A stretch of DNA of 64,000 nt, from NCBI GenBank assembly GCA_036705045.1, contig JAUBTR010000019.1. One strand, given 5' to 3'. How positions within the stretch are numbered: the stretch's first letter is position 1; every line of letters begins with the position of its first letter. The DNA comes from Microcoleus sp. BR0-C5 (GTDB taxonomy: Bacteria > Cyanobacteriota > Cyanobacteriia > Cyanobacteriales > Microcoleaceae). Below, piece by piece: positions 1 through 64,000 of this stretch. A program made the position numbers and the translations under genes. Below the pieces are notes generated by a model. The model worked only from the letters and a program-made list of their open reading frames with translations, had not been told where the DNA came from and searched no databases.

Positions 1-77
1 TTCTTCCTTCTTCCTTCTTCCTTCTTCCTTCTTCCTTCTTCCTTCTTCCTTCTTCCTTCTTCCTTCTTCCTTCTTCC
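1..77. repeat. Heptamer tandem repeat (TTCTTCC)n, about 11 copies, STRR-like, truncated by the window edge
   Basis: Perfect 7-bp periodicity can be read directly at the window start. Confidence 0.9.
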
Positions 78-79
78 CT

Positions 80-1339
80 CTAAAACACAGTGCCGTCACT
101 TTCAATCTGAATTGGCGGCACTCCACCGGGCCTCAATTCGCCCGCAATTTTCCGCCCCGCCGTCCAAGTTCCTCCTTGCAAAATCTTCACCAGCGGCAAT
201 TGATCCGCACTCAAATGCAGCTTTTCTCGAATAGCTGCGGCAATTTTATCTAAAAGATTGACAGTGAGCGATCGCCATTCCACTATAACTTCCGAACCAG
301 GCAAGTAACTCTGTTCAAAAATAGCCGAATCTTTTGCCTGCAGCAGCCCGATATCCAAACACAAACCGCCGTTGCGGTACTCCGGCAATCCCGTTAACTC
401 ATCCAATCCAGTCACTTCTAAACCAAGTTCCTGCAGCGGTTCCAACAGCGAATAAGTCAACCACTGCGAGAGTTTGTGAAACGGCACCAAGTCATCGCCG
501 AGATTTTCTCCTGTTAAAGCCGGATGCCGCCAAACATCGCCTAAATTAACACCACCAATTGCATATCTTCCCGGCCAAATTTCCCCAAAACCTGTCAAAA
601 TAGCGCTCAATACTTCAGCAGCCTTCACAGTGTTGACTCCCGAAACCCCACTGTCGAGCAAGTATTTTGCTAAATTACCGGAACGCGGGTTTTCGCTGCC
701 AAATAATAATGGATGCTGGCAAATCGCATTTCCCAAACGCTGCAATAATTCTAATCTGCCTGTTAAACCAACTAGCGGATTGTCTCGACTTACCTGAAAT
801 CCCGCCGCTAAGCTTTCTAGTTTTAATTTAGAAAGTCCCTGAGAATCAGCTTGCCAAGGAAAATCGGGATTGCTGGAAAAAACACCTTGACAAAACATCC
901 GCAAGCTGGCTATTGCTAACCCTTCAGAACGGCGGTAAACCTGCCCGGTTTCTTGTTCACAATACTGCCAATCTGCACCAGCACCGGCATCAAGCAAAAC
1001 GCTGACAATTGCTAAATCAAATTTGATCTTAGCTTGCTCTATGAGTGCAAATTCTGCTAAAGCTGCATTCAATTCGGCGAGTCGCGACAAGTTGCCAGCT
1101 TCAAAATGTCGCCAGCGACTGTGAAAGGGAATGTTAAAATCGGGATACTGTTGGCGCGTTGTGTCAATTACATAATTTGCTGCTTTGTCGAGTTGGGATA
1201 AATCGACGCGGAAGTAGCGGAGTTTGTCCTGGCTGGCTAAATCAAAAAGCCGATCGCACTTTTGGCGAATAGCAGCCGGCGTTCTCAGATATTCTACAGT
1301 CTCAAGTTCAATATTGTGCAACTTCATACTACCAAACAT
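80..1339 (-). CDS. DUF1688-family protein (URC4-like, uracil-catabolism-associated)
   Basis: 419-aa ORF. Its overall composition and motifs resemble the DUF1688/URC4 family. It lies near a GTP-cyclohydrolase-II-like gene, as in URC modules. Confidence 0.5.
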   Translation of the reverse strand: MFGSMKLHNIELETVEYLRTPAAIRQKCDRLFDLASQDKLRYFRVDLSQLDKAANYVIDTTRQQYPDFNIPFHSRWRHFEAGNLSRLAELNAALAEFALIEQAKIKFDLAIVSVLLDAGAGADWQYCEQETGQVYRRSEGLAIASLRMFCQGVFSSNPDFPWQADSQGLSKLKLESLAAGFQVSRDNPLVGLTGRLELLQRLGNAICQHPLLFGSENPRSGNLAKYLLDSGVSGVNTVKAAEVLSAILTGFGEIWPGRYAIGGVNLGDVWRHPALTGENLGDDLVPFHKLSQWLTYSLLEPLQELGLEVTGLDELTGLPEYRNGGLCLDIGLLQAKDSAIFEQSYLPGSEVIVEWRSLTVNLLDKIAAAIREKLHLSADQLPLVKILQGGTWTAGRKIAGELRPGGVPPIQIESDGTVF

Positions 1340-2406
1340 CGGTAAACATCGTTTTCTTGAAAAAAGTCAAACTGACTGTAATCTAAAAGATTATCTAAAA
1401 TCGCATTTTTATCGATTTTGATCAGCTTATATTCCCACTTCGACCCGCTGACTTCGCGTTTTATGTGATCGGAAACTATCACCGAGTTTTTTTCTTTTCC
1501 CGGAGACACTATTTTACTTAAATCTTCCAGCCTGTCCGCGATGTGAATATCTTTTCCGTAAGTGCAAGACCTAAATATATATAAATTTCCCTTAGCAACT
1601 CCCACCGACAAGCCACAAGGTATTTGATTGGCGTTAATAAAAAGTTTCCAATTCTCGCACAGACTTTCCATTGCCGCTAAGGCTGAGTGAGCTTCCGGGA
1701 AAGTCAACAAATGCGAATCACCAACAATACTCCGAATTGTGCCACCGTATTCTTCGCAAATTGTTTTTTCAAAAGTATCAAAGTTTGTGAGCAAATATTC
1801 AACGTCTTTGATAGAATTAGATTCTTGATAAGCTATAAAACCTCTCAAATCTGCTTTAATTATTGCTTGATTCTTGATGATTCGCGTTTTGTAACTTTGG
1901 TCAACTTTGTAGACTTTTTCAGGTTCGCTCATCCCTTTCAAAGAAAACTCGTTGACAAAAGACGTTTGCACTTCTGCTTTGTTGAGCGCCAGCCATGCTG
2001 CTTGGGACAAATATATTTCATCCGGCGGAGTTACTGATTCTATGCGCGCTGTTAAATTCACCGTATCGCCAAAGATATCTTTATCTTGATGCAAGACATC
2101 TCCTAATGTAATCGACACGCGAATAGCCAATCGTTCGTCGTTCGCCTTGCTAGATTGTTGCGCTCTCAATTCTTGCTGCATTTCTATGGCGGCTACAGCC
2201 GCTGCTGTGACGCTAGGAAAAATTATCCAAAATGAATCACCTTCCCCTTTAATCACGCTGCCTTCATTTCGGGCGCTAATATCTGAAACAAAAGTTTTAT
2301 GCTCGTTTAACAAACTACTTAAGTCCGACTGAGATAATTTTTTGACTCTGGCGGTATATCCACAAATATCTGTTTTTACGATCACACTAGAACGCAAATT
2401 AGCCAT
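1324..2406 (-). CDS. Class III adenylate/guanylate cyclase with two tandem cyclase-homology domains
   Basis: Motifs GDSFWIIF and GDTVNLTARIES mark a CYC catalytic core in the first half. A second, degenerate cyclase-like domain (VGDSHLLTF) follows. Confidence 0.65.
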   Translation of the reverse strand: MANLRSSVIVKTDICGYTARVKKLSQSDLSSLLNEHKTFVSDISARNEGSVIKGEGDSFWIIFPSVTAAAVAAIEMQQELRAQQSSKANDERLAIRVSITLGDVLHQDKDIFGDTVNLTARIESVTPPDEIYLSQAAWLALNKAEVQTSFVNEFSLKGMSEPEKVYKVDQSYKTRIIKNQAIIKADLRGFIAYQESNSIKDVEYLLTNFDTFEKTICEEYGGTIRSIVGDSHLLTFPEAHSALAAMESLCENWKLFINANQIPCGLSVGVAKGNLYIFRSCTYGKDIHIADRLEDLSKIVSPGKEKNSVIVSDHIKREVSGSKWEYKLIKIDKNAILDNLLDYSQFDFFQENDVYRCLVV

Positions 2407-2495
2407 AACCTACCCTGACTGATCAAAAACCAGCAATAAATTTTATGTAGCAAAGACGCGATTGTTCGCGTCCCATCGGTCGCGTCTTTGCCCTC

Positions 2496-3743
2496 TTAAT
2501 CTCCTAAATCGCGTCCGATCGCTTCTGCAAGAATTGTAGCATCTGGCACAGGGTCAGGCGTGTAGTAGCCGGCGGCTTTTTTGGCGACGATTTCGACTTG
2601 TGCGTCTGCGGGAATCCAATCTTCAGGAATGGGGATGCGATCGACCACATGAATGCCAGAATTGATAATCGCATTGTATTTCATATCGCTCATAGAAACT
2701 AAACTGTCAATGCGAGAGATCCCCAACCAGTGCAGCACGTCTGGCATTAGTTCTTGAAACCGCATATCTTGAACTCCCGCCACGCATTCAGTGCGAGCAA
2801 AATAGGCATCAGCTCGATCGCCGCCTTCCTGCCGTTTTCTGGCATTGTACACCAAAAACTTAGTCACTTCCCCCAAAGCTCTCCCTTCCTTGCGGAAGTA
2901 AACTATTACCCCAGAACCGCCGGCTTGTGCCGTTTGGATGCAAATTTCCATCCCGTGTACCAAATAAGGGCGACAAGTGCAGATATCGGAACTGAACACA
3001 TCAGAACCGTTACATTCATCGTGTACCCGTACCGCCAACTGCTTATCCGGGTCAGAAATATTCGCGACATCGCCAATAATATAAACCGTAGTTCCGCCAA
3101 TTGGTGGCAAGAAAACCTGTAAGTCTGGCCGCGTCACTAAATCCGAGAACATTCCCCCTGTTTGCTCAAACAGGACACGGCGGAGGACGCTTTCTTGGGC
3201 GCCGATACGCCGAGCAATTCCCGGCAAATACCATACCGGGTCGATCGCAATTTTAGTTACTGCTAAATTGCCACCTGCTTTGACTATTTTGCCATCAATT
3301 TGCACTCGCCCCTTAGCGATGGCATCTTGCAATTCTGGCATATTCATGTGAGCTTTAGTGACAGCAATTGTCGGTCGAATATCATATCCCTGCTGGATAA
3401 ATGAAGTATAAATTTCGCTGACCAAACCCCCAAACGGATCGAGAGAAACAATCAAATTGCGATCGCCCCAACTCGCGTGCGGCCCGATGTGTGCGGCCGG
3501 AGAGGTGTTGGTAAAATCGGGGCGGTGATCTGCTTGGAGTGCGCCGGAAGCAACTGCTAGCGCGCGATAAACAGAGTAGGAACCCGAATGAGTGCCGATC
3601 GCATTCCGGTGAGACGATTTGGTAAGGCTGCCAATCACAGGCCCCCGTTTCAGCGGATCGATTTCTCCCCAGTGGATGGGATGAGGTTTTGTGCCGGATC
3701 TGTCGGGATGGGATGTTAAAACTATATGCTTGGGTTTTGACAC
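2496..3743 (-). CDS. GTP cyclohydrolase II-like protein (URC1-like)
   Basis: VHDECNGSDVFSSDICTCRPYL matches the RibA zinc-binding block VHSEC..D.FSLRCDCG. A long N-terminal extension is present, as in URC1 proteins. Confidence 0.6.
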   Translation of the reverse strand: MSKPKHIVLTSHPDRSGTKPHPIHWGEIDPLKRGPVIGSLTKSSHRNAIGTHSGSYSVYRALAVASGALQADHRPDFTNTSPAAHIGPHASWGDRNLIVSLDPFGGLVSEIYTSFIQQGYDIRPTIAVTKAHMNMPELQDAIAKGRVQIDGKIVKAGGNLAVTKIAIDPVWYLPGIARRIGAQESVLRRVLFEQTGGMFSDLVTRPDLQVFLPPIGGTTVYIIGDVANISDPDKQLAVRVHDECNGSDVFSSDICTCRPYLVHGMEICIQTAQAGGSGVIVYFRKEGRALGEVTKFLVYNARKRQEGGDRADAYFARTECVAGVQDMRFQELMPDVLHWLGISRIDSLVSMSDMKYNAIINSGIHVVDRIPIPEDWIPADAQVEIVAKKAAGYYTPDPVPDATILAEAIGRDLGD

Positions 3744-4224
3744 AGTTGTTTTTGGCTCTTGCTATGGATGCTGCTGTTAGTTGAAAGTGAAATTGCAATG
3801 TGAAGCAGTGATTTATGATAGCAAAAGGATTCAGGCTCTGGAAGTATCCGGCATAGCCAAACTCGTGAAGCTGACTTGCGCGGTTTCTTCAAAAATATAA
3901 AAATTTTATATTTGTGCTTCAGTGATCGGGGCTGCACTACCAACAACAAAGCTACATATTTAATTCAAGTTTCTTTAGCGATTCTATTTCATTTGTGCAT
4001 GAGATTTTTTTGAACTAACCACAGAGGGCGCAGAGGACGCAGAGCCTATATAAAATATAGAAAGAGGAAAATAGAGATGTTCACAATTCCTGCAAGGGTT
4101 GCTATAGTTACAACTGGTAGTTCTGAATTATCAAGAAAATACATACTACCTCACAAAATTAATGTTGCCAAGTACATCTAATTATTTGCTCAAAAATGGT
4201 CGCGTACCCGCCTCTCTTCTAGAG

Positions 4225-5496
4225 ATGAAATCGATCGCCCCGTCAGCTTCTACTGTGGCGACAAGGGGGAGTGAGAACAATTTTTGTTTGGTGGATTTGG
4301 AAATTGCAGCAGGGGCGATTGTCCAAATTATCCCAGCAGGTACAAAACCTGTATCCTCCTCTGGAGATATCCCAGTTATAGATTTGCAGGGCGGCTTAGT
4401 TTGGCCTTGTTTTGTGGATATGCACACCCATTTAGACAAAGGCCACATTTGGGAACGATCGCCCAATCCCGATGGAACTTTTGCCAGCGCGATCGAAGCG
4501 GTAGGCGCTGATGCCAAAAAAAACTGGAATGCAGAGGATGTTTACCGGCGAATGGAGTTTGGCCTCAAGTGCAGCTACGCCCACGGAACCAAGGCTATCC
4601 GCACTCACATCGACAGCGCGGGCGAACAGGGAACCGTGAGTTTAGAAGTATTTGAAGCGCTGCAAGCCGCATGGGGCGATCGGCTGATATTGCAAGCAGT
4701 TTCCCTAGTTTCCCTCGACTATTTCCTGACACCAGCCGGCGAAAAATTAGCCGATCGCATGGCCCAAACCGGCAGCATTCTCGGCGGCTTCGCCTATATG
4801 AATCCCGACTTAGACAAACAACTCGATCGAGTTTTTGCCTTAGCCAAAGAACGAAATTTAAACCTCGACTTCCACACCGACGAAAACGACGATCCAGAAT
4901 CAGTAACACTGCGGGAAGTCGCAAAAACCGCCATCCGCCATCAATTTTCCGGTCAAATTATCTGCGGACACTGCTGTAGTTTAGCCGTACAACCCTCAGA
5001 TTTAGTAACAGAAACTCTGGAATTAGTCAAGCAAGCAAATATCGGCATTGTCAGCTTGCCGATGTGCAACCTTTACCTGCAAGACCGAGAATCTCAGCAT
5101 ACACCGCGCTGGCGGGGAGTGACACTGCTGCACGAACTCAAAGCAGCCGGAATTCCCGTTGCAGTTGCTAGCGACAATTGTCGCGATCCGTTTTACGGAT
5201 TTGGCGATCATGATGTTTTGGAAGTTTTTAATATGGCAGTCCGCATCGCTCATTTAGATAGGCCTTATGGAGACTGGCCCTGTGCAGTGACAAAGACTCC
5301 AGCCGATTTAATGGGATTGCCGAATTTAGGACGAATTGCAGTTGGTTTACCAGCAGATTTGATTTTGTTTAAGGCGCGGAATTTCAGCGAATTGTTATCT
5401 AGAGCGCAGGGCGATCGCACAGTTTTGCGGCAGGGCATTAAAATTGATACAGCTTTGCCAGATTACCGCGAACTAGACGAATTGTTAGCAACTTAA
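4225..5496 (+). CDS. codA: Cytosine deaminase-like amidohydrolase
   Basis: Motif FVDMHTHLDKGH and HTDE...D.. metal ligands fit the CodA family. The ORF track begins at 4162, but alignment to CodA N-termini favours the ATG at 4225. Confidence 0.65.
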   Translation: MKSIAPSASTVATRGSENNFCLVDLEIAAGAIVQIIPAGTKPVSSSGDIPVIDLQGGLVWPCFVDMHTHLDKGHIWERSPNPDGTFASAIEAVGADAKKNWNAEDVYRRMEFGLKCSYAHGTKAIRTHIDSAGEQGTVSLEVFEALQAAWGDRLILQAVSLVSLDYFLTPAGEKLADRMAQTGSILGGFAYMNPDLDKQLDRVFALAKERNLNLDFHTDENDDPESVTLREVAKTAIRHQFSGQIICGHCCSLAVQPSDLVTETLELVKQANIGIVSLPMCNLYLQDRESQHTPRWRGVTLLHELKAAGIPVAVASDNCRDPFYGFGDHDVLEVFNMAVRIAHLDRPYGDWPCAVTKTPADLMGLPNLGRIAVGLPADLILFKARNFSELLSRAQGDRTVLRQGIKIDTALPDYRELDELLAT

Positions 5497-5521
5497 ATGT
5501 GACATTTTGCACCAATATAAA

Positions 5522-5563
5522 GAACAGGCAAGATGCCTGTTCCACAAAGATGAATTTTCTTTC
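5522..5563. repeat. Copy of a dispersed hairpin element (GAACAGGCAAGATGCCTGTTCCACAA-AGATGAATTTTCTTTC)
   Basis: Same core as at 9107-9227, 19316-19500, 57609-57722 and the intragenic copies in nadE and ureC. Confidence 0.8.
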
Positions 5564-5742
5564 TACTCGTTACTAGGCAGAGCCGGGGAACCAGTTAATT
5601 GAGTTTTGTGGAACGGGCATATTGCACGTTCTTGACAATGGTGTAATATGTAGGTTTTAAAAAGCATTTAGCATTGGTATATTGTCAATTCGCCACTATT
5701 TTGATATAAATATAAAAGCTAATTCTAGTGAGGATGTTTTAA

Positions 5743-6417
5743 GTGAAAGCAGTTATTTTATTATCAGGAGGGCTGGATTCCTCAACTGTTTTGTATCAAG
5801 CCAAAGCCGACGGCTGCGAGTGTTATGCTATTTCCTTTGACTACAAGCAAAGACATCGGCGGGAGTTGGAATCAGCGCGGGCGATCGCACTTTCGGCAGC
5901 GGTTAAGGCACATCAGATAGTAAACTTTGACCTCACACTGTGGGGCGGTTCGGCTTTGACGGATAATCAGATGGAATTGCCGATCGATCGCAATCTGGCA
6001 GAAATGTCCCAAAACATCCCTATTACCTACGTTCCAGCTAGAAATACGATCTTTCTCAGCTTTGCCCTCGCCTACGCAGAAACTCTAGAAGCCGATCGCA
6101 TTTACATCGGTGTCAACGCTTTAGATTATTCGGGATATCCCGACTGCCGCCTCGATTACATCCAAGCAATGCAGGAAGTATTTCGGTTAGGAACAAAGCA
6201 GGGAAGGGAAGGAGAAGCTATTAATATTATAACACCTTTGATCGAACTTAAAAAAACAGAAATTATTCAATTAGGCAACAAGTTGGGAGTGCCTTGGGAG
6301 CAAACTTGGTCTTGCTACGCAGGCGGCGAAAATGCGTGCGGCGTTTGCGATTCTTGTCGGTTGCGGCTGGCTGCTTTTGAGGAATTGGGGCTGAAAGATC
6401 CGGTGCCTTATGCTTAA
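5743..6417 (+). CDS. queC: 7-cyano-7-deazaguanine synthase
   Basis: N-terminal SGGLDSS PP-loop and a C-terminal Cys cluster (CGVCDSC) are typical of QueC. 224 aa. Confidence 0.9.
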   Translation: MKAVILLSGGLDSSTVLYQAKADGCECYAISFDYKQRHRRELESARAIALSAAVKAHQIVNFDLTLWGGSALTDNQMELPIDRNLAEMSQNIPITYVPARNTIFLSFALAYAETLEADRIYIGVNALDYSGYPDCRLDYIQAMQEVFRLGTKQGREGEAINIITPLIELKKTEIIQLGNKLGVPWEQTWSCYAGGENACGVCDSCRLRLAAFEELGLKDPVPYA

Positions 6418-6557
6418 ACAGTATTCCGATTCGGCGGTTGAAAGCGCTCCTCCATAAACTCTGCTCGCTCTCTAAGAGACTAAAGAATAAACGGGGTTGC
6501 CCACTCAGATTTGGTATAAAAAGTTGCGCTATTTTGCTCGCCCTTTTCATCAAAATC

Positions 6558-8066
6558 TCAACTAGAAAATTTCGCCACACTACTCACCCCGCTATTCTTT
6601 CGCCCTTTCCCCACAACTTCCTCATCCGCTGCTGCAACTTCATCTAAAGCTCGATCGCCCGCCGCCCCTGACAACAAGTGAATTTGAAGTTGCTCCAACC
6701 GCGGCCCGGACACAGAAACAACCGTAAGTTCCACATTTTCGCAGCGCCAAACTTCCCCCACAGCCGGCATTCTTTGCAACTGATAGCTCAGAAAACCTCC
6801 GATTGTCTGATATTCGTCAGTTACTGGCAAATCCAAATTCAATATTTGATTCACATCATCTAAATTTAACTGCGCTTGCACTAAATAAGTGCGATCGTCC
6901 AATACTTGCAAAGCAATTTCTTTACTGTCGGGTGACTCGTAGCTGCGGCCGATAATTTCGGCTATCAAATCCCGCAATGTCACTAACCCGGAAATGCCGC
7001 CAAATTCATCAACTACGATCGCAATTTCTTCCGACGAACTCTGCATCAAAGGCAGCAGTTCCCCCAGCAGCATCATCTCCGGCACAAACCTCACCGAACC
7101 CATCCAAGTTACAATTGGCGTGTCGGGAGATAGCAAACCTTCAGCTAGGGGTTTTGCAAGTTGTTTGAAGCCAATAATGCCGATAATGTCGTCGAAAGAA
7201 TCTCCCGTCACGGGATAGCGGGAATGGTTAGAAATCGCCATTTCGTCGAGCAAATTTTGAAAAGTTGCCGTCTTGGGAAGTGCGACAATGCTAGGCCTCG
7301 GCACCATTACTTCTTCTACCCAAACTTCGCCGAATTCAAACACGTTGTTGAGCAATTCTCGCTTTTCTGCTTCCAAGCCGCTGGATTCGCTGGAAGTAGC
7401 TATAATTAATTGCAGTTCTTCGGGAGTAACCGGCCGATGTCTTAGATCGTATTCGATGCCAGCAAACCGCAAAAGCGAGCGAGTAGATTGATTGAGAAAC
7501 GACACAAAGGGCTTGAACAAACGGGCAATCAATAAACTCGGAGGCCCTAAACTTCTGGCTAGCTGTTCGGAATGCAGCAACGCTACAGATTTGGGAAAGA
7601 GTTCGCCCAGTACGATTTGCAGGTAAGCTAGCAACAAAAAAGTTACTATTGATATGCTAAAAGAATGGGCGATCGCCGACTTGATGTAAATTGGCAGTGG
7701 CAAATAGCCGATCGACATTCTCACTAGCACGGCGATCGTACTTTCCCCAATCCAGCCGAGAGCTAAACTAGAAAGAGTGATTCCCAACTGCATTGTCGAG
7801 AGCAATCGCTCAATACTTTGCTGCAAAGATTGCACAGTTAAAGCTGCAACGTCGCCAGCTTCCACTAACTGATTGATGCGCGATCGGCGTACCGTCACCA
7901 TCGAAAACTCAGCCGCCACAAAAAAAGCATTAATCGCAATCAGCAACAGCACTGACAGCAACCGCGACAGCACCTCTGTCAAACTCATCGCGGGTAAATC
8001 AGATATCTCCTGCACTCTCGCCCCTAAAAGTGACACAATGCTCCCTAAAAAAACTTTCTCGATCAA
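6558..8066 (-). CDS. CNNM/HlyC-CorC family transporter (DUF21 - CBS pair - CorC_HlyC)
   Basis: N-terminal multi-TM DUF21 region, then CBS domains and a C-terminal CorC/HlyC transporter-associated domain. The real start may be the internal Met near 7988. Confidence 0.7.
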   Translation of the reverse strand: MIEKVFLGSIVSLLGARVQEISDLPAMSLTEVLSRLLSVLLLIAINAFFVAAEFSMVTVRRSRINQLVEAGDVAALTVQSLQQSIERLLSTMQLGITLSSLALGWIGESTIAVLVRMSIGYLPLPIYIKSAIAHSFSISIVTFLLLAYLQIVLGELFPKSVALLHSEQLARSLGPPSLLIARLFKPFVSFLNQSTRSLLRFAGIEYDLRHRPVTPEELQLIIATSSESSGLEAEKRELLNNVFEFGEVWVEEVMVPRPSIVALPKTATFQNLLDEMAISNHSRYPVTGDSFDDIIGIIGFKQLAKPLAEGLLSPDTPIVTWMGSVRFVPEMMLLGELLPLMQSSSEEIAIVVDEFGGISGLVTLRDLIAEIIGRSYESPDSKEIALQVLDDRTYLVQAQLNLDDVNQILNLDLPVTDEYQTIGGFLSYQLQRMPAVGEVWRCENVELTVVSVSGPRLEQLQIHLLSGAAGDRALDEVAAADEEVVGKGRKNSGVSSVAKFSS

Positions 8067-8104
8067 ACCTGAGAATCCGTCTGCAGGTTTGGTCTTCTTT
8101 TATT

Positions 8105-8794
8105 TTACTTCGCCACTGGAATGCCAGATATTTGCAACTGAAGTTTTTGACCTGGATAATCTGTCAGCGTCAGCGAAACTTCCTTAGCATTTTCCAGCAA
8201 AGCTGTGGGAATACTCACCGTACCGTAAAACACCTGCCCGTTGGGGGGGAGTTCCGACGGCAAATCCTCGGCAGTCGCGCTCAGGGCCCGGCCACGATCG
8301 TCAGTGACGTTCAAGAAACTGTAGAGAAACCTCACAGCTTGGGAACCTTCATTTTTCATGCTCACGTCTAGCAGCATGGAATTGTTGCGCTGACTGGCCG
8401 CGCTCACTTCCAGGGTTATTCCCCCGTCGCGACTGTTCAGGGGAAACTTGGCGCTGGTATTTTGTGCAGCCGGTTTTTTGGCCGCGGCTGGTTTAGAGCT
8501 TGCCTTCTCTGTTTTAGTATTTGCCCCGGCCGTTTTTTCGGGATCGCGACCTTCTACCCGTGCTTTGACGGTTGTGAGAATGTCTTTTTCTTTCAAAATG
8601 CTTACTTGGTCTTTGCTAGCCTGAGTTCCCTGCTTGCCGCTACCAGCATTGTTGCTGGGGCGAATATCGGGTTGAGTCGTTCCTTGCAAGGCTTCGCGAC
8701 CTATAGTAAATCCCCAAACAGAACTCGTCACGCCTGCTCCAAACATCAGAGCCAGCAGAATTAGAGTCAGCACTACCGTCGAATTCACTGCCAT
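8105..8794 (-). CDS. Hypothetical membrane-anchored/secreted protein with a low-complexity Ala/Lys-rich linker
   Basis: N-terminal hydrophobic segment; no recognisable catalytic motifs. Confidence 0.35.
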   Translation of the reverse strand: MAVNSTVVLTLILLALMFGAGVTSSVWGFTIGREALQGTTQPDIRPSNNAGSGKQGTQASKDQVSILKEKDILTTVKARVEGRDPEKTAGANTKTEKASSKPAAAKKPAAQNTSAKFPLNSRDGGITLEVSAASQRNNSMLLDVSMKNEGSQAVRFLYSFLNVTDDRGRALSATAEDLPSELPPNGQVFYGTVSIPTALLENAKEVSLTLTDYPGQKLQLQISGIPVAK

Positions 8795-8979
8795 TGCCTA
8801 TAAGTTTATGCCGAGTCCTAGAAACTGCTTTGTCCGGTCGATCGGCTCCAGCACATTGGCTAACAGGCGATCGGGGACTCAGCAGATCTAAAGATTTTGA
8901 TTTTTGTTCTCTAGTTCTAGCACGGACTGAGAAATTATGTTATAATTCATTTTGAGTTAGGTCGAAGAAATCGACTTAA

Positions 8980-9052
8980 CGGCAGTTGGCCGAGCGGTTT
9001 AGGCAGCGAACTCATAATTCGCCCCAGGCAGGTTCAACTCCTGCACTGCCGA
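8980..9052 (+). tRNA. tRNA-Met (anticodon CAU); an elongator Met type or Ile2/lysidine type
   Basis: Cloverleaf folded by hand: acceptor CGGCAGT/ACTGCCG, D-stem GCCG/AGGC, anticodon stem GCGAA/TTCGC with loop CTCATAA, T-stem GCAGG/CCTGC with loop TTCAACT. Discriminator is A and CCA is not encoded. Confidence 0.85.
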
Positions 9053-9106
9053 TTTAAAATTAATCATGACGCTCCAAGCGCGCAAAACCAGGTTTCTTCC
9101 TACTGA

Positions 9107-9227
9107 TATGTTGCACCATTCTCAAGAACAGGCTTTTCGGCCTGTTCCACAAAGAGTGAATTTTCTTGTGGAACAGGCCGAAAAGCCTGTCCCTAAAAAG
9201 CTTATTGAGAATGGTGCAACATTTGAG
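9107..9227. repeat. About 120-bp nested palindromic MITE-like element with outer arms ATGTTGCACCATTCTC/GAGAATGGTGCAACAT
   Basis: Long, nearly perfect inverted repeat immediately 3' of tRNA-Met. It belongs to the GAACAGGC..GCCTGTTC hairpin family. Confidence 0.8.
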
Positions 9228-9494
9228 TTCCTAGGTACTTGGTTGCTCAAGCCAATATTCTCGTAGAAACCTGGTTTATTTGGCCAAAAATTCGCTAAGG
9301 ACACTAAAAAGCCGGTTTCTGCCGGCTGTGACTCTGATAAATCGGCTTTTTTTACCGTTTCTGCAGGCGTCACCCAAGTATTGCTGTGAAATAACCCGGT
9401 GGATGACCACCCGTGCGTCAAAGACTCTCAATCTTTTTGGGGGGCGTTGCTCCTAGCCCGCCCAAAATATACTAATTTAGTCGAACAGTCAATC

Positions 9495-9533
9495 GATTTT
9501 AGATTTTAGATTTTAGATTTTAGATTTTAGAAT
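9495..9533. repeat. STRR heptamer array (GATTTTA)n; related arrays lie at 9652-9676, 10258-10291, 13725-13755, 36939-36985 and 47908-47935
   Basis: 7-bp periodic tandem repeats, read directly. Confidence 0.9.
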
Positions 9534-9678
9534 TGAAGCATTGACCCCACGGATAAATTCGGGGGCTCCTTTATCGGATACAGGTTTTTTATTTCTGGAC
9601 GGATGAATCCGGGGGCTTGTATCCCGGATGCTTGATTGTCAGTTTTGCCCAATCTAAAATCTCAAATCTCAAATCGTA

Positions 9679-10212
9679 TTATCCCTTAATTAACTCCACT
9701 CCGTCGCGCCCGTCGAGTTCTTGAACGTAAACCTTAACTTGTTCTTCCTTTGCAGTCGGCAACTTTTTACCCGTAAAATCCGGCTGAATCGGTACTTCTC
9801 GGTGGCCACGATCGACTAATACCGCTAACCAAATTTTCTCCGGCCGCCCATAATCGTTGACCGCATTCAAAGCCGCTCGAATCGTTCTGCCTTTATATAT
9901 AACGTCATCTACCAACACCACAGTTTTGCCCGTCAAATCGAAAGGAATTTCTGTTTTAGCCGGTGTCCGCATCGCAACTCGATCCAAGTCATCTCGGTAA
10001 AAGGTAATATCCAAAGCGCCCACGGGTACTTTGACTTGTTCGAGGACTTCAATTTGATCTGCCAAAATTTGAGCTAAAGGCACTCCTCTACTATGAATGC
10101 CCAACAGCACTAACTCCGAGGGATTCCCTGATTTTTCGACAATCTGGGAAGCGACGCGGGTGAGAGTGCGCCTCACTTCATCAGGCGATAAAATTTGGAT
10201 AATTTTAGTCAT
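9679..10212 (-). CDS. pyrR: Bifunctional pyrimidine operon regulator / uracil phosphoribosyltransferase PyrR
   Basis: [21 protein letters not shown]-binding motif; about 178 aa from the internal Met MTKIIQIL. The ORF-track extension to 10437 runs through an STRR array and is probably not coding. Confidence 0.85.
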
Positions 10213-10485
10213 TGGTTGCTGCGAGCTAATTGTTGGCTGTTGGCATATCGAACAATTTGAGATTTGAGATTTGAGATTTGAGATTTGAGATTGACTTGAC
10301 AGATGAATCTGGGGGTTTGAACAAAGGTCAAAACTTTTTTTGCTGCTGTCGGTGGCGGATCTCTGTCTTCTGCAGGACTTACCCCGAACGGATGAAAAGC
10401 AGATGCTGCGATTGCTTGGCTGAGCGCGAACAATCACAGAAATACGTTATTTATGCCTCCTGGACTGTTCTAGTGAGGTCATAAG

Positions 10486-11580
10486 TTAGCGGCTCAAACC
10501 TAATAAGGTATAAAAAAGCAATGATAGTCCCAACCAAATCAGAAAGCAATACCGAGTTAATTGCAATGCTTGGCAAATTAGCGGCGCTGTGATAGGGTGA
10601 ACCGGCTCGCCTAACAGCGGTTTGTGTTTGAGAACTCCGCGATAGGAATTAGTACCTCCTAGTTGCACTCCCAAGATGGCGGCGTAAACGCACTCGCTCC
10701 AACCGGAATTGGGACTGGCATCTTTAACAGCATCTCTCTGACAAATCTGCCAAATGTAAATCGGTTTGCCCGATATAACGGCTAAAGTAATCACTGTTAG
10801 CCGGCAAGGAATCCACGTCAGCACGTCTTCTAGTTTGGCGCTAAACCATCCTAAATCTGTGTATGGCGCTTCTTTGTAGCCGATCGTAGAATCTAATGTG
10901 CTGGCTGCTTTGTAAGCGATCGCCAAGGGGACTATAGCACTCGCCCACATCGAGTTAGGATCGATCGGCGCAGCGGTAACAGTTAATAATAGATGCGGCA
11001 GAGCGAACCCAAGTAAGGCATAAAATAGCGGTGCTGTCACACCATCGACTGCATTCTCTGTTACAGTTTCTAACAATGCTCGCAGAATTTCTGGCTCGGA
11101 TAAGTTTTCGGTATCCCGGCCGACGTAAAGGCTCAACCTTTCTCGCGCCTTGACTAAATCTCCAACATTTAAAGGTGCTAGCACATCCTCTGCTGCTGCC
11201 CTCAAACTGCGACCTGCAAAACAGCTTGCCAGCAAAATGGTCTGTATGGCAATACCTAAAAGAGGATCTACCCAACTAGCAGCTTGGACGCTCGACCAAC
11301 TGACAGTATAACTGCCTACAATCAGCCCGATCGCTAGTATTGTACCAGCACATCGTAGCAGCAGTTTGTGCGGCTCGCCAGCGGGACTATCCTCTGCTTC
11401 AGGCATTTTGCCTGGGGGATTATTCCATATATTAAAGACAAGTCGAGTATAGCGGTCGATCGCCCAACCCATCGCCTGCACCGGATGTGGCCAACCCCAA
11501 GGATCGCCGATCGAATAATCTAATACCGCAGCTAACATCAAAACAGGAAATTCATCCGGCATCATTATATATTGTGTCAA
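10486..11580 (-). CDS. cobD: Adenosylcobinamide-phosphate synthase CobD/CbiB
   Basis: Blocks DPWGWPHPV, NAVDGVTAPLFY, YKAASTLDSTIGYK and SPNSGWSE align with CbiB. Confidence 0.85.
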   Translation of the reverse strand: MTQYIMMPDEFPVLMLAAVLDYSIGDPWGWPHPVQAMGWAIDRYTRLVFNIWNNPPGKMPEAEDSPAGEPHKLLLRCAGTILAIGLIVGSYTVSWSSVQAASWVDPLLGIAIQTILLASCFAGRSLRAAAEDVLAPLNVGDLVKARERLSLYVGRDTENLSEPEILRALLETVTENAVDGVTAPLFYALLGFALPHLLLTVTAAPIDPNSMWASAIVPLAIAYKAASTLDSTIGYKEAPYTDLGWFSAKLEDVLTWIPCRLTVITLAVISGKPIYIWQICQRDAVKDASPNSGWSECVYAAILGVQLGGTNSYRGVLKHKPLLGEPVHPITAPLICQALQLTRYCFLIWLGLSLLFYTLLGLSR

Positions 11581-11674
11581 ACTTGATAGTCCGGCCGAGC
11601 AGGAGCGATCGCAATGGTAGCGCAGGTTTTAACTACTGCTACCCTTGCGGAGGCAAGATTTTTGAGCTGCAATT

Positions 11675-12076
11675 TTAACGGCTGAGATTACTTTCGTCGC
11701 CCAGCAAGTGTACGTTCAGCTCCCAATTAACACCGTCAAAGGGTAGGATCTGAAAGTGTTCAATGGCATAGTCGTCAAGACAGCGGACGTTGACATCGAA
11801 ATGATCGGGATGCGATCGGGGGCGATAGAACGAGTGAATGCCGCAAATTCGGCAGAAAGTATGTTGAGCAGTTCCTGTATTAAATGTATAGGTGGTCAAA
11901 ACATCTTCGCCACTGAGCAAGGTAAAACGTTCCGGTGGCACAATGAGGTGCAAAAATCCCTTCTTTTTACAGATAGAGCAGTTGCAATCAGATGCTTCGT
12001 GTTTGTCAACGGCGACACGGAAGCGGACAGCTCCGCAGTGACAGCCACCAAAGTAAGTAACAAGTGTTGCGTCCAT
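11675..12076 (-). CDS. GFA-family (glutathione-dependent formaldehyde-activating/CENP-V-like) zinc protein
   Basis: CHCGAVRF ... CNCSIC ... C..C spacing typical of the GFA domain. Confidence 0.7.
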   Translation of the reverse strand: MDATLVTYFGGCHCGAVRFRVAVDKHEASDCNCSICKKKGFLHLIVPPERFTLLSGEDVLTTYTFNTGTAQHTFCRICGIHSFYRPRSHPDHFDVNVRCLDDYAIEHFQILPFDGVNWELNVHLLGDESNLSR

Positions 12077-12113
12077 GTGTGCTTGCTGCCGATCGAATGA
12101 ATGAACTTACCAT

Positions 12114-12557
12114 TTAAATGATAAAGCTAGTTTCTTCCCCAAGAGCCGCTTGCCAACTGCGGACATCATAGTATAAGTCTTCGAGGGAAATACTGTACAG
12201 CGCTTCGGCAAGTTTTTTGTGCAATCGGTTCCACAAACTGAATGTTACCCAGTCCTCTGCTTGCGTCGCGTCGGGAAAATGTCGAGGTAAAGGTTCAATA
12301 GTTTCACCTACAGCCTCTAAGATTTGTCCTAAAGAGATTTGAGCGGGCATGCGGGCTAATTGATATCCACCTTGGGAACCCCGAACAGATTGGACTAAAC
12401 CGGCTCGTCGCATTTCAATCAGCAATTTTTCTAGATACGGAGCAGGTAACTCCTGTCGCTTCGCTATCGATTTCACCGATGTCGGGCCAAAGCGAGGTTG
12501 CAAACTTAGATCCAGTAATGCTTTGACACTGTAGTGTCCGCGTGTGGTTAACTTCAT
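12114..12557 (-). CDS. Rrf2-family transcriptional regulator (cysteine-free, so not an Fe-S IscR type)
   Basis: N-terminal winged-HTH of the Rrf2 type (TRGHYSVKALLDLS...). No Cys residues in the whole ORF. Confidence 0.7.
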   Translation of the reverse strand: MKLTTRGHYSVKALLDLSLQPRFGPTSVKSIAKRQELPAPYLEKLLIEMRRAGLVQSVRGSQGGYQLARMPAQISLGQILEAVGETIEPLPRHFPDATQAEDWVTFSLWNRLHKKLAEALYSISLEDLYYDVRSWQAALGEETSFII

Positions 12558-12822
12558 GGGATTTTAAGAGCGGGGCAAATATTTAGCTAGCTGATAGCTG
12601 ATAGCTTATGCTACCGAGTTTAGAGATTGCTCGCACCGGCTGCCGCTACTCCTCAAGAAAGACTGCAGGTTGTTAAAAATATTTAGATAATAGTGGTTAA
12701 CAATTGAGCCGATCGGTGTAATATGGTTTTACGACCAGCTATAAAGCTAAAGTTTCTTGGTCAAACTAAAAACCAACCGAGAAAAAATCCGTACACCAGT
12801 TGAATATTTCAGGACTCAGTAA

Positions 12823-13212
12823 ATGGCTAAAAAGAAAAATATCGAACCCCTTGAAGGCGAAGATCTGATCAAAAAGGTCAAAGACCTAGAGAACCTTACC
12901 AAGGAAGAAAAAGCTAGAGCCTGTGGCTACTACACCGTTACCAAGAACGGCGTAGAACGGGTCAACATGATGAAATTCCTGAATGCGCTGATTGATGCAG
13001 AAGGCATTCAGCTAGACGGGAAGCAAAACGGCAATGGACGCGGCGGACGCTCTGCCAGCTATCGGATTAGCGTTCAATCTAACGGCAACTTACTGATTGG
13101 AGCGGCCTACACCAAACAGATGGAACTCCAGCCAGGAGATGAATTTGAAATCTCTCTGGGACGCAAGCACATTCACCTGCGCCAAATCGATCGAGAAGAA
13201 GAAGAATCCTAG
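12823..13212 (+). CDS. AbrB-family regulator (cyanobacterial cyAbrB-like, C-terminal swapped-hairpin domain)
   Basis: C-terminal ISVQSNGNLLIGAAYTKQMELQPGDEFEISL resembles the AbrB/MazE fold. Transcribed divergently from the Rrf2 gene. Confidence 0.5.
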   Translation: MAKKKNIEPLEGEDLIKKVKDLENLTKEEKARACGYYTVTKNGVERVNMMKFLNALIDAEGIQLDGKQNGNGRGGRSASYRISVQSNGNLLIGAAYTKQMELQPGDEFEISLGRKHIHLRQIDREEEES

Positions 13213-13891
13213 GCTTTTACGACTTGCTTTGACTTCTTGCTTGAACAGGTTGGTTTGGCTTCAAGCATTGACTGCAAGCAGAGAGTTGGCTCTGAAATCT
13301 TTCTGTGAGCCTCAAAAAGTATGGCTTCTATAGATGGCAATGGCTAGACAAAAGCCACTGCCACTACTTTATATTTTCCGAGAATACCTATTCTCGACCC
13401 TCGCTATATCCGTTTGGACAAGCGGGGGATTTTCCGCGTAGCTGTTAAAGAGAAGTTCGGCAACGGATTGTGTACCGGGTGTAACGGATGTAACGCATGG
13501 ATGTTCACCAAGGGATTGTATAGCGGATTTAACGGATGAATGTTGAGTTTCGATGGTCGAGGTTCCAGGCAAGAAGCAGGTTAGGTTGAGCTACGAAACC
13601 GAACAAAGCAAGAAAATGGCAGAGGTATTCTGGGCCAAGAGTGCGTCATACCAGTTTAAAAAAAAGAATGCAACTGTCGGCAAACTCCAAAGCACGAGCT
13701 TCCTCATTCATCGCCAATTATTTAATCTCAAATCTCAAATCTCAAATCTCAAATTGTATAAGTCTCGTGCTTGCTCCTGATTGGTGTGTGTGTGGGAGGG
13801 GTTTTGAGGGCAAGGAAACACCTCGATCGCCCGTGAGTGAAATTACAGGCTAGAACAGTTAAAGTGTTAGGGAGCAATTAGTCACCAGCCT

Positions 13892-16800
13892 ATGCCGTTG
13901 CCCCGATTCGCGAGCAAAACTTCTCAACACCAAATAAAAATCCCCCTGCGTCACCTTCTAGTGGCCTCTTTTGTGCTGCAAATCGTCGCAGCCGTTGGGA
14001 TTGTCGGGTATCTGTCTTTTCGCAACGGAGACAAAGCAGTCGAAGATCTCGCCGAGAAATTGATCGCGGAGACGGGAAAGAGAGTTGAAGAAAAGCTGAT
14101 TTCTTTTCTCGAACCTACCCAGTGGGTAAATCAACTTAACGCCTCGGCGATCGAGGGCGGTGAATTAAACTTACACTTAGAAAAGCCGCAGCCTCGGGGA
14201 GAGAAGTTCCTCTGGCAACAAATGCGATCTTTTAAAAGCATTGAATGGATATCCTTCGGTGCGGAAAAATCAGGAGAATATCTCGGCATTTGGCGCAACC
14301 CTCACGACAACAGCTTGCAAATTGTCGCCGCCTCGAAGTCTAGCAACTTTCAGAGCATGTACTACGCTACAGACGGCAGAGGCACTCGCACCGCTAAATT
14401 AAAGGCAGAACCCAGAACCTACGATGCCCGTCTCCGCCCCTGGTACAAAGAAGCTGTCGCAGCAAACAAACCGATTTGGACGAGCATTTATCCAGGTTTT
14501 ACTCCTGGGACTGTTTTTATTGCTGCCAGCCAACCAATTCGCGATCGAAATGGTAAATTGCTGGGAGTTTGTGCCGTAGACTTTTCACTCTCGGAGCTTG
14601 AGCAATATCTTCATCGCATCAAGTTTAGCAAAACGGGACAAATTTTCGTGATGGAACGATCGGGCTTGCTGGTTGCCAGTTCGAGTCAAGAATCACCCTT
14701 TAGAAAGATGCCGGGAAAGCAGCAACGGCAGCGGCTAAATGTTTTAGACAGCCAAACTCCTGTCATTCGCACCGCAGGTAAATATTTGTACGAACACTTC
14801 GGGGGCTTTGGCGACATTAAGCAGCGGCAGCAACTGAAATTTAGCCGAGACGCGCAGGAATATTTTGTGGAAGTGCTGCCGTTTTCTGATGTTTACGGTT
14901 TGAACTGGGTGATTGCGATCGCAGTTCCCGAATCTGATTTCATGGGGCAAATTAACAAAAATACGCGCACTACAATTTTACTTTGTTGGGGGGCGCTGCT
15001 GCTATCGACAATTGCTGGAGTGCTGACAGCGAGGTGGGTAACGCTGCCGCTGCGGCGGCTCAATGAAGCAGCTAAAGATATTGCCGCCAGAGAGTTCGAT
15101 CGCGCTGTTACTGTCAGTAGGCTTGAGGAAGTCGGCGAATTAGCGCAGTCTTTCAATGAGATGGCAGATCAACTGAAACAGTCTTTTCAAGCTTTGGCAG
15201 AAAGTGAAGAAAAATTTGCCCAACTGGTAGAAAATTTGCCCGTTGGAGTCTCGGCGATCAATCCGGGCGGCGCAGTTATTTTCATGAATTCGGCGGGAGA
15301 GCAAATATTAGGCAGGGGAGAAATGCCCGATGCTACCGCACAAGAGCTACCAGAAGCTTATCAAACTTATATAACAGGCACTAATCAACTGTACCCGGCC
15401 GAGCAAATGCCGTTTGTGCGGGCGTTGAGTGGCTTCGAGGTGATTGCTGAAGATATGGAAATTCGCCGAGACGGGCAAAATATTCGTTTGGAAGTGCGAG
15501 CGCTGCCGGTGTTTGACGGTGCGGACAATATCCTTTATGTTCTTAATGTTTTTACAGATATTACGGCTCGCAAACACGCAGAGCAAATATTGGCTGACTA
15601 CAACCGTACCCTCGAAATTGAAGTAGTCGATCGCACGAGGGAGCTAGCCTCGATCAATGCCCGCTTGCAGCTCGAAATTGAGGAGCGCCAGCAAGCTGAA
15701 AAAATTATCCGTCAAGAGCGCGACTTTAACTTAAAGATTATCGAAAATTCTCCGATTTTTTTTGTGGCGATCGACTCTGAGGGTAAAATCCTGCTGGCGA
15801 ATAACTGTATGCTGGAAGCTGTGGGCTATACTGCCACAGAAGTTGCAGGCAAAGATTACTTAGCTACATTTGTACCCCCAAGCGATCGAGCCGGATTACA
15901 TTCGATTTTTACGGGCGTAACAGCGCGGGAGCAAACGGTTAACGAACATCGCATTCTCACTTCGGACGATCGGACTTTGTTAGTCGAGTGGCACGGCACA
16001 CCGGTGCTCGACGAAGGTGGCAGTCTGGATTTCTTGTTTGGATTTGGGATTGATATTGGCGATCGCAAACAAGCACAATTAGCCTTGCAAAAAAGCGAAG
16101 CTCTGTTTCATAAATTAGCGAACACTGTTCCCGGAGAACTTTACATATTCGTGCAGCATCCCGACGGCTCAGTCAAGATGGAATATATCAGCCCTCTGTG
16201 CCGAGAAATTCAAGAATTAGAGCCGGAGGAAATCCAGAACAACTCTGCTTTACTCTACGAACAAATGCACCCGGACGATCGATCCAGTCACTTCGAGGCA
16301 ATTGTCAAAAGTGCCACTGATCTAGAACTATTTTCCCACGAGTGGCGGATTGTGACAGCATCGGGAAAACTCAAATGGCTGCAAGGTTATTCTCGACCTG
16401 AATTGCGCGAAAATGGAGATATTGTCTGGCACGGCATAATCATTGATATGAGCGATCGTAAACAAGCAGAACAAGAACTCCAACAAGCCAAAGAAGCCGC
16501 AGAAGCTGCCAACAAAACTAAAAGCCTCTTTCTCGCCAACATGAGCCACGAATTGCGAACCCCCCTCAACGCCATTCTCGGCTTCGCTCAATTAATGGAA
16601 CCCAGCGCTAATTTAACTTTGCCGGAAAAAGAAAATATCCAAATTATTCGCCGCAGCGGAGAGCACCTGCTCCAACTGATCAATCAAGTCTTAGACTTAT
16701 CTAAAATAGAAGCTGGGCGCATGACACTAAACGCCAAACTTTTTGACTTGTACCGCTTGCTGGGCGACGTGCAAAATATGTTTAAAATTTCAATAAAAAA

Positions 16801-17557
16801 TAAAAAACTGCAATTAATTATTGACTGCTCTGCCGATGTTCCCCAATACGTAGAAACTGATGATGTTAAGTTGCGACAAGTGCTAATTAATCTATTAGAT
16901 AATGCGGTTAAATTTACCCACAATGGTTCAGTTATAGTCACTGTATGCTCCAAGCAAGGAGGAATAATTCAGCCTATAAAAAAAGATTTTTTAAATATTA
17001 GGGAAACTCAAGAATTTTTTTTTATTACTTTTGAAATAGCCGATACAGGAGTGGGTATTTATCCCGACAAATTAGAAACCATATTTGAATTATTGGTGCA
17101 AACTTCATCAGAAAAAAAAGTTCAAACAGGTACGGGTTTAGGATTAAACATCAGCCGCGAGTTCATAAGATTAATGGGCGGCGACATTACCGTCGAGAGC
17201 GAAGTGGGACAAGGGACTATCTTCAAGTTTGATATTCAAGTTGTTACCGCAGCGGGTGCTGGTGAAGTAATCAATACATATGCTGAAGTCAATGATTTAT
17301 CGCAGAGTTCAAGTATGGTACAAGAAAAAATATCTGATAGTGCTGCAATATTTACACTGGACTCCAAGCCAAAAGTTTCCCCAGAATGGACGAGGAATCT
17401 AAAACAGGCAGTCCGTGAGGCTGACTTCGACTTGATTGCCACAAGTATTGAGGAAATCGGCAGCGATAATGATGTTTTTGCGGAAGTTCTGAGGAATCAT
17501 CTATATAATTTTGATTATCAAAAAATACTAGATTTGATTGATGAAATTGAGCGGTAG
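13892..17557 (+). CDS. Multi-sensor histidine kinase (TM - periplasmic Cache/CHASE-like - TM - HAMP - 3x PAS - HisKA - HATPase_c - C-terminal tail)
   Basis: Two TM helices flank a roughly 330-aa extracytoplasmic domain. H-box is MSHELRTPLNAILGF; N/G boxes (DTGVGI, GTGLGL) are present. Confidence 0.8.
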   Translation: MPLPRFASKTSQHQIKIPLRHLLVASFVLQIVAAVGIVGYLSFRNGDKAVEDLAEKLIAETGKRVEEKLISFLEPTQWVNQLNASAIEGGELNLHLEKPQPRGEKFLWQQMRSFKSIEWISFGAEKSGEYLGIWRNPHDNSLQIVAASKSSNFQSMYYATDGRGTRTAKLKAEPRTYDARLRPWYKEAVAANKPIWTSIYPGFTPGTVFIAASQPIRDRNGKLLGVCAVDFSLSELEQYLHRIKFSKTGQIFVMERSGLLVASSSQESPFRKMPGKQQRQRLNVLDSQTPVIRTAGKYLYEHFGGFGDIKQRQQLKFSRDAQEYFVEVLPFSDVYGLNWVIAIAVPESDFMGQINKNTRTTILLCWGALLLSTIAGVLTARWVTLPLRRLNEAAKDIAAREFDRAVTVSRLEEVGELAQSFNEMADQLKQSFQALAESEEKFAQLVENLPVGVSAINPGGAVIFMNSAGEQILGRGEMPDATAQELPEAYQTYITGTNQLYPAEQMPFVRALSGFEVIAEDMEIRRDGQNIRLEVRALPVFDGADNILYVLNVFTDITARKHAEQILADYNRTLEIEVVDRTRELASINARLQLEIEERQQAEKIIRQERDFNLKIIENSPIFFVAIDSEGKILLANNCMLEAVGYTATEVAGKDYLATFVPPSDRAGLHSIFTGVTAREQTVNEHRILTSDDRTLLVEWHGTPVLDEGGSLDFLFGFGIDIGDRKQAQLALQKSEALFHKLANTVPGELYIFVQHPDGSVKMEYISPLCREIQELEPEEIQNNSALLYEQMHPDDRSSHFEAIVKSATDLELFSHEWRIVTASGKLKWLQGYSRPELRENGDIVWHGIIIDMSDRKQAEQELQQAKEAAEAANKTKSLFLANMSHELRTPLNAILGFAQLMEPSANLTLPEKENIQIIRRSGEHLLQLINQVLDLSKIEAGRMTLNAKLFDLYRLLGDVQNMFKISIKNKKLQLIIDCSADVPQYVETDDVKLRQVLINLLDNAVKFTHNGSVIVTVCSKQGGIIQPIKKDFLNIRETQEFFFITFEIADTGVGIYPDKLETIFELLVQTSSEKKVQTGTGLGLNISREFIRLMGGDITVESEVGQGTIFKFDIQVVTAAGAGEVINTYAEVNDLSQSSSMVQEKISDSAAIFTLDSKPKVSPEWTRNLKQAVREADFDLIATSIEEIGSDNDVFAEVLRNHLYNFDYQKILDLIDEIER

Positions 17558-17873
17558 GGGGCGCAATGTGCATCGGAGCTTTCGGCGGCGGAATGTGCAT
17601 CTTATCCTATAAATTTGCTGTAGGGGTAGTGCCAAGAATGCCTACCCCCGACCTAGACGATTCGTTCGGCAGGTCAGACCAAGAGAGCCGGCACGGGTAC
17701 GGCCCCTAGGTCGAATGAAACAGCCCTCCTCCCCAAACAGTTATTTTAGCTGCGGCCACAATAGTCTTGGGATGGGATAAAATCCTCGCTCAAAGGTCTA
17801 TACACTCTGATAATTATCATGGTTGATTTGCTGCTAATAATTGAGTGTTTGAATTGACTTTTGGGAAGCTAGA

Positions 17874-17923
17874 GTTAACCCCCCCGATCGCCCTTTTGGT
17901 AAGGGGAAATCGAGGGGGTTAAC
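17874..17923. terminator. GC-rich inverted repeat GTTAACCCCCCCGATCG...CGAGGGGGTTAAC between convergent genes; candidate bidirectional terminator
   Basis: Perfect 11-13-bp stem read in sequence, lying between the 3' ends of the HK (+) and M50 protease (-) genes. Confidence 0.4.
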
Positions 17924-17949
17924 TATTATTTGTCAAGTATCTGAGGATA

Positions 17950-19053
17950 TTAAGCAGGGTTCGCTTCGGCTCGTCTTTGTAGCAGGCGGGCAATTTCAGC
18001 TTTTTCTACAAGTCCGACGAGAACGCCGTTTTCGCGAATGACGGGGAGTTCTTGTACTTTGAGTTGTTCTAGGAGGGTGACGACTTCAAGGAGGGATAAT
18101 TCTGGTTTGACGGTGGTGGAAAATTCGATCGGCTTCAGGAGTTCTTTAACTAAAACTTCGGGCCAGCGTCCGGTAGGAATGGTTTTGAGGTCATCAAGGT
18201 CGATCGCCCCTACCAATTGTCCGGCATCATCTGTTGCCAGGAACCTGCGCCAGGTTTGAGTGCTACCGATCACGTAGTTGTTGGCAAATTCTCTGAGGGA
18301 CAAGTCTTGGGAGACGATCGGACTTTCGGGGGTAACAGCATCTGCGGCTGTCAAACCTGCCAGTTGATTTTGGACTGTGGCATATTGTGCGGATTGACCG
18401 GCATTTTGCAGTAAGAACCAACCGATTACTAGATTCCAGATATTGCCGAAAATGCCTGTAGCAATGGCAATCCAACCAATGATTTGACCAACGCGGCTAG
18501 CAAAAATTACACCTTTGTAAGGGTTGCCAGTAATTTTCCAGACGATCGCTTTGAGGATGTTGCCGCCGTCGAGGGGCAAACCGGGAATTAAGTTAAATAA
18601 GGCTAGAACTAAGTTGATGGAAGCTAAAAGTCCGACGATGGCGGCTGCGGGGCCTGTGAGACCAGCACCCATGCCTATGGCTGTTAACAAACCGGACAAA
18701 AATAAGCTAACCAAGGGACCTGCAATTGCTACCCAAAATGCTTCGGCTGGGGTTTTGGATTCTCTTTCTAAATTAGCCAGTCCGCCAAACAGAAATAGCG
18801 AAATCGATTTCACGCCAATTCCCTGTTTAATGGCTACCCAACTGTGTCCTAATTCGTGGGCTAAGACGGAAGCAAATAACAGTAACGCTGTGAATAATCC
18901 CAGCATCCAGGGCGCTACGGGGCCCAATGTGGGAAACAGGGCAGCTAATGCGCCACCGTACTGCCAGGTTACTAAACCCAGAACTAAAAACCAAGATGCG
19001 TTGACAAAGAAGGGAATCCCAAACAGGTTGCCGACGCGAAATGTACCGTTCAT
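17950..19053 (-). CDS. Site-2 protease family zinc metalloprotease (M50) with C-terminal CBS pair
   Basis: HELGHSWV HExxH motif in a polytopic membrane region; CBS-like C-terminus. Confidence 0.75.
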   Translation of the reverse strand: MNGTFRVGNLFGIPFFVNASWFLVLGLVTWQYGGALAALFPTLGPVAPWMLGLFTALLLFASVLAHELGHSWVAIKQGIGVKSISLFLFGGLANLERESKTPAEAFWVAIAGPLVSLFLSGLLTAIGMGAGLTGPAAAIVGLLASINLVLALFNLIPGLPLDGGNILKAIVWKITGNPYKGVIFASRVGQIIGWIAIATGIFGNIWNLVIGWFLLQNAGQSAQYATVQNQLAGLTAADAVTPESPIVSQDLSLREFANNYVIGSTQTWRRFLATDDAGQLVGAIDLDDLKTIPTGRWPEVLVKELLKPIEFSTTVKPELSLLEVVTLLEQLKVQELPVIRENGVLVGLVEKAEIARLLQRRAEANPA

Positions 19054-19315
19054 AATGGCTACCTCTGATTTTACGAATGAGAGGTTTTTCTCTCTGTCTC
19101 CTTATCGTAACGAAAGGTAACGGCGATGTTAATGTTTCAATTAGGGTGTTATCCGTCTGTGGAGGTTCGGTTTGCTGAATAATTACCGCCGACTGCCGTT
19201 TGGCCCGTTAGGGGTTAAAAATCCTTATCCCAAAACGGAAGTTTTTGCTATGAGGCTTGAGGAGGATATCTGTTTGAGTTTTCTGTTTTAATTTTCAGCG
19301 GGTTTTAACTCAAAT

Positions 19316-19500
19316 CTTGCACCATTGTCAGCAACAGGCAAGATGCCTGTTCCACAACAGATGAATTTTCTTTTTGCACCATTGTCAGCAACAGGCAAGA
19401 TGCCTGTTCCACAACAGATGAATTTTCTTTTTGCACCATTGTCAGCAACAGGCAAGATGCCTGTTCCACAACAGATGAATTTTCTTTCTTGTGGGGAGTA
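19316..19500. repeat. Tandem array of 3 x about 60 bp of the GAACAGGCAAGATGCCTGTTCCACAACAGATGAATTTTCTTT hairpin element
   Basis: Three near-identical direct copies. The overlapping six-frame ORFs (19288-19565) encode repetitive peptides and are artefacts. Confidence 0.9.
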
Positions 19501-19617
19501 TGGGTTGGGCACGCGAGCCCGCCCATAAAAGCCTGATTGAGAATGGTGCAACCTATGAGTTTCAAGCAGGTTTAACTATAATGACTTACCCTAAGAATAG
19601 TTTAGATCCTAATAATT

Positions 19618-20694
19618 ATGCCAGAATCCTTTTTGCTCGGCCGGCTGATGCTGCAATTAAACAGCGAAGTCGCTGATATTATTACAGACTTATCCGCTGT
19701 TGCTTTAACTCCCGATGGCCATTTGTGGCTGGGTTCCGATGAAACGACTTCGATCGAGCGTTTGTCGCTTGTCGCGCCTCATATTTTTGGAGAACATCAA
19801 AGATTTGCGATCGCAGATTTTATCGATCTACCTGGAGAATCCGAAATCGATATCGAAGGAATTGATTTCTGCAGCGATTATCTTTGGGTGGTGGGTTCTC
19901 ACAGTACAAAACGCAAAAAAGCTAAAGGCAAAGACCCCGGCAAAGACATTGAAAGATTAGCACAAATCGTGACAGAGGTCAACCGCTATTTACTGGCGCG
20001 CATTCCTATGAAAGACGGGATTTTGTGCGAGTCAATTCCCGATTCAGACAATCCCGAAATTCAACTGACAGTGGGATGCCTTCAGCGGACAGAAACAGGC
20101 AATTTGCTGACAGATGCACTCAAAGATGACAGCCACCTCGGTCTATATTTATCTGTGCCGGTTCCGAGTAAAGAAAATGGGTTTGATATTGAAGGGTTGG
20201 CGGTGCGCGGAAATCGGATTTTTCTTGGTTTGCGGGGGCCTGTGCTGCGGGGTTGGGCGATAATTTTAGAAATAGAAGTTGAAGAGGCCCAAGCGGGAGT
20301 TTTAAGGCTTAAGGCAATTGGGGAAGGAGGGAGATTGTACAAGAAACATTTTGTTGATTTGAACGGTTTGGGCGTGCGAGAATTGTGCTGGAACGGGGAA
20401 AATTTGATTGTTTTAGCGGGGCCGACGATGACTTTATCTGGGGCGATGAGGGTTTTTCGGTTAAAGGGGATTTTAGGGCGATCGGGCGACAGTATTACTG
20501 GACAAGATGGGGGAGATTTGGAGGTATTGTTTGATTTGCCTTTTAAGGTTGGTACGGACAATGCTGAGGGGTTGTCGCTGTTTCCATATTTGGGGGATAA
20601 GAATTCGCTGTTAGTGGTTTACGATTCGCCGGATGCGGGGAGAATGGTTGGGGAAAATGCTATTTTTGCTGATATTTTTAGGTTGGGTTTGTAG
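19618..20694 (+). CDS. Conserved hypothetical protein (DUF3616-like)
   Basis: 358-aa ORF with no catalytic motif recognised. The family assignment is from memory only. Confidence 0.35.
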   Translation: MPESFLLGRLMLQLNSEVADIITDLSAVALTPDGHLWLGSDETTSIERLSLVAPHIFGEHQRFAIADFIDLPGESEIDIEGIDFCSDYLWVVGSHSTKRKKAKGKDPGKDIERLAQIVTEVNRYLLARIPMKDGILCESIPDSDNPEIQLTVGCLQRTETGNLLTDALKDDSHLGLYLSVPVPSKENGFDIEGLAVRGNRIFLGLRGPVLRGWAIILEIEVEEAQAGVLRLKAIGEGGRLYKKHFVDLNGLGVRELCWNGENLIVLAGPTMTLSGAMRVFRLKGILGRSGDSITGQDGGDLEVLFDLPFKVGTDNAEGLSLFPYLGDKNSLLVVYDSPDAGRMVGENAIFADIFRLGL

Positions 20695-20775
20695 TTGCGT
20701 GTGGGAGGGCGGGTGAGTTTTGGTGAATCAGGACTAAAAACTAAAGTCCTCACTACAAACAAATGCTAAATTCGG

Positions 20776-22419
20776 TTAATTGTCGATCGCATCCGCATCC
20801 CTTCGCCGCTGGCTGTAGCGTTTCAATTCATCAATTAAGTGAGTATCGTTAGAAGCTGTTCTCGCGCCCGCTTCCGCCGCCCAGCGCTTCAAATCTTCAA
20901 TTTGCGATCGCGCGATCGCAGCTAATGGTACAGTATCCTCGATCGACCTCAAAATATCCTCCGTCATCAAATCCCGGCGCTGTCCGTTGACAAAAGTGCC
21001 AAAGGCTCGATACAATCCATCTATTACCACTTGTTCAATTTCTGCACCGCTAAAATTCTCAGCGCGTTTCGCCAAAATCTCCAAATCAAACTCGCGCAAT
21101 CTAGTCGGCCGCAAACGCTGCAAATGCACTTTAAAAATATCTTGTCGTTCCGATTCAGAGGGCAAATTCAAGAAGAAAATTTCATCAAACCTGCCCTTTC
21201 TCAGCAACTCTGCCGGCAAAATCCTGACGTTATTTGCAGTTGCGACGATAAACACCGGACTGGTTTTTTCCTGCATCCAAGTTATCAAACTGCCGAATAC
21301 CCGGCGCGAAGTTCCCGAATCGCCGTCGCCACCGCTGATAATGTTGCCGAAGGCTTTATCTATTTCATCGATCCACAAAACGCAAGGTGCGATCGCCTCT
21401 GCTAATTGTATCATTTGCCTGACGCGACTTTCGCTTTCCCCGACCACGCCACCAAACAATCTCCCAGTATCCAATCGTAACAGTGGCAAACGCCATTCGC
21501 AAGCAATAGTTTTCGCAGATAAAGATTTGCCAGTGCCTTGAATTCCTACTAACAAAACGCCTTTAGGATTCGGTATGCCGTAGCGTCGCGCTTCGTCAGT
21601 AAAAGCATCTTGCCGCATCTTTACCCACTGTTTCAAATTCTCCAAGCCGCCCACACTTTTTAGGGATTCTCTGGAGTTGAAAAACTCCAAAATGCCAGTT
21701 TGGCGAATTGCTTGCTGTTTTTCCTCCAAAACTCCGTCAATATCTGACTCGTTAATTTGCTGTTTGGCGGCCAAAGCTTTAGCCAAAACCCGCCCGATTC
21801 TAGCGCGACTCAAACCTTGACAAGCTTTAACCAACTGTTCCCTTGCTAAACCGCTAACTTGCAACTGTTGTGGCTTTTCCACAACGTGGGAAATTAAACT
21901 GTCGATTTCTTGTACGTTGGGCAAAGGAAAATCAATTACAGTTACTTCTTCTTTCAATTCCTCCGGCAATTCCAGCGTGTGAGAAGTCAGAACTATAGTT
22001 TTTTTGCTGCGCTTCAATTCCCGCGTTAAATTCCGCAATTCCCGCACTACCGCCGCATTTTTTTCGGTGTATGGATATTTCAAAATTGGGTGCAAATCCC
22101 GCAGGACAAATATGGTATATTCTTCAACAGCAGTTTTGCTGACGCGATCGAGTGCTGCCATTACCGAACCTTTCCCAGAACCGTTATCCTCCCAGCCGCG
22201 CACGAGATCCCAGAACAATACTCGGCGCGCGGGAGTTACTTGTAGCGCTACTTGGGCAATTACAGCTTCGACTGGTTCCTCCTCCGCGCCGACAATGTAC
22301 AGCAGCGAATAGCGGGCACGAATCATCAAATCTAGTCGTTTTACCAGTGCCTCGAAATGGTTATTTTTACTGCCCTTGACGACATCTAATTCTTGGGATT
22401 TGGGGTAATTTTCGGTCAT
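20776..22419 (-). CDS. AAA+ ATPase, Ycf46-like
   Basis: C-terminal AAA module with Walker A GIQGTGKS, Walker B LWIDEID and arginine finger, plus a roughly 250-aa N-terminal domain as in cyanobacterial/plastid Ycf46. Confidence 0.7.
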   Translation of the reverse strand: MTENYPKSQELDVVKGSKNNHFEALVKRLDLMIRARYSLLYIVGAEEEPVEAVIAQVALQVTPARRVLFWDLVRGWEDNGSGKGSVMAALDRVSKTAVEEYTIFVLRDLHPILKYPYTEKNAAVVRELRNLTRELKRSKKTIVLTSHTLELPEELKEEVTVIDFPLPNVQEIDSLISHVVEKPQQLQVSGLAREQLVKACQGLSRARIGRVLAKALAAKQQINESDIDGVLEEKQQAIRQTGILEFFNSRESLKSVGGLENLKQWVKMRQDAFTDEARRYGIPNPKGVLLVGIQGTGKSLSAKTIACEWRLPLLRLDTGRLFGGVVGESESRVRQMIQLAEAIAPCVLWIDEIDKAFGNIISGGDGDSGTSRRVFGSLITWMQEKTSPVFIVATANNVRILPAELLRKGRFDEIFFLNLPSESERQDIFKVHLQRLRPTRLREFDLEILAKRAENFSGAEIEQVVIDGLYRAFGTFVNGQRRDLMTEDILRSIEDTVPLAAIARSQIEDLKRWAAEAGARTASNDTHLIDELKRYSQRRRDADAIDN

Positions 22420-22464
22420 TTTATTTGATATTTTAGAGTAAAATTAAACTTTATTATTTTTTTT

Positions 22465-22567
22465 GCAGTACGGACTTTAGTCTTTAAAAAAGATTAACCT
22501 AACTAAAGGTTTTTACTAAGAACTTGAGTTCTTAACAACTATTGAACCCGACTAAAGTCCGTACTGC
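22465..22567. repeat. MITE-like element bounded by 18-bp perfect inverted repeats GCAGTACGGACTTTAGTC / GACTAAAGTCCGTACTGC
   Basis: Read directly. The GGACTTTAGTCC core recurs at 20730, 23000, 42880, 57100 and 63665. Confidence 0.75.
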
Positions 22568-22603
22568 AAACGTTAAAATTATAACAAAATAGTACGCAAT
22601 TGG

Positions 22604-22942
22604 CTACTTAGCAACTTTTCGAGCTTGTTTCACCATTTCAATGAGAGTGTGGTGAGCATCTTCGGCGTCTTTTAAAGTGCGATCGAAATTTACTCTGACG
22701 GGCACTGTTTCGTCATTGACTTTAGCGGTTAAATCCATGCCGTTGGCATCAATAGCGAGCATTTGAGCTTCCGTTGCCTCTGGTTGGTGGCCAAATGCTT
22801 GAGCGTACAGCACTACAGCACTAGCGTGGTCTTCGTTCATGTGAGCGCAGATGCGATCGCTAATCTCAGTAGAAAACGGTTCTGACATGGGGAGATTCCT
22901 CAGATGCAATATCGATCGATTGTACTGCGATCGGTAAGACAA
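22604..22942 (-). CDS. DUF2470-like small protein
   Basis: HMNEDHASAV ... IDANGMDL motif pattern recalled for DUF2470. The likely start is the internal MSEPF (about 22888). Confidence 0.45.
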   Translation of the reverse strand: MSYRSQYNRSILHLRNLPMSEPFSTEISDRICAHMNEDHASAVVLYAQAFGHQPEATEAQMLAIDANGMDLTAKVNDETVPVRVNFDRTLKDAEDAHHTLIEMVKQARKVAK

Positions 22943-23186
22943 ATTCGCAGTTGACCAATTACTTCACAATTTGCTAATTTTGAAAAACATATTTTTCTTT
23001 GTAGTAAGGACTTTAGTCCAGAAACCGGGTTTTTACGGTAAGACGCATTGTCACCGAGATATTTTCTAACAACCCGGTTTCTTTAATCGGAGTGCGTAAA
23101 TCCTGAGAAGGCTTCCTTTTTATTGCTTTTTAAAGGCGAGACAGTTTATCATAATTAGCAACTAAATAGAATTTAAACAACCTGCC

Positions 23187-24488
23187 ATGCTGTGGACGCC
23201 CGGACAAATCCTCAAAACTCGCCCCTACCGCATCGACACTATCCTGGGAATGGGGGGATTTGGCATGACTTACAAGGCCACACACTTGCAACTTAACTAT
23301 CAAGTTGTCCTCAAAACACCGAATCTGAGTTTGCAAAATGACGCGGAATACGCCAACTTTGTTCGTAGATTTATCCGCGAAGGGCAAATCTTAGCAAAAT
23401 TTTGCCAAAACGCGCACCCTGGAATTGTCCGCATTAGCGATTTGTTTGAGGAAAAAGGCCTTTACTGTTTGGTAATGGATTTAGTCGTCGGGCAAAGTTT
23501 ATATAATACCGTACAGCAACAGGGACGACTCCCGGATACAGAAGCAGTGGCAATTATCCGCCAAATTGGAGAAGCATTAAGTGATGTTCACCAAGCCGGA
23601 ATTGTCCATCAAGATGCCCATCCGGGTAATATTATGTTGCGTCCCAATGGGCAAGCGGTATTAATTGATTTTGGTCTGGCGAATGAATTAATGCCAACTA
23701 TTATTAGTAGCAGACATCCTCATAACCCTGCTTTTGCTCCTTGGGAACAGCATATCGAAGGTAGTGGTAAACCAACGGTTGATATTTATGCTTTGGCTGC
23801 ATCTTTATATTATGCGGTAACGGGACAAGTGCCAACAGCTTCCATCAATCGGCATTTTAGAAATGAAGCATTGCCACCTGCGAAAAATTTTGGGGTTAAA
23901 GATTGGGTAAGTTTAGCAATAGAAAAAGGGATGGCATCCGATCCGCAAAAACGGCCGCAGTCGATGCAAGATTGGTTGAGTTATCTGCGGGAACCAATTC
24001 CGTCAACGGTTGCCGCTGTTTCGGTACAGCTTAAATCGGCGCGGGGTATTGACTATTCTCATCTGCGGGATTTATTAGCAGCAGGGAAGTGGAAAGAAGC
24101 GCAGCAAGAAACACACCGTTGCTTGCTAGAAAATCCTCAAGAGAAAGGTTACTTAAATGGGGAGTATATCAAGAATTTTCCTTGCGATGATTTACGGACG
24201 ATCGACCAACTTTGGGTAAAATATAGTCAGGGTCGTTTTGGCTTTAGCGTCCAGAAGAAAATTTGGTTAGAAGTGGGGGGTAAACTTGATCGTGAGACGG
24301 AGTGTAAGATAGGCGATCGGATCGGTTGGCGAAAAGGAGGCAAGTGGTTGAATTACACGGATCTGACCTTTAATTTGCAAGCACCAATAGGCCATCTACC
24401 GCTGAGTTTGGATGGTTATGGATCGGACTTGGGGTACTGGTGGGGGCTACCGACTCTTATGAAGACTTGTGTACGCTGTAATATATAA
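23187..24488 (+). CDS. Ser/Thr protein kinase-like protein with atypical catalytic loop and a GUN4-like C-terminal domain
   Basis: Gly-loop GMGGFGMTY, VLK lysine and DFG are present, but the catalytic loop reads HQDAHPGN instead of HRDLKPEN. C-terminal about 160 aa are Trp/Gly-rich and GUN4-like. Confidence 0.6.
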   Translation: MLWTPGQILKTRPYRIDTILGMGGFGMTYKATHLQLNYQVVLKTPNLSLQNDAEYANFVRRFIREGQILAKFCQNAHPGIVRISDLFEEKGLYCLVMDLVVGQSLYNTVQQQGRLPDTEAVAIIRQIGEALSDVHQAGIVHQDAHPGNIMLRPNGQAVLIDFGLANELMPTIISSRHPHNPAFAPWEQHIEGSGKPTVDIYALAASLYYAVTGQVPTASINRHFRNEALPPAKNFGVKDWVSLAIEKGMASDPQKRPQSMQDWLSYLREPIPSTVAAVSVQLKSARGIDYSHLRDLLAAGKWKEAQQETHRCLLENPQEKGYLNGEYIKNFPCDDLRTIDQLWVKYSQGRFGFSVQKKIWLEVGGKLDRETECKIGDRIGWRKGGKWLNYTDLTFNLQAPIGHLPLSLDGYGSDLGYWWGLPTLMKTCVRCNI

Positions 24489-24768
24489 TAACGATTTCAG
24501 CCCCTTGTCAAGTCTTTTTTATCGAACCTTTTTTAACGAAGTTATCGGCTGTTCGTCATTTCATTACCTGTTACACCTTGATATCACTCTTCAAGCACTA
24601 GACTCGCGAAATTCGCGTCATAGCAATTGGCCAACACAAACTGTTTGGGGTTCAGAAACCGGGTTTTTTACGAAATATTTGGTTGTAGTCATCAGATTCG
24701 GTAAAAACCCGGTTTCTTTGGTCAGTGCGTCAATCCTAATCTACTCTAAATTCTAGACTAAATGATGC

Positions 24769-25090
24769 GTTATGCCATTGTCATTGAAAAAACACCCAAT
24801 AACTAAGCTGTTGCGCGTTTAAATTGCATATTCGGGACGGGCTAGAAGCCCATCCCACAATAATTTGAGTGATTTTTGACACACAATTTAAATGGAGAAC
24901 AGCTTATTCAGCTTATGCGCCAGATTTACCCGGATGTGCAGCCACAGGCGCTACCCTTGCAGAAGTACAGCAGCAAATTAAAGAAGCGATCGAATTTCAC
25001 TTAGAAGGGTTGCGAAAAGATGGTTTACTCATTCCCGAACCAACTACTCTATGTGAGTATGTTATCGAACGTTTCTTAGTCAAACAGTAA
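24769..25090 (+). pseudogene. hicB-like (UPF0150) antitoxin gene interrupted by an insertion of about 95 bp
   Basis: MMRYAIVIEKTPNN-stop at 24769-24813; the canonical continuation YSAYAPDLPGC...EAIEFHLEG resumes at about 24905 in another frame. No hicA is visible. Confidence 0.5.
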
Positions 25091-25098
25091 CAATTATA

Positions 25099-25434
25099 TC
25101 ATTCCCAATCCGCAAGAGCGACTTTCAAACAAGCACGAACCTCCTTCCAGTCACGTTGTGACAGATGACCAATTAGAACTAAGTTGGAAGATGGGGGTAG
25201 AGTGACAATAAAACTGCGAAAAACTGAAGCGACTCGTAAACCTGCGGCGGCCCAATCTTGGAGTATATAATCAGTTAAACCTAAAGCAGTTGTCTGTGTA
25301 GTCAGGAGTCCAGCTATTACATCGCGGCGGGTTGTGTTATAGGTAACTGATGATAGAATTACAGCCGGACGACGTTTAATGCCAGTGACACCAGGAAAAT
25401 CAACTGTCACCACATCACCAGGATTAAAAGACAC
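25099..25434 (-). CDS. MazF/PemK-family type II toxin (mRNA interferase)
   Basis: N-terminal GDVVTVDFPGVTGIKRRPAVIL is the characteristic PemK/MazF signature. Confidence 0.75.
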   Translation of the reverse strand: MSFNPGDVVTVDFPGVTGIKRRPAVILSSVTYNTTRRDVIAGLLTTQTTALGLTDYILQDWAAAGLRVASVFRSFIVTLPPSSNLVLIGHLSQRDWKEVRACLKVALADWE

Positions 25435-25436
25435 TA

Positions 25437-25655
25437 TTACATCTCCTCATTTTCAGAAAAAATGGTGGCCGCGTACTGCAAAGAAAATGCCGTCACATCG
25501 AGTTTATCTTCCTCAGTCCAAGTCTCGCTTTCATCGACAACCGACAGATTTTGCTGCACCAAATCGTTGAGAATAAGAGTTGCCAAGCGCAGTCTATCCT
25601 TTGGTGAAAGGGTAGACAGAACGCGATCGTAAACTTCTCGAACAGTAGTTAACAT
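25437..25655 (-). CDS. Putative cognate antitoxin of the MazF-like toxin
   Basis: 72-aa acidic ORF immediately upstream of the toxin on the same strand with a 2-bp gap. Confidence 0.45.
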   Translation of the reverse strand: MLTTVREVYDRVLSTLSPKDRLRLATLILNDLVQQNLSVVDESETWTEEDKLDVTAFSLQYAATIFSENEEM

Positions 25656-25775
25656 AGCAAATCCTCTCGCTTCTTATCTTGTGGAACACTTAGGGCAAGT
25701 TGATTTGATTATAGCTCAAAAAATTAATAAATTTATGCTATACTCAAATTCTAATTTTTAACCCCAGATTCATCT

Positions 25776-26063
25776 ATGCCAACTTTAACTGATATTGGCA
25801 CTCTCATCATTTCTACACCAGAAACCTGTGGAAATCGCCCCCGCATCGCAGGCACTAGAATAACAGTTCAACGAATCGCTGTTTGGTACAAAATGGGGAT
25901 GAAACCAGAAAAAATTATTGCCGAAATTCCCCACTTAAATTTAGCACAAGTTCATGCAGCATTAGCTTACTACTACGCCAATAAAGAGCAAATTGATGCC
26001 GATATTGCGATGGAAGAAGCTGAGTGCGATCGCTTAGCCAATGAACACAAAGTGGGGAGTTAA
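25776..26063 (+). CDS. DUF433-domain protein (antitoxin-like)
   Basis: GNRPRIAGTRITVQRIAVWY matches the DUF433 core. Confidence 0.6.
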   Translation: MPTLTDIGTLIISTPETCGNRPRIAGTRITVQRIAVWYKMGMKPEKIIAEIPHLNLAQVHAALAYYYANKEQIDADIAMEEAECDRLANEHKVGS

Positions 26064-26071
26064 TCGTTAGA

Positions 26072-26100
26072 TACCCTGACTTCTTTAAGAAGTCAGGGTA
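26072..26100. terminator. Perfect hairpin TACCCTGACTTCTT-TAAG-AAGTCAGGGTA between convergent genes
   Basis: Read directly; lies between DUF433 (+) and the flotillin gene (-). Confidence 0.5.
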
Positions 26101-26131
26101 TATGAGTATTCTATCGTACAAACGGCACAGC

Positions 26132-28294
26132 CTAACTAAAAGATCGATCGTCAAACGGCAATTCATCAAACCGCGAATTAATATCAGCCTCAGCATTCGC
26201 AACAGGGGAATTAGGGCGAGATGCCGGCGGCTTAACAGAATTCACCTTGGCTACCGGTAACTTGGATGCAGGTTCCGATATCTGTAGGTTAACGACAGGT
26301 AATTCTCCTCCATTTTCTCCATTTTTGCCCGTTTGATTCCACAACATCATTCCCAGCAAACCGTCCACCAAACCGCCGCCGCTACCGTTGCCGCTAACCG
26401 CAACATCCGGCACAACTCGCACGTTGCGATCGCCTATAATTTGCATTAACTGCAAAGCCGTATAACCAGAACCTCCCAAAGCTACCACACCCGCGCGATA
26501 AGCTTCAGCTTGAGCATTTCCCTTCACCCGAATCGACTCAGCTTCGCCTTGAGCTTGTTTAACCTGAGAATTCGCTTTCAACTCAGAAATCTTCACGCCT
26601 TGTTCGGATTTCACCATCTCTTGTTGAATCTCAGCCAGCGCCGTTTCCCGCACCAATTGTTGCCGCTGAGTTTGTGCTAATTGCTGCACCTCATAAGTCT
26701 TACACTGTTCCTCAGCAATTTTGCGATCGGTTTGAGTTTGCATCAACTCTGCAGGCGGCAAAATATCCCCGATTAAAGTATCAATTGCCTGCACGTCGTA
26801 GGTACGCAAAGCTGCTTTGATATACTCGGCGGCTTCCGCTTGCCTGCCGCTTCTTGCGGAGAGAAAATCTAATACAGAATAAGCTTGAGCCGAATTGCGG
26901 AAATAATTCCCAATTGTCGGCTGCAAAACGTGGTCTACTAAATTCTGCATTGAACCGACGCGAGAGATGACTTTCGGAGCATCCAGAGCTCCAACGTGAA
27001 TAATCTGAGCTACTTCTAAATCAAAGGCAAAACCGTCTTGAGAACGCACGGTTAAAGAGGAAAGTTTAGAATCATAACTGTGCCTTTCTGTTTTGCCAGA
27101 CCAATTCAAAACAATATTTGTGGTCGGCACTAACTCTACTTTCAAAATGCGCGTATTCAGCGGATGTTTGCCTGGATAAAGAGGAGTCACCCACACCCCT
27201 TTGTTGCCGACATTTACTAAATTTCCGTGAGTGAAAGCAGCGCCGCTCACATCTTCCGAGGTTTTGCCAACATAGGAAATAACCGCGCCGACATAGCCGA
27301 TCGGGATTTCGGTCATCGCCACTTGGTCAACCCCGACAAACCAAGGATTTAAGTTCCACGAACCGGAAAGCAAAACCTGTTCCTGCAAACCGCGCCGCCC
27401 GCCGGCGGCGATAAATTTTTGCGCGTTTTGGAAGTTGTCGTGATTCGGGATAATCGGGCCGGCAATTTCGCCATCTTGAATGGGAACGCCGTCAAAAGTT
27501 GTGACAATCCCCACTTTATCTGGGGCAATTTTGTACAGCTTTAATAGTTCGGCTGTCATCCCGTGTTTGGCAGCATTTGCCGCTGTAATTACTGTAAATA
27601 ATGCTGTATTAATTCGATAGCTACCGCCAGTCACGATACCTAGTTGTCTACCTTTTTCGCCGCCGCCTTTGAGGAATTTGCGAGCATCTTGAAAATTGTC
27701 GCATTCTGTGATTTTGCCGAGGATGCGCTGCGGCGGAATTGACTGACCACCTGCTGCGATAATGAGAGCAATTTCACCTTGGGGAACCACAGTCAGAGAC
27801 TCTTTGCGAACGTTGTACTGCAAAGGCCAATAACCCCAATGCCAACCGGGGGGCAAAGTATCAGCTTGATATCCAGCTTCTCCGTTTAAGGCAATTAAAT
27901 CTCCGGGCGGTAAAGACTTGCCGCCGAAGCTAAACTTTTTACTGACAATGCCAACTTCGCGATCGCCAATTACTACCAATCCGCCAAAAAATAATGGCAG
28001 CACCAGAATAATTATCATACCGCCGATCGCGATCGGGATAAATCCACCCGGATCGAGCTGCATTGTCTGCACGGGAACAGTGCTGCGTAACTGCCCTAGC
28101 TGCAAGCTAGAATCAGGTTTTGCGGCTAGCTGAGTCGAAGTTTGATTGGCGGGGGGGATATTGCTAGCTGCTAATACCGGCGAGGGTTTCAAACTGGTTA
28201 TTGCACTAAGAGCTAAAGACGCCGAAATAGCGGCTGCAAACTGTTTTAAAACGCGGACTTTGACTTGAGATTTGGACAAAAATGAATAAAGCAT
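26132..28294 (-). CDS. Flotillin/SPFH (band 7) family membrane protein, YqiK-like
   Basis: N-terminal TM, SPFH domain, then a long Ala/Glu/Gln-rich coiled-coil (flotillin signature). Confidence 0.7.
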   Translation of the reverse strand: MLYSFLSKSQVKVRVLKQFAAAISASLALSAITSLKPSPVLAASNIPPANQTSTQLAAKPDSSLQLGQLRSTVPVQTMQLDPGGFIPIAIGGMIIILVLPLFFGGLVVIGDREVGIVSKKFSFGGKSLPPGDLIALNGEAGYQADTLPPGWHWGYWPLQYNVRKESLTVVPQGEIALIIAAGGQSIPPQRILGKITECDNFQDARKFLKGGGEKGRQLGIVTGGSYRINTALFTVITAANAAKHGMTAELLKLYKIAPDKVGIVTTFDGVPIQDGEIAGPIIPNHDNFQNAQKFIAAGGRRGLQEQVLLSGSWNLNPWFVGVDQVAMTEIPIGYVGAVISYVGKTSEDVSGAAFTHGNLVNVGNKGVWVTPLYPGKHPLNTRILKVELVPTTNIVLNWSGKTERHSYDSKLSSLTVRSQDGFAFDLEVAQIIHVGALDAPKVISRVGSMQNLVDHVLQPTIGNYFRNSAQAYSVLDFLSARSGRQAEAAEYIKAALRTYDVQAIDTLIGDILPPAELMQTQTDRKIAEEQCKTYEVQQLAQTQRQQLVRETALAEIQQEMVKSEQGVKISELKANSQVKQAQGEAESIRVKGNAQAEAYRAGVVALGGSGYTALQLMQIIGDRNVRVVPDVAVSGNGSGGGLVDGLLGMMLWNQTGKNGENGGELPVVNLQISEPASKLPVAKVNSVKPPASRPNSPVANAEADINSRFDELPFDDRSFS

Positions 28295-28394
28295 TTTTTT
28301 TGAGCAGGGCTAATTTGTCCTAGGAGCTCCAGCTTAGCCTTACTAAAAAGTTTTTACATAAAACTTAAGGTCTTATTTATCATTATTTGCAGTC

Positions 28395-28507
28395 ATAATA
28401 GTCATATAGCAATGCTAAATGAGTCGTCAACTTTTTACCCCACCCCAACCCTCCCCTTATCAAGGGGAGGGAGTAAGAAATTCACAAATGATTTAGGATT
28501 CCTATAT
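28395..28507. repeat. About 110-bp MITE copy (TIRs ATATAGCAATCCTAAAT; internal hairpin CCCTCCCC-TTATCAA-GGGGAGGG)
   Basis: About 90% identical to the reverse complement of 29350-29462. The two copies bracket the NarL-type gene in inverted orientation. Confidence 0.8.
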
Positions 28508-28537
28508 TTATGTGTAAAAAAAATACTGCTCATTAAA

Positions 28538-29170
28538 CTACAGGCTGACAATCCCCCGTTTTAAGGCGGAAATTGCTGCCTGCGTGCGATCGCTAACTCC
28601 CATTTTGCTCAAAATATTGTTGATGTGAAACTTGACGGTGCTTTCGCTGATGTGCAGAACTTCACTAATCTCGCTGTTGCTTTTACCCGCGACTATGAGG
28701 CGGATGACTTCTAATTCGCGATCGCTCAATTCAGGCCCACTCAGGCGATCGGCTAACTTAACACCCACTGCCAGCGGAATGTACTTTTTACCCTCAAAAA
28801 CCGCCCGAATTGCTGCTAAAAGCTCCTCTGGTTCCGCATCCTTCAGCAGATAGCCCTTTGCACCAGCTTGCAATCCGCGATAGATGTTTTCATCGCCATC
28901 ATAAGTCGTCAGCACCACAATCCGGGCGTTGGGAAACTCCGCACAAATCGCAGCAATGGCGGCGACTCCATCCATTTGGGGCATCCGCATATCCATCAGC
29001 GTTACATCCGGCTGATATTCGCGAAACATTGTCACAGCTTCCTGCCCGTTGCTTGCTTGCGCCACAACTTTAACATCTGATTCATGATTCAGCAGCGCCA
29101 CTAAACCTTGCCGCACAATATAATGATCGTCGGCAATTAAAACGCGAATAATATTTGATTGGTTAATCAT
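28538..29170 (-). CDS. NarL/FixJ-family response regulator (REC + LuxR-type HTH)
   Basis: LIADDH...D receiver motifs and a C-terminal LuxR HTH (ISESTVKFHINNIL). Confidence 0.85.
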   Translation of the reverse strand: MINQSNIIRVLIADDHYIVRQGLVALLNHESDVKVVAQASNGQEAVTMFREYQPDVTLMDMRMPQMDGVAAIAAICAEFPNARIVVLTTYDGDENIYRGLQAGAKGYLLKDAEPEELLAAIRAVFEGKKYIPLAVGVKLADRLSGPELSDRELEVIRLIVAGKSNSEISEVLHISESTVKFHINNILSKMGVSDRTQAAISALKRGIVSL

Positions 29171-29349
29171 GTTTACCTGTTAATTTTTTTTAAAAAAACT
29201 GAAAATCTCACGACAAACTTACTATCTATAGTCATCCTAAATGATTCAGATAAATTTGTAGGGTAGTGCCTTTCTTTGCCTACCCGCTATCTATCGGGCA
29301 ACCGGGCGTGGGATTGCCCCTACAATAATTATGCAAATGATGCGAGGAT

Positions 29350-29462
29350 TGCTATATAGTCATCCTAAATCATTTGTGAATTTCTTACTCCCTCCCTTTG
29401 GTAAGGGGAGGGTGGGGGTGGGGTAAAAAATTTACTACTTATTTAGGATTGCTATATGGTGC
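29350..29462. repeat. Second, inverted copy of the MITE at 28395-28507, with a partial third copy at about 29215-29245
   Basis: Reverse complement aligns to the left copy over about 105 bp. Confidence 0.8.
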
Positions 29463-29479
29463 GAAATGTGCACCTTACT

Positions 29480-30511
29480 TTACTGGCGATTAACTGAAAC
29501 TATAACTTCTGTTCCGTTTCCGGGGTGGCTGTTTACAGTTAGCTGCGCGTTAATGCGATCGGCGCGTTCTCTCATGCCCAATAAACCAAAGCCATTCCTA
29601 AAACAGATACTTTCTGTATCAAATCCCTTTCCGTTGTCTTTCACCCGCAAAAGGAACTTGGATGTTTCGTAAACCAACTCAATTTTGATCGCTGTAGCTT
29701 TGGCATATTTGAAAATATTTGTTAATGCTTCCTGCCCGATTCGCAACAGGTTATTTTCTACCTCTAATGGTAGGGAATAGGCTGTGCCAACTACTTCTAA
29801 AATAGTGCGCGTATCAGTATCTGATGACATTTGTTTTGCAATTTGGTTGAGAGCGCTATACAAATCGCCATCTTCTAACAGTTGCGGGCGCAAAGATTCT
29901 ACGGATCGCCGTGCTTCAGCAAGTCCAGAACGAGCTAATTCGCAGACTGTTTTCATGTGTGCTTGTGCTTGTTCGGGATTGGCTGCTATTACCCGCTCTG
30001 CTGCTCCCAAATGTATGATAATGCCTGCAAAAGTTTGCGCTAAGGTGTCGTGAATTTCCCGCGCCATACGGTTGCGCTCTTCGAGAATATTTTGGTCTAT
30101 GAGTTGTTTAGACATCCTTTTTATACGTAATTGGTTTTCCACGCGCACTAAAACTTCTTGTTGTTGAAAAGGTTTTGTAATATAGTCTACTCCGCCCAGA
30201 TAAAATGCTTTTACCTTATCGAAAACTTCTTGCAAAGCGCTGATAAAAATTATTGGAATATCTTGAGTTTTCGGAGTAGCTTTGAGCTGCTCGCAGACTT
30301 CGTAGCCATCCATGTGAGGCATCATAATATCGAGTAAAATTAAGTCTGGTAAGTTGGCATTGATAAAGTTTAGAGCTAATTTCCCACTGGGAGCTAGGTG
30401 AACTTTATACCCAGCGACAGATAGTATCCCGCTTAAAAGTTTTAAATTCTCAGGACAATCATCAATAACTAAAATACTTTCTTCGCTGGTAAAACTGAGG
30501 TTTTTGTTCAT
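29480..30511 (-). CDS. Response-receiver-containing histidine kinase (REC - HisKA_3 - HATPase_c, NarL-partner type)
   Basis: N-terminal REC (LVIDD...D), then H-box REIHDTLAQ (HisKA_3) and an ATPase domain. Confidence 0.75.
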   Translation of the reverse strand: MNKNLSFTSEESILVIDDCPENLKLLSGILSVAGYKVHLAPSGKLALNFINANLPDLILLDIMMPHMDGYEVCEQLKATPKTQDIPIIFISALQEVFDKVKAFYLGGVDYITKPFQQQEVLVRVENQLRIKRMSKQLIDQNILEERNRMAREIHDTLAQTFAGIIIHLGAAERVIAANPEQAQAHMKTVCELARSGLAEARRSVESLRPQLLEDGDLYSALNQIAKQMSSDTDTRTILEVVGTAYSLPLEVENNLLRIGQEALTNIFKYAKATAIKIELVYETSKFLLRVKDNGKGFDTESICFRNGFGLLGMRERADRINAQLTVNSHPGNGTEVIVSVNRQ

Positions 30512-33500
30512 GTCTCATCCCTCAATGTGTGTATTAAGTTTAGCAACTGTTCGTACTGAAAATTTTTAATGCAAGCTGCGCTCGCCCTAGCTAAGGGCTG
30601 ATTGATTTCGCGAATTTGATTGATGACTGTTTGCATCTGTTCTAAATCGAGGTTGCTAATGGCTTGCTGGAGATTGGCTACTAACTCTGGAGGTAATTCA
30701 GAAAAAGCAGTTTTTGTCAATACATTCACTTCATTTTCTGTTAAAGTGGGCGCAGCATTTAGTTCTTCAAAAACGAATTTCACCCCGATATATTTGTGCA
30801 GATCATCAAATATGTTTGCTTCTCTAAATGGTTTGCGAATAAAATCATCGCAGCCGATAGAAAGAATCATAGCTTTATCTTCCTCAAAACTACTGGCTGT
30901 TATGGCAATAATTGCTGTTGCTTGACTTTCGATATCCCCGCCGTTAACAATGGTGGATCTTGATGATACTTTGGCTTTAATTTGTTTGGTTGCTTCATAC
31001 CCATCCATCACCGGCATCCGCATATCCATAAAGATTAAGTGCGGCGAATATTGCTCCCACTTTTCTATTGCTTCCATCCCATTTGTGGCTTCGTAGACTT
31101 CAAAACCGATCGCGGAAAGCAGTTTAACTAGCAGTTGGCGGTTGTCAAAAGCGTCGTCTGCAACGAGAATTCGATAGCGGGGTTGATTGGGTGCGATCGC
31201 AATAACTCGTCTGGTTGGCTGTTCCCGTTGGCGATCGGCACTTTCAACTGGATTAACTTTAATGTCAAATTTGAAGATAGTACCGCCTCTAGCACGAGAA
31301 CTGACTGTCATTTCACCGCCCATTAACTGCACAAAAGAACGTGCGATCGTTAAACCTAATCCTGTTCCTTGTTGCGATTCTTCCCCGGTTTTGGTTTGAA
31401 CAAAAGCTTCAAATATCTTGTCTAATTCACTAGCCTCAATTCCATCTCCTGTGTCTTCTATCTCAAACCAGATTTGCTGAGCAAAATCCTGATATTTAAT
31501 TTTTACATAAATGCAGCCTTCGGAGGTAAATTTAATCGCGTTAGAAAGCAAGTTAATCAAGATTTGGCGCAATTTTATTTCATCAGTTTGCACATATTGG
31601 GGAACGTCTGGCATCCGCTCTACTAATAACTGCAATCCCTTATTTTGTGCCGGAAGTTGGAACATATTTTCGATGTCGTCCAGCAGGCGGTGGAGGTCAA
31701 AATTGGTCTGGTTGAGAGTCGTGCGTCCCGCTTCTATTTTGGACAAATCTAATACTTGGTTAATCAGTTCGAGCAAATGTTCTCCGCTGCGGGTGATAAT
31801 ACTCAGGTGTTCTTGCTGTTCCTGCAATAGGTTAGAAGAACGATTCAACAGTTGGGAAAAACCCAGAATTGCATTGAGGGGAGTCCGCAATTCGTGGCTC
31901 ATATTTGCCAGGAATGTGCTTTTTGCTCGGTTGGCTGCTTGTGCTGCGTCTTCGGCTCGTTGTCGCTCGATGATTTCTCGCTGAAGTTCGAGAGTGCGAT
32001 CGCTCACTTGCTGTTCTAAGGTGCGGTTGTAGTCGGCTAGCAGCTTTTCGGCTTGTTTGCGATCGGTGATGTCTTGAAATGTGGCGATCGCATAATTAAT
32101 TTTACCTGTTTCGTCAACAATTGGAGTGCTAGAAACCTCTAAAGAAACAATCTTATCAGGTCGGTGGAACTCGATATCATCTACTTTAACCGTTTCACCC
32201 GCCAAAGAACGCACGATTGGCATTTGTGCGGCGGGATATAACTCGTTAGTTCCCGCGAGATAAAGTTGACAAGCTTCTGCTAATTTCTCAGTATTTGCTT
32301 CGGGTATTGTGGGAATAGCACTTAGTTGATGTGCCGTCTGATTTGCGTAGGTAATTTGTCCGGTGGTGTCATGCACGGCTACCCCAATTGGCATAGCGTC
32401 GATAAATTGAGTCAGTCGGTTTTCGCGTTCCTTGACTTCCGCGTAGAGTTTAGCATTGGTAAGTGCGATCGCTGCTTGTCCAGATAGCAATTGTAATACT
32501 TCCAGGCGATCGGGCGTAAAAGCTTGTGTAGTGAGGTTATTTTCGAGATAAACAATAGCACTGAGTTGACCTTGATTCATCAAAGCGGCACACAAAATAG
32601 ACTTAGGCTGACGTGATTTGATGTAAGGATCATTCGTAAAGTTACCTTCACGAGTGGCATCATTTAACACTAAATTTTCTTTGGTTCTAGCGACATAATT
32701 GATAATAGCTTCGGAAAGTTCCGGGCAATTTTCAACAGGCTCAGATTGCAGCACTGTTATCTGTTCATCATTCATTACACCTTCAGCTTCAATCAGCAAT
32801 TTTTTCTCGGTTTCTAAAATTAAATATGCTTTTTGAGCGCCGACATTTTCAATCAAAATTTTCATCAATCTGGAGAGTAATTTATCCTGTACAATTTCCC
32901 CAGAAATGGCCTCGGAAGCTTTCATGACTGTAGCGATATCCAAGGAAGAAGTAGAACGGCTGCCCCTGGTTAATGTAGTGGTTGAAATGTTTTTATGTGT
33001 AGGTTGCTCGATGGTAAATAATTGCGGATATCGCGTTTCTAAATCTTTAACTTTAGCCACCGCACCCCAGAGTTGATAGCAGTAGCGAGCTTCCTGCATA
33101 TAAGCTTTGGCTGTTAATTCTTTACCCCTGGATAAATAGAACTTGGCAGCGAGTTCGTAAGCGAGGGCGGCTTCGTGGATGTACTCGTTTTCTTTGGCGA
33201 GGGAAATTGCGTGATCGTAATAGTCGATCGCTTCCACAACTTGCCCCAAAACTCGCGCTTTTTCAGCTTCAACTAGATAAAATTTATGTAAGTAATTCAT
33301 GCGAGCGTGATGCGCCCATACCTGCATTTTTTCTTGATTAGCATTAACCCGCTTGAGAGCATTTTCTTTTTCAAAATTTGAATAATCAGCAAATACACTT
33401 AAATGCGCTAGAGCATCATAAAAATGGAAGATAGGTATAGCTGTCATTCCCATCACACCATCTAAATATGGTTCTGCAACTACTGCATTTTTAGCAGCTT

Positions 33501-36500
33501 CCTGGGACTTTCCAAACAAATAGCACAATATCAACTTATTTAGATAAAGCAATAAAAGTCCTTGTCTATCGCTCAATCCTAGCTGAAGTGGCTGAAGTGG
33601 TAGAAATTTCTCTTCGTTATAAAACTCTCCTATTAGCTGAGTTGGATTGTCAGCCTTACCTAATAAGTTAAAAATAATTTGTAAATACATTGCTAACCAA
33701 GTCAAGCAAGTATTGTTTTTTTTATTGGTCGGTATTTCATAAAAATAAATTAACTCTTTTTCTAAGTCTTTAAGTTCACATCCTACTGAGTAGGCATTAA
33801 AACAATAATCAAAAGTAGAATAACCAATAAAATCTATATTCCCTGTTTCAACAGCGCAGAAATAAGCCTCTTTTAAAATTGACAAGCTTCCCTTAAGATG
33901 CTTTTTCCAATGCAATATATGATTGCCAAATATATCTAAAACTCCAGCCTTCAGGTATTTGGCATTTAATTTTTCTACTAACCTTAAACCTAATCTTCCA
34001 TATTTATAGCCACTTTCAATATCTTGTATAGTTGTACACAATATGACTCCGTAACTTGCGTAAGCAAAACTAGACTTAGGAGCATTGCCAAATTTAATAG
34101 ATAAATCAATCTGTGTTAACACAAGTGGCACTAATAATTCTGGAATACCTATATAGCCGATTCCTATCATTCCTCCCAGAATCGACATAGCTGCTAGAGA
34201 TTCTGGATCGGTCATTTTGGGCAGGTTAATTAAGTTGTAAGGTTCCGCTTTTATATATATGTTATTTGGAGATTGTGGCCAAACAACTCCTAGCAAATGT
34301 AGCACTTTTAATCCAAGGTTAAACCCTTCTTTAAACTTGCTTATTCTTATGCAATGTTCAATCTTTAACTCATATATTTGGACTTGCTCTAGAACAGTTT
34401 TAGCATTTTCTAGGACAAGGTTAGCTAAAGCTTCCATTTGCTCAAAATTCCCCAAACGGTAGGCTACCTGTGCGGCTTCTTGATGTAGTTGCAAGCTGAG
34501 CTGGTATTGCAGCAGCCAAGTGTTTACTGTCAGCAAATTTATTCCTGTTTGCAGATAGTTGAAAGCTGGCTGATAAGCAGTTGATGCTTTAGCCTTTTGA
34601 CCTGCTATTAGGTTTAATTCTGCCAGTTCATCTTTTTCTGGCTGAGAAGTAATCAACTCTAAGCCGAAATTTAATTGATTAACAATATCAAATATTTTTT
34701 CGTCTCGCTTGTCGATGGGAGTATTTTGCAGCAGCAGTTGTCCTATTTGTTTGTGGACGATCGGCTTATCCTGTTCATCAATCAGGGAACAAGCGGCTTG
34801 CTGAATTCTGTCATGAACAAACTTGTATTCTACGGATTGCGTACTGGGGAACTTCCCTGCAATTTCTAATTCCACATCTCCCATATTCCCCAGCAACACG
34901 ACTAAATTTTCAGCAACGGCTGCGTACAAATCCTCCGCCGTTTCTCCCACAGAATTTTTGCAAAGTGAGGCTAATGTTTTCAGATCGAATTGATTGCCAA
35001 TGCAGGCTGCTATCTTTAACGTTTCCTGCGTTTTCTCTGACTGCTGTTGAATTTTTTCAGCCATCAACTCGACAACATTATCAGTTAATCCCCTCGCTTG
35101 AATTTCCTCTAAATCCCATTCCCATCTAAAAGCGTTTAAGTCAAATTGTAATAGCCCTTCCGTATAAAGTGATTTGAAAAATTCATTCATAAAGAAAGGA
35201 TTACCGCCCGTTTTGAAAAACACTAACTCGCCAAGGGACTTGACTCTTGCTTCCGGGCAATTCAGGGCATCGCCAATCAGTTGAGTAACCGTGGCTAAAT
35301 CCAAAGGCGACAGAAAAATGCGATCGACACTAGCTCCATTTTTGATAATTTCTTCAATTGTCAAGTTTAACGGATGAGCGGGAGAAACTTCGTTATCCCG
35401 ATACGCGCCAATTAGAAACAAACCAGGTGTCCTACCGCTCATTAACAGTTCGATTAACTTGAGAGAAGCGCCATCAGCCCACTGCAAATCGTCTATAAAT
35501 ACAGTCAGAGGATGTTCTGGTTTAATAAAGACTGTAATGAAATTTTGAAACACTAAATTAAAACGATTTTGGCTCTCGCTCGGCCCTACCTCTGGTACGG
35601 CTGGTTGCTTGCCTATTATTAACTCTACTTCGGAAATTACATCAATTATGACTTGACCGTTTATCCCTAAAGCTGTGAATAATTTTTGCCGCCACTCTTG
35701 GAGTTTTGCTTCACTTTCAGCTAATAGTTGCTTGACTAATTCTCGCAGGGCGATGACAACAGCACTGTAGGGAATATTCCTCTGATATTGGTCGAATTTG
35801 CCGGAAATAAAATAGCCGCGCTTTTGAGTAATCGGTTTATACAGTTCTTGCACGATCGCGCTTTTGCCAATGCCAGAATAACCAGCAATCATAAACATTT
35901 GGCTTTGGTCGGAAGCTCGATCGAAAGCAGTTAAAATAGTTGCAATTTCTCGCTCCCTGCCGTAAAGTTTTTGGGGTATTTGAAACTTGTCGGAAATGTC
36001 TTGACAAGCTAACGGAAAAAGTGATATTGTATTATTGCTGTGCAATTGATTCAAGCATTCTTCTAAATCGGTTTTAATTCCCAAAGCACTTTGATACCGC
36101 TCCTCAGCATTTTTCCCCATCAACTTCATCACAATATCGGAAACAATTTGCGGAATTTCGGGATTCACCTGAGATGGAGATAACGGCTGTTTAGCGAGAT
36201 GACTGTGTACCAATTCCAGCACATCCTGAGTGTCAAAAGGCAATTTGTTTGTCAACAGTTCGTAAAAGGTAGCCCCCAGGGAATAAAAATCCGTGCGGTA
36301 ATCTAAACTTCGGTTCATTCTGCCGGTTTGTTCCGGCGACATATAAGCAAGAGTTCCCTCTAAAATGTTGGGATTTTTGATGGTGTAATTCTCGCGCGTT
36401 AACTGCGTGGAAATGCCAAAATCGATGATTTTGAGTTGTCCGTTAGCTGGATTGAAGACAATATTTGAAGGGTTAATGTCTTTGTGAATGATGTGGGTCC

Positions 36501-36894
36501 TGTGAATTTGTTGTAAACTTTCTGTAGTGGCGATCGCAATTCGCAAGAATTCTGCAATACTAAATTTTTGCTGCTGCATCCAAATTTTCAAGGATTCGCC
36601 GCCAAAATCCTCCACAAACATCACCAGCGTGTTTTGATATGGCTGCAAATCATAGGCTTTTATACAGCCACTCAGATTCAGAGATTGTGTAATTTTATAC
36701 TCTGTGCGATAGCGGGCGAGTTCTTGGGGTGTGGGATAATTTTCTTTGAGGATTTTGAGGACGACGGGGAGACAGTCGGGTTGTCGGAATGCTCGGTAAA
36801 CCAGGGAGTTTGCGCTTTCGTAGATGAGCTCTGTGACTTCAACGCCAGGAAAAGTGAGCATATTCAGCCTGCGGTCAACTTTGCAGTCGAACAT
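30508..36894 (-). CDS. Giant multidomain signalling protein: Ser/Thr kinase - AAA/NACHT-like ATPase - TPR-like - GAF - PAS - HisKA - HATPase_c - REC
   Basis: HKDINPSN catalytic loop and DFG; P-loop GYSGIGKS; H-box MSHELRTPLNAILGF; C-terminal receiver (LVADD...D). Confidence 0.8.
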   Translation of the reverse strand: MFDCKVDRRLNMLTFPGVEVTELIYESANSLVYRAFRQPDCLPVVLKILKENYPTPQELARYRTEYKITQSLNLSGCIKAYDLQPYQNTLVMFVEDFGGESLKIWMQQQKFSIAEFLRIAIATTESLQQIHRTHIIHKDINPSNIVFNPANGQLKIIDFGISTQLTRENYTIKNPNILEGTLAYMSPEQTGRMNRSLDYRTDFYSLGATFYELLTNKLPFDTQDVLELVHSHLAKQPLSPSQVNPEIPQIVSDIVMKLMGKNAEERYQSALGIKTDLEECLNQLHSNNTISLFPLACQDISDKFQIPQKLYGREREIATILTAFDRASDQSQMFMIAGYSGIGKSAIVQELYKPITQKRGYFISGKFDQYQRNIPYSAVVIALRELVKQLLAESEAKLQEWRQKLFTALGINGQVIIDVISEVELIIGKQPAVPEVGPSESQNRFNLVFQNFITVFIKPEHPLTVFIDDLQWADGASLKLIELLMSGRTPGLFLIGAYRDNEVSPAHPLNLTIEEIIKNGASVDRIFLSPLDLATVTQLIGDALNCPEARVKSLGELVFFKTGGNPFFMNEFFKSLYTEGLLQFDLNAFRWEWDLEEIQARGLTDNVVELMAEKIQQQSEKTQETLKIAACIGNQFDLKTLASLCKNSVGETAEDLYAAVAENLVVLLGNMGDVELEIAGKFPSTQSVEYKFVHDRIQQAACSLIDEQDKPIVHKQIGQLLLQNTPIDKRDEKIFDIVNQLNFGLELITSQPEKDELAELNLIAGQKAKASTAYQPAFNYLQTGINLLTVNTWLLQYQLSLQLHQEAAQVAYRLGNFEQMEALANLVLENAKTVLEQVQIYELKIEHCIRISKFKEGFNLGLKVLHLLGVVWPQSPNNIYIKAEPYNLINLPKMTDPESLAAMSILGGMIGIGYIGIPELLVPLVLTQIDLSIKFGNAPKSSFAYASYGVILCTTIQDIESGYKYGRLGLRLVEKLNAKYLKAGVLDIFGNHILHWKKHLKGSLSILKEAYFCAVETGNIDFIGYSTFDYCFNAYSVGCELKDLEKELIYFYEIPTNKKNNTCLTWLAMYLQIIFNLLGKADNPTQLIGEFYNEEKFLPLQPLQLGLSDRQGLLLLYLNKLILCYLFGKSQEAAKNAVVAEPYLDGVMGMTAIPIFHFYDALAHLSVFADYSNFEKENALKRVNANQEKMQVWAHHARMNYLHKFYLVEAEKARVLGQVVEAIDYYDHAISLAKENEYIHEAALAYELAAKFYLSRGKELTAKAYMQEARYCYQLWGAVAKVKDLETRYPQLFTIEQPTHKNISTTTLTRGSRSTSSLDIATVMKASEAISGEIVQDKLLSRLMKILIENVGAQKAYLILETEKKLLIEAEGVMNDEQITVLQSEPVENCPELSEAIINYVARTKENLVLNDATREGNFTNDPYIKSRQPKSILCAALMNQGQLSAIVYLENNLTTQAFTPDRLEVLQLLSGQAAIALTNAKLYAEVKERENRLTQFIDAMPIGVAVHDTTGQITYANQTAHQLSAIPTIPEANTEKLAEACQLYLAGTNELYPAAQMPIVRSLAGETVKVDDIEFHRPDKIVSLEVSSTPIVDETGKINYAIATFQDITDRKQAEKLLADYNRTLEQQVSDRTLELQREIIERQRAEDAAQAANRAKSTFLANMSHELRTPLNAILGFSQLLNRSSNLLQEQQEHLSIITRSGEHLLELINQVLDLSKIEAGRTTLNQTNFDLHRLLDDIENMFQLPAQNKGLQLLVERMPDVPQYVQTDEIKLRQILINLLSNAIKFTSEGCIYVKIKYQDFAQQIWFEIEDTGDGIEASELDKIFEAFVQTKTGEESQQGTGLGLTIARSFVQLMGGEMTVSSRARGGTIFKFDIKVNPVESADRQREQPTRRVIAIAPNQPRYRILVADDAFDNRQLLVKLLSAIGFEVYEATNGMEAIEKWEQYSPHLIFMDMRMPVMDGYEATKQIKAKVSSRSTIVNGGDIESQATAIIAITASSFEEDKAMILSIGCDDFIRKPFREANIFDDLHKYIGVKFVFEELNAAPTLTENEVNVLTKTAFSELPPELVANLQQAISNLDLEQMQTVINQIREINQPLARASAACIKNFQYEQLLNLIHTLRDET

Positions 36895-37177
36895 AGCATA
36901 AATTTGCTCCTCACACCAGAGGTGCGTGAGCCATCAGTCGATTTTAGATTTTAGATTTTAGATTTTAGATTTTAGATTTTAGATTTGACTCCACATCTTA
37001 GATTTTAGAAGCCAAGACAGGCTTCCCAGTCCATACAGCTTGTTCGATAATGTCAGCGGCGCGCTTGACTCCGCCCGATCGCCTCTTGCATCTCGATCGC
37101 CCTTTGTTTATACGACTCTGGGGTTAGGACTTTCACAATTGCCGATCGGACTTTAGAAACGCTCAATCCTCCTATAA

Positions 37178-37567
37178 TTAATACATTAGCTTGCCATCGT
37201 TATTATTAATTCCCAGTAATGTGACAGAAGAATGTCGAGAATCACCGCTAGATGTGCGGCAATTGGCAGAAATTTGAGCTCCATTAATACCGAAGTCTGT
37301 GCAAGTTCGGTTGAACGTACTTGCTTCCCCAATATTGCCTTGTACCAGTTGTCCATTTTTATTATGAACCCCTTGAATGGTAATGGAAGTGCGTTGATTT
37401 GTACCATTTTTTTTCTCACAAGTTGCAGATAATTGAGCGCCATTGATTGAAAAATCCGTGCAACTGGTAGCAAAGGTACTTGCTTTTTGAGCATGGGTCG
37501 GCTGCTGGAAGATGGAGAGCGATAGTACGATTGAAGCAGATAATCCAGACAATTTAATTGAGTTCAT
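37178..37567 (-). CDS. Secreted cyanovirin-N homology (CVNH) lectin
   Basis: Signal peptide, then two tandem repeats (FATSCTDFSINGAQLSATCEKKNG... / FNRTCTDFGINGAQISANCRTSSG...) with the CVNH Cys spacing. Confidence 0.6.
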   Translation of the reverse strand: MNSIKLSGLSASIVLSLSIFQQPTHAQKASTFATSCTDFSINGAQLSATCEKKNGTNQRTSITIQGVHNKNGQLVQGNIGEASTFNRTCTDFGINGAQISANCRTSSGDSRHSSVTLLGINNNDGKLMY

Positions 37568-38021
37568 GGTCTTTTTTATGATTTACTATTTTCAGCGTAA
37601 GATAATAACCCTAAAAAGCTTCTAGCTTTTAGTTGAGTAGAAAATTAGCTAAATAGTCAGCTTGCGACTCAGCCTCTGTGAGAAAAAATCCTAAACTTTT
37701 GGCTAGGTGCCGCCTTAAAATATAGGCTTTGACCGCTTGAATAAGGTCAGGCATGGCACGCAAGCTTTAGTCATTGGAAGAGAGTGTTGCCAGTATATAT
37801 TTGTGTGGATCTTCGATACCTAGCCAAAAGTTCAGGTAATCTCCCCAACTAAAGGTGAGTTAAAGCTCTGTTGTTTTTATAGGTTCAAAACTAAACTTGG
37901 AGCTAGCGACTTTATCCGGGTAATTTCATAAACTAAATTTAGGCCAAGACCAGCACTAGGTTAGCTGGAAGAAAACAAATAAGGAGTTACTTCCTTAACA
38001 ATTAAATCAGGAGCAAATCTC

Positions 38022-38252
38022 ATGTCTTTTGAATTTGAAGGGGTCAATCAGTTTTCTGCAGAAGTTGAGCAAGATTCTGCCGTGCAGCAGCAACAGCCGC
38101 CAGCCAATTCTGTTGCTGAAGAATTGAACGATACGGAATTAGATGCGATTGCAGGCGGTCATATGTTATGGGATTATATGGAGCAGTGGCGTTTAGATAC
38201 AGACAATCCTGATGATACTAAGAACACACCACCTCTGATGGCAGGATTCTGA
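38022..38252 (+). CDS. Double-glycine-leader peptide precursor A (core HMLWDYMEQWRLDTDNPDDTKNTPPLMAGF)
   Basis: Leader ends ...ELNDTELDAIAGG followed by H. This is the classical GG cleavage motif recognised by C39-peptidase ABC transporters. Confidence 0.6.
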   Translation: MSFEFEGVNQFSAEVEQDSAVQQQQPPANSVAEELNDTELDAIAGGHMLWDYMEQWRLDTDNPDDTKNTPPLMAGF

Positions 38253-38478
38253 CAACTCACCACAGTTGAAGTGGACTTAAGAACAATCTGACTTGCAAAG
38301 AATGCCTGTATGGCCTATAAAATCGCGAACGGAAATTCGTCAAAAAGCGTTAAGTCAACCGTATTGAATTTTAACTCAGTAGCGGGTAAAAAGGTTGGAT
38401 AGCAGGCAACTTTGCTAGGAGTTGGTTCGATCGCTTTTGGAAGCAAAATTCACTAATTATGTCAGGAGGAAACATCAA

Positions 38479-38727
38479 ATGGAAACCAACAATCAATTTT
38501 TGCAAGAAGTATCGCCCCTGTTGTCCCAAATCGCAGCATCAGAATCGGTCAACTCAATCGATGAAGAATTGAACGAATTGGAATTAGAGGCGATCGCGGG
38601 TGGCCATTCCAATATGGCCAATCGCGCTCGGGCTGCGGGTATTCCTGTGATCACAGGCAGCGGGCCAAGGCCGAAATTTGCTAGTGGTTTCTCCATGTAC
38701 GGAGAGGATAAAAAGAGCGTCTTCTAA
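38479..38727 (+). CDS. Double-glycine-leader peptide precursor B1 (core HSNMANRARAAGIPVITGSGPRPKFASGFSMYGEDKKSVF)
   Basis: AGGAGG RBS 8 bp upstream of ATG 38479; leader METNNQFLQEV...IDEELNELELEAIAGG. The ORF track's longer 38422 start lacks an RBS. Confidence 0.65.
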   Translation: METNNQFLQEVSPLLSQIAASESVNSIDEELNELELEAIAGGHSNMANRARAAGIPVITGSGPRPKFASGFSMYGEDKKSVF

Positions 38728-38780
38728 CTAGAAGCGATCGAGCTTCTGCTGAGTTCAGCCACATAAGGAGGAAACATCAA

Positions 38781-39041
38781 ATGGAAACCAACAATCAATT
38801 TTTGCAAGAAGTATCGCCCCAGTTGTCCCAAATCGCAGCATCCGAATCGGCCAACTCAATCAATGAAGAATTGGACGAATTGGAATTAGAGGCGATCGCG
38901 GGTGGCCATTCCAATATGGCCAATCGCGCTCGGGCTGCGGGTATCCCTGTGATCACAGTCAGCGGCCCAAGACCTAATTTTGGTCCAGGCCCGGCTATGA
39001 ATAAGGAATTCTTGGAAGCATTAAGGAATTTCGATCGCTAA
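38781..39041 (+). CDS. Double-glycine-leader peptide precursor B2 (tandem paralogue of B1 with a divergent core C-terminus)
   Basis: Near-identical RBS, leader and first 20 core residues to B1. The core tail diverges (…VSGPRPNFGPGPAMNKEFLEALRNFDR). Confidence 0.65.
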   Translation: METNNQFLQEVSPQLSQIAASESANSINEELDELELEAIAGGHSNMANRARAAGIPVITVSGPRPNFGPGPAMNKEFLEALRNFDR

Positions 39042-39123
39042 CAGAAGAAATGATCGGCTTGTAACTAGAAGCGATCGAGCTTCTGCTGAGTTTAAACACT
39101 CAAGGACAAAACATCAATGGAAA

Positions 39124-39155
39124 CCCAGTTTCTTAAATAAACTGGGTTTTTATTT
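39124..39155 (+). terminator. Rho-independent terminator (CCCAGTTT-cttaaata-AACTGGG + TTTTTATTT) after a truncated third precursor start
   Basis: Stem-loop plus T-tract read directly. It is preceded by ATGGAAACCCAGTTTCTTAAATAA (METQFLK-stop), a remnant of another precursor copy. Confidence 0.6.
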
Positions 39156-39301
39156 ACCTCATATCACGTATATTTGAATCGATTATACTTCTTATAAAGG
39201 CGGTTTTTGCCAACCGAAATCGACTAAAAATAATGATTTTATCAACCCGCTTTTACCTCTAGAGCGCATCTAAATTCTGATTATATAAATATTTAAAAAA
39301 T

Positions 39302-39442
39302 ATGGATGCAAGACAGCCATTTTACCTGATGCAGCAAGCTCCCGATATGGGTAACACTACAATATTTAGCGTTGGCTTAGTTATCGCCTGCTTGCTATTG
39401 CTAATTTTGTTGTGGTTGCCCGATTTGCTGACAAAAGAATAA
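39302..39442 (+). CDS. Candidate 46-aa single-pass membrane peptide (MDARQPFYLMQQAPDMGNTTIFSVGLVIACLLLLILLWLPDLLTKE)
   Basis: Short ORF, not in the 60-aa track, between the precursor genes and the exporter. The hydrophobic core is typical of small immunity or accessory proteins. Coding status is unproven. Confidence 0.25.
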   Translation: MDARQPFYLMQQAPDMGNTTIFSVGLVIACLLLLILLWLPDLLTKE

Positions 39443-39682
39443 GCCTCATTCTGCTCGATTCATAGTGATGGCTGTAGGGGCGGGTTCGCCAAAATCTCGA
39501 ACACCGATCGAACAATTCCATAAACCCGCCCTCCCCCGCCTTGATTTACATCAACATTTTATCCTATAAATTAGCAGTTGATTTGTATTGTTGGTGGGTG
39601 GGGGCGGGTTTACGAGCTTGTTGATTTTTACCAGATATTGTTGGTGAACCCGCCCCTAGGGGTGTGTGAAATCGCGCTTACA

Positions 39683-42649
39683 TTACTCTAACTGTCGCTC
39701 AACTAATCTAGCAAACAATCCTCCCTGTTCGATCAATTCCTCAAACGAACCCACCTCCACCAAACGGCCTGCTTCAATTACATAAATGCGATCGGCATTG
39801 CGAACCGTACTCAGGCGGTGGGCGATGACAACTCGCGTCACATTCAACTTATCCAAACTCTCAGTAACGATCGCCTGCGTGCGGTTGTCCAAAGCACTCG
39901 TAGCTTCATCCATCAGGATAACCTTTGGTTTGACAACCATCGCGCGGGCAATTAACAATCTCTGCCGCTGTCCTCCCGAAAGATTCGTGCCGCCCTCGCT
40001 GACAACCGTGTGCATTCCCATCGGCATTTGTTCGATATCGGCGGCTAAACCGGCCATTTGCGCCGCTTCCCAAGCTTCCTCCTGCGTTACCATCGCCCCG
40101 CAGGTAATATTGTCAAACATTGAACCAGCATTAATTCTGCCGTTTTGCAGCACTACTCCTAACTGCCGCCGCACAGCTTGAACGTCGAGGCCTGCTAAAT
40201 CTTGATTGTCGTAATAAACAGTGCCGCTTTGTGCTATTTCAAACCCCAATAACAGCCGAAATAATGTTGATTTGCCACTACCAGACGGCCCGACGATCGC
40301 GATAAATTCCCCCGGTTGAATATTGATGCTGACATCATCTAAAATTGGGGGCCCGTCCTCCCGGTAGCGGAAAGTTGCCCTATCGACAGTAATTTGACCT
40401 TGCAAGCGGCCGGGATCGGCTTTTGTCGGGTCAGATTCCGGGATGCCCTGGACGATCGGTTTGGCTCGCTCCCACAGCGGTACAATTCCTAAAATATCAG
40501 TTAGGGTATTGCTCAAATCTGTGACGCCAGAAAGAAAGGTGCCGAAGGCGGAATTAAAAGCAAGAAAGGTTCCCATATTCAGTCCGCCTCCTCCTGTTTG
40601 AGGAGTTTGCATGAACACAATTGCAAACCAAAACATCAGAATAGAACTTACTAACGGCAGCGCTTCATTAAATACTGAAACACTGTCGTCAATTCGTTTA
40701 ATTCCTGTTCTTAGCTTGATTTGCTGGCTGTATTTTTTCGCCCAAGCTGCAAACGCTCGCCCTTCTGCAGCAGCTACCCGCAGCTTTGATACTCCGTTAA
40801 TTAGTTCTACTGTCAGCCCGTTAATGTCGCCTTCTCCTGTTTCCATCTGCCGCTCTTTTGGGATTAAGAGCAAGCTGGATGTAACTGTTACTATAACCGC
40901 AATAAGAGTTAAACCAATTCCGACTAAAGCCAGTGGCAGGCTGTAAATAAACATCAGCCCCAAATTCAGCAGGGAAAATATCGCGCTCAAAAGTGTCCGC
41001 TGCGTCGTGCCGCTGAGTTGGGCGCGAATTTGATTAACAGCTAATAAGCGAGTTAGCAAGTCGCCAGAAGAATAGGTGCGAAAAAACGCCGGTTTTAATC
41101 TCAGCAATCGATCCCAAACTGCTGGCTGGAGAGTGCCGCTGGCAACATTTTCGATCCGCAGCGTCAGAATGGTTTGGGCGATGCTAAATACAGCCCGTCC
41201 GATCGCCGCAACTAACAATACCAGCCCTAACTGCCACAGTAACAAACGATCGCTGTCAGGAATAGCATCATTGACCAAAATCGAGGTAGCTTGCGGCGTC
41301 ACCATCCCCAGCAGCGTTCCCAATATCCCCAGCCCGAAAGCAGCGATCATGTCTTTTTCGTAGCCCTTCGTCCCGAAGCGAAACAGTTCCGCAGCGTTGC
41401 GAACTAATAGCGGCAGCGGCCGGTAAAACATGAGAGTTTCTGGCGACAACTCTTGGGCGATTGCTTTAGTTACCCGTTGGCGGCTGCGGTCGATCGGATC
41501 GAACAAAGTATAAGGATCGTCCTTACCGGGCAACAAAGCTACAGGTCGATTGTCGGACTTTGTATAAGCCAACAGCGGGCCGCAGTTCTGCCGCCACCAA
41601 TATCCAACCAGCAGCACGCGGCGGGTGCGAAATTGGGACGATCGCGCGATCGCCTCCATCGGATCTTTAACTCGGCTGAAATCTTCGGAACCCGCCGGGG
41701 GATTGACTGTTATCCCTTGTGCCTTACCTACAGCCCCAGCAGCGATTAACAGCGGTGTTCCTTCCTCAGACAACACGATTTTCCGGGGATGCAGCACCTC
41801 GGTTAACTCTCCCAAAGCTGTCTGAGTGACTTGGCAGTTTAGCTGTTCGCGTTCCTGAAAGCGGCGGAATTCCTCGGCTTTTTGCCGGGAAACCAGCAAA
41901 TTCAAGCAGCAGCAGAAATACTCGTGCAGCAAAGCTAAACTCGCGCGCAGCCAGTCGGCATTTTCCACTTCTGCTGTTGAGAAAATTTGCACCTCAACTT
42001 CCCCGGATGCCACCAGCAACATATTCCCAGCCAGGGGAAACGCTGGGGAAGCGGAATTTAACTTCAATTCCCCGACACTCGCATCGCCCGACGAGACGCG
42101 CACCCAGACAACTGTTTCCGGCGGCGATCGCAGAATTTGACCGGGAATTAGCGATATCTGCTGCGAGGCTGCTACAACCCCAGTTTCTGGGGCAACTTTT
42201 TCCTCCGGCACGCGCGGCGGATCTATCCCGTAGGGAATCGCCCGTTCTCCCAAATGCTGTATCCACCCTTCCACAAGGGCGATGTTTTTGCCGTCACCAG
42301 CAGCCACTAAAGCGGCACAATCTGCGATCGCGATCTGTTCCAGTTCCGTTTCCGCGATTGCGATCGCCAGAAGTCCCCAACCTGGTTTTGAAATTTCTCC
42401 CCCCCTTGTAGGGGCGGTGCCCCCGTGCCCGCCCTGGTTGGGCGTGGTAGCAGCGCCAAACAAAGCCTCGCCTGCACTGACGCCGAACAGATAATAGCGG
42501 TTGCCCGCCGGCTTCTCACTTTGTATCTTGGCTGCAAAAACTGCGATCGCGCCCGATCGAACAATCCACACCTGATGCGGGTCATTCAGCAGCAGCGGTT
42601 CATTTCCTTTAATTCGGTGCAGTTTCTTAACAGGATTTAGATCGAGCAT
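39683..42649 (-). CDS. ABC transporter with N-terminal cyclic-nucleotide-binding-like domains (NHLM bacteriocin-system type, permease + ATPase fused)
   Basis: Walker A GPSGSGKST, signature LSGGQRQRL, Walker B ILMDEATSALD, six-TM ABC exporter core, and about 400 aa of N-terminal cNMP-like region. Confidence 0.75.
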   Translation of the reverse strand: MLDLNPVKKLHRIKGNEPLLLNDPHQVWIVRSGAIAVFAAKIQSEKPAGNRYYLFGVSAGEALFGAATTPNQGGHGGTAPTRGGEISKPGWGLLAIAIAETELEQIAIADCAALVAAGDGKNIALVEGWIQHLGERAIPYGIDPPRVPEEKVAPETGVVAASQQISLIPGQILRSPPETVVWVRVSSGDASVGELKLNSASPAFPLAGNMLLVASGEVEVQIFSTAEVENADWLRASLALLHEYFCCCLNLLVSRQKAEEFRRFQEREQLNCQVTQTALGELTEVLHPRKIVLSEEGTPLLIAAGAVGKAQGITVNPPAGSEDFSRVKDPMEAIARSSQFRTRRVLLVGYWWRQNCGPLLAYTKSDNRPVALLPGKDDPYTLFDPIDRSRQRVTKAIAQELSPETLMFYRPLPLLVRNAAELFRFGTKGYEKDMIAAFGLGILGTLLGMVTPQATSILVNDAIPDSDRLLLWQLGLVLLVAAIGRAVFSIAQTILTLRIENVASGTLQPAVWDRLLRLKPAFFRTYSSGDLLTRLLAVNQIRAQLSGTTQRTLLSAIFSLLNLGLMFIYSLPLALVGIGLTLIAVIVTVTSSLLLIPKERQMETGEGDINGLTVELINGVSKLRVAAAEGRAFAAWAKKYSQQIKLRTGIKRIDDSVSVFNEALPLVSSILMFWFAIVFMQTPQTGGGGLNMGTFLAFNSAFGTFLSGVTDLSNTLTDILGIVPLWERAKPIVQGIPESDPTKADPGRLQGQITVDRATFRYREDGPPILDDVSINIQPGEFIAIVGPSGSGKSTLFRLLLGFEIAQSGTVYYDNQDLAGLDVQAVRRQLGVVLQNGRINAGSMFDNITCGAMVTQEEAWEAAQMAGLAADIEQMPMGMHTVVSEGGTNLSGGQRQRLLIARAMVVKPKVILMDEATSALDNRTQAIVTESLDKLNVTRVVIAHRLSTVRNADRIYVIEAGRLVEVGSFEELIEQGGLFARLVERQLE

Positions 42650-42943
42650 AGCTAGTAATTGGCGATTAGTAATATCACGTCGGGCAGGGGTTTAAAGCCT
42701 TGCCTCAAAGAAGACAGTGCGATCGAATCGATCGGGCTAATCCACAGATCCTAGGAGTGATTAAAATCCCCGTCTCATAGCTAAAGTCGGTTAAAACCGA
42801 CTGAATAGCTAAGACTCCATAGCGAACACTGAATAGCCCTATCAAACCATCGCTCATTTCAGTCCTCTTGAGAGGACTTTAGCTATTAGACAGGGAATTC
42901 ATTCCCTGGCGGACTGTCGGGCTGGCTACTGTATTTCTGCTGT

Positions 42944-45154
42944 TTATTGTTCGTTCCCAACCAAAAGAGCATAAGCTCCTCCCAGCTTTTGCAACTCCTC
43001 ATGAGTGCCTCTTTGAACAACTTTCCCCCCTGCGAGCATAATAATTTCATCGCAATCTCGAATCGTACTCAAACGGTGAGCAACCACAATACAAGAAGTA
43101 CCGCGACGCCTTAAATTGCGATCGATAATTAACTCTGTTTCAGCATCCAGAGCACTCGTTGCTTCATCCAGCACCAACACCGCTGGATTCCTCACTAATG
43201 CCCTGGCAATTTCCAAGCGCTGCCGCTGTCCGCCGCTCATATTTGTTCCCCCTTCATTGAGTTGAGCATCGTATCCTCCCGGCATATTCAAGATAAGTTC
43301 GTGAATTGCCGCATCAATGCACGCTTGCACTAAATCTGCTTCCGGTACTGTCGGGTCCCAAAGCGTCAGGTTTTCCCGAACAGTGCCAGCAAATAGAAAT
43401 ATCTCTTGTTCGACCATTGCCAGCGAATTTGCTAGAATAGAACGGGGAATCAATTTGCGAGGAACCCCGTCAAATAAAATTTCGCCATTCATTGGTTCGT
43501 AAAGCCCGGTAACAAGTTTGGCAATAGTAGATTTACCAGAACCGCTGCCCCCCACTAACGCTACCCGCTGACCAGGTTTTACACTTAAGTTTAAGTCTTC
43601 AATTAGCGGCGCTTCCAAGCGGCTGTAGCCAAAACTGACACCGCGCAATTCAATGCTTCCTTGCAGGTAAAAAGCATCTAGTTCGATGGTGATTTGGTTG
43701 TTTTTACTATTAAAAGTATCGCGGTCTGCTTCTGGATCTATCGGGTTTTGCAGAACGTCATCAAGTCGGTTTAAATCGGCTTCTAATTCTTGCAGAGTGC
43801 TGCCAAAATTGACGAGATTGTTAACAGGTCGGAGGAATTGTTGAGTCAGACTTTGATAGGCAATTAACATCCCGATACTCAAACCGCCGTTCATTACCCG
43901 CAAGCCCCCGACAACTAAGATAGCAGTTGCAGCTAATGCCGTTAAAAATGCTGGTAATATTGATAAAATTTGAGTGGGCAAAGCCAATTCTTGCTGGGCG
44001 TTGCTCATTTTGGCATAGTATCCGGCAAACTTAGAAAATAAATCGAATTCTAAACCGCTAGCTTTGACAGTTTCTATAGATTGAATGCCTGCAATTGCAG
44101 CACCGCCAACCTTACCTGTTTCCTGAGCTAATCGGGTGTTAGCATCGACGCGGCTGCGGGATAAAGATTGCAGTGCCAAAAAGTTTAAGGCTGCAAAAAC
44201 GGCCGCAACACTGGTCAATACCCAGTCGTACATAACCATAATTATCGCATAGAAAACCATCATCACCGCGTCGATCGCAGTTGCAGCAAGTTTCCCCGAT
44301 AAAATTTCAGCAACCTTGTCATTAACTTGGCAGCGACTGCTAATTTCACCTGCAAACCGCTGGGCGTAAAATCCCACAGGCAAGCGCAAAGTATGCCAGA
44401 GAAACTGTCCCGACATCGAAATCGCAAGCTTGTTTGCCAGCCGCCGCAAATAGAAAAGTCGCATTCGCGCTAGCAGCCCTTGAATAGCCGCGGCAAACAA
44501 CATTCCTAATATTAAGGATCGCAGCCACTCCTGACGATTTTCGACGAGAATTTCATCTACAAAAATTTGGGTAAATGCCGCCCCAGCTAAACGGGGAACA
44601 GTCAGTAATAAACCAGCAATTAAACAAAATGCGATCGCCCAACGCGAACTTTGCAATCGGGAATCTAAAGCACGGGCAATACTCGGTTTTTTTCCGCCCT
44701 TTTTAAACTCCTGCCCCGGCTCAAAAGTCAAAACAACGCCAGTATAAGCAGACTTAAATTCTTCTAGAGAAACAGTCCTCGGCCCCGATGCGGGGTCGTT
44801 GAGATAAACGCGCTTTTTCTTCATCCCCTCAACCACCAAAAAGTGATTGAAATTCCAAAAAACAATAAAAGGTGGCGGTACAGCTTTCAACTCTTCGACA
44901 GTTTTTTTAAACCCTTTAGCATCTAAGCCGTAAATTCGGGCTGCTTTAAGGATATTAGAAGCTTTACTGCCATCGCGAGAAACGCCACACTCGCTCCGCA
45001 ATTGAGCTAAAGGTACCGGGTGTTCGCAGTAACTCAAAATAATTCCTAAAGCAGCAGCACCGCATTCTACTGCTTCCATTTGTAACAGGGTGGGAGTGCG
45101 AACTCGCCTTAATTTGCGCGGTGTAAAAAAGTTGTGAATCCAGGGTATTTTCAT
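42944..45154 (-). CDS. Peptidase-C39-domain ABC transporter (bacteriocin processing/export, permease + ATPase fused)
   Basis: N-terminal C39 papain-like domain with catalytic Cys in EAVECGAAALGII; Walker A GGSGSGKST; signature MSGGQRQRL. Confidence 0.85.
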   Translation of the reverse strand: MKIPWIHNFFTPRKLRRVRTPTLLQMEAVECGAAALGIILSYCEHPVPLAQLRSECGVSRDGSKASNILKAARIYGLDAKGFKKTVEELKAVPPPFIVFWNFNHFLVVEGMKKKRVYLNDPASGPRTVSLEEFKSAYTGVVLTFEPGQEFKKGGKKPSIARALDSRLQSSRWAIAFCLIAGLLLTVPRLAGAAFTQIFVDEILVENRQEWLRSLILGMLFAAAIQGLLARMRLFYLRRLANKLAISMSGQFLWHTLRLPVGFYAQRFAGEISSRCQVNDKVAEILSGKLAATAIDAVMMVFYAIIMVMYDWVLTSVAAVFAALNFLALQSLSRSRVDANTRLAQETGKVGGAAIAGIQSIETVKASGLEFDLFSKFAGYYAKMSNAQQELALPTQILSILPAFLTALAATAILVVGGLRVMNGGLSIGMLIAYQSLTQQFLRPVNNLVNFGSTLQELEADLNRLDDVLQNPIDPEADRDTFNSKNNQITIELDAFYLQGSIELRGVSFGYSRLEAPLIEDLNLSVKPGQRVALVGGSGSGKSTIAKLVTGLYEPMNGEILFDGVPRKLIPRSILANSLAMVEQEIFLFAGTVRENLTLWDPTVPEADLVQACIDAAIHELILNMPGGYDAQLNEGGTNMSGGQRQRLEIARALVRNPAVLVLDEATSALDAETELIIDRNLRRRGTSCIVVAHRLSTIRDCDEIIMLAGGKVVQRGTHEELQKLGGAYALLVGNEQ

Positions 45155-45213
45155 CGGCTATAAGGCTGAAACCCATAATAAATTTTGCTGGTATTCAAGT
45201 CTCGATCCCCCTA

Positions 45214-45293
45214 AATCCCCCTGATTGTTGGGGAGTAGGGGTTGACTTTGACTGCTCTTGTCCCCCCCTTCTTAAGGGGGGTTAGGGGGGATC
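45214..45293. repeat. MITE-like element with GATCCCCC(T)...GGGGGGATC termini; a second copy lies at 63707-63785
   Basis: Two copies share TCTTGTCCCCCCCTT...GGGGGNTAGGGGGGATCTAGA. Confidence 0.75.
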
Positions 45294-45433
45294 TAGACTT
45301 CGATATAAACAAGAGAGACGGTCGGTTTAATAGTAAGGTGCGTTAGACCCGAAATCCTCGATAATCATTCTAGAACTTCGTCTGACGCACCCTACAAGTC
45401 GATGGGAGTGTGACAGTTGGCCTTAGTCCTAAA

Positions 45434-47221
45434 TTAATAAACTCCTGTCAAAGACCGAAAAATAGGAATCACGTAAGAAATCGGCGCTAACTGCCCGATT
45501 TGAACCCTAACGAGCGCCGTAGTACCGGGGGAAATCTTGAGAGGAGGCCCGTTCGATGAAGACCATTTGTAACCGCTGATAGTGTTCGGATCTTGTTGCA
45601 ATTCCACAAATATTTGCACGGGAGCACCGCCACCAGCTATGTTTTTTGCGATGCTGTCAGCCAAATTTTCATTGCCGATAATTGACGACATATCTTGATT
45701 AGTAACCGGAAAAGGAGAAACTTGGGTTACTTTGCCGACAATGCCGCCGTAGCGTTCCCGCTTGACGACGCTAGGGGTAACTTGTACGGTCATTCCCGGT
45801 TTAATTTGCTTGCCGTCTCTGTCAGCAAAATAAACAAGACTGACCATTTTTTCGCGAGAATTTTTAGATTCAACTGTCCCGATCCTTGTACCGATGTTCA
45901 GCATTTGACCTGCAACGGCGCTAACTTCTAAAACGCGGCCGTCGTATTGGCTGGTAATTTTGCTGTCGGCTGTCAACTGATTCTGCAAGTGGGCAATCTT
46001 GCGTTTAACTTCCTGAATTTGATTTGTTTGGGCGATCGACTTCTCTAAATCTTGTTGAGCTAGTTTGACCGCTTGGGTTCCCATGTCTTTAATCTTAGTT
46101 TTGATTTCATCAATTTTGTTCAGGTTTTGCAGGTACTCCCGTTCGGTGTTACTTTTCTGAACTTTAAGTTCTTGGAGGTTGTTTTTAATTTCGTTAAGGC
46201 GGTTGAGATTTTGCAGGTACTCTCGTTCGGTATTGGTAGCTTCTACCTTGAGTTGCTGCCGGCTGTTTTTGAGGTCGTCAATTTTATTGAGATTTTGCAG
46301 GAATTCGCGATCGCTATTGGTTTTCTGAACGTCGAGTTCCTTTAACTGCGTTTCAATATCCGCCAATTGCATCTGAGAGTCCGCGAATTCCTGTCTCGCT
46401 TGCAGCATTACATCCTCGCTAATCGCCCTCTCTTGTTCGTAAAGAACGCGGCGAGTTTCAAACCGCTGCTGCAAAGTTTCCACCAAAGAAGTGATGTGCT
46501 GTTTTCGCTGCAAAAGACTGTCCCGTTTTTTGGCGATCGCGGCCAGAGTTTGCTGCCGCAATATCGGCGCAACTTGTTCTCGCCGCAAACTTTCTTCCAA
46601 ACTTTGGCGTTTTTCTGCTAATGCTGTCAGAGTTTGCTGCCGCAGTACCGGCGCAATTTGTTCGCGGCGCAAACTTTCTTCCAAACTTTGGCGTTTTTGC
46701 TCTAATGCCGCCATACTTTGCTGGTGCAATATCGGTGCAACTGACTCCCTATTCAAGCTTTCTTGAAGGTCTTTTTGCTGCTGTTCTAGGGTTTTTAATT
46801 CCAGGGCAATTTGCTGTTTTTGCAGCTTATTAGTATCTTTTTTTTGCCCTTGCAGTTGGGCTAACTTTGCTTTTTCTTGCTCTAACTGCTGCTTGAGGTC
46901 TAGTTTATCAATTCTACCGATTTCCTGACCCCGTTTAACAACATCTCCAGGCTTGATATTTAGCTTTACCAATTGACCGGAACTAGCAGCTTGAAATTGC
47001 ACGACTCGGCGGGGCAGAAGCAACACGCCTTGACCGGAAACAGTCAGCGGAATTCGCCCGATCGCACTCCAAACCCCCGCAGCAGCAACTAAACAGCCAA
47101 TTGCAGTTAGTGGCAGCCACGATCGAGGACTAACCACCTGCATCATTTGGTCGAGGCGTTCCGGCGAAGATAAGCGATCGATCGCTTCAGTAGTGAAAAG
47201 TTTGTTTTGTTTTACCTGCAT
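45434..47221 (-). CDS. HlyD-family periplasmic adaptor/secretion protein with expanded coiled-coil
   Basis: N-terminal TM, long coiled-coil with two internal 3x tandem repeat blocks, and a C-terminal beta-barrel HlyD domain. Confidence 0.8.
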   Translation of the reverse strand: MQVKQNKLFTTEAIDRLSSPERLDQMMQVVSPRSWLPLTAIGCLVAAAGVWSAIGRIPLTVSGQGVLLLPRRVVQFQAASSGQLVKLNIKPGDVVKRGQEIGRIDKLDLKQQLEQEKAKLAQLQGQKKDTNKLQKQQIALELKTLEQQQKDLQESLNRESVAPILHQQSMAALEQKRQSLEESLRREQIAPVLRQQTLTALAEKRQSLEESLRREQVAPILRQQTLAAIAKKRDSLLQRKQHITSLVETLQQRFETRRVLYEQERAISEDVMLQARQEFADSQMQLADIETQLKELDVQKTNSDREFLQNLNKIDDLKNSRQQLKVEATNTEREYLQNLNRLNEIKNNLQELKVQKSNTEREYLQNLNKIDEIKTKIKDMGTQAVKLAQQDLEKSIAQTNQIQEVKRKIAHLQNQLTADSKITSQYDGRVLEVSAVAGQMLNIGTRIGTVESKNSREKMVSLVYFADRDGKQIKPGMTVQVTPSVVKRERYGGIVGKVTQVSPFPVTNQDMSSIIGNENLADSIAKNIAGGGAPVQIFVELQQDPNTISGYKWSSSNGPPLKISPGTTALVRVQIGQLAPISYVIPIFRSLTGVY

Positions 47222-48082
47222 CAGCTATTCCTTTCGAGAGTGCGATCGCGGCTGTAAGCAGGGGTGTATTTGAAGGGGAAATTCCTTGCAAGTCAATTGA
47301 GGCACAAACAATTTCCCAACAAACGTTCAAAGCTTCCGTGCAATTACTTGAATGTTCTCACTCCTGTTTGCAGCTTGCCTGTAAAATCACTTTACGACAA
47401 TTAACCCTCGTAAGACCTAACTAACAGTAGAGTTTTCAGCTAACAAAAAGACCAGCTTACAGCCAGTCTTCCGACGGGGGAATGACCCGAACTTTTGGCT
47501 AGGTATCGCCCGCAGCCAGGGCCTACACATTGGTCACCAGTTAAGCTAAAAACACTTTTGTCAATGAGTAGAATTACTCTAAGGTATTGAAGTACCAACT
47601 TAAAATGTGCTGCGATTTGTTCAATGAGGTGGGTAAAACATTTACGACACCTGCAAGGATTGCTATATAGTTTGATTTTTGATAAAATTACTGAACCAAC
47701 CCTAGTGCAACAAAAGGTTCTAGCTTTGCTTGTGTTTCTCTAACTTATACGCAGTAAACCGGGCGCCCGAATCTTTCTTTAAAAAGCTTACTCTACACTG
47801 AATATACCTTTTGTCTAGTGGGGAAGTTCAGTGTAATTGGTGATTGGTAATTGTAGGTTGGGTAGAACGAAGAGAAACCGCACCTACAATTACTATTAAC
47901 AGTCAATCGATTTTAGATTTTAGATTTTAGATTAAAGAATTGAAGCATTGACTTGCGCGAGATAAATTCGGGGGCTTGCTTATCGGATACAGGTTTTTGA
48001 TTTCTGGGTCCTGAGTCTGCTTTCGGAATGAATCACGTGGCGGGTATCCTGGATGCTTTCGGTCAAAATCAAAAGTCAAAAG

Positions 48083-48121
48083 TTAACAGTCAACGGTTAA
48101 TTGTTAACCGTTGACTGTTAA
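48083..48121. other. 18-bp-stem perfect palindrome TTAACAGTCAACGGTTAA-TTG-TTAACCGTTGACTGTTAA built from STRR-like heptamers
   Basis: Read directly. It is followed on the minus strand by a T-rich tract, so it is a possible terminator for the small minus-strand ORF at 48168-48317. Confidence 0.4.
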
Positions 48122-48167
48122 ACGGAATGCCTGTGCCGAACTCGCTATAAACTGCCGGAATGGCTGT

Positions 48168-48317
48168 TCATTCTTTGGATTTAGAACTTTTGGAAAGCTT
48201 ACCCTCAAAAGGTTGAACTCCACTATTTGGATAGTTGTCATCGCTGGGGCTAAAAATCCGCACCGCTGCTTCCGAAACGTAACGCATTGCGTTTGCCAAA
48301 GATTTAGAAAGATTCAT
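48168..48317 (-). CDS. Candidate 49-aa small protein (MNLSKSLANAMRYVSEAAVRIFSPSDDNYPNSGVQPFEGKLSKSSKSKE)
   Basis: Short ORF below the track cut-off. No family recognised; coding status unproven. Confidence 0.2.
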   Translation of the reverse strand: MNLSKSLANAMRYVSEAAVRIFSPSDDNYPNSGVQPFEGKLSKSSKSKE

Positions 48318-48632
48318 AGAATCTGCCTCTCTTGTCTGAGTTCTGATACTTTTAATATTACTCGGATTTTTGGGCTGTAGATGAGTTTAGCAATATTTAT
48401 TTGAATTACTTATTGGTCTGCAACAATAAAGCAAGCTGAAGGTTTAAGAAATTACGCATTTTTGGACGATCGACCTTTTGGTGGTAGATTTTTCCTTGCT
48501 CAACTCAAGCAGTCGCGATCGCCCTCCGACGCTCAGAAACCGGGTTGTCTAACTCTATTCAAGGGCTGCAAGGAAATATTTTCGCAAAAAACCCCGAACG
48601 CTTGAGTGTTTGTGCTTAATTCCTGAGTTTGT

Positions 48633-48658
48633 TAAATTCAATATTTATATTGAATTTA
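48633..48658. promoter_or_regulatory. Perfect 12-2-12 palindrome TAAATTCAATAT-TT-ATATTGAATTTA about 160 bp upstream of pncB; candidate operator (NrtR?)
   Basis: Read directly. Located in the promoter region of the NAD salvage cluster that encodes a Nudix-wHTH NrtR-type regulator. Confidence 0.35.
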
Positions 48659-48816
48659 CCATAATATTAATGTACAAATTAACCGAAATTCGCTATCAAA
48701 GGGCATTATAAGCGAATTTATCCGACAAATATCTGCAATCTTCATCAAATATTTACAAAAAGATATGGTGTTTGTCACTATAATTAAGAAAAAGAAGTTT
48801 GTCCGGGGTTTTTTTT

Positions 48817-50241
48817 ATGAAAACTACCACAGAAAGCCTGCAGCTCACAGGTTTTGAAGAAATCTTAGAAGACCAGGAACTAACGGTTTCTTCAGCAGAT
48901 TACAGCCTTTTGACCGATCTCTACCAGCTAACGATGGCCGCTTGTTACGTCGGGGAAGGGCTCGACGGGCGGGCCGCGAGTTTTGAGTTGTTCGCGCGCA
49001 GGCTGCCAGAAGGTTTTGGCTACGCGATCGCGATGGGTTTGGCCCAAGTGCTCGACTATCTGGAGAAATTTCGGTTTTCTCAGTCGCAAATTCAGGCTTT
49101 GCAGTCCACTGGGATTTTTGCCGGCGCAGGAGAGCGATTTTGGACTTTACTCGCCACAGCCCGTTTTACTGGCGATGTTTGGGCGGTGCCGGAGGGGACG
49201 GCGGTGTTTGCCAATGAGCCACTGCTGCGAATTGAGGCTCCTCTGTGGCAGGCTCAGTTAGTGGAAACTTATTTATTGAATGCGATAAATTATCAAACTT
49301 TGATTGCGACGCGGGCCGCGCGGCTGCGCGATGTGGCGGGCCCGGAGGCTAAGTTGCTGGAATTCGGGACGCGCAGGGCTTTTGGGCCTCAAGCTGCTGT
49401 TTGGGCGGCTAGGGCTGCCCTGGCTGCGGGCTTCGATGGAACTTCTAATGTTTTGGCTGCTTTGAAGTTGGGCCGCAAGCCTGTCGGTACGATCGCCCAT
49501 GCTTTGGTAATGGCTGTGGCTGCCCTCGAAGGCACCGAGAATCAGGCGTTTGCAGCTTTTCACCGCTATTTTCCGGGGGCGCCGCTGCTGATCGATACTT
49601 ATGATACTGTGGCGGCGGCGCGGATGTTGGCCGATCAAGTAAACAGCGGTGAAATGCAGTTGGAAGGCGTGCGGCTGGATTCGGGCGATTTGGCGGTGCT
49701 GTCTCGGGAAGTTCGATCGATCCTTCCGGGCGTTCCAATTTTTGCTAGTGGTGATTTGGACGATCGAGAAATTGCTAAATTAAAAAGTAGCGGTGCTTGC
49801 ATTGACGGTTACGGTTTGGGAACCAAGTTGGTCAGCGGTTCCCCTGTGAACGGTGTTTATAAGTTGGTGGAAATTGACGGAATTCCGGTGATGAAAGAGG
49901 CAAGCGGCAAGGTAACATATCCAGGAAGAAAGCAAATTTTTAGACATATTGAAAATGGGCAAATTCTCGGAGATTGTTTGGGATTGTCGGGAGAAACTAT
50001 TAAAAATAGCGATGATTACGTACCATTAATGGAGTTGGTTGTCAAGGATGGTAAACAAGTCCAGAACCAGGAAAGTTTGGAGGAGATCGCCAAACGCACT
50101 GCTGCTTCTGTCGCCAGTCTTCGACCCGAAACTCGCCAACTTGACAACCCGATTTCGCCGTCAGTGGAAATTTCAACAGATTTGCAGACTCTCACCCAAA
50201 AAACGAAAAAGAGTCAATCGATTTTAGATTTTAGATTTTAG
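48817..50241 (+). CDS. pncB: Nicotinate phosphoribosyltransferase
   Basis: LTDLYQLTMAACY and GTRRA motifs are conserved NAPRTase blocks. The ORF track starts at 48799; the 3' end reads through into an STRR array. Confidence 0.8.
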   Translation: MKTTTESLQLTGFEEILEDQELTVSSADYSLLTDLYQLTMAACYVGEGLDGRAASFELFARRLPEGFGYAIAMGLAQVLDYLEKFRFSQSQIQALQSTGIFAGAGERFWTLLATARFTGDVWAVPEGTAVFANEPLLRIEAPLWQAQLVETYLLNAINYQTLIATRAARLRDVAGPEAKLLEFGTRRAFGPQAAVWAARAALAAGFDGTSNVLAALKLGRKPVGTIAHALVMAVAALEGTENQAFAAFHRYFPGAPLLIDTYDTVAAARMLADQVNSGEMQLEGVRLDSGDLAVLSREVRSILPGVPIFASGDLDDREIAKLKSSGACIDGYGLGTKLVSGSPVNGVYKLVEIDGIPVMKEASGKVTYPGRKQIFRHIENGQILGDCLGLSGETIKNSDDYVPLMELVVKDGKQVQNQESLEEIAKRTAASVASLRPETRQLDNPISPSVEISTDLQTLTQKTKKSQSILDFRF

Positions 50242-50351
50242 ATTTTAGATTGAAGTCAGTAGTCAGTAGTCAGTAGTCAGTAGTCAACAGTCAACAGTCA
50301 ACAGTCAACAGTCAACAGTCAACAGTCAACAGTCAACAGTCAACAGTCAAC
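50216..50351. repeat. Compound STRR array (GATTTTA)4-(AGTCAGT)4-(CAACAGT)n
   Basis: Three consecutive heptamer repeat types, overlapping the pncB stop region. Confidence 0.9.
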
Positions 50352-50366
50352 AATTACCGATTCCCT

Positions 50367-50966
50367 ATGCAGAAAATTGCTCTTTTTGGAACAAGTGCCG
50401 ATCCACCCACAGCAGGACATAAAACAATTCTGAGTTGGCTTTCGCAACATTTTGATTGGGTCGCTGTTTGGGCGTCGGACAATCCTTTTAAGTCGCACCA
50501 AACTTCTCTAGAACACCGATCGGCAATGCTGCTGTTAATGATTCAAGAAATTAATTCGCCCAGACACAATCTTTGCTTGCATCCAGAACTCAGCAGTCCG
50601 AGGACGGTGGAAACTGTGGAACAAGCAAGATTGCTGTGGCCGAATGCAGATTTGACGCTGGTAATAGGTTCGGACTTGGTGGGGCAACTGTCTCGCTGGT
50701 ACAAATTTGAACAATTGTTAAAACAAGTGGACTTGCTGATAGTACCGCGACCGGGTTATCCGTCAGAACAATTAGATTTGTGGCAGTTGAGGCGCATGGG
50801 TGCAGACGTGGCGATCGCATCTTTGAATGGTCCCAATGTTTCTTCTACCTTCTATCGGGAAACAGGAGACACCCAAGCCCTGACTCCGACCATCGAAGAT
50901 TACATAAATAGGGAGCATTTGTACGCATGGCACGAGGCACGAAAAAGGGCGAAGGTTGCTCATTAG
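50367..50966 (+). CDS. nadD: Nicotinate-nucleotide adenylyltransferase
   Basis: N-terminal GTSADPPTAGH (HxGH-type nucleotidyltransferase motif); about 199 aa. Confidence 0.8.
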   Translation: MQKIALFGTSADPPTAGHKTILSWLSQHFDWVAVWASDNPFKSHQTSLEHRSAMLLLMIQEINSPRHNLCLHPELSSPRTVETVEQARLLWPNADLTLVIGSDLVGQLSRWYKFEQLLKQVDLLIVPRPGYPSEQLDLWQLRRMGADVAIASLNGPNVSSTFYRETGDTQALTPTIEDYINREHLYAWHEARKRAKVAH

Positions 50967-51676
50967 CTGACTTTAAAGTAGGAGTAGATAATGTGATTTT
51001 TTCCGTCGATGCCGTGCAGAACCGCTTGTTGGTACTGTTGGTAATGCGGCAAGACGAACCGTTTATCGATTCTTGGAGTCTTCCCGGTACTTTGGTGCGG
51101 CAGGGAGAGTCTCTTGAAAATGCGGCTTACCGAATTTTGTCTGAGAAAATTCGGGTAAAAAATTTGTATCTGGAGCAATTGTATACTTTCGGAGAACCGG
51201 GGCGCGATCCTCGGGAAATTACCAGGGGCGATCGCTATCTTTCGGTGAGTTATTTTGCTTTGGTTCGCTTTGAGGAAGCTGAGTTAATTGCTGGGAGTGT
51301 AGTGGCGGGTGTGGGCCACCGCGTCGGCGGCATTGCTTGGTATCCCGTGCAACAAGTTCCTAAGCTGGCCTTCGATCACAATCAAATTCTCGAATACGGA
51401 TACCGGCGACTGCGTAACAAACTTGAATACAGTCCGGTAGCTTTTGAAGTTTTGCCGGATGTTTTTACTTTGAGCGATTTGTATCAGCTTTATACAACTA
51501 TTTTGGGGGAAAGTTTTTCTGATTATTCTAATTTTAGATCTCGATTGTTAAAATTGGGTTTTTTGTGCGATACCGGTGTTAAGGTTTCGCGGGGGGCTGG
51601 CCGCCCTGCTAGTTTGTACCGCTTTGATGCGGCCGCTTTTGCTCCTTTCAAAAATAAACCACTGGTGTTTATCTAG
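50927..51676 (+). CDS. nrtR: Nudix hydrolase fused to C-terminal winged-helix domain (NrtR-type regulator of NAD metabolism / ADP-ribose pyrophosphatase)
   Basis: Nudix fold region followed by a wHTH-like C-terminal about 90 aa; located in the pncB-nadD-nadE cluster. The start may lie downstream of the 40-bp overlap with nadD. Confidence 0.6.
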   Translation: MARGTKKGEGCSLADFKVGVDNVIFSVDAVQNRLLVLLVMRQDEPFIDSWSLPGTLVRQGESLENAAYRILSEKIRVKNLYLEQLYTFGEPGRDPREITRGDRYLSVSYFALVRFEEAELIAGSVVAGVGHRVGGIAWYPVQQVPKLAFDHNQILEYGYRRLRNKLEYSPVAFEVLPDVFTLSDLYQLYTTILGESFSDYSNFRSRLLKLGFLCDTGVKVSRGAGRPASLYRFDAAAFAPFKNKPLVFI

Positions 51677-51737
51677 CTGTTACTTGGATGACATTCTGGG
51701 ATCAATTTAGTAACATTAGAATAGAAGCTATTAAGGA

Positions 51738-52040
51738 TTGCAGACGATGAAAGACCCTGATGAATGCGCTAATATTCACGAAGTGCGGGAGGAAATTGAT
51801 ATCATCGATCGAGAAGTGATCGAGGCTTTGAGCAAGAGATTTCAATACGTCATCGCGGCAGCAAGGTTCAAAACGAGTGAAGCTAGCGTTAAATCCTTCG
51901 ATCGCTTTCACGATATGTTACAGCAGCGGCGCGAGTGGGCTCAAGAATCGGGTTTGAATCCTGATGTGGTTGAAAATATTTACCGGGATTTGGTAAATTA
52001 TTATATTGAGGAAGAGTTGAAACATTACAAATCCAAGTAA
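51738..52040 (+). CDS. Chorismate mutase-like (AroQ class) small protein
   Basis: About 100-aa all-helical ORF; REEIDIIDREVIEALSKRF resembles the AroQ helix-1 signature. Confidence 0.5.
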   Translation: MQTMKDPDECANIHEVREEIDIIDREVIEALSKRFQYVIAAARFKTSEASVKSFDRFHDMLQQRREWAQESGLNPDVVENIYRDLVNYYIEEELKHYKSK

Positions 52041-52127
52041 TCTTTCGCTACATTCAAATCTAGGACTATAGGAAAGTGAGTCCGCGCGGGCGGACTGTTA
52101 GCAATATTTATTAGGTGATTTGGTGAG

Positions 52128-53981
52128 ATGAAAATTGCGATCGCACAACTCAACCCTACTATTGGTGATATCTTTGGCAACTCCAACCTAATTCTGGAGG
52201 CTGCGAAAAAAGCTGAGGTTGAGGGCGCAAACTTATTGCTAACACCGGAACTTTCCCTGATCGGTTATCCGCCGCGCGATTTGTTAATCAATCCGAGTTT
52301 CATTGCAGATGCAGGTGCACAGTTGCTGCAACTAGCGCAAGCTTTGCCACCGGAGTTGGCACTCATAGTCGGCACTGCCTTACCTAATGCTAATGCTGTT
52401 AAACTCGGCGGAAAATCATTGTTTAATAGCGCTGTTTTGTTGCAAAATGGCGTGGTCAAACAAGTTTTTCATAAACGCTTGTTGCCTACTTATGATGTAT
52501 TTGACGAAGATAGATATTTTGAACCGGGACAAAACAGCCATTATTTTACTATTGGCAAAGTCAAAATCGGCGTGACAATTTGTGAAGATTTGTGGAACAA
52601 TGAGGAGTTTTGGGGTAAACGCAGTTACGCGGGCGATCCTGTTTCCGATTTGGCAAAATTGGGTGTAGATTTAGTGGTGAATTTGTCGGCATCGCCTTAT
52701 TCTGCGGGGAAGCGGGGAGTGCGATCGGCTATGTTGCAGCACAGCGCCATCCGCTGCGGAATACCGATTGTTTACGCTAATCAGGTAGGCGGAAATGACG
52801 ATATTATTTTTGACGGCAGCAGTTTTGCTGTGAATCGAAAGGGTGATTTAATTCAGGTATTGGCTTCTTTTGAAACTGATTTGGCGCTGCTGGAATATGA
52901 CCCAGCTAAACAAGATTTAGTTGGCAGCGGGAACGGGCAAGATGCCCGTTCCACAACAGATTTGGGATTATGTGAAGGACGACAAAAACTAGGTTCGATC
53001 GGCAGTGGCGTTGGCAGCGGCGGGAACGGGCAAGATGCCCGTTCCACAACAGATTTGAGTTTTCATCCGGCAGAAGGAGATGCCGAAATTTGGGCGGCTT
53101 TGGTTTTGGGAGTGCGAGATTATGTTCGCAAGTGCGGTTTTTCTAAGGTTGTACTCGGTTTGAGTGGCGGGATAGATTCGGCTTTGGTGGCTGCGATCGC
53201 CAGTTGCGCGATCGGGGCCGAAAATGTTCTAGGGGTGTTGATGCCTTCTCCTTACAGTTCGGATCATTCTGTTAACGATGCTTTGGAATTAGCCCGAAAT
53301 CTGGGCATCGCGATCGAACTCTTGCCGATCGGCGATTTGATGAAAACTTACGATCGCACTCTAGCCAATTTGTTTGTCAACACAACTTTCGGGATTGCTG
53401 AGGAAAATATTCAATCGCGGATTCGAGGCAATCTGTTGATGGCAATTTCTAACAAGTTCGGACATTTGCTGCTTTCGACGGGCAATAAGTCGGAAATGGC
53501 GGTGGGTTACTGCACTCTCTACGGCGATATGAATGGGGGATTGGCGGTGATTTCCGATGTGCCGAAAACTCGCGTTTATTCGCTTTGTCGGTGGCTGAAT
53601 TCTGGCGGATATGTAGGGGCGGTGCCCCCGTGCCCGCCCTCTCCGTACCCACACCCGTGCCCGCCCCTGGGAAAGGAAATTATTCCGGTTAATATTATTA
53701 GTAAAGCGCCGAGTGCTGAACTGAAACCGGGTCAAATTGACCAAGATTCTTTGCCTGCATACGATGTTTTGGATGACATCTTGTATCGGTTGATAGAACA
53801 TCACGAATCTGCCCAAAAAATTGTCGCTGCAGGACACGATGAAGCGGTGGTTAAACGGGTAGTAAAATTAGTGAGGCAAGCGGAGTTTAAACGGCGGCAA
53901 GCAGCCCCTGGTTTGAAAATTAGCGATCGAGCTTTTGGTACCGGTTGGCGGATGCCGATCGCCAAATCTTCCTTCTATTAA
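52128..53981 (+). CDS. nadE: Glutamine-dependent NAD+ synthetase (CN-hydrolase + NAD synthetase domains), carrying in-frame repeat insertions
   Basis: N-terminal nitrilase-like domain (MKIAIAQLNP...), C-terminal PP-loop SGGIDSA. 617 aa, about 60 aa longer than usual because of the insertions at 52918-53060 and 53624-53672. Confidence 0.85.
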   Translation: MKIAIAQLNPTIGDIFGNSNLILEAAKKAEVEGANLLLTPELSLIGYPPRDLLINPSFIADAGAQLLQLAQALPPELALIVGTALPNANAVKLGGKSLFNSAVLLQNGVVKQVFHKRLLPTYDVFDEDRYFEPGQNSHYFTIGKVKIGVTICEDLWNNEEFWGKRSYAGDPVSDLAKLGVDLVVNLSASPYSAGKRGVRSAMLQHSAIRCGIPIVYANQVGGNDDIIFDGSSFAVNRKGDLIQVLASFETDLALLEYDPAKQDLVGSGNGQDARSTTDLGLCEGRQKLGSIGSGVGSGGNGQDARSTTDLSFHPAEGDAEIWAALVLGVRDYVRKCGFSKVVLGLSGGIDSALVAAIASCAIGAENVLGVLMPSPYSSDHSVNDALELARNLGIAIELLPIGDLMKTYDRTLANLFVNTTFGIAEENIQSRIRGNLLMAISNKFGHLLLSTGNKSEMAVGYCTLYGDMNGGLAVISDVPKTRVYSLCRWLNSGGYVGAVPPCPPSPYPHPCPPLGKEIIPVNIISKAPSAELKPGQIDQDSLPAYDVLDDILYRLIEHHESAQKIVAAGHDEAVVKRVVKLVRQAEFKRRQAAPGLKISDRAFGTGWRMPIAKSSFY

Positions 53982-54000
53982 ACGCATCATTAAACGCAAA

Positions 54001-54930
54001 ATGGTTAACATCGACGGTACTTTCGGCTTCGATTTTCTCGCGGGAACTCTCAGCAACGATACGATGAGAGGATTTGCGGGTAATGATACTATTCAAGGTT
54101 TGGGGGGAAATGACCGGATTTTTGGCGATCGGGAAAATGACTTGCTAGCAGGAAATGAAGGCGCTGATACGCTGTCTGGTGGGCAGGGAAGCGATACAAT
54201 CTATGGAGGACAAGGTGAAGATGGGATTTTTGGCGATCGGGGTCACGATTTGCTAATAGGCGGCGAAGGCAGGGATATCTTAACAGGAGGGGCAGGCGAT
54301 GATTTATTTGTCATGGAAAAAACCGCCGCCGCATCTACTATTACTCAAGCCGATATAATTACAGATTTTGGCAACGGCAATGATAAAATTGTCTTGACAG
54401 AAGGCATGAAGTTTAGCGATTTAGAGCTTTCTGTTGCCGACAACCAAACTATTATGAAAGATAAAAAGTCTGGGAATTATTTAGGAGTTGTTCCGGGAAA
54501 CCCAAATCTGACTGAATCCAACTTTATGTCGCTGTTTGGGGGGATAGATATGGGTCAGCTTTTGCCAATTTCTGTTAACACGATTATAGCCGATCGCGCG
54601 ATCGCACTAGAAGTGGCGCAAACTCCCCAAGAACAAGCGACAGGTTTAATGTTTCGCACAGAATTGCCAGACGACAGAGGAATGCTTTTCCCGATCGATC
54701 CCGCGCGAAACGTGCGTTTTTGGATGAAAAACGTGTTGATTGAGCTGGATATGGTTTTTCTGCGGGAAGGCGTCGTGCAGGCGATAATTCCTAACGTACC
54801 GCCGTGTTTGAGCGAAACCTGCCCCAACTACGGCCCGGATGTTCCCGTTGACGGAGTTATTGAACTCAGAGGCGGAAGGGCGGCCCAATTGGGACTCAAA
54901 GTTGGCGATCGGATTCCCAATTTACCCTAA
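54001..54930 (+). CDS. Calcium-binding RTX-type repeat protein with C-terminal DUF192 domain
   Basis: Repeated GGxGxDxL nonapeptides (GGNDRIFGD, GGQGSDTIYGG, GGEGRDILTGG, and others). The C-terminal about 110 aa match DUF192. The ORF track start at 53935 overlaps nadE. Confidence 0.55.
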   Translation: MVNIDGTFGFDFLAGTLSNDTMRGFAGNDTIQGLGGNDRIFGDRENDLLAGNEGADTLSGGQGSDTIYGGQGEDGIFGDRGHDLLIGGEGRDILTGGAGDDLFVMEKTAAASTITQADIITDFGNGNDKIVLTEGMKFSDLELSVADNQTIMKDKKSGNYLGVVPGNPNLTESNFMSLFGGIDMGQLLPISVNTIIADRAIALEVAQTPQEQATGLMFRTELPDDRGMLFPIDPARNVRFWMKNVLIELDMVFLREGVVQAIIPNVPPCLSETCPNYGPDVPVDGVIELRGGRAAQLGLKVGDRIPNLP

Positions 54931-55092
54931 AAAGGTAGATGAAATCATGTCTGTTTGATTCGGACTTGTATGATGTTAAATTTGGTAGGGGCCCGTGAGC
55001 CAACAATAATTGCCCATAATCTACAATATAATAAACCCGCCCCCGCCCATACTACCGGACATGATATGATTTGATCGCAGCATTAACCATTT

Positions 55093-55434
55093 GTGCATCC
55101 AATGAATCCTATTGAATTAAAAATAATCCCCCATCAAACTCAAGACGGTTTAGCTTACCAACATTTGCGCTTGCGAATTACCACTCAAGACGGTATCATC
55201 ACACCCGATGATTTACAAGGTTTGAAACTTCCTCAAGACGTTCAATTAAGCCAAGGAATTGTCATTGAAGGTAGAGGAGCAATTTGGCTCTATGGGTATT
55301 TAGTGCACGAATGTCATCCTGCCGCGTGGGTGGGATGTTACGATCCGCGATTAGAAGGTGCCGTGGTAGTAGCGACGCACAAGCACGAGGTATCAGTTGG
55401 ACAGGTATTAAAATTGAGTTTACCAAGCGATTAA
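55093..55434 (+). CDS. Csx3-like small protein (possible cyclic-oligoadenylate deadenylase/Crn3 family), orphan
   Basis: 113 aa with GRGAIWLYGYLVHECHPAAWVGCYDPRLEGAVVVATH, which I recall as the Csx3 core pattern. No CRISPR array or other cas genes are in the window. Confidence 0.4.
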   Translation: MHPMNPIELKIIPHQTQDGLAYQHLRLRITTQDGIITPDDLQGLKLPQDVQLSQGIVIEGRGAIWLYGYLVHECHPAAWVGCYDPRLEGAVVVATHKHEVSVGQVLKLSLPSD

Positions 55435-55580
55435 GACTCTCCTGAGTTTTAGGTGATAATAAATAAAAATAAAACTTGCCTTGGTGGCGGAATCTTAAGA
55501 TCCAGGAGAGTGGTGATTAAATTAGAGCGTTTTGGGTTGAGGGGGTGACAATCCCGTCAGTGCTTTCTGTTCATTGACAC

Positions 55581-56913
55581 TCAAGCGGGCTGAAGCCACT
55601 GAGATTCTGCGGACAAAGCAGCTTTAGGTAACACCCAAAGTTTTACTCTCGCTACGGTGGTCAAGCACCGTCTACACAGTCGGTCAAGCTTTACAACTAA
55701 CTTACTGGCTACTTTTCTTAGAATATTGGCAGCGCCGTTTAGATCTGCATTGATTACAGTTCCATCGGCAGAGCGATACAATCCACGTTTAATTCGTTTC
55801 CCAGATGCTTTCCACTCAGGCGGTTTTTCACCGTACTTGGGTAGGGAGTCTCCATCAAGAAAACTACTTTTAGACGTATAGGCTTCTTCTGTTTCAGTGA
55901 ATTTAATGCCGTACAAATTACACAACTGGCTCAGCCGATCTTTTAATTTTCCTAACGGCATCTGAACAAACTTTTGATTATTCAGTTTACCCATATCGAC
56001 ATTGGATTTGAAACCCTGATTCCATCCAATTACTAGATTTCCAATACCATGCTTTAAGCAGTGGGAGACGATTAACTTCGCAGCTTTATTAATTCCATCG
56101 CGCATTTGGTGATTCCGCTTGCGGGTTACGCGGTCTAGCCAGCTATCCCAGTAGCCCGTGGGCTTTCCTTCCTTTCTAGTTGCTATTTTTTTGTTCCAAA
56201 GTTGATTCATCGCTTTCATGGCGCGAGCATCAATCAAAAAGGAATTTCCGAGCGTATCAACGCAAGCTGCTAAATTATCAGCAGTCCCCAAATCGATTGA
56301 TAACGCTTGGCTATAATCTAAAGCGTGCTGCTGACATTCTACTTCGTAAGACATTTCTAAGTAGAAAGCACCATTCTTCGGAAGAATTGTGAATTCTTTA
56401 ACCTTTGAGTAGTCAATGTTTGACGGCATGGGTAGAAAGAATTCAGAAACCCCTGCGCCAGCGCCGTACTGTTAAACCCAGGGAAAATCTCAACTGGTCG
56501 CCGACAAGCGCTGGCTTTAATCCACCAGAATTTGGATAGGCAACTTTAAACAACTTAGAACCTGTTAAATAGCTCGGAGGCTTGGGTCTAAAATGCAATT
56601 GACCTTTGCCGTACAAAGCTTTTAGCTCTTTGAAACTTTTGAACGCTTCTGTTACCGACATCAAGGTTTGCTGCATGGGTGTTGAAGGCAACGACTTGGC
56701 AACCATCGACTTAGAAATTGACGGTTCAAAAGATAAATCAAACTTCCCTGTCAGCAGTTTTCCTGTTTTAAAAAATGTCTGACGAGTAAAATAAACGGCG
56801 CTATTGTATAACTTTCCAGATTGCCGACAGAGATATTGCAACACGGCTTCAACTTCTTTGGTAGGAGACAGTAATACTTGCTGTACTCCCATTGTTTTTT
56901 TGATTCTAGCCAC
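55581..56913 (-). pseudogene. tnpB: IS200/IS605-family tnpB (RNA-guided nuclease lineage), split by a frameshift and lacking zinc-finger cysteines
   Basis: N-terminal part is ORF 56443-56913 and the RuvC part is ORF 55581-56429, in different frames. RuvC motifs are present (IDLG, E, DLNGAANI) but the C-terminal CxxC pairs are absent. No tnpA. A subterminal hairpin GGGGACTTCAGTCCCC lies at about 57075. Confidence 0.6.
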
Positions 56914-57189
56914 CTCTTTTTCCGATAAATTAGTTGATTTATTTAGTTGAGAGAATTATAGTGGACAAGTCAAGCCACAACAACAAAACTTTATGTTGCC
57001 ACTTCCAGAGTACCAAACCAATAACCACGTCAAGTTCTTGCTTAACTACCATATCATTCTGCTAACTAAGAAAGACACGGGGACTTCAGTCCCCCGAGTC
57101 GCTTTCCTCTCAGGACTAAAGTCACGCTCGTTTCCCGCTTCCCGTATTACTTTTATGAAGTTTTTCGCACCCAAGTTCATCTGGGAGGT

Positions 57190-57480
57190 TTGGGTTTCCC
57201 GAAAGTGACAATTGTCATATTTTACGCCTGGGTGGCAATTGCATACGGATTAGCTTTTAGGAGACAACTTCGCTCGACTCCCTATCCTTTACTGCTGAGT
57301 GGCGTTGGTTTGTTATTTGTTGCCTTTTTTGTAGAAGCGCTGCCTTTAAAAAACGAGATAGTTTCGAGCTTGCTGGAGGGAATACCGAAGCTGTTGAGCG
57401 GGATTAATATTGCACTTTATTTTTGGTTTGTGTCTCAGGGTTTGATAGTCCGATCGCTCAATTTTTCTCACAGGAAATGA
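57190..57480 (+). CDS. Hypothetical small membrane protein
   Basis: Three predicted hydrophobic helices; no homology recognised. Confidence 0.25.
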   Translation: MGFPKVTIVIFYAWVAIAYGLAFRRQLRSTPYPLLLSGVGLLFVAFFVEALPLKNEIVSSLLEGIPKLLSGINIALYFWFVSQGLIVRSLNFSHRK

Positions 57481-57608
57481 AATCCATAATGAAGTAAGAT
57501 GAAGATTTGCCGTTGGGTGGGGGCGGGTTTTTGAGATTGTCTATTTTGGGAAAATATTGTTTGTAAAACCCGCCCCTACATGATTGTATAATCTGTTAAA
57601 ACAGAGAT

Positions 57609-57722
57609 ATTGCACCATTGTCAATTAGCCTTTTATGAACAGGCAAGATGCCTGTTCCACAAAATATAAATTTTCTTGTGGAACAGGCATCTTGCCTGTT
57701 GCTGAAAATAGTGCAAGATATC
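57609..57722. repeat. Nested palindromic hairpin element (same family as 9107-9227) immediately 3' of ureC
   Basis: ATTGCACCATTGTCA...GAACAGGCAAGATGCCTGTTCCACAAAATATAAATTTTCTTGTGGAACAGGCATCTTGCCTGTT...AGTGCAAGAT. Confidence 0.85.
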
Positions 57723-57724
57723 AG

Positions 57725-59482
57725 TTAAAACAAAAAGTATCGCTGCGCCATTGGCAAAACTGTTGCCGGTTCGCAAGTTAACAATTCCCCATCCGCCCTG
57801 ACTTCATAAGTTTCTGGATCGACTTCCATTTGTGGCAAATAATCGTTTAGTTTCATGTCTCTTTTACTAATTTGTCGTGTCCCGGAAACTGCTACAGTGG
57901 GCTTTTGCAAACCGAGCTGTGCTGCAATACCTCGATCGCGCGCAGCTTGGGAAACAAACGTCAGACAAGTCGCCCCAATCGCCCCGCCAAAACTGCCAAA
58001 CATCGGCCTCATGTGCACTGGTTGCGGCGTAGGAATGCTGGCGTTAGCATCTCCCATCTGCCCATAGGCGATCGCCCCTCCTTTAATTACCAGTTCCGGT
58101 TTCACCCCAAAAAAAGCCGGTCGCCACAAACACAAATCCGCCAATTTTCCCTCTTCCACCGAACCGACATACTGACTAATTCCGTGAGTAATTGCCGGAT
58201 TAATTGTATATTTCGCAATGTACCGCTTCACCCGAAAATTGTCATTTTCTCCCCCTGTGGAACGGGCATCTTGCCCGCCCAAACCCCCTGTGGAACGGGC
58301 ATCTGGTCCGTTCAAATTCCCCCTTTGAACCTTCATTTTATGTGCCGTTTGCCAAGTCCGAATAATCACCTCTCCAACTCTTCCCATCGCCTGAGAATCA
58401 GAAGAAATCATACTAAACGCGCCTAAATCGTGGAGAATATCCTCAGCAGCAATAGTTTCCCTTCTAATTCTCGATTCAGCAAAAGCCACATCTTCAGGAA
58501 TGCCCCGATCCAAATGGTGGCAAACCATCAACATATCTAAATGTTCTTCTAAAGTATTGACAGTGTAAGGGCGAGTCGGGTTAGTTGACGAGGGCAAAAC
58601 ATTAGCTTGACCGCACACTTTAATAATATCCGGCGCGTGTCCGCCGCCAGCACCTTCGGTGTGGTAAGTGTGAATAGCGCGATTTTTAAATGCGGCAATT
58701 GTAGCTTCCACAAATCCCGCTTCATTGAGAGTATCGGTGTGAATTGCAACTTGCACATCGTACTCGTCAGCTACACTCAAACAAGTGTCGATCGTTGCTG
58801 GTGTAGTTCCCCAATCTTCATGGAGTTTCAAACCCATTGCACCGGCAAAGATTTGTTCAATTAATCCTTGGGGTTGACTGCTATTTCCTTTACCTAAAAA
58901 TCCTAGATTTACGGGGAAAGCGTCAGCAGCTTGCAGCATTCGGTACATATGCCAAGGCCCTGGAGTGCAAGTTGTGGCGTTTGTACCCGTTGCCGGGCCA
59001 GTGCCGCCGCCGATCATTGTCGTGATGCCGGAGGCGATCGCCACTTCTATTTGCTGCGGACAAATAAAGTGAATGTGAGTATCAATTCCCCCAGCGGTGA
59101 GAATCATTCCTTCACCGGCAATCACTTCTGTACCGGGCCCGATAATAATATCTACCCTATCTTGAATATAAGGATTTCCGGCTTTACCAATTTTGTAAAT
59201 TTTGCCGTCTTTAATGCCCACATCTGCTTTAACAATTCCCCACCAGTCTAATATTAAAGCATTAGTAATCACCGTGTCAACAGCGCCGTCTGCATTAGAA
59301 ATAGGCGACTGTCCCATGCCGTCGCGAATAACTTTGCCACCGCCAAACTTAACTTCATCCCCGTAGGTTGTGAAGTCTTTTTCAACTTCTATGAATAATT
59401 CTGTATCGGCTAACCGGACGCGATCGCCCACAGTCGGCCCGAAGGTTTCCGCGTAGGCGCGGCGATCCATTCTGTAACTCAT
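57725..59482 (-). CDS. ureC: Urease alpha subunit, with an in-frame repeat insertion
   Basis: Amidohydrolase metal ligands ([13 protein letters not shown], carbamylated-Lys region); 585 aa. The insert [24 protein letters not shown] is encoded by two copies of the GAACGGGCAAGATGCCCGTTCCACA repeat. Confidence 0.9.
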
Positions 59483-59487
59483 ATTAA

Positions 59488-60492
59488 TTAGCTCCTTACT
59501 TGATTTAATTTTCCCACAAACTGGTTCACCTGTTCTTCTGTTTTAAAGAATCCTTCACCAATTGAACCAAAGAAATCATCTTGTGCTATTTCTTGATAGT
59601 TAGGTAACAAATTAGCCAACTCTTCTACATCAATGTTTAAATAGTTTGACAATCTATCTATGTATACCTTAAACTTTAGACCCTCCCTAGGCGTGCTTTC
59701 AGTTAACAAAAGATTGAAAATAACTTGGCTATTTTGACTTGTTCCTCTCAATGCCAGACCTCTTGTTGTTGTATTTATCCAAAATATTTGTGGTATGATT
59801 TCGTTGTAAAGTAGTCTATACACTTTTCCAACTTCCTTGCTCTCTGCTATTTCAATTAATTCTTCCAGGGTCAAGTTGGGCTTTCTTTTTGATATTATAT
59901 TTACAGGTTTAATTTCAGCCTCAATCAAGAATTTTATTGCTAGTAACTCTCTACCACTAGAGTCACAGAAATACTGGAATGTTGCGACATTGATTCTCAC
60001 ACCATAAGTTTCTAATAAGTATTTAATAATCCTTTCAGAACTACTATCTATCTGTGCAGCTACAATTATAATTTTGTGCTGAGCATTCAAAATATCAGGG
60101 AATTCTGAGCTAAATTTCTCACAGAAAGCCTTTTCTAAGTTACTGCCATTTTTAGTCAGTAAATAAGCATTGGCAATTTCTCTAACTCTCTCGTTTGACA
60201 AATCCTTAACCCATGAGGCGTAATCCAAGGCTTGTGCTGTTACTTCTCTTGCTGTTTTGTCCTTCTTTAACTCAACAATGACTAAATCTCCGTTCCTATC
60301 TATACATAAAAGGTCAAGTTGTCCACCATAATCAGTAATCACTTGCCGACCAATTACCAAGAGATCATCTGCTAGGATTGAAATATCATTATCTAGCCAG
60401 GTTTCTAAACGAGATTCTAAGTCTAACTTAGATTGGGTAATTTCCTTCAAGTGAGCCTTTGATATTTTCCACAATCTAATTTGATCGGGCAT
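59488..60492 (-). CDS. PD-(D/E)XK nuclease-like protein (NucS/DUF91-like N-terminal domain) inserted between ureB and ureC
   Basis: [24 protein letters not shown] fits the D...(D/E)xK restriction-endonuclease-like core. The C-terminal about 200 aa are uncharacterised. Confidence 0.35.
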
Positions 60493-60559
60493 ATCGAATT
60501 ATACTCCTACTAATTATTGTTTTTAAGTTCGGCAAAAAAGTCTCTTCCATCTAAAAATC

Positions 60560-60871
60560 TCATTCATCTAATATACCGTTCACTTTTCCATTAAAACCGT
60601 AGACTTGACGACTACCAACAAACGGCACTAATTGAACTTCCCTTTCATCTCCGGGTTCAAACCTGACTGCTGTACCTGCGGGGATATCCAACCGCATTCC
60701 TTTTGCTTGTTCTCGATTAAATTCTAAGGCTTCGTTTGCCTCATAAAAGTGATAGTGGGAACCGATTTGAATGGGTCGATCGCCTTTATTTCCTACCAGC
60801 AACCGCACCGTTGGGCGAGCGGCATTTAATTCTATTTCGCCTGCTGAAACAATCATTTCTCCGGGAATCAT
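60560..60871 (-). CDS. ureB: Urease beta subunit
   Basis: MIPGE...IELNAGR...GSHYHFYE, the classical UreB sequence. Confidence 0.9.
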
Positions 60872-60904
60872 CTTTTCCTCCTCTGAGTATCTGTGGTTGA
60901 TTTT

Positions 60905-61207
60905 TTAACGTATCGGATCGTGGACTGTTACCAACTTAGTTCCATCGGGGAAAGTCGCCTCAACCTGGACTTCATGCACCATTTCTGCTATCCCTTCCAT
61001 CACATCTTCCCGCGTCAGGAGAGTTGTTCCGTAACTCATTAAATCGGCGACGGTGAGGCCATCTCTTGCTCCTTCTAAAATGGCGGCGGAAATGTAAGCT
61101 AGTGCTTCTGGATAGTTTAATTTTAAACCTCTTTGTTTCCGGCGCTCTGCTACCAAGGCAGCGGTGAAAATCAGCAGTTTGTCTTTTTCTTGGGGGGTGA
61201 GTTGCAT
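60905..61207 (-). CDS. ureA: Urease gamma subunit
   Basis: [35 protein letters not shown], the classical UreA sequence. Confidence 0.9.
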
Positions 61208-61369
61208 TTTTATTCGGGTAAGTGCGATCGCATTATTTGATTATGATATCGTTTACGGTGGTTTCTGAATGATTTAACCGCAAAGGGCGCTGAGGGCGCT
61301 GAGTCAGAGAACAGAGAGATGAATAATCTAGTTAGGAGGGCAACTATACATTGAAACTCAAAGATCATC

Positions 61370-62245
61370 CTATTTTATCCAAACTCTGGGCAAACAGCAA
61401 GGGCGTTCTGAAAAAGATAAGCGCAGCAAGTGCCAAATGTTGACAAACCAGTCTCTAGCTGCGGTTGTCGATGTACCGCGATATCGGCACAGCAAACCGT
61501 TAGGAATACGAGTCACGCCGACGGTGGAATTACCAGGATAAATTGTTGCCTCACAAGGCAAATCTCGCACTTTTTCCACGATTTCTGTGGTTACGGGTTC
61601 GCCTACCCAAGCGAGGGTGGCGACTACGGGTTTTCCTGCGAGACCGTGAGGACTTTCGAGCATTTTTTCTCCACCTTTTAGCAATTGTCTGTCAATCCAT
61701 AAAGGGCTATTTTGTTGCCAGACTTCGGTGTGCGATCGCCATTCTCCAAACAAAAACTTTTCGCCCCTAGCACTGCGTCCAAATCGGGTAATTTCCCACA
61801 GTAAAATCCTCGCTGTTGGTGCTAATTCTACCCGCAAATTTTGCCGATATATTGCGCCGTCAAAAACTATAGTTTCCTGTGGTAGCCATTCTACATTAGC
61901 ACCGGGTTCTAGTTTGATGTCAATATTTTGTTGTGATTCTAGTCCGCTGCTGCGATAGATTTTACCAGCGGCAGCCGTGGTAATCAAGACTTTGGCGTTG
62001 GGTTGGAGGTGAAAATGGCTGGAAAGTCGATCGCCCCCGACAACTCCCCCAGCCGTGTGCAAGATGACGCTGTGACAAACGTCTTTCCCTTCAGGATAAA
62101 ACGGACGCTGCACCTTTAGGGGCGCTTGCATTTGATTGTGAATGATTTGAGTTGAGCCGCTGCGGTTAGCGTAGACTAAATTGAGGTAGCCGTGCCATCC
62201 ATTTTCAACTTGATCTATATGTTGTTTGGTCAAATTTTCAGTCAC
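61370..62245 (-). CDS. ureD: Urease accessory protein UreD/UreH
   Basis: About 290 aa, positioned upstream of ureA on the same strand; UreD-like composition. Confidence 0.7.
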   Translation of the reverse strand: MTENLTKQHIDQVENGWHGYLNLVYANRSGSTQIIHNQMQAPLKVQRPFYPEGKDVCHSVILHTAGGVVGGDRLSSHFHLQPNAKVLITTAAAGKIYRSSGLESQQNIDIKLEPGANVEWLPQETIVFDGAIYRQNLRVELAPTARILLWEITRFGRSARGEKFLFGEWRSHTEVWQQNSPLWIDRQLLKGGEKMLESPHGLAGKPVVATLAWVGEPVTTEIVEKVRDLPCEATIYPGNSTVGVTRIPNGLLCRYRGTSTTAARDWFVNIWHLLRLSFSERPCCLPRVWIK

Positions 62246-62439
62246 TAATTTTTTAATTTAAAAACATTCACTATCAAAAACATACCACGACTGCGGCGCT
62301 TCCCTGCAATTAGTTAAATAATGATAATCGTTATCGGAAATATTTTTGGTTTCTGCACTTATTAGTATAATAATTTACATTTATCAACCATCAGATCGGC
62401 GAAGATGCGCGTACAATGTAAAAATCAGTAACTAGAGGA

Positions 62440-63624
62440 GTGCAGAATATGCCTCAAGTTCTCTTCAAAGTTGACTTGACCAAACCGATGTCTGAACAGG
62501 AATTAGTCGGTCACAATCGCTGGCATCCAGATATTCCAGCAGTAGTTTCCGTCAATCCCGGCGATGTATTTCGCATCGAGTGCAAAGACTGGACAGACGG
62601 ACAAATTAAAAATGACGACAGTCCCGACGACATTCGCGATGTAGACTTAACAGTAGTTCACGTTTTGAGCGGGCCAATTTACGTTAACGGCGCGCAGCCA
62701 GGGGATATTTTAGTAGTCGATATCCTCGATATCGGGGCTTTGCAAGGGGATGAATGGGGTTTTACGGGAATTTTTGCTAAAGAAAACGGTGGCGGTTTCT
62801 TGACCGAACATTTTCCGACTGCTGCTAAAGCAATTTGGGATTTTCAGGGAATTTATACCGCTTCCCGACACATACCAAAAGTCAGGTTTGCTGGGATTAC
62901 TCATCCGGGTTTAATCGGCTGCGCTCCTTCTCAGGAATTGTTGAATAAATGGAACAAACGGGAAGCGGAATTAGTAGCAACAGATCCCGATCGAGTGCCG
63001 CCTTTAGCAGCACTGCCGAACCCCAAAAATGCTGTTTTGGGGTCGCTGCAAGGGGCAGAATTCGATCGAGTTGCGGCAGAAGCGGCGCGCACTGTTCCTC
63101 CCCGCGAACACGGCGGCAATTGCGATATTAAAAACCTGTCGCGGGGTTCGAGAATTTACTTCCCGGTTTATGTCGAAGGCGCGAAACTTTCGATGGGAGA
63201 TATTCACTTTTCTCAAGGAGACGGGGAAATTTCATTCTGCGGGGCAATTGAAATGTCGGGGTACATTGACCTCCACGTTGATATTATCAAAGGTGGGATG
63301 GATAAATACGCGATGGTCAACCCGATTTTCAAACCCGGGCCGGTGGAACCCCGCTATTCTGAGTACCTCGTTTTTGAAGGGATTTCTGTTGATGAATTTA
63401 CGGGTCAGCAGTATTATATGGATGCCCACGTTGCTTATCGCCGAGCTTGTTTGAATGCGATCGAATATTTGAAAAAGTTTGGTTTTACCGGAGAACAAGC
63501 GTATTTGCTCTTAAGTTGTGCTCCGGTTGAGGGTCGCATCAGCGGCATTGTGGATATTCCCAATGCTTGCTGCACGATTGCTTTACCGACAGAAATTTTC
63601 CAGATGGATATTCTGCCATCTTAA
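62440..63624 (+). CDS. Formamidase (FmdA/AmdA acetamidase-formamidase family)
   Basis: N-terminus KVDLTKP...HNRWHPDIP...NDDSPDDIRDVDL...VHVLSGP closely parallels characterised formamidases. Confidence 0.85.
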   Translation: MQNMPQVLFKVDLTKPMSEQELVGHNRWHPDIPAVVSVNPGDVFRIECKDWTDGQIKNDDSPDDIRDVDLTVVHVLSGPIYVNGAQPGDILVVDILDIGALQGDEWGFTGIFAKENGGGFLTEHFPTAAKAIWDFQGIYTASRHIPKVRFAGITHPGLIGCAPSQELLNKWNKREAELVATDPDRVPPLAALPNPKNAVLGSLQGAEFDRVAAEAARTVPPREHGGNCDIKNLSRGSRIYFPVYVEGAKLSMGDIHFSQGDGEISFCGAIEMSGYIDLHVDIIKGGMDKYAMVNPIFKPGPVEPRYSEYLVFEGISVDEFTGQQYYMDAHVAYRRACLNAIEYLKKFGFTGEQAYLLLSCAPVEGRISGIVDIPNACCTIALPTEIFQMDILPS

Positions 63625-63706
63625 TTAGTAGGGCGGGCCGGGCCAGTCAAGGGGGTGTGAACTTAAGACTAAAGTCCTCTGTATCTCTCGCTTTTATCCG
63701 AGTCTA

Positions 63707-63785
63707 GATCCCCCTAAATCCCCCTTAAAAAGGGGGACTTTGAGCGCTCTTGTCCCCCCCTTTTTAATGGGGGCTAGGGGGGATC
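63707..63785. repeat. Second copy of the GATCCCCCTAAATCCCCC...GGGGGATC MITE-like element
   Basis: Matches 45214-45293. Confidence 0.75.
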
Positions 63786-63905
63786 TAGAGGAATGTGACT
63801 CAGACAGGAGACTGATACTAACTTTGACCTTAAGTTGAACTTAAATTAACACAAATGCGCGGCCCGCCCTAGTCATTACATCCAAATTTACCCTCAAAAA
63901 TTGAT

Positions 63906-64000
63906 ATGCCTCTTTACGATTTTAAGTGTGAAACTTGCGGCATTTTTGATAAGTGGCGCCCTCTTGCAGAAGCAGATACACCGGTGCTTTGCCCGAGTTG
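63906..64000 (+). CDS. FmdB-family zinc-ribbon putative regulatory protein (5' partial, runs off the window)
   Basis: MPLYDFKCETCGIFDKW... is the FmdB N-terminal CxxC signature; it lies downstream of the formamidase gene. Confidence 0.55.
   Translation, partial: MPLYDFKCETCGIFDKWRPLAEADTPVLCPS

Follow-up and report, generated by a model that had tools for sequence, protein, structure and literature searches.

The locus described here raises two questions. The first is whether a DUF1688 gene and a GTP-cyclohydrolase-II-like gene of Microcoleus sp. BR0-C5 belong to a bacterial counterpart of the yeast URC pathway of uracil catabolism, and the second is whether the nucleotidyl cyclase gene lying between them takes part in it. 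The whole stretch of DNA analysed (the window) is 64,000 nucleotides long. As one joint reading, it is considered probable that the locus represents, in Microcoleus, a three-gene uracil-to-urea operon that is widespread in bacteria (a scheme first described in yeast), and that the cyclase is a lineage-specific, compositionally distinct insertion rather than an integral pathway component. The sole oddities of the Microcoleus version are the adenylate cyclase gene inside the operon and the cytosine deaminase gene adjoining it.

Layout of the locus

The four predicted genes that a preliminary description had placed at 80-5496 (DUF1688/URC4, a two-domain class III cyclase, a URC1-type GTP-cyclohydrolase-II-like gene and a divergent cytosine-deaminase-like gene) are all present as described. 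That description had, however, overlooked the public annotation, which already names all four accordingly, with 'URC4/urg3 family protein', 'GTP cyclohydrolase II' and 'cytosine deaminase' among the names. The relevant features of the window are as follows.

1..79, minus strand: heptanucleotide tandem repeat (GGAAGAA)n, directly past the URC4 stop codon
80..1339, minus strand: URC4/urg3 (DUF1688; Pfam PF07958)
1324..1327, minus strand: ATGA stop/start overlap of cyclase and URC4, read from the sequence
1324..2406, minus strand: stand-alone tandem class III cyclase (Pfam Guanylate_cyc)
2450..2491, minus strand: conserved RNA hairpin with a 13-bp stem in the URC1/cyclase gap, beginning 5 nt past the URC1 stop codon
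2496..3743, minus strand: URC1/urg1-type GTP-cyclohydrolase-II-like gene (GTP_CH_N + GTP_cyclohydro2; NCBIfam PRK07198)
3744..4161: intergenic region between the divergent genes, with two blocks of strong conservation
4162..5496, plus strand: cytosine-deaminase-like amidohydrolase (CodA-like; NCBIfam PRK07583)
9679..10437, minus strand: PyrR, bifunctional pyr regulator and uracil phosphoribosyltransferase (NCBIfam PyrR, 246 bits, cut-off 138)
57725..62245, minus strand: urease genes ureD-ureA-ureB-(NucS_C-like insert)-ureC (Pfam)
61370-62245, minus strand: ureD (Pfam)
60905-61207, minus strand: ureA (Pfam)
60560-60871, minus strand: ureB (Pfam)
57725-59482, minus strand: ureC (Pfam)
62440-63624: formamidase, gene confirmed

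The URC1- and URC4-like genes, put at about 1.1 kb apart on the same strand, are separated by 1156 nt, both on the minus strand, and the divergent gap of about 400 bp measures 418 nt. The urease operon and formamidase, cited as lying in the same window, are real genes but are more than 54 kb from the URC genes, which indicates shared presence in the genome and not linkage; urease would be the sink for urea from the URC route. Synteny of PyrR with the URC locus is found within Microcoleus only.

The CodA-like ORF scored 694 bits against PRK07583 (cut-off 403). Assignment to the E. coli CodA subfamily was rejected (PRK09230, 137 bits against a cut-off of 483). The cytosine deaminase does stand divergently beside the URC genes, but this adjacency is restricted to the Microcoleus-type clade, being found among 80 loci only in Microcoleus-type loci and L006. 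The queC gene lies 250 bp from the CodA-like gene in the window. Its adjacency is likewise confined to Microcoleus-type loci, with one more locus (L049) having a 36% QueC match near URC4. An alignment of seven Microcoleus loci placed the conserved intergenic blocks at 3744-3868 (URC1 side) and 4072-4161 (CodA side). Both are presumably promoters and leaders, and the URC1-side block is retained even where CodA is absent or displaced by an insertion. Neither a canonical NtcA site nor an Rfam element was found in 3744..4161.

The URC1-URC4-upp operon across bacteria

Gene neighbourhoods were compared in the 80 best-scoring of 575 URC4 loci, a sample that leans to cyanobacteria but spans at least seven phyla; 74 were testable for neighbours. 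They come from Cyanobacteria, Myxococcota, Planctomycetota, Actinomycetota, Bdellovibrionota and Alpha-, Beta- and Gammaproteobacteria, Legionella included. In 72 of the 74, URC4 is immediately preceded by URC1 in the same orientation, and 55 have upp, the uracil phosphoribosyltransferase gene (yeast URC6/urg2), downstream in that orientation; the upp cluster matched Pfam UPRTase with 248 bits. In addition, P0320 is a natural URC1-URC4 fusion protein of 786 aa. The core is thus a conserved URC1-URC4-upp operon, and the pairing of URC1 with URC4 is not coincidental. Conservation of the neighbourhood, put forward earlier as a check, holds for these two genes but not for the cyclase (9/80 loci). 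The yeast components listed earlier, URC1 and URC4, were correct, but the third core enzyme, URC6/urg2, had been overlooked.

The upp gene is not inside the window. In sister Microcoleus genomes (L011, L009 and L015) it is found 174-1250 nt downstream of URC4, beyond the (GGAAGAA)n repeat that is common to the sister loci, and on this basis the upp of the present locus falls just past the left edge of the window. In Nostocales, the loci also contain genes for nucleoside ABC transporters of the Bmp type and a gene resembling ureidoglycolate lyase. No experimental demonstration of a bacterial URC pathway was found in the literature searched.

The cyclase within the operon

The cyclase is a protein of 360 aa that matched Pfam Guanylate_cyc with 68.5 bits over residues 9-166. 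No Pfam match to a second cyclase domain was obtained even at E<=10. BLASTP nevertheless aligns the N half with the C half (E=7e-8, 25% identity), and two domains are also visible in the predicted fold (pLDDT 89), which matches Ma1120, AC9 and human soluble adenylyl cyclase (sAC); the tandem-domain architecture claimed for the protein is thus borne out. The two domains are as follows.

Residues ~3-170, nt ~2400-1897, minus strand: N-terminal domain, full catalytic set
Residues ~175-330, nt ~1884-1417, minus strand: C-terminal domain, divergent

Across 24 orthologues, Lys53, Asp110, Asn117, Arg121, Asp13 and Asp57 are conserved in the cyanobacterial proteins, and in the C-terminal domain only the two metal-binding Asp are invariant. 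Stand-alone proteins with tandem cyclase-homology domains form a conserved family, to which this one belongs. Its Lys/Asp specificity pair predicts adenylate cyclase activity, with ATP as substrate.

The longest URC4 ORF overlaps the cyclase gene by 16 bp, as noted before, but the annotated URC4 start (ATG at 1327, 415 aa) leaves a 4-bp ATGA overlap. This junction also occurs in sister loci L009-L016 and is conserved in all Microcoleus-type loci. It suggests translational coupling, so the co-transcription proposed earlier is plausible and the cyclase is probably co-expressed with URC4. On its other side, the hairpin at 2450..2491 has a folding z-score of -3.5 and compensatory double changes at 6 of 15 predicted pairs in an alignment of 11 loci. 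No dispersed copies of it occur in the window, and it may partially terminate transcription, or else stabilise or help to process the transcript.

The most serious alternative gives the cyclase an active function in the module. It could be a sensor or regulator making cAMP in proportion to operon flux or in response to a pathway metabolite bound at its second, non-canonical nucleotide pocket, or else an enzyme acting on a pyrimidine nucleotide to give cUMP or cCMP. The ATGA overlap and the hairpin favour such a role, and the URC1-hairpin-cyclase order is held down to 85% cyclase identity in L006. A 68% orthologue in L005 adjoins a cytosine/purine permease (Transp_cyt_pur). In view of the L006 and L005 contexts, the cyclase may have some functional tie to pyrimidine metabolism. 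The protein also resembles human sAC in having tandem cyclase-homology domains without any other sensor domain, and in its C-domain both metal-binding Asp are invariant, whereas the Lys/Asp pair that specifies purines is missing. The degenerate site of human sAC binds a small regulator.

The distribution of the gene argues against this alternative. The cyclase is inside the operon in only nine of 80 URC4 loci, in each of which URC4 has 80% or more identity to that of the window; the insertion is confined to Microcoleus-type genomes and absent from the other 71 loci, all other cyanobacterial genera among them. Outside the clade, 8 of 10 orthologue contexts examined are unrelated to pyrimidines, the orthologues in these eight having 45-71% identity. 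In L022, a metagenome-assembled genome in which the pattern may partly be an assembly artefact, CodA, URC1, URC4 and upp are fragmentary and the cyclase is intact. Its GC content of 39.3%, compared with 50.2% and 46.7% in the flanking genes, suggests a secondary insertion. The canonical Lys/Asp pair predicts ATP, not a pyrimidine nucleotide, as substrate. Pycsar PycC models gave only ~19 bits, and no effector gene is present. A cNMP-linked regulatory or enzymatic role in the pathway, as suggested in the preliminary description, is therefore not upheld. A working part for the cyclase in the module is considered unlikely, and the insertion reading is preferred.

URC4 and the proposed route

The DUF1688 assignment was confirmed by HMM search (PF07958, 517 bits, cut-off 25), and the protein is 100% identical to the 'URC4/urg3 family protein' of Microcoleus sp. 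BR0-C5. Its sequence profile found no match among PDB sequences. Its AlphaFold model (pLDDT 94.6), searched against the PDB with Foldseek, gave significant matches solely to Qng1/DUF2419 (n=11; best E 4.5e-9, TM 0.78), the next-best match having E=0.45. The sole sequence-level support for this relationship is one relative that matched Pfam Q_salvage below threshold (22.5 bits against 25). Candidate catalytic residues, invariant or nearly so, are D329, D268, D117 and K289. Qng1 is a queuosine-5'-monophosphate N-glycosylase (PMC9881137), and a match to this nucleoside-5'-monophosphate N-glycosylase alone fits urea release from ribosylurea (phosphate). URC4 is thus proposed to be a urea-releasing N-glycosylase acting on ribosylurea (5'-phosphate).

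The following route is a proposal for bacteria based on yeast genetics and protein folds. The divergent CodA-like enzyme would convert cytosine to uracil, and Upp (just off the window) or PyrR would form UMP from uracil and PRPP. URC1, a GTP-cyclohydrolase-II-like zinc hydrolase with the whole GCHII catalytic set, would then open the pyrimidine ring of a uridine nucleotide hydrolytically, so that a C3 fragment is released and ribosylurea (phosphate) remains. URC4, with its Qng1 fold, would cut the N-glycosidic bond to yield urea and ribose(-5-phosphate), and the urease of the same genome would convert urea to ammonia.

Alternatively, bacterial URC1 and URC4 may have some other N-ribosyl substrate (for example, a modified pyrimidine or 7-deazapurine nucleotide) and not act in bulk uracil catabolism for nitrogen. 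The queuosine-monophosphate glycosylase fold of URC4, the proximity of queC to CodA and a promoter region lacking a canonical NtcA nitrogen-control site would all suit such a role, and the biochemical steps of URC1, its substrate included, are uncharacterised even in yeast (PMC7530994). However, the queC adjacency is limited to the Microcoleus-type loci and L049, the conserved third gene encodes a uracil phosphoribosyltransferase, and the transporters and ureidoglycolate-lyase-like gene of Nostocales fit nucleobase and urea metabolism. A different substrate is considered improbable, and uracil catabolism remains the preferred function.

URC1 and its distinction from RibA

The URC1 ORF matched Pfam GTP_CH_N (285 bits) and GTP_cyclohydro2 (60 bits), and aligned nearly full length with PDB 7EJ3/7EEV (E=2e-175, 587 bits). 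It scored 733 bits against NCBIfam PRK07198 (cut-off 403), and RibA/RibBA models gave 44-61 bits, far under their cut-offs of 148-764. The ORF at 2496-3743 thus belongs to the URC1 family, as had been supposed. Loss of riboflavin-pathway residues, put forward as the discriminator, fails because the Zn Cys triad and the equivalents of Tyr105 and Arg128 are all kept in alignment with E. coli RibA; URC1 is told apart by domain architecture, family HMM scores and gene context. It is proposed to be a pyrimidine-ring-opening hydrolase acting on a uridine nucleotide. That it is a plain riboflavin RibA with a meaningless DUF1688 neighbour is scarcely credible despite these residues and the PGAP name 'GTP cyclohydrolase II', given the HMM scores, a 190-aa GTP_CH_N domain absent from RibA, the operonic linkage to URC4 (72/74 loci) and upp (55/74), the URC4 fusion in P0320, and fungal orthologues that are uracil-induced and required for uracil catabolism (PMC7530994, PMC2174524).

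Comparison with known systems

RibA GTP cyclohydrolase II (E. coli, PDB 2BZ0) can be aligned with the catalytic domain at the C-terminus of URC1, but URC1 has the additional N-terminal domain as well as inserted residues following the conserved Tyr, and its gene context is uracil metabolism instead of riboflavin.

Each half of the cyclase has the class III fold of single-domain mycobacterial Ma1120 (TM about 0.9), and the whole-length model aligns with the two-domain cores of human sAC and AC9, although a pTM of 0.69 and an rmsd to sAC of about 18 Å leave its domain orientation uncertain. In the N-domain, all the metal-binding, Lys/Asp and Asn/Arg residues of known class III cores are present. 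Unlike tandem cores such as sAC C1-C2, the protein has only 360 aa and no regulatory domain, and its C-domain is undetectable by Pfam.

URC4 shares its fold with Qng1/QNG1 (TM 0.74-0.80 normalised to target, E down to 4.5e-9), at 14-17% sequence identity over the Foldseek alignments, and is ~100 residues longer. Qng1 cleaves the N-glycosidic bond of a ribonucleotide-like substrate, the kind of reaction implied for URC4 by yeast genetics; the leaving group is queuine for Qng1 and, as proposed, urea for URC4. Qng1 uses catalytic Asp231 and Lys199, for which URC4 offers only the candidate counterparts listed above.

Yeast URC provides the closest comparison. In Lachancea kluyveri, ribosylurea is made by URC1 and URC6 and degraded to urea by URC4 (PMC7530994), and in Schizosaccharomyces pombe urg1, urg2 and urg3 are clustered and uracil-induced (PMC2174524). 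The Microcoleus locus, with function predicted from sequence, differs in having a cyclase within the operon and a cytosine deaminase upstream. Bacterial loci in general are tight URC1-URC4-upp operons, unlike yeast URC. They lack the URC2 transcription factor, no URC8 short-chain dehydrogenase is among the conserved neighbours of URC4, and the proposed fate of urea is urease instead of urea amidolyase (URC3,5). Nevertheless, clustering is common to the S. pombe and bacterial genes, and the same three families (GTP_CH_N plus GCHII-like, DUF1688 and uracil phosphoribosyltransferase) recur. The bacterial operon is probably homologous to URC1/urg1, URC4/urg3 and URC6/urg2, and its predicted end product, as in yeast, is urea.

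Gene content of the locus

Three minus-strand genes and one plus-strand gene occupy positions 1-6500 of the window. They are listed here with the other features that bear on the pathway.

1-79, minus strand: (GGAAGAA)n heptanucleotide tandem repeat, directly 3' of the URC4 stop codon
80-1339, minus strand: URC4/DUF1688 gene, 419 aa; PF07958 at 517 bits, profile positions 1-420 of 420
1324-2406, minus strand: cyclase gene, 360 aa; Guanylate_cyc (PF00211) at 68.5 bits, residues 9-166
2450-2491, minus strand: 13-bp hairpin, beginning 5 nt past the URC1 stop codon
2496-3743, minus strand: URC1 gene, 415 aa; GTP_CH_N (PF12471) at 285 bits and GTP_cyclohydro2 (PF00925) at 60 bits
4162-5496, plus strand: CodA-like gene, 444 aa; PRK07583 'cytosine deaminase' model (NF005759) at 694 bits
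9679-10437: gene for PyrR (UPRTase activity), in the window, syntenic within the genus only
57725-62245: ureD, ureA, ureB and ureC, more than 54 kb from the URC genes
62440-63624: formamidase gene, more than 54 kb from the URC genes

Each of the four proteins encoded at 80-5496 has an identical counterpart in the consecutive Microcoleus sp. BR0-C5 records MEG4986396-99, whose names are 'URC4/urg3 family protein', 'adenylate/guanylate cyclase domain-containing protein', 'GTP cyclohydrolase II' and 'cytosine deaminase'. Since the genes of the preliminary description were found as described and are named alike in public records, that observation is confirmed; its DUF1688 assignment is borne out by the full-length PF07958 match. 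The 16-bp overlap that it reported between the cyclase and URC4 genes is true of the longest open reading frame, but with the annotated URC4 start, an ATG at 1327, the overlap shrinks to an ATGA shared with the cyclase stop codon.

Conservation of the URC1-URC4-upp operon

Searching 1.84 billion cluster representatives with phmmer yielded 2632 DUF1688 representatives, 39 of which were aligned. In a scan of one genome per species, 575 stretches were found to encode a URC4 relative; the best 80 loci were fetched and their neighbours tallied by tblastn, in a sample skewed to cyanobacteria. Among these best 80 of 575, 74 loci have enough upstream sequence; 72 of them carry URC1 immediately 5' of URC4 and in the same orientation, and the gap between the two genes is mostly below 250 nt. 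A gene of about 211 aa lies downstream of URC4, again on the same strand, at 55 of 74 loci and matches Pfam UPRTase at 248 bits (upp, uracil phosphoribosyltransferase). The order URC1-URC4-upp is near-universal in the bacterial loci sampled. The cyanobacterial loci come from many genera, and the others from Myxococcus, Corallococcus, Archangium, Kaistia, Microvirga, Asaia, Legionella, Marinobacterium, Rhodoferax, a planctomycete, Antrihabitans and a bdellovibrionote. In a metagenomic protein of 786 aa (P0320), URC1 (GTP_CH_N and GCHII) and URC4 (DUF1688) are naturally fused in a single polypeptide.

Family scores and operon conservation support the interpretation of the URC1-URC4 pair as a URC module. 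Both components had been named correctly, but upp was overlooked and the reading of the module was incomplete. In three sister Microcoleus loci (L011, L009 and L015), upp follows 174-1250 nt downstream of URC4. The left edge of the window lies 79 nt past URC4, within the (GGAAGAA)n repeat, so upp falls outside and was simply cut off. The same repeat also occurs at several places in the sister loci (L009-L016). The genes conserved around the 80 loci include no URC8-type dehydrogenase for the C3 product.

Identity of URC1

Against NCBIfam PRK07198 (NF005536), the URC1 protein scores 733 bits (cut-off 403), which places it in the URC1/urg1 family, and its scores against the RibA and RibBA models of NCBIfam are 44-61 bits, all below cut-offs of 148-764. 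The two families are separated by these models, but the loss of riboflavin-specific residues that had been suggested as a discriminating mark is absent. Aligned to E. coli RibA (PDB 2BZ0), URC1 keeps all three Zn-binding Cys as well as the residues corresponding to Tyr105 and Arg128, and for this reason these residues cannot separate URC1 from RibA. Because they are retained, URC1 is very probably an active ring-opening nucleotide hydrolase. By analogy with yeast genetics, it would be needed for uracil catabolism and would act on a uridine nucleotide. A close solved homologue is PDB 7EJ3/7EEV (E = 2e-175), for which no publication was turned up by a literature search. PGAP calls URC1 orthologues 'GTP cyclohydrolase II', a name likely to lead reconstructions of the riboflavin pathway astray.

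Fold of URC4

The AlphaFold model of URC4 (pLDDT 94.6, pTM 0.93) matched 11 PDB chains, which belong to Qng1/DUF2419 only (E 4.5e-9 to 1.6e-7, TM 0.74-0.80); the next structure followed at E = 0.45. One DUF1688 relative has a weak match to Pfam Q_salvage (22.5 bits), and no solved structure was found with the URC4 sequence, either singly or as a 39-sequence profile. Qng1 is an N-glycosylase of helix-hairpin-helix fold that frees queuine from queuosine-5'-monophosphate (PMC9881137); DUF1688 goes unmentioned in that paper. The modelled Qng1-like fold suggests that URC4 cleaves the N-glycosidic bond of a ribosylurea nucleotide and so releases urea, and, taken with the yeast findings, it points to URC4 as the enzyme that would free urea from ribosylurea. 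A queuosine-related function, at which the neighbouring queC gene hinted, was rejected, queC adjacency being essentially confined to Microcoleus-type loci.

The cyclase within the operon

The two halves of the cyclase are related to each other (BLASTP E = 7e-8), and the second is undetected by Pfam. In the structural model (pLDDT 89), each domain matches the mycobacterial adenylyl cyclase Ma1120 with a TM of 0.9, and the whole length aligns with the two-domain cores of human soluble adenylyl cyclase (sAC) and AC9. Across 24 orthologues, the N-domain conserves the metal-binding residues D13 and D57 together with Arg121; its Lys53/Asp110 pair and Asn117 are kept in all but a Chloroflexi subgroup. 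D186 and D230 are the sole invariant residues of the C-domain in the same orthologues, and the class III nucleotidyl cyclase residue set is found in the N-domain only. As the N-domain set is conserved and the C-domain keeps only its two Asp, the protein is predicted to be an adenylate cyclase with one canonical and one non-canonical site. Its identification as a Pycsar pyrimidine cyclase (PycC) was rejected; the PADLOC PycC model gave about 19 bits (E about 2e-4), no single matched stretch being significant by itself, and in place of an effector gene the neighbours are URC1 and URC4, neither of which has a defence-family match.

The cyclase family, a conserved protein of about 360 aa, occurs in cyanobacteria, Anaerolineae and Acidobacteria. 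Its gene lies within the URC operon at nine of the 80 loci, all of Microcoleus type. Ten distinct contexts of orthologues outside the Microcoleus-type clade were compared. At locus L006 (85% cyclase identity), the cyclase gene is grouped with those for CodA, an ABC transporter and URC1, and URC4 is missing from the vicinity; at L005 (68% identity) the cyclase adjoins a cytosine/purine permease; the remaining eight contexts (45-71% identity) have no pyrimidine-related neighbour. The GC content of the cyclase gene is 39.3%, as against 50.2% for URC1 and 46.7% for URC4. In an Oscillatoriales MAG (PH2015_09S; L022, 97-6917), the cyclase is full-length and 94% identical, and what stands around it looks like a set of pseudogene remnants, comprising the first 91 aa only of CodA, URC1 residues 220-410 in two frames, a frameshifted URC4 and upp residues 5-65.

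Our reading of these sequences is that the cyclase would be a secondary insertion, co-expressed with URC4 and dispensable for the pathway. The regulatory or enzymatic role earlier proposed for it found no support, given that it is inserted at only nine of 80 loci, has mostly unrelated contexts elsewhere and is intact amid decayed URC genes. Functional coupling to the URC pathway is a minority possibility, kept alive by the contexts at L006 and L005. An unlikely elaboration holds that in Microcoleus and Tychonema the tandem-domain cyclase was recruited into a uracil/cytosine operon as a metabolic reporter, predicted to be translated together with URC4. The second, non-canonical pocket of the cyclase would take up a pyrimidine nucleotide or a product of the pathway, and its cAMP or cyclic pyrimidine nucleotide would signal nucleobase availability in microbial mats. 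The basis offered is that the second pocket keeps the metal-binding Asp without the purine-specifying Lys/Asp pair. Read as a secondary insertion, the cyclase is a lineage curiosity, which would gain importance only through a demonstrated signalling connection with nucleobase catabolism.

Hairpin, leaders and regulation

The hairpin at 2450-2491 has six pairs with compensatory changes over 11 loci and a folding z-score of -3.5. A simple terminator scan found none between URC1 and the cyclase, and the hairpin may set differing transcript levels of URC1 and cyclase-URC4. Its interpretation as a dispersed repeat was rejected, as it is unique within the window.

The 418-nt divergent region between URC1 and CodA contains two conserved blocks, and the URC1 leader block was seen by nhmmer only in Microcoleus-type loci. 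The NtcA site GTAN8TAC is absent from this region in the window and six sister loci, where a loose, conserved GT-N10-AC near CodA is the only NtcA-like candidate. Scanning positions 1-12000 against Rfam (E<=1) gave no riboswitch, only a tRNA and a palindrome away from the leaders. The tRNA gene is at 8980-9052 on the plus strand (52.5 bits), and after it comes a near-perfect palindrome of about 110 nt (9109-9221) with spurious miRNA-family matches on both strands.

CodA and the wider surroundings

The CodA-like protein exceeds the cut-off of 403 for NF005759 (PRK07583) and scores 137 bits, below the cut-off of 483, for the E. coli CodA-type model NF006685; it is a predicted cytosine deaminase of the PRK07583 type. 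Adjacency of CodA and URC1 is limited to the Microcoleus-type loci and L006, and within the sister loci it is absent in L016 and split by an insertion in L013. The URC loci of Nostocales have additional genes for Bmp-type nucleoside ABC transporters, a ureidoglycolate-lyase-like protein and a FAD_binding_4 oxidase, which are possible accessory genes of the pathway. The oxidase, of about 450 aa, is encoded near URC1/CodA at L006 (420-7919, next to CodA) and at the Nostocales loci L024, L027, L034, L041, L044 and L045, and is mutually 64-79% identical across distant cyanobacteria. The transporter and ureidoglycolate-lyase-like genes lie within a few kb at the Nostocales loci.

The urease operon and formamidase to which attention had been drawn are indeed in the window, but at more than 54 kb from the URC genes; ureDABC would supply the urea-degrading enzyme. 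A 334-aa open reading frame (59488-60492, minus strand), weakly matching the NucS_C endonuclease domain (25.6 bits), separates ureB from ureC and stops 5 nt short of the ureC start. Its GC content is 34.6% and its GC3 30.7%, against 45.1% for the window, and it is the window's second low-GC gene inserted within a catabolic operon.

Further genes were noted elsewhere in the window. Two neighbouring open reading frames of 282 and 156 aa at 55581-56913 (minus strand), similar to OrfB_IS605/TnpB, appear to be a split or decayed gene for a TnpB-type transposon-associated nuclease. An NAD salvage and synthesis cluster at 48799-53981 (plus strand) encodes nicotinate phosphoribosyltransferase, a cytidylyltransferase-like (NMNAT-type) protein, a NUDIX-NrtR-type regulator and a glutamine-dependent NAD synthetase. 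A 2128-aa signalling protein encoded at 30508-36894 (minus strand) combines Ser/Thr kinase, AAA_16, GAF, PAS, HisKA, HATPase and receiver domains; after it come a hybrid receiver-histidine kinase and a LuxR-type response regulator.

Proposed route and comparison with known systems

Of the four pathways of pyrimidine degradation, URC is the one least understood, and the chemistry of URC1 and URC4 has yet to be defined. URC1 and URC6 of Lachancea kluyveri form ribosylurea and 3-hydroxypropionate from uracil via uncharacterised steps, and URC4 converts ribosylurea to urea (PMC7530994). Given the family assignments and operon conservation observed here, we infer a bacterial route in which the order of steps follows this yeast scheme, as sharpened by the kept catalytic residues of URC1 and the Qng1-like fold of URC4. 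Uracil, to which the CodA-like enzyme could add by feeding in cytosine, would be converted to UMP by upp or PyrR. URC1 would then open UMP to ribosylurea phosphate and a C3 fragment, URC4 would split ribosylurea phosphate into urea and ribose-5-phosphate, and urease would release ammonia from the urea.

The searched literature treats URC as a yeast pathway, and no experimental work on a bacterial URC pathway was found in it; annotation pipelines already recognise the URC4 family in bacteria. URC1-URC4-upp is a compact and widespread bacterial operon which, with the natural URC1-URC4 fusion, indicates a minimal enzyme set. Myxococcus, Nostoc and Legionella offer tractable bacterial systems for URC chemistry. 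The relation of the URC4 and Qng1 folds and the near-universal gene order are useful leads on the chemistry of the pathway, possibly noted before.

The embedded cyclase and the divergent CodA are variant features of the Microcoleus locus. The bacterial order URC1-URC4-upp reproduces the Schizosaccharomyces pombe cluster of urg1 (GCHII-like), urg2 (UPRTase) and urg3 (DUF1688), which is induced by uracil (PMC2174524). Similarly, bacterial URC1, URC4 and upp correspond to L. kluyveri URC1, URC4 and URC6 respectively (PMC7530994). The systems differ in the disposal of urea, for which the Microcoleus genome has urease, whereas yeast uses urea amidolyase.

Follow-up and report, generated by a model that had tools for sequence, protein, structure and literature searches.

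Background

The three-gene NHLM transport cassette, and the 'mix-and-match' of leaders, enzymes and exporter around it, have been described by Haft et al. (2010, PMC2887384). In the survey of "group V" clusters by Wang, Fewer and Sivonen (2011, PMC3140520), 16 of 37 precursors were neither NHLP nor N11P (Nif11-leader peptides, TIGR03798, e.g. prochlorosin ProcA), and the double-glycine consensus was given as ELx3E[IL]x2[IV]xG[GA]. C39 domains require no more of the leader than its final 13 residues, in which positions -4, -7 and -12 are hydrophobic (PMC6363468). Small GG-motif proteins may also travel this way without being tailored. In Synechococcus elongatus PCC 7942 a C39 ABC transporter exports and cleaves the EbfG1-4 proteins, which apparently carry no modification and serve in the biofilm matrix, not as antibiotics (PMC4997328).

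The window analysed here is a stretch of 64,000 nucleotides from Microcoleus sp. BR0-C5, a soil cyanobacterium. The locus that it carries matches the group V clusters with "other" precursors, and is not a new kind of system. It shares with them a short-type C39 ABC transporter, a second CAP_ED-like ABC transporter without peptidase, a HlyD protein, an adjoining array of GG-leader precursors, and the lack of LanM in the cluster. It differs in that its leader and the three core types of its family are unnamed in PMC3140520, PMC2887384 and NCBIfam/Pfam, and in that the typical bimodular CAP_ED protein, present in two related loci (L016 and L023), is absent from the window. The locus is a pared-down strain variant of the known cyanobacterial "bacteriocin" locus.

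Results

Three small genes on the plus strand encode the precursors. The product of pre1 (38022..38252) is a type-A precursor, with a 46-aa leader ending ELNDTELDAIAGG and a 30-aa core. Those of pre2 (38479..38727) and pre3 (38781..39041) are type-C precursors with 42-aa leaders and basic cores of 40 aa, starting HSNMANRARAAGIPVITGSGPRP, and 44 aa, respectively. The start of pre2 was taken as the ATG at 38479, not the upstream TTG at 38422; the resulting protein is identical to database protein P0002 (Microcoleus sp. BR0-C5). A GGAG/AGGAGG Shine-Dalgarno sequence lies 7-9 nt 5' of each ATG, and the three ORFs are as the sequence-only reading had described them. Repeat analysis places pre2 and pre3 in a 217-nt direct repeat (95% identity, period 302 nt), and pre3 is a tandem duplicate of pre2; its homologues fall into 15 protein clusters, all named members of which are from Microcoleus. 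A cut-off fourth leader start (39116..39154, plus strand; ATG at 39118, METQFLK and a stop) was recognised from a direct repeat and an inverted repeat; a hairpin with a T-run after it overlaps this start, probably the end of the precursor operon.

The precursor genes run convergent to three contiguous exporter genes on the minus strand, each scoring above its NCBIfam curated cut-off, as expected from the NHLM-type trio originally proposed: ABC2, a permease/ATPase of 988 aa without peptidase (39683..42649; TIGR03797, 997.2 bits, cut-off 709.4), ABC1, a C39 peptidase/permease/ATPase or PCAT (42944..45154; TIGR03796, 1127.7 bits, cut-off 853.3), and a HlyD-type periplasmic adaptor (45434..47221; TIGR03794, 359.1 bits, cut-off 156.2). 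ABC1 matches Pfam Peptidase_C39 at 1.4e-35 and, through residues 15-729, PCAT1 (4ry2) at E 8.6e-106; its Gln25, Cys31, His104 and Asp120 are spaced as the catalytic residues of LahT (PMC6363468). Residues 1-300 of ABC2 are blank in Pfam even at E<=5, and hhalign finds no cNMP domain in them. Their AlphaFold model (pLDDT 71.7) matches by Foldseek the tandem CNB domains of PKA-R/PKG (E about 1e-7), and the predicted structure points to a tandem CNB-like (CAP_ED-like) fold. The "cNMP domain" formerly assigned to this protein is thus upheld in part, by modelled structure and not by sequence. The HlyD gene includes an 84-nt tandem repeat (2.4 copies, 46542-46742), and the coiled coil of the adaptor is lengthened.

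Convergent with the 3' end of ABC2 lies TM46 (39302..39442, plus strand), a conserved ORF of 46 aa for which a single transmembrane segment is predicted. TM46 is 80-96% identical in all 15 sister Microcoleus loci, where it is kept whatever the peptide repertoire, and has a dN/dS of 0.34. Homologues occur in Floridanema (L021, 50% identity) and in the metagenome locus L023 (61%), there in the equivalent position adjoining the same trio. TM46 is possibly an exporter accessory. No immunity-like gene co-varying with the peptides was found in the loci compared.

On the other side of the precursors lies a gene for a CVNH (cyanovirin-N homology) lectin (37178..37567, minus strand), recognised by Pfam CVNH (4.2e-11) and by matches to PDB cyanovirin-N chains (E up to 8e-11); against the NCBIfam mannose-binding lectin it scores 75 bits, the cut-off being 80. 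By eye its N-terminus resembles a Sec signal, so that the predicted product would be secreted, and the gene is where the sequence-only reading had placed it. That it belongs to the system is not borne out. The lectin recurs in two of the 15 sister loci (L001, L010); in 11 of the 15 its slot is filled by a GT1 glycosyltransferase, and the two are mutually exclusive. The lectin is variable cargo of a slot and not among the conserved genes of the locus.

LanM, YcaO, radical-SAM and other RiPP enzymes were not found by Pfam in the 64-kb window, the scan outside the locus covering every ORF that reached 110 aa and did not lie inside a longer one. DUF4135 and LANC_like domains are missing as well from the 64 kb, which thus hold no Class II lanthipeptide (LanM) cluster. 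The lack of modification enzymes noted earlier for the flanks therefore extends to the whole window. Six-frame motif search, NCBIfam and Pfam likewise detected no NHLP or Nif11 precursor in the window, only the three short leaders.

These leaders are acidic and end in the pattern ELxxxELxAIAGG. Across all six translated frames of the 64 kb, the double-glycine consensus has exactly three matches, all in the leaders of pre1-pre3, and none in 30 shuffles; residues -4, -7 and -12 are I, L and L. HMM searches gave what the sequence-only reading had anticipated. Against TIGR03798 (Nif11) pre1 scores 12.3 bits, under the cut-off of 32.3 and covering model positions 53-68 alone, and pre2 and pre3 have no match; Pfam Nif11 matches none of the three at E<=1, nor do TIGR03793 (NCBIfam) and NHase_alpha (Pfam), the latter matching the L004 and L009 precursors, used as positive controls, at about 1e-15.

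By full-model score the leaders are thus outside the Nif11 family; by descent they are homologous to Nif11 leaders, and the view that they are unlike either NHLP or Nif11 leaders is not supported. They align with both ends of the Nif11 leaders encoded in the same locus of sister strains, with a single internal gap of ~40 residues, retaining NQFxQEV at the N-terminus and, at the other end, the 13-residue module recognised by C39. Judged from these alignments, the short leader is a Nif11-type leader minus about 40 internal residues. In type B and C leaders the N-terminal similarity to Nif11 is short (NQFxQEV) and lacks established statistical significance. The relation is closest in pre1, whose 5' region and first 11 codons match the start of the Nif11 gene of L001 in DNA alignment. 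The Nif11 start is joined to the type-A leader at the common AATCAGTTTT (N-Q-F) motif, and the N-terminus is identical at 17 of 24 positions to that of the L005 Nif11 precursor (BLASTP, E 2e-8). pre1 is a Nif11/type-A chimera, produced by a deletion that took out a Nif11 precursor still found in sister strains. With N11P the window peptides share the ELxDxELEAxAGG module, the N-terminal NQFxQEV/QD, the locus, and presumably export by the same trio. They differ in leader length (42-46 vs about 80-86 aa), in the lack of the central Nif11 domain, and in having neither Cys-rich cores nor LanM.

All three window cores begin with His and contain no Cys, as the sequence-only reading had stated. Neither feature is a family trait, since position +1 in homologues is C, R, M, I, L, Y or F; both are strain-specific. 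The pre1 core is acidic, Trp- and Asp-rich (net charge -4), and predicted unmodified masses are 3639.0 Da for pre1, 4240.8 Da for pre2 and 4778.4 Da for pre3. The cores are hydrophilic (GRAVY -0.3 to -1.1). Three core types recur in the family: A, aromatic; B, xRTITVSGxxP...; C, xSDMADRARAAG followed by a B-like segment.

The short-leader family was found in 24 loci, including Microcoleus, Phormidium, Capilliphycus, Limnoraphis and Floridanema. A profile searched against 1.84 billion representative proteins gave 28 listed matches, about 25 of which are small GG-leader peptides; where a source is named, it is Microcoleus or another filamentous cyanobacterium. Wherever the contig continues beyond the peptide genes, these converge on an orthologous trio, 60-98% identical to that of the window, the exception being L002, rearranged after TM46. 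Nif11 or NHLP precursors and LanM are often in the same locus. Among the 15 sister Microcoleus loci, six carry a Nif11 precursor (L001, L002, L003, L005, L007, L012) and two have NHLP and LanM inserted at the same site (L004, L009). NHLP and LanM are at the homologous site also in Floridanema (L021), and Nif11 precursors occur in L016, L020, L022 and L023. A trio devoid of NHLP, Nif11 or modifying enzyme is hence not the novelty it had seemed, and this state of the window locus is, by comparison with the sister loci, a strain-level loss. The locus is a variable peptide-export island conserved in Microcoleus and other Oscillatoriales.

Each of the 24 loci, which span several genera, has intact ORFs preceded by ribosome-binding sites, and the GG module is invariant. 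dN/dS is 0.5-0.6 for leaders, 0.73-0.96 for cores (dN 0.38-0.71) and 0.10-0.21 for exporter genes (dN 0.015-0.035). Cores vary from strain to strain, and evolve 10-40x faster than the exporter at the amino acid level; relaxed constraint would also fit a core dN/dS near 1.

Discussion

The explanation that we favour, and hold to be somewhat better than even, is that the locus is a strain-specific pared-down export island, from which linear, probably unmodified peptides are released by C39 cleavage. The three precursors would be translated with a mini-Nif11 leader, made of the first ~20 and the last ~20 Nif11 residues with the middle missing. The last 13 residues (L-12, E-8, L-7, I-4, G-2, G-1) would dock into the C39 domain of ABC1, which would cleave after GG, and the core would exit via ABC1, ABC2 and HlyD and through an outer-membrane channel whose gene lies elsewhere. 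The cores, of 30-44 residues, would most likely leave the cell linear and unmodified, because most of the Nif11 domain is gone, Cys is missing, and the 64 kb encode no tailoring enzyme. The export of unmodified GG-leader proteins by PteB (PMC4997328) is a precedent. By description EbfG1-4 resemble the window peptides as small, arrayed cyanobacterial GG-motif proteins; HlyD, which the window trio includes, is not mentioned in PMC4997328.

The unmodified class II bacteriocins of Gram-positive bacteria, with their GG-leader induction peptides, offer a further term of comparison. Double-glycine leader, PCAT processing, several peptides per locus, tandem duplication and rapid divergence are common to both, and weak sub-threshold matches to TIGR01847, TIGR03949 and Bacteriocin_IIc were seen. 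Leaders in the window are twice as long, however, and neither a co-varying immunity gene nor a membrane histidine kinase is present there. Cores that are hydrophilic, one of them acidic with a net charge of -4, are unlike pore-forming class II bacteriocins. A Gly-rich GxxxG core resembling class IIb is found on the Nif11 precursor, lost in the window strain.

The export of either unmodified or trans-modified peptides, as first suggested, stays a reasonable reading with no modification enzyme nearby. By analogy with Prochlorococcus MIT9313, in which group V exporters serve distant LanM enzymes (PMC3140520), a stand-alone LanM or other enzyme encoded outside the 64 kb could act in trans, and the peptides would then be true RiPP precursors, modified before export. 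A stand-alone LanM/ProcM-like synthetase, a glycosyltransferase or a splicease would be candidates. In sister loci LanM, GNAT, WelO5-like and GT1 genes adjoin the same peptide types, with NHLP+LanM+GNAT cassettes in L004, L009 and L021 and GT1 in 11 of 15 Microcoleus loci; the leader retains the N-terminal Nif11 motif, and in type B/C cores Thr, Ser and Pro positions are conserved and some YG motifs are present. Yet we deem modification in trans unlikely. Lanthionine is impossible in the Cys-free window cores, the Nif11 domain has lost about 40 residues, and the 64 kb are devoid of tailoring enzymes. Moreover, the core type stays the same whether or not LanM or GT1 accompanies the peptides, and the obvious substrates in LanM-bearing loci are the Cys-containing NHLP cores.

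The peptides might alternatively be secreted signals, a pheromone or an induction factor, sensed via the phosphorelay encoded at 28538-36894 (a 2128-aa Ser/Thr-kinase/STAND/GAF/PAS/hybrid histidine kinase, a hybrid HK and a LuxR-type regulator). Class II bacteriocin loci of Gram-positive bacteria as a rule encode GG-leader induction peptides. The kinase module flanks every Microcoleus locus whose contig reaches that side, and in Capilliphycus the trio adjoins a protein of 2102 aa that has these same domains and, over the 323 C-terminal residues that fall within the locus, is 64% identical to the window kinase. In Phormidium, Floridanema and UBA11372 the peptide has a Pkinase-DUF8082 gene upstream of it. 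Four discrete allele classes are seen in a hypervariable segment (~400 aa) of the STAND kinase, but these do not track the peptide repertoire: the window and L010 belong to one class (96% identity) and differ in their peptides, while L010, L002 and L008 have peptides in common across three classes. The kinase lacks a convincing transmembrane or extracytoplasmic segment, and such kinases are very common in filamentous cyanobacteria, which makes adjacency weak evidence. A signalling role is accordingly improbable. Less credible still, and in our judgement very improbable, is that the peptide genes are functionless leftovers, decaying in a locus that lost its real cargo of Nif11 or NHLP peptides. 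The deletion of the Nif11 precursor in the window strain, the cut-off fourth leader copy and the high dN/dS of cores fit decay. Intact ORFs with ribosome-binding sites in 24 loci, an invariant GG module, leaders with dN/dS below 1, three core types kept between genera (e.g. xxTITVxGxxP) and the strong purifying selection on the exporter speak against it.

If linear peptides are exported, as we favour, their role is suggested by the fast, strain-variable evolution of the cores: our best guess is that they act in strain-level interactions, either inter-filament competition or recognition. A bolder scheme, which we consider a long shot, would see in mat- and crust-forming cyanobacteria an Oscillatoriales-wide, hitherto unrecognised class of secreted, unmodified peptides, with a mini-Nif11 leader and three conserved core folds, shuffled by strains as a filament-filament recognition or pherotype code, with TM46 as fourth exporter component and the neighbouring allelic STAND-kinase as one part of the response pathway.

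Conclusions

About 25 clusters of 'hypothetical proteins' of 60-90 aa from filamentous cyanobacteria may now be read as C39-exported peptides with a cut-down Nif11 leader. The mix-and-match scheme of Haft would extend to one exporter that, from strain to strain within a genus, serves Nif11 peptides, NHLP lanthipeptides and short-leader peptides, with cargo cassettes swapping at fixed slots. The last ~20 leader residues are kept in every family member, the N-terminal motif being less conserved; for peptide engineering, this natural deletion suggests which parts of a leader the transporter may need. In soil crusts and river mats Microcoleus is a keystone organism, and fast-evolving peptides, predicted to be secreted, are candidates for strain-level interactions in these communities.

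The peptide-export locus

The locus spans 37.1-47.3 kb of the Microcoleus chromosome, and the closest homologues of its features are from Microcoleus throughout. Three small plus-strand ORFs, each with a GGAG-type ribosome-binding site 5' of the start, are the precursor genes pre1 (38022-38252), pre2 (38479-38727) and pre3 (38781-39041). Their leaders are acidic (net charge about -10) and end in ELNDTELDAIAGG, ELNELELEAIAGG and ELDELELEAIAGG, respectively. The double-glycine consensus ELx3E(I/L)x2(I/V)xG(G/A), taken from PMC3140520, has exactly three matches when the 64 kb are translated in all six frames, all at these leaders, and 0 matches in 30 shuffles of the sequence. A protein of Microcoleus sp. 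BR0-C5 has the same sequence as pre2. A tandem repeat of 217 nt (95% identity, period 302 nt) links pre2 and pre3, which derive from a recent duplication. A fourth, truncated precursor copy has its ATG at 39118, and is overlapped by a hairpin and a T-run. Promoter and terminator scans gave signals no higher than background, and an Rfam scan found no RNA element within or adjoining the locus. Elsewhere in the window, a match to 5_ureB_sRNA (59041-59327, plus strand, 108 bits) runs antisense to the gene for the urease alpha subunit (57725-59482, minus strand), and may reflect only conserved urease coding sequence. An orphan Cas_csx3 gene (55093-55434, plus strand) adjoins an IS605 OrfB/TnpB-like gene (55581-56429, minus strand); a Csx3-like gene is also found near the peptide locus of Capilliphycus (L018:2846-3151).

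The three exporter genes are convergent with pre1-3, and all pass the curated NCBIfam cut-offs (TIGR03797, 997 bits; TIGR03796, 1128 bits; TIGR03794, 359 bits). The C39 domain of the peptidase-bearing transporter, ABC1, carries Gln25, Cys31, His104 and Asp120, spaced as the catalytic Gln21, Cys27, His101 and Asp117 of LahT (PMC6363468). Motif search, NCBIfam and Pfam thus confirm the arrangement described in the sequence-only reading, namely ORFs with GG leaders, an exporter trio and an adjoining gene for a cyanovirin-N homology (CVNH) lectin. The cNMP domain assigned there to the 988-aa transporter without peptidase, ABC2, is recovered by fold search only. Neither Pfam at E<=5 nor an hhalign comparison with a genuine cNMP-binding protein encoded nearby detected such a domain in ABC2, and residues 1-300 (41750-42649, minus strand) gave 0 Pfam matches. 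Yet, the AlphaFold model of these residues (pLDDT 71.7, moderate confidence) has two beta-barrel-plus-helix modules, which Foldseek matches to the tandem cyclic-nucleotide-binding domains of PKA-R and PKG. Nucleotide binding by the modelled region is doubtful, because the phosphate-binding-cassette Arg is, by eye, apparently missing. The HlyD adaptor gene contains at 46542-46742 an 84-nt (28-aa) tandem repeat, in 2.4 copies, inside a coiled coil; the protein measures 595 aa, versus 539 aa in orthologues of other named genera.

Outside the locus, all ORFs from 110 aa upwards in the 64-kb window were scanned with Pfam, apart from those nested in longer ones; none of them encodes a LanM, a YcaO, a radical-SAM protein or another RiPP tailoring enzyme. 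The lack of a modification enzyme, earlier reported for the vicinity of the locus, holds and extends to the whole window. Wang et al. 2011 described 'group V' clusters, with 16 precursors out of 37 being neither NHLP nor N11P (PMC3140520), and the locus fits this group. The earlier interpretation is supported in part only. The locus belongs to an already known class, the cyanobacterial group V / NHLM GG-peptide export clusters.

A small membrane protein is encoded alongside the exporter. TM46 (39302-39442, plus strand), a 46-aa ORF convergent with the ABC2 3' end, has one predicted transmembrane segment (MDARQPFYLMQQAPD...LLLLILLWLPDLLTKE). Its position is kept in 15 of 15 Microcoleus loci, in Floridanema, where identity is 50%, and on a metagenomic contig that also encodes LanM, Nif11 and the trio, where it is 61%. 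In one Microcoleus locus (L012) two copies sit one on each side of an inserted cassette. A role as peptide-specific immunity protein is unlikely, as TM46 is 80-96% conserved whatever the peptides, and tracks the exporter into other genera. Undescribed as far as the literature searched shows, this conserved ORF may be a small NHLM exporter component so far overlooked. Between TM46 and ABC2, the spacer (39475-39660) hosts nested GC-rich inverted repeats with GGGGCGGGTT-type arms of 18-30 nt, which may be a small repeat element.

Leaders and cores

The leaders had been placed outside the named families. They do score under the TIGR03798 cut-off and match no NHLP model, but are related to Nif11. 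A Nif11 precursor lies directly upstream of the first short-leader gene in 6 of the 15 sister Microcoleus loci. Its leader is a normal one of 86 aa, which starts MSFEFE(S/G)VN(H/Q)FFQEVSQD... and finishes ...SGELSDSELEAVAGA. In multiple alignment, the short leaders fit both ends of these Nif11 leaders, with one internal gap of about 40 residues. The short-leader family is thus an internally deleted Nif11 leader; a literature search for such a family in Microcoleus returned nothing specific, and it is undescribed as far as the literature searched shows. By analogy with LahT150, which still cuts substrates whose leader is reduced to its last 13 residues, and which recognises hydrophobic side chains at positions -4, -7 and -12 (PMC6363468), the C-terminal part retained would be what the C39 domain needs; pre1-3 have I at -4, L at -7 and L at -12. 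Haft et al. argued that leader conservation in the NHLM system reflects transporter handling, and that leader, enzyme and transporter occur in mix-and-match combinations (PMC2887384).

In pre1, the first 11 codons and the DNA preceding them are nearly base for base those of the Nif11 gene start in L001, a sister locus; at the common AATCAGTTTT (Asn-Gln-Phe) motif, pre1 then switches to a short leader of type A. BLASTP of pre1 gave 17/24 identities with the N-terminus of a Nif11 precursor. Therefore, the strain has lost its Nif11 precursor by deletion between two related 5' motifs, which left pre1 as the fusion gene. The missing precursor is the one which carries a Gly-rich GxxxG core resembling a class IIb bacteriocin.

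Cores are not hypervariable in the prochlorosin sense, and sort into three recurrent types. Type A cores are aromatic-rich and commonly end in AGKK(A/V)G, pre1 being a divergent acidic member. Type B cores read (M/I)RTITVSGxKPxF...SYFGK. Type C cores, found here in pre2 and pre3, have an N-terminal extension, xSDMADRARAAG, followed by a B-like IPVITxSGPRP segment. A second cleavage between RARAAG and IPVIT was weighed because type B cores begin there; processing by C39 is unlikely, as the candidate site has no hydrophobic residue at -4. Window cores are hydrophilic (GRAVY -0.4 to -1.1), with charges of -4 in pre1 and +3 to +4 in pre2 and pre3. That cores start with His and lack Cys is true of the window, but is a local feature, because His directly follows GG only here, in L001 and in L006, and C, R, M, I, L, Y or F elsewhere. 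Nif11-leader precursors with very short cores reside beside orthologous trios in Limnoraphis (L020:10647-10898; FFRW after GG) and UBA11372 (L022:12857-13123; GDKPRDDSK); these look more like signals than antibiotics.

Rates were calculated on pooled pairs according to Nei-Gojobori. dN/dS is 0.10-0.21 in the exporter genes (dN 0.015-0.035, dS about 0.15), 0.34 in TM46 (dN 0.068, dS 0.20), 0.5-0.6 in the short leaders (dN 0.13-0.26, dS 0.26-0.45) and 0.73-0.96 in the cores (dN 0.38-0.71, dS 0.47-0.74), the latter values being inflated by paralogue mixing and hard alignment of short sequences, so that diversifying selection and relaxed constraint are not separable. The peptides are real genes, as shown by an invariant GG module, a leader dN/dS below 1 and intact ORFs in several genera, and they evolve far faster than the exporter.

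Distribution and modular organization

A profile search of 1.84 billion representative proteins (E<=0.001) listed 28 matches, about 25 of which are small GG-leader peptides. Members with a named source are from Microcoleus, Phormidium ambiguum, Capilliphycus, Lyngbya, Limnoraphis, Floridanema and an unclassified cyanobacterial MAG. In the 24 loci compared, short-leader genes converge on the orthologous trio wherever the contig runs past the peptides, the exception being L002, rearranged after TM46. Trio identity to that of the window is 87-98% within Microcoleus, and 60-80% in other genera. A protein of about 490-520 aa, without Pfam domain above cut-off and not found in Microcoleus loci, sits beside the trio in Phormidium, Capilliphycus, Limnoraphis and Floridanema (L016:4662-6227, L018:17240-18784, L020:17868-19340, L021:6332-7897; 57-90% identity). 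A set of CHAT-TPR, TPS-domain and Pkinase-DUF8082 genes recurs near the trio in three genera.

Across Microcoleus strains, the slot between kinase and peptide genes hosts either the mannose-type CVNH lectin (37178-37567 in the window; also L001 and L010) or a UDPGT-family GT1 glycosyltransferase, never both. GT1 occurs in 11 of the 15 sister loci, including L002-L004, L006, L009 (8361-9623) and L011-L015. The lectin gene does adjoin the locus, but, present in only 2 of 15 sister loci and alternating with GT1, it is discarded as part of the system and as a functional partner of the peptides. The slot between peptides and exporter is empty in the window. L004 and L009 have a LanM of 1163 aa there, together with NHLP precursors (one or two), a GNAT and a WelO5-like protein; L012 has a second Nif11 precursor, accompanied by a LuxR regulator and a CHAT-TPR protein. 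In other genera, short-leader genes are likewise co-resident with Nif11 or with NHLP plus LanM. The window is therefore the most reduced form of a locus that carries canonical NHLM cargo in its sister alleles.

Processing and possible role of the peptides

In the best-supported account, within which we infer cleavage, export and absence of modification, the precursors would be translated, the C39 domain would read the final 13 residues of their leaders, and ABC1 would cut after GG. Linear peptides, 30-44 residues long and most likely without modification, would then leave through the ABC1/ABC2/HlyD machinery. LanM enzymes encoded at a distance are known to be served by group V exporters (PMC3140520), and an enzyme encoded outside the 64-kb window could modify the peptides in trans, a scenario that we regard as rather unlikely.

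The peptides might also act as signals that the adjacent kinase module perceives, an idea attractive at first sight: four other genera have, close to the locus, either a giant kinase with this architecture or a Pkinase-DUF8082 gene. This reading is nevertheless unlikely. No convincing extracytoplasmic segment is present in the kinase, and its four discrete allele classes do not track peptide sets, which discards co-diversification as evidence of a receptor-ligand pair. The protein (30508-36894, minus strand, 2128 aa) combines Ser/Thr-kinase, AAA_16, GAF, PAS and hybrid histidine kinase regions. The allele classes, identified among 11 Microcoleus genomes, concern a central segment of about 400 aa (residues ~800-1200) without Pfam domain, 33-49% identical between classes and 82-98% within; identity in the rest of the protein is 80-97%, and gene-wide dS is 0.46, versus about 0.15 for exporter genes. 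The segment resembles an exchanged sensor cassette in a STAND-type protein.

A role as pore-forming bacteriocin is a poor fit, because cores are hydrophilic and no immunity gene co-varies with them. A matrix role, by analogy with EbfG (PMC4997328), is possible. Presence/absence variation, duplications and fast divergence fit a role in strain-level competition or recognition. Cargo is swapped as cassettes between strains, a behaviour undescribed as far as the literature searched shows.

What the first reader, a model, noticed from the sequence alone, without database searches (positions are those of the whole stretch)
42406..42445. Identical 29-mer GC-rich repeat in-frame in the cNMP-domain ABC transporter and in nadE on opposite strands
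TGTAGGGGCGGTGCCCCCGTGCCCGCCCT occurs at 42408-42436 inside the minus-strand ABC transporter ORF, where its reverse complement is translated as …QGGHGGTAPTRGG…. It occurs again at 53624-53652 inside nadE, translated directly as …VGAVPPCPPSP…. Related GGGGCGGGTTT…AAACCCGCCCC palindromes occur intergenically (39475-39545, 39595-39660, 55030-55060, 57520-57590). One element tolerated in both orientations inside ORFs argues for strong selection on frame preservation, or for insertion-site preference for unstructured linkers.
Basis: seen in the sequence. Interest (0 to 1): 0.55.

Follow-up and report, generated by a model that had tools for sequence, protein, structure and literature searches.

The report
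REP hairpin repeat inside two genes
The repeated 29-mer is a 27-base "REP" hairpin element of the cyanobacterium Microcoleus, of the kind thought to be spread by a dedicated RayT-type transposase. It sits in-frame in surface loops of two real genes, a phenomenon already described for REPs in other bacteria, though it is unusually frequent in this family.

Summary
The exact 29-mer occurs twice, at 42407-42435 and 53612-53640, inside the NHLP-bacteriocin ABC exporter gene (minus strand) and inside nadE (plus strand). The window is from Microcoleus sp. BR0-C5.

The true unit is 27 nt: GTAGGGGCGGTGCCCCCGTGCCCGCCC. It has a GTAG tag, a 7-bp G/C stem and an 11-nt loop, with sharp borders and unrelated flanks at 100 non-redundant sites. 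Most sites are in Microcoleus, Tychonema and Oscillatoria.

In all seven contigs carrying the Microcoleus RayT-type Y1 transposase gene, exact 27-mers lie upstream in inverted orientation. In six of them a complete forward copy also supplies the stop codon; in the seventh the contig ends inside that copy. This is the canonical REP/RAYT arrangement.

Orthologues show empty and filled alleles. At nadE the gain is exactly 27 nt (9 codons) with no target duplication. At the ABC gene the gain is 57 nt (19 codons), a composite of the unit inside another palindrome.

The unit is a multiple of three and open in 5 of 6 frames, so frame preservation is largely built in. The ABC insert lies in a low-confidence loop of a cNMP-binding-like domain. 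The nadE insert lies in a length-variable segment.

About 45% of sampled sites are intragenic, against 66% of random positions.

GTAG REPs, cyanobacterial RAYTs and intragenic REPs are all published, so this is a new member of a known kind.

The parts
42408..42434 (+). REP unit copy 1 (27 nt, GTAGGGGCGGTGCCCCCGTGCCCGCCC). It is read on the minus strand as GGHGGTAPT inside the ABC exporter gene.
   Evidence: Exact match. Predicted hairpin of GTA tag + 7-bp stem + 11-nt loop. GTA is invariant and the flanks are unrelated at 100 non-redundant sites.
42393..42449 (-). The 57-nt (19-codon) segment present in the window, L047 and L128 but absent from orthologous empty alleles L126 and L127. It is a composite: the REP unit nested in an outer C-run/G-run palindrome (CTCCCCCCCTT[unit]TGGCTGGGGGGGGT in L047). 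The borders depend on the alignment and are good to about +/-8 nt.
   Evidence: DNA alignment A3 and protein alignment A2. The same composite has different flanks in L001/L035 and L110.
39683..42649 (-). Host gene 1: NHLP bacteriocin export ABC transporter permease/ATPase (NHLM_micro_ABC2) with N-terminal tandem cNMP-binding-like domains. The REP-derived peptide lies at about residues 68-90.
   Evidence: TIGR03797, 997 bits; AlphaFold pLDDT 82.5; residues 72-85 below 50; fold match to PKA/PKG CNB domains.
53613..53639 (+). REP unit copy 2 (27 nt), read directly as VGAVPPCPP inside nadE.
   Evidence: Exact match. Orthologous single-unit alleles L131 (O. nigro-viridis PCC 7112) and L111, and empty allele L129, differ by exactly this 27 nt with no target duplication.
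53640..53666 (+). Extra 27 nt (TCTCCGTACCCACACCCGTGCCCGCCC, read as SPYPHPCPP). It is a partial reiteration of the 3' half of the unit and is absent from the single-unit alleles.
   Evidence: alignment. Similar 3'-half reiterations occur in L010, L066, L074 and L095.
52128..53981 (+). Host gene 2: glutamine-dependent NAD+ synthase (NadE), 100% identical to the protein of Microcoleus sp. BR0-C5.
   Evidence: The insert falls in a segment that is gapped against solved NadE structures 4f4h and 5kha.
52924..53062 (+). Two in-frame copies of a different hairpin repeat (GGAACGGGCAAGATGCCCGTTCCACAA, GTGG-tagged on the other strand) in the NadE inter-domain linker, read as GNGQDARSTTDL twice. A block of about 32-33 residues holding one copy is absent from many orthologues.
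   Evidence: families D3, D5, D9; alignment columns 265-300.
29258..29323 (.). Intergenic inverted pair of related GTAG hairpins (REPIN-like). The right arm is GTAGGGGCAATCCCACGCCCGGTTGCCC on the minus strand. The pair is nested in a longer palindrome.
   Evidence: The same architecture holds the exact 27-mer in L046 and L105.
39474..39660 (.). Two intergenic long-loop palindromes (GTAGGGGCGGGTT...AACCCGCCCC, about 64 nt) downstream of the ABC gene. They belong to a separate dispersed family that shares the 5' 11 nt with the REP unit.
   Evidence: 17 copies across the window and the fetched loci.
57516..57580 (.). A further copy of the long-loop palindrome family.

Best explanation
The 29-mer is a 27-nt GTAG-tagged REP (repetitive 'extragenic' palindrome) of Microcoleus and its relatives. 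As single-stranded DNA it folds into a hairpin: GTA tag, 7-bp G/C stem, 11-nt loop.

Its cognate enzyme is a RayT-type HUH/Y1 transposase (RAYT). The Microcoleus copy of that gene is bracketed by exact inverted copies of this same 27-mer.

Inferred mechanism: the RAYT recognises the tag plus hairpin on single-stranded DNA and copies or moves units to new sites without duplicating the target. Because the unit is 9 codons long and stop-free in 5 of 6 frames, landing in a gene adds a short Gly/Pro/Ala-rich peptide and does not break the frame. Copies in surface loops survive selection; the others are lost.

After insertion, copies are inherited vertically. They then decay, or they expand by reiteration of the 3' half.

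Steps shown here: the element's anatomy, its dispersal, the RAYT bracketing, the empty and filled alleles, in-frame translation and loop location. Steps inferred: RAYT catalysis and the selective filtering.
For: Anatomy and dispersal
- A scan with the 24-nt core found at least 118 loci. Most are in Microcoleus, Tychonema, Oscillatoria and other Oscillatoriales.
- At 100 non-redundant sites the preceding GTA is 98-100% conserved. The sequence beyond position -4 and beyond +1 is unrelated.
- The hairpin is predicted at -10 kcal/mol, z = -3.3. Sister variants keep the stem through two-sided changes: GGGGCAA/TTGCCCC and GGGACGG/CCGTCCC.

Link to the RAYT
- In all seven contigs encoding the Microcoleus RAYT (P0015 and P0021 clusters, named from Microcoleus sp. 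F10-C6, M. anatoxicus and N9_B4), REP copies lie upstream in inverted orientation: exact 27-mers in six, and in L120 a loop variant (GTAGGGGCGGTGCCAAGAGTGCCCGCCC).
- In six of the seven, a complete forward copy overlaps the stop codon, whose TAG is the tag's TAG. In L119 the contig ends 22 nt into that copy.
- The protein matches Pfam Y1_Tnp, and NCBIfam REP_Tyr_transpos at 54.7 bits. Homologues are named 'REP element-mobilizing transposase RayT' by JGI.
- Homologous RAYTs also sit next to the 27-mer in L066 and L011.

Insertion at the two window sites
- nadE: the empty allele (L129) and the single-unit alleles (L131, L111) differ by exactly 27 nt, with no target duplication.
- ABC gene: two empty alleles against three filled ones, a net gain of 57 nt.

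Generality of intragenic copies
- 43 of 96 non-redundant sites lie in long open frames, against 66% of random positions in the same loci.
- 9 of 10 sampled host ORFs have Pfam domains.

Literature
- GTAG REPs, including cyanobacterial families, REPs that supply TAG stop codons, REPs nested in longer palindromes and intragenic REPs are described in PMC3733652.
- Group 4 RAYTs are reported as common in Cyanobacteria in PMC5581495.
Against: - No RAYT gene lies in this 64-kb window. The BR0-C5 genome itself could not be searched, so the link rests on other Microcoleus genomes.
- The Microcoleus RAYT scores below NCBIfam's curated cut-off for the REP-associated transposase model (54.7 against 80 bits).
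- RAYT activity on this sequence is untested, and RAYT-driven REP spread has not been reconstituted in vivo in any organism (own knowledge).
- The ABC insertion is not a clean 27-nt event. It is a 57-nt composite, and 13 nt of the empty allele do not align with it.
- Nearly half of sampled copies are intragenic, which is atypical for REPs.
Confidence: 0.78

Rival explanations
1. It is a 'small dispersed repeat' (SDR) of the kind Elhai et al. described in Nostocales: a 21-27-nt element proposed to move through an RNA intermediate, independently of any RAYT.
For: The size is right (27 nt). Many copies sit inside heptamer tandem repeats (for example L006, L013, L020, L054, L064, L087, L088, L107, L113) and inside other small palindromic elements. 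Sister variants share a structure through compensatory changes. These are the hallmarks I recall from Elhai et al. 2008 (own knowledge; cited in PMC3116915).
Against: The exact unit brackets the RAYT gene in the canonical inverted arrangement in every Microcoleus RAYT contig examined. It carries the GTAG tag that defines RAYT-associated REPs (PMC3733652). No reverse transcriptase or RNA evidence was found. The two labels may describe the same elements, so this rival concerns mechanism only.
Confidence: 0.1
2. The RAYT association is incidental. Copies spread by recombination, template switching or slippage between pre-existing G/C-rich hairpins, with no dedicated enzyme.
For: The 3' half of the unit is reiterated in tandem in nadE and in L010, L066, L074 and L095, which shows slippage-type expansion. 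The ABC insert is a composite with imprecise borders.
Against: There are 100 non-redundant sites with the same sharp 27-nt borders and unrelated flanks. The nadE gain is a clean 27 nt with no flanking homology. The exact 27-mer also lies next to a RAYT in a Latescibacterota MAG.
Confidence: 0.08
3. The sequence is kept for a protein-level role: a selected Gly/Pro-rich linker or motif shared by the two proteins.
For: Both copies are translated, and both are retained in many Microcoleus orthologues.
Against: The two proteins read opposite strands and obtain unrelated peptides (GGHGGTAPT and VGAVPPCPP). Across loci four different frames are commonly used. More than half of the copies are not in long ORFs. 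Orthologues without the insert exist. Within genes the peptide decays freely (VGATPPDQP, VGAVLSSP).
Confidence: 0.02

Closest known systems
GTAG-tagged REPs and their REP-associated tyrosine transposases (RAYTs, REPtrons), including cyanobacterial families GTAG-12/15/16 (Di Nocera et al. 2013, PMC3733652; Bertels et al. 2017, PMC5581495; Nunvar 2010 and Ton-Hoang 2012 from own knowledge)
   Same: A 5' GTAG tag followed by a short G/C hairpin. A large loop, as reported for GTAG-15. Dispersed copies. Units paired in inverted orientation. Nesting inside longer palindromes. The tag's TAG used as a stop codon. A RAYT gene bracketed by inverted copies. Occasional intragenic copies.
   Different: The host lineage (Microcoleus, Tychonema, Oscillatoria) and this exact sequence were not found in the papers I could read. 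The intragenic share is much higher (about 45% of sampled sites) than the 'mostly intergenic' picture. The unit is exactly 9 codons. The identical 27-mer also occurs in Latescibacterota MAGs.
Rickettsia palindromic elements (RPEs; Ogata et al. 2000, own knowledge; cited in PMC3733652)
   Same: Palindromic repeats inserted in-frame in many functional protein-coding genes, adding loop peptides at tolerant positions.
   Different: RPE-1 is much longer (about 100-150 bp), unrelated in sequence and not tied to a RAYT. The rickettsial short forms (RPE-4, RPE-6) are CGTC-tagged, not GTAG-tagged (PMC3733652).
Small dispersed repeats (SDR1-8) of Nostoc and Anabaena (Elhai et al. 2008; own knowledge)
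   Same: Size of 21-27 nt, a shared hairpin supported by compensatory changes, and embedding in heptamer tandem repeats and mini-transposons.
   Different: A different cyanobacterial order. Sequence identity to any SDR family could not be checked because the paper is not held. An RNA intermediate was proposed there, whereas a RAYT link is shown here.
REPINs (Bertels and Rainey 2011, PMC3116915)
   Same: Many copies elsewhere are followed 10-40 nt downstream by an inverted sister unit (GGGGCAACCACGGGGGGATTGCCCCTAC), forming a larger hairpin.
   Different: Both copies in this window are single units (the nadE copy has a same-orientation partial reiteration). The two arms of the doublets are different sub-variants, not near-identical copies.

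Membership tests
GTAG-tagged REP | Short (20-40 nt) imperfect palindrome able to form a stem-loop | tested here: met
   27 nt with a 7-bp G/C stem and an 11-nt loop. Predicted at -10 kcal/mol as DNA, z = -3.3.
GTAG-tagged REP | Conserved unpaired GTAG tetranucleotide at one end | tested here: met
   At 100 non-redundant sites the three bases before the core are G 98, T 100, A 99, followed by the core's G.
GTAG-tagged REP | Many dispersed copies with unrelated flanks in one genome | tested here: inconclusive
   At least 118 loci in dozens of genomes, several per genome (for example at least 5 in Microcoleus sp. D2_18a_B4), all with unrelated flanks. There are 2 exact copies in this 64-kb window.
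GTAG-tagged REP | Cognate RAYT gene flanked by the REP in inverted orientation (REPtron) | tested here: met
   Seven contigs with the Microcoleus RAYT carry REP copies upstream in reverse orientation (exact 27-mers in six, a loop variant in L120). A complete forward copy overlaps the stop codon in six; in L119 the contig ends inside it. It could not be checked in the window's own genome; there is no RAYT in the window.
GTAG-tagged REP | Extragenic location | tested here: not met
   Both window copies are inside genes. 43 of 96 non-redundant sites lie in long open frames. Intragenic REPs are, however, documented exceptions (PMC3733652).
GTAG-tagged REP | Binding and cleavage by the RAYT, dependent on tag and hairpin | not testable with these tools
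   This needs biochemistry. The HUH motif (HIHG) and the conserved Tyr region (WQRNYHEHIIR) are present in the protein.
RAYT (REP-associated tyrosine transposase), for the associated gene | Y1/HUH transposase fold that passes the curated family threshold | tested here: inconclusive
   Pfam Y1_Tnp is passed by the L066 homologue (36.2 bits against 23). NCBIfam REP_Tyr_transpos gives 54.7 bits for the Microcoleus protein, below its 80-bit cut-off. JGI names homologues RayT.
REPIN (inverted REP doublet) | Two REPs in inverted orientation separated by a short spacer | tested here: not met
   The two window copies are singlets. Doublets with a sister variant occur at other loci and at window 29258-29323.
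Rickettsia palindromic elements | RPE consensus sequence and length (about 100-150 bp for RPE-1), in a Rickettsia host | tested here: not met
   The unit is 27 nt, GTAG-tagged, and found in a cyanobacterium. Only the in-frame behaviour is shared.
Elhai small dispersed repeats | Sequence match to one of SDR1-SDR8 | not tested
   The paper and its sequences are not held. Size and nesting in heptamer repeats do match.

The most novel reading that the evidence does not exclude
This REP family may be specialised for living inside genes. Its exact 9-codon length, five stop-free frames and Gly/Pro/Ala-rich translations could let RAYT-driven insertion act as a routine generator of loop-length variation in Microcoleus proteins, with roughly as many copies inside genes as outside.

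A linked possibility is that the REP or REPIN found in-frame in a fixed loop of many RAYT genes is a functional part of the system, for example a master copy or a cis-regulatory hairpin, and not an accident.
Probability: 0.15. Interest if true: 0.65.

Novelty: new member of a known kind. Interest (0 to 1): 0.38.

Why it matters
For annotation, it explains odd Gly/Pro-rich stretches (VGAVPPCPP, GGHGGTAPT, RAGTGAPPLQ, RGGAPVPA) and length differences between orthologous Microcoleus proteins. It also warns that these stretches are not domain signatures or assembly errors.

For mobile-element biology, it adds a well-defined REP/RAYT pair from a cyanobacterial lineage with hundreds of sequenced strains. 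Empty and filled alleles are easy to find there, so the tempo and mechanism of REP spread can be tested.

The high intragenic share and the 9-codon unit make it a good system for asking how often REPs reshape proteins.

Tried and rejected
- The AlphaFold model of NadE, built from 20 near-identical orthologues, was unusable (mean pLDDT 33). The NadE context rests on alignment to solved structures instead.
- Pfam did not detect a cNMP-binding domain in the ABC protein by sequence. Only the fold search did.
- tblastn found no RAYT in the window itself.
- Rfam has no family at either copy.
- The ABC N-terminal protein search returned only 21 hits. They were enough for empty alleles but not for a broad census.
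- Elhai et al. 2008 could not be read.
- Literature searches for a description of this repeat in Microcoleus, or of REPs inside RAYT genes, found nothing specific.
- A CRISPR array and a simple tandem repeat were considered and rejected: the copies are singletons 11 kb apart with unrelated flanks.
- A protein-level motif was rejected because opposite strands and different frames are read.
- An assembly artefact was rejected because the same filled sites recur in independent assemblies (L047, L111, L128, L131).
Full report
**1. Observation**

The exact 29-mer TGTAGGGGCGGTGCCCCCGTGCCCGCCCT occurs twice on the + strand, at 42407-42435 and 53612-53640. None is expected in shuffled sequence, and there are no further copies within three mismatches.

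- Copy 1 lies in ORF 39683-42649(-) and is read from the opposite strand as ..NQGGHGGTAPTRGGE...
- Copy 2 lies in ORF 52128-53981(+) and is read directly as ..YVGAVPPCPPSPYPHPCPPLGK...

Both ORFs are genuine genes. The first is the NHLP-bacteriocin export ABC transporter NHLM_micro_ABC2 (TIGR03797, 997 bits). Its partners, TIGR03796 and TIGR03794, lie immediately upstream. The second is glutamine-dependent NAD+ synthase.

The NadE protein is 100% identical to that of Microcoleus sp. BR0-C5, which identifies the source of the window.

**2. What the element is**

Nearly all are in Microcoleus, Tychonema, Oscillatoria and other Oscillatoriales. Several complete MAGs labelled Latescibacterota also have hits.

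I aligned the flanks of all 126 copies and reduced them to 100 non-redundant sites. The results:

- The three bases before the core are G/T/A in 98-100% of sites.
- Position -4 is T in 61% of sites.
- Everything further out on either side is unrelated.

The unit is therefore 27 nt, GTAGGGGCGGTGCCCCCGTGCCCGCCC, with sharp borders. The two extra T's of the 29-mer are flank.

As single-stranded DNA the unit is predicted to fold as GTA + 7-bp G/C stem + 11-nt loop (-10 kcal/mol, z = -3.3). Two sister variants keep the same shape through two-sided stem changes: GTAGGGGCAATCCCCCCGTGGTTGCCCC in cyanobacteria and GTAGGGGACGGTCCCTGTGCCGTCCC in Latescibacterota.

Copies are often nested in other repeats:

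- in heptamer tandem repeats;
- in the loop of another palindromic element (..CCCCCCCTT[unit]T..TAGGGGGGATC);
- 10-40 nt upstream of an inverted sister unit. Window 29258-29323 holds such an inverted pair of related variants.

**3. Link to a transposase**

In locus L066 the unit lies inside and beside a 196-aa ORF that matches Pfam Y1_Tnp. A 39%-identical homologue sits beside two copies in a Latescibacterota MAG (L011).

A protein search found thousands of homologues, many named 'REP element-mobilizing transposase RayT'. Two clusters are from Microcoleus: sp. F10-C6, M. anatoxicus and N9_B4.

In all seven contigs that encode these Microcoleus proteins, the gene is preceded about 35 nt upstream by one or more REP copies in reverse orientation. 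These are exact 27-mers in six contigs; in L120 they are a loop variant. In six contigs the gene ends in a complete forward copy whose GTAG supplies the TAG stop codon. In L119 the contig ends inside that copy. Copies of the sister variant are present in all contigs except the short L119.

This is the canonical REP/RAYT ('REPtron') arrangement. The Microcoleus protein scores 54.7 bits on NCBIfam REP_Tyr_transpos, below that model's 80-bit cut-off. No RAYT lies in the window itself.

**4. The two window copies are insertions**

*nadE.* Microcoleus orthologues range from 574 to 618 aa, and they differ at exactly this site and at the inter-domain linker. At DNA level:

- Microcoleus sp. A006_D1 has the empty site (..AGCGGAA|TGGGGAAAGAG).
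- O. nigro-viridis PCC 7112 and L111 have one unit (..GGATAT|27 nt|CTGGGAAAGG).
- The window has that unit plus a further 27 nt, a partial reiteration of the unit's 3' half.

The gain is exactly 27 nt (9 codons), with no target duplication. Other orthologues show decayed versions, such as VGATPPDQP and VGAVLSSP.

*ABC gene.* Two Microcoleus orthologues (L126, L127) read GEALFGAALGYE-WGLLAIAIAE. The window, L047 and L128 carry 19 extra codons there.

This insert is a 57-nt composite: the unit inside an outer C-run/G-run palindrome. The composite recurs with different flanks in L001/L035 and L110. Its borders are not clean, because 13 nt of the empty allele have no counterpart in the filled alleles.

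**5. Why it is tolerated**

The unit is a multiple of three. Only one of its six frames has a stop, the TAG of the tag (direct reading of the sequence). Across loci, intragenic copies use four frames commonly and a fifth rarely:

| Peptide read | Copies |
|---|---|
| AGTGAPPL | 16 |
| GGHGGTAPT | 15 |
| VGAVPPCPP | 11 |
| RGGAPVPA | 8 |
| GRARGHRPY | 1 |

The AlphaFold model of the ABC N-terminus is good (pLDDT 82.5). It resembles tandem cyclic-nucleotide-binding domains. The insert forms a low-confidence loop (residues 72-85, pLDDT below 50) between two confident strands.

The nadE insert falls where solved NadE structures are gapped and variable in length. The NadE model itself was useless.

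Of 96 non-redundant sites, 43 lie in open frames of at least 150 codons with at least 40 codons on each side. The same test gives 66% for random positions in the same loci. Nine of ten sampled host ORFs have clear Pfam domains; the hosts include an NRPS, an oxoprolinase, an aminotransferase and an FGGY kinase. Intragenic residence is therefore common for this family and only mildly selected against.

**6. Mechanism**

Shown here: the anatomy, the dispersal, the RAYT bracketing, the empty and filled alleles, the absence of target duplication at nadE, in-frame translation and loop location.

Inferred, from what is known of E. coli TnpA-REP and IS200/IS605 enzymes (own knowledge; PMC3733652, PMC3116915): the RAYT recognises the GTAG tag plus hairpin on single-stranded DNA and disseminates units. 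Selection then removes disruptive insertions. Survivors are inherited, and they decay or expand by slippage.

Rival mechanisms are less well supported (see the rival explanations). They are RNA-mediated SDR-type mobility, enzyme-free recombination or slippage, and a selected peptide.

**7. Comparison with what is known**

Di Nocera et al. 2013 (PMC3733652) describe:

- GTAG-tagged REPs, including cyanobacterial families GTAG-12, -15 and -16 with large loops;
- nesting of GTAG-15 dimers in long palindromes;
- REP termini that supply TAG stop codons;
- REPtrons;
- REPs entirely inside ORFs in several species, with Rickettsia RPEs as the classic in-frame case.

Bertels et al. 2017 (PMC5581495) report Group 4 RAYTs as common in Cyanobacteria.

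What appears new is the particular family and its host lineage, its 9-codon unit, and its high intragenic share. I found no paper that describes it in Microcoleus.

**8. Verdict**

This is a new member of a known kind and of modest interest.

Two side observations may deserve more attention than the original finding. One is REP or REPIN copies in-frame in a fixed loop of many RAYT genes. The other is the identical 27-mer in Latescibacterota MAGs, beside a RAYT in one of them.

Noticed in passing
L066:535-1125(-); L011:4260-4844(+); proteins P0001-P0120: Many RayT-type transposases of this family carry REP- or REPIN-derived sequence in-frame in one hypervariable loop. The loop lies just after the HUH motif and before ..DVVHRFKSLTT. 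It is 11 aa in the shortest proteins and up to 96 aa in the longest. Typical reads are VGAGPRACP...GQPQGVAPT. In L066 the loop holds the exact 27-mer plus two 15-nt reiterations. In L011 it holds that genome's own flanking REP. The Microcoleus RAYTs (19-aa loop) lack it. I found no description of this in the papers searched.
   Followed up: partly
L011, L016, L025, L037, L040, L052, L056, L067, L068, L070, L076 (Latescibacterota MAGs OZ253501, OY282377, OZ244960, OZ220741, OZ242320): The identical 27-mer, with the same GTA...CCC borders, is dispersed in several closed genomes labelled Latescibacterota. Their flanks are AT-rich and unlike cyanobacterial sequence. In L011 two copies lie next to a 39%-identical RAYT, which is itself flanked mainly by a different REP (GTAGGGGACGGTCCCTGTGCCGTCCC). 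This suggests either cross-phylum transfer of the REP/RAYT pair or strong constraint on the sequence.
   Followed up: partly
window 52924-52969 and 53017-53062 (also 5507-5631, 9140-9178, 19317-19487, 57622-57701, 58256-58313): A second hairpin repeat family (TTGTGGAACGGGCATCTTGCCCGTTCC, GTGG-tagged) is also inserted in-frame, twice, in the NadE inter-domain linker (GNGQDARSTTDL). A block of about 32-33 residues holding one copy is present or absent among Microcoleus orthologues. At 19317-19487 the repeat is part of three perfect 57-nt tandem copies.
   Followed up: partly
window 39474-39535, 39597-39660, 54985-55047, 57516-57580; L033:5580-6860: A family of about 64-nt long-loop palindromes (GTAGGGGCGGGTT..36 nt..AACCCGCCCC). 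Only one end carries the GTAG tag, and two loop sub-types recur. L033 holds nine copies in 1.3 kb. The family shares its first 11 nt with the 27-mer.
   Followed up: partly
window 45161-45297 and 63664-63789: Copies of a further palindromic element (GATCCCCCTAA...CTTGTCCCCCCCTTCTTAAGGGGGGTTAGGGGGGATC). Its loop is a frequent landing site for the 27-mer in other genomes (L021, L031, L050, L069, L093, L100, L103). It is the probable source of the outer arms of the ABC-gene composite insert.
   Followed up: no
window 9489-9548, 10248-10293, 36934-37010, 47889-47948, 50200-50358: Heptamer tandem repeats (TTTTAGA, TTTGAGA, AGTCAGT/AGTCAAC) typical of filamentous cyanobacteria. In other genomes the 27-mer is often embedded in such arrays.
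   Followed up: no
window 38100-39130 and 39683-47221: An NHLP-type bacteriocin cluster. Three paralogous small precursor-like ORFs have a conserved ..EELN..ELEAIAGGH double-glycine-like leader end (repeat families D4, D10, D13). Next to them lie ABC2 (TIGR03797), peptidase-ABC1 (TIGR03796) and HlyD (TIGR03794) genes. The HlyD gene contains three in-frame 84-nt tandem repeats at 46517-46768.
   Followed up: partly
window 59041-59327(+): An Rfam gathering-level hit to 5_ureB_sRNA (108 bits), antisense inside ORF 57725-59482(-). It probably reflects conservation of a urease coding sequence and not an sRNA, but this was not checked.
   Followed up: no
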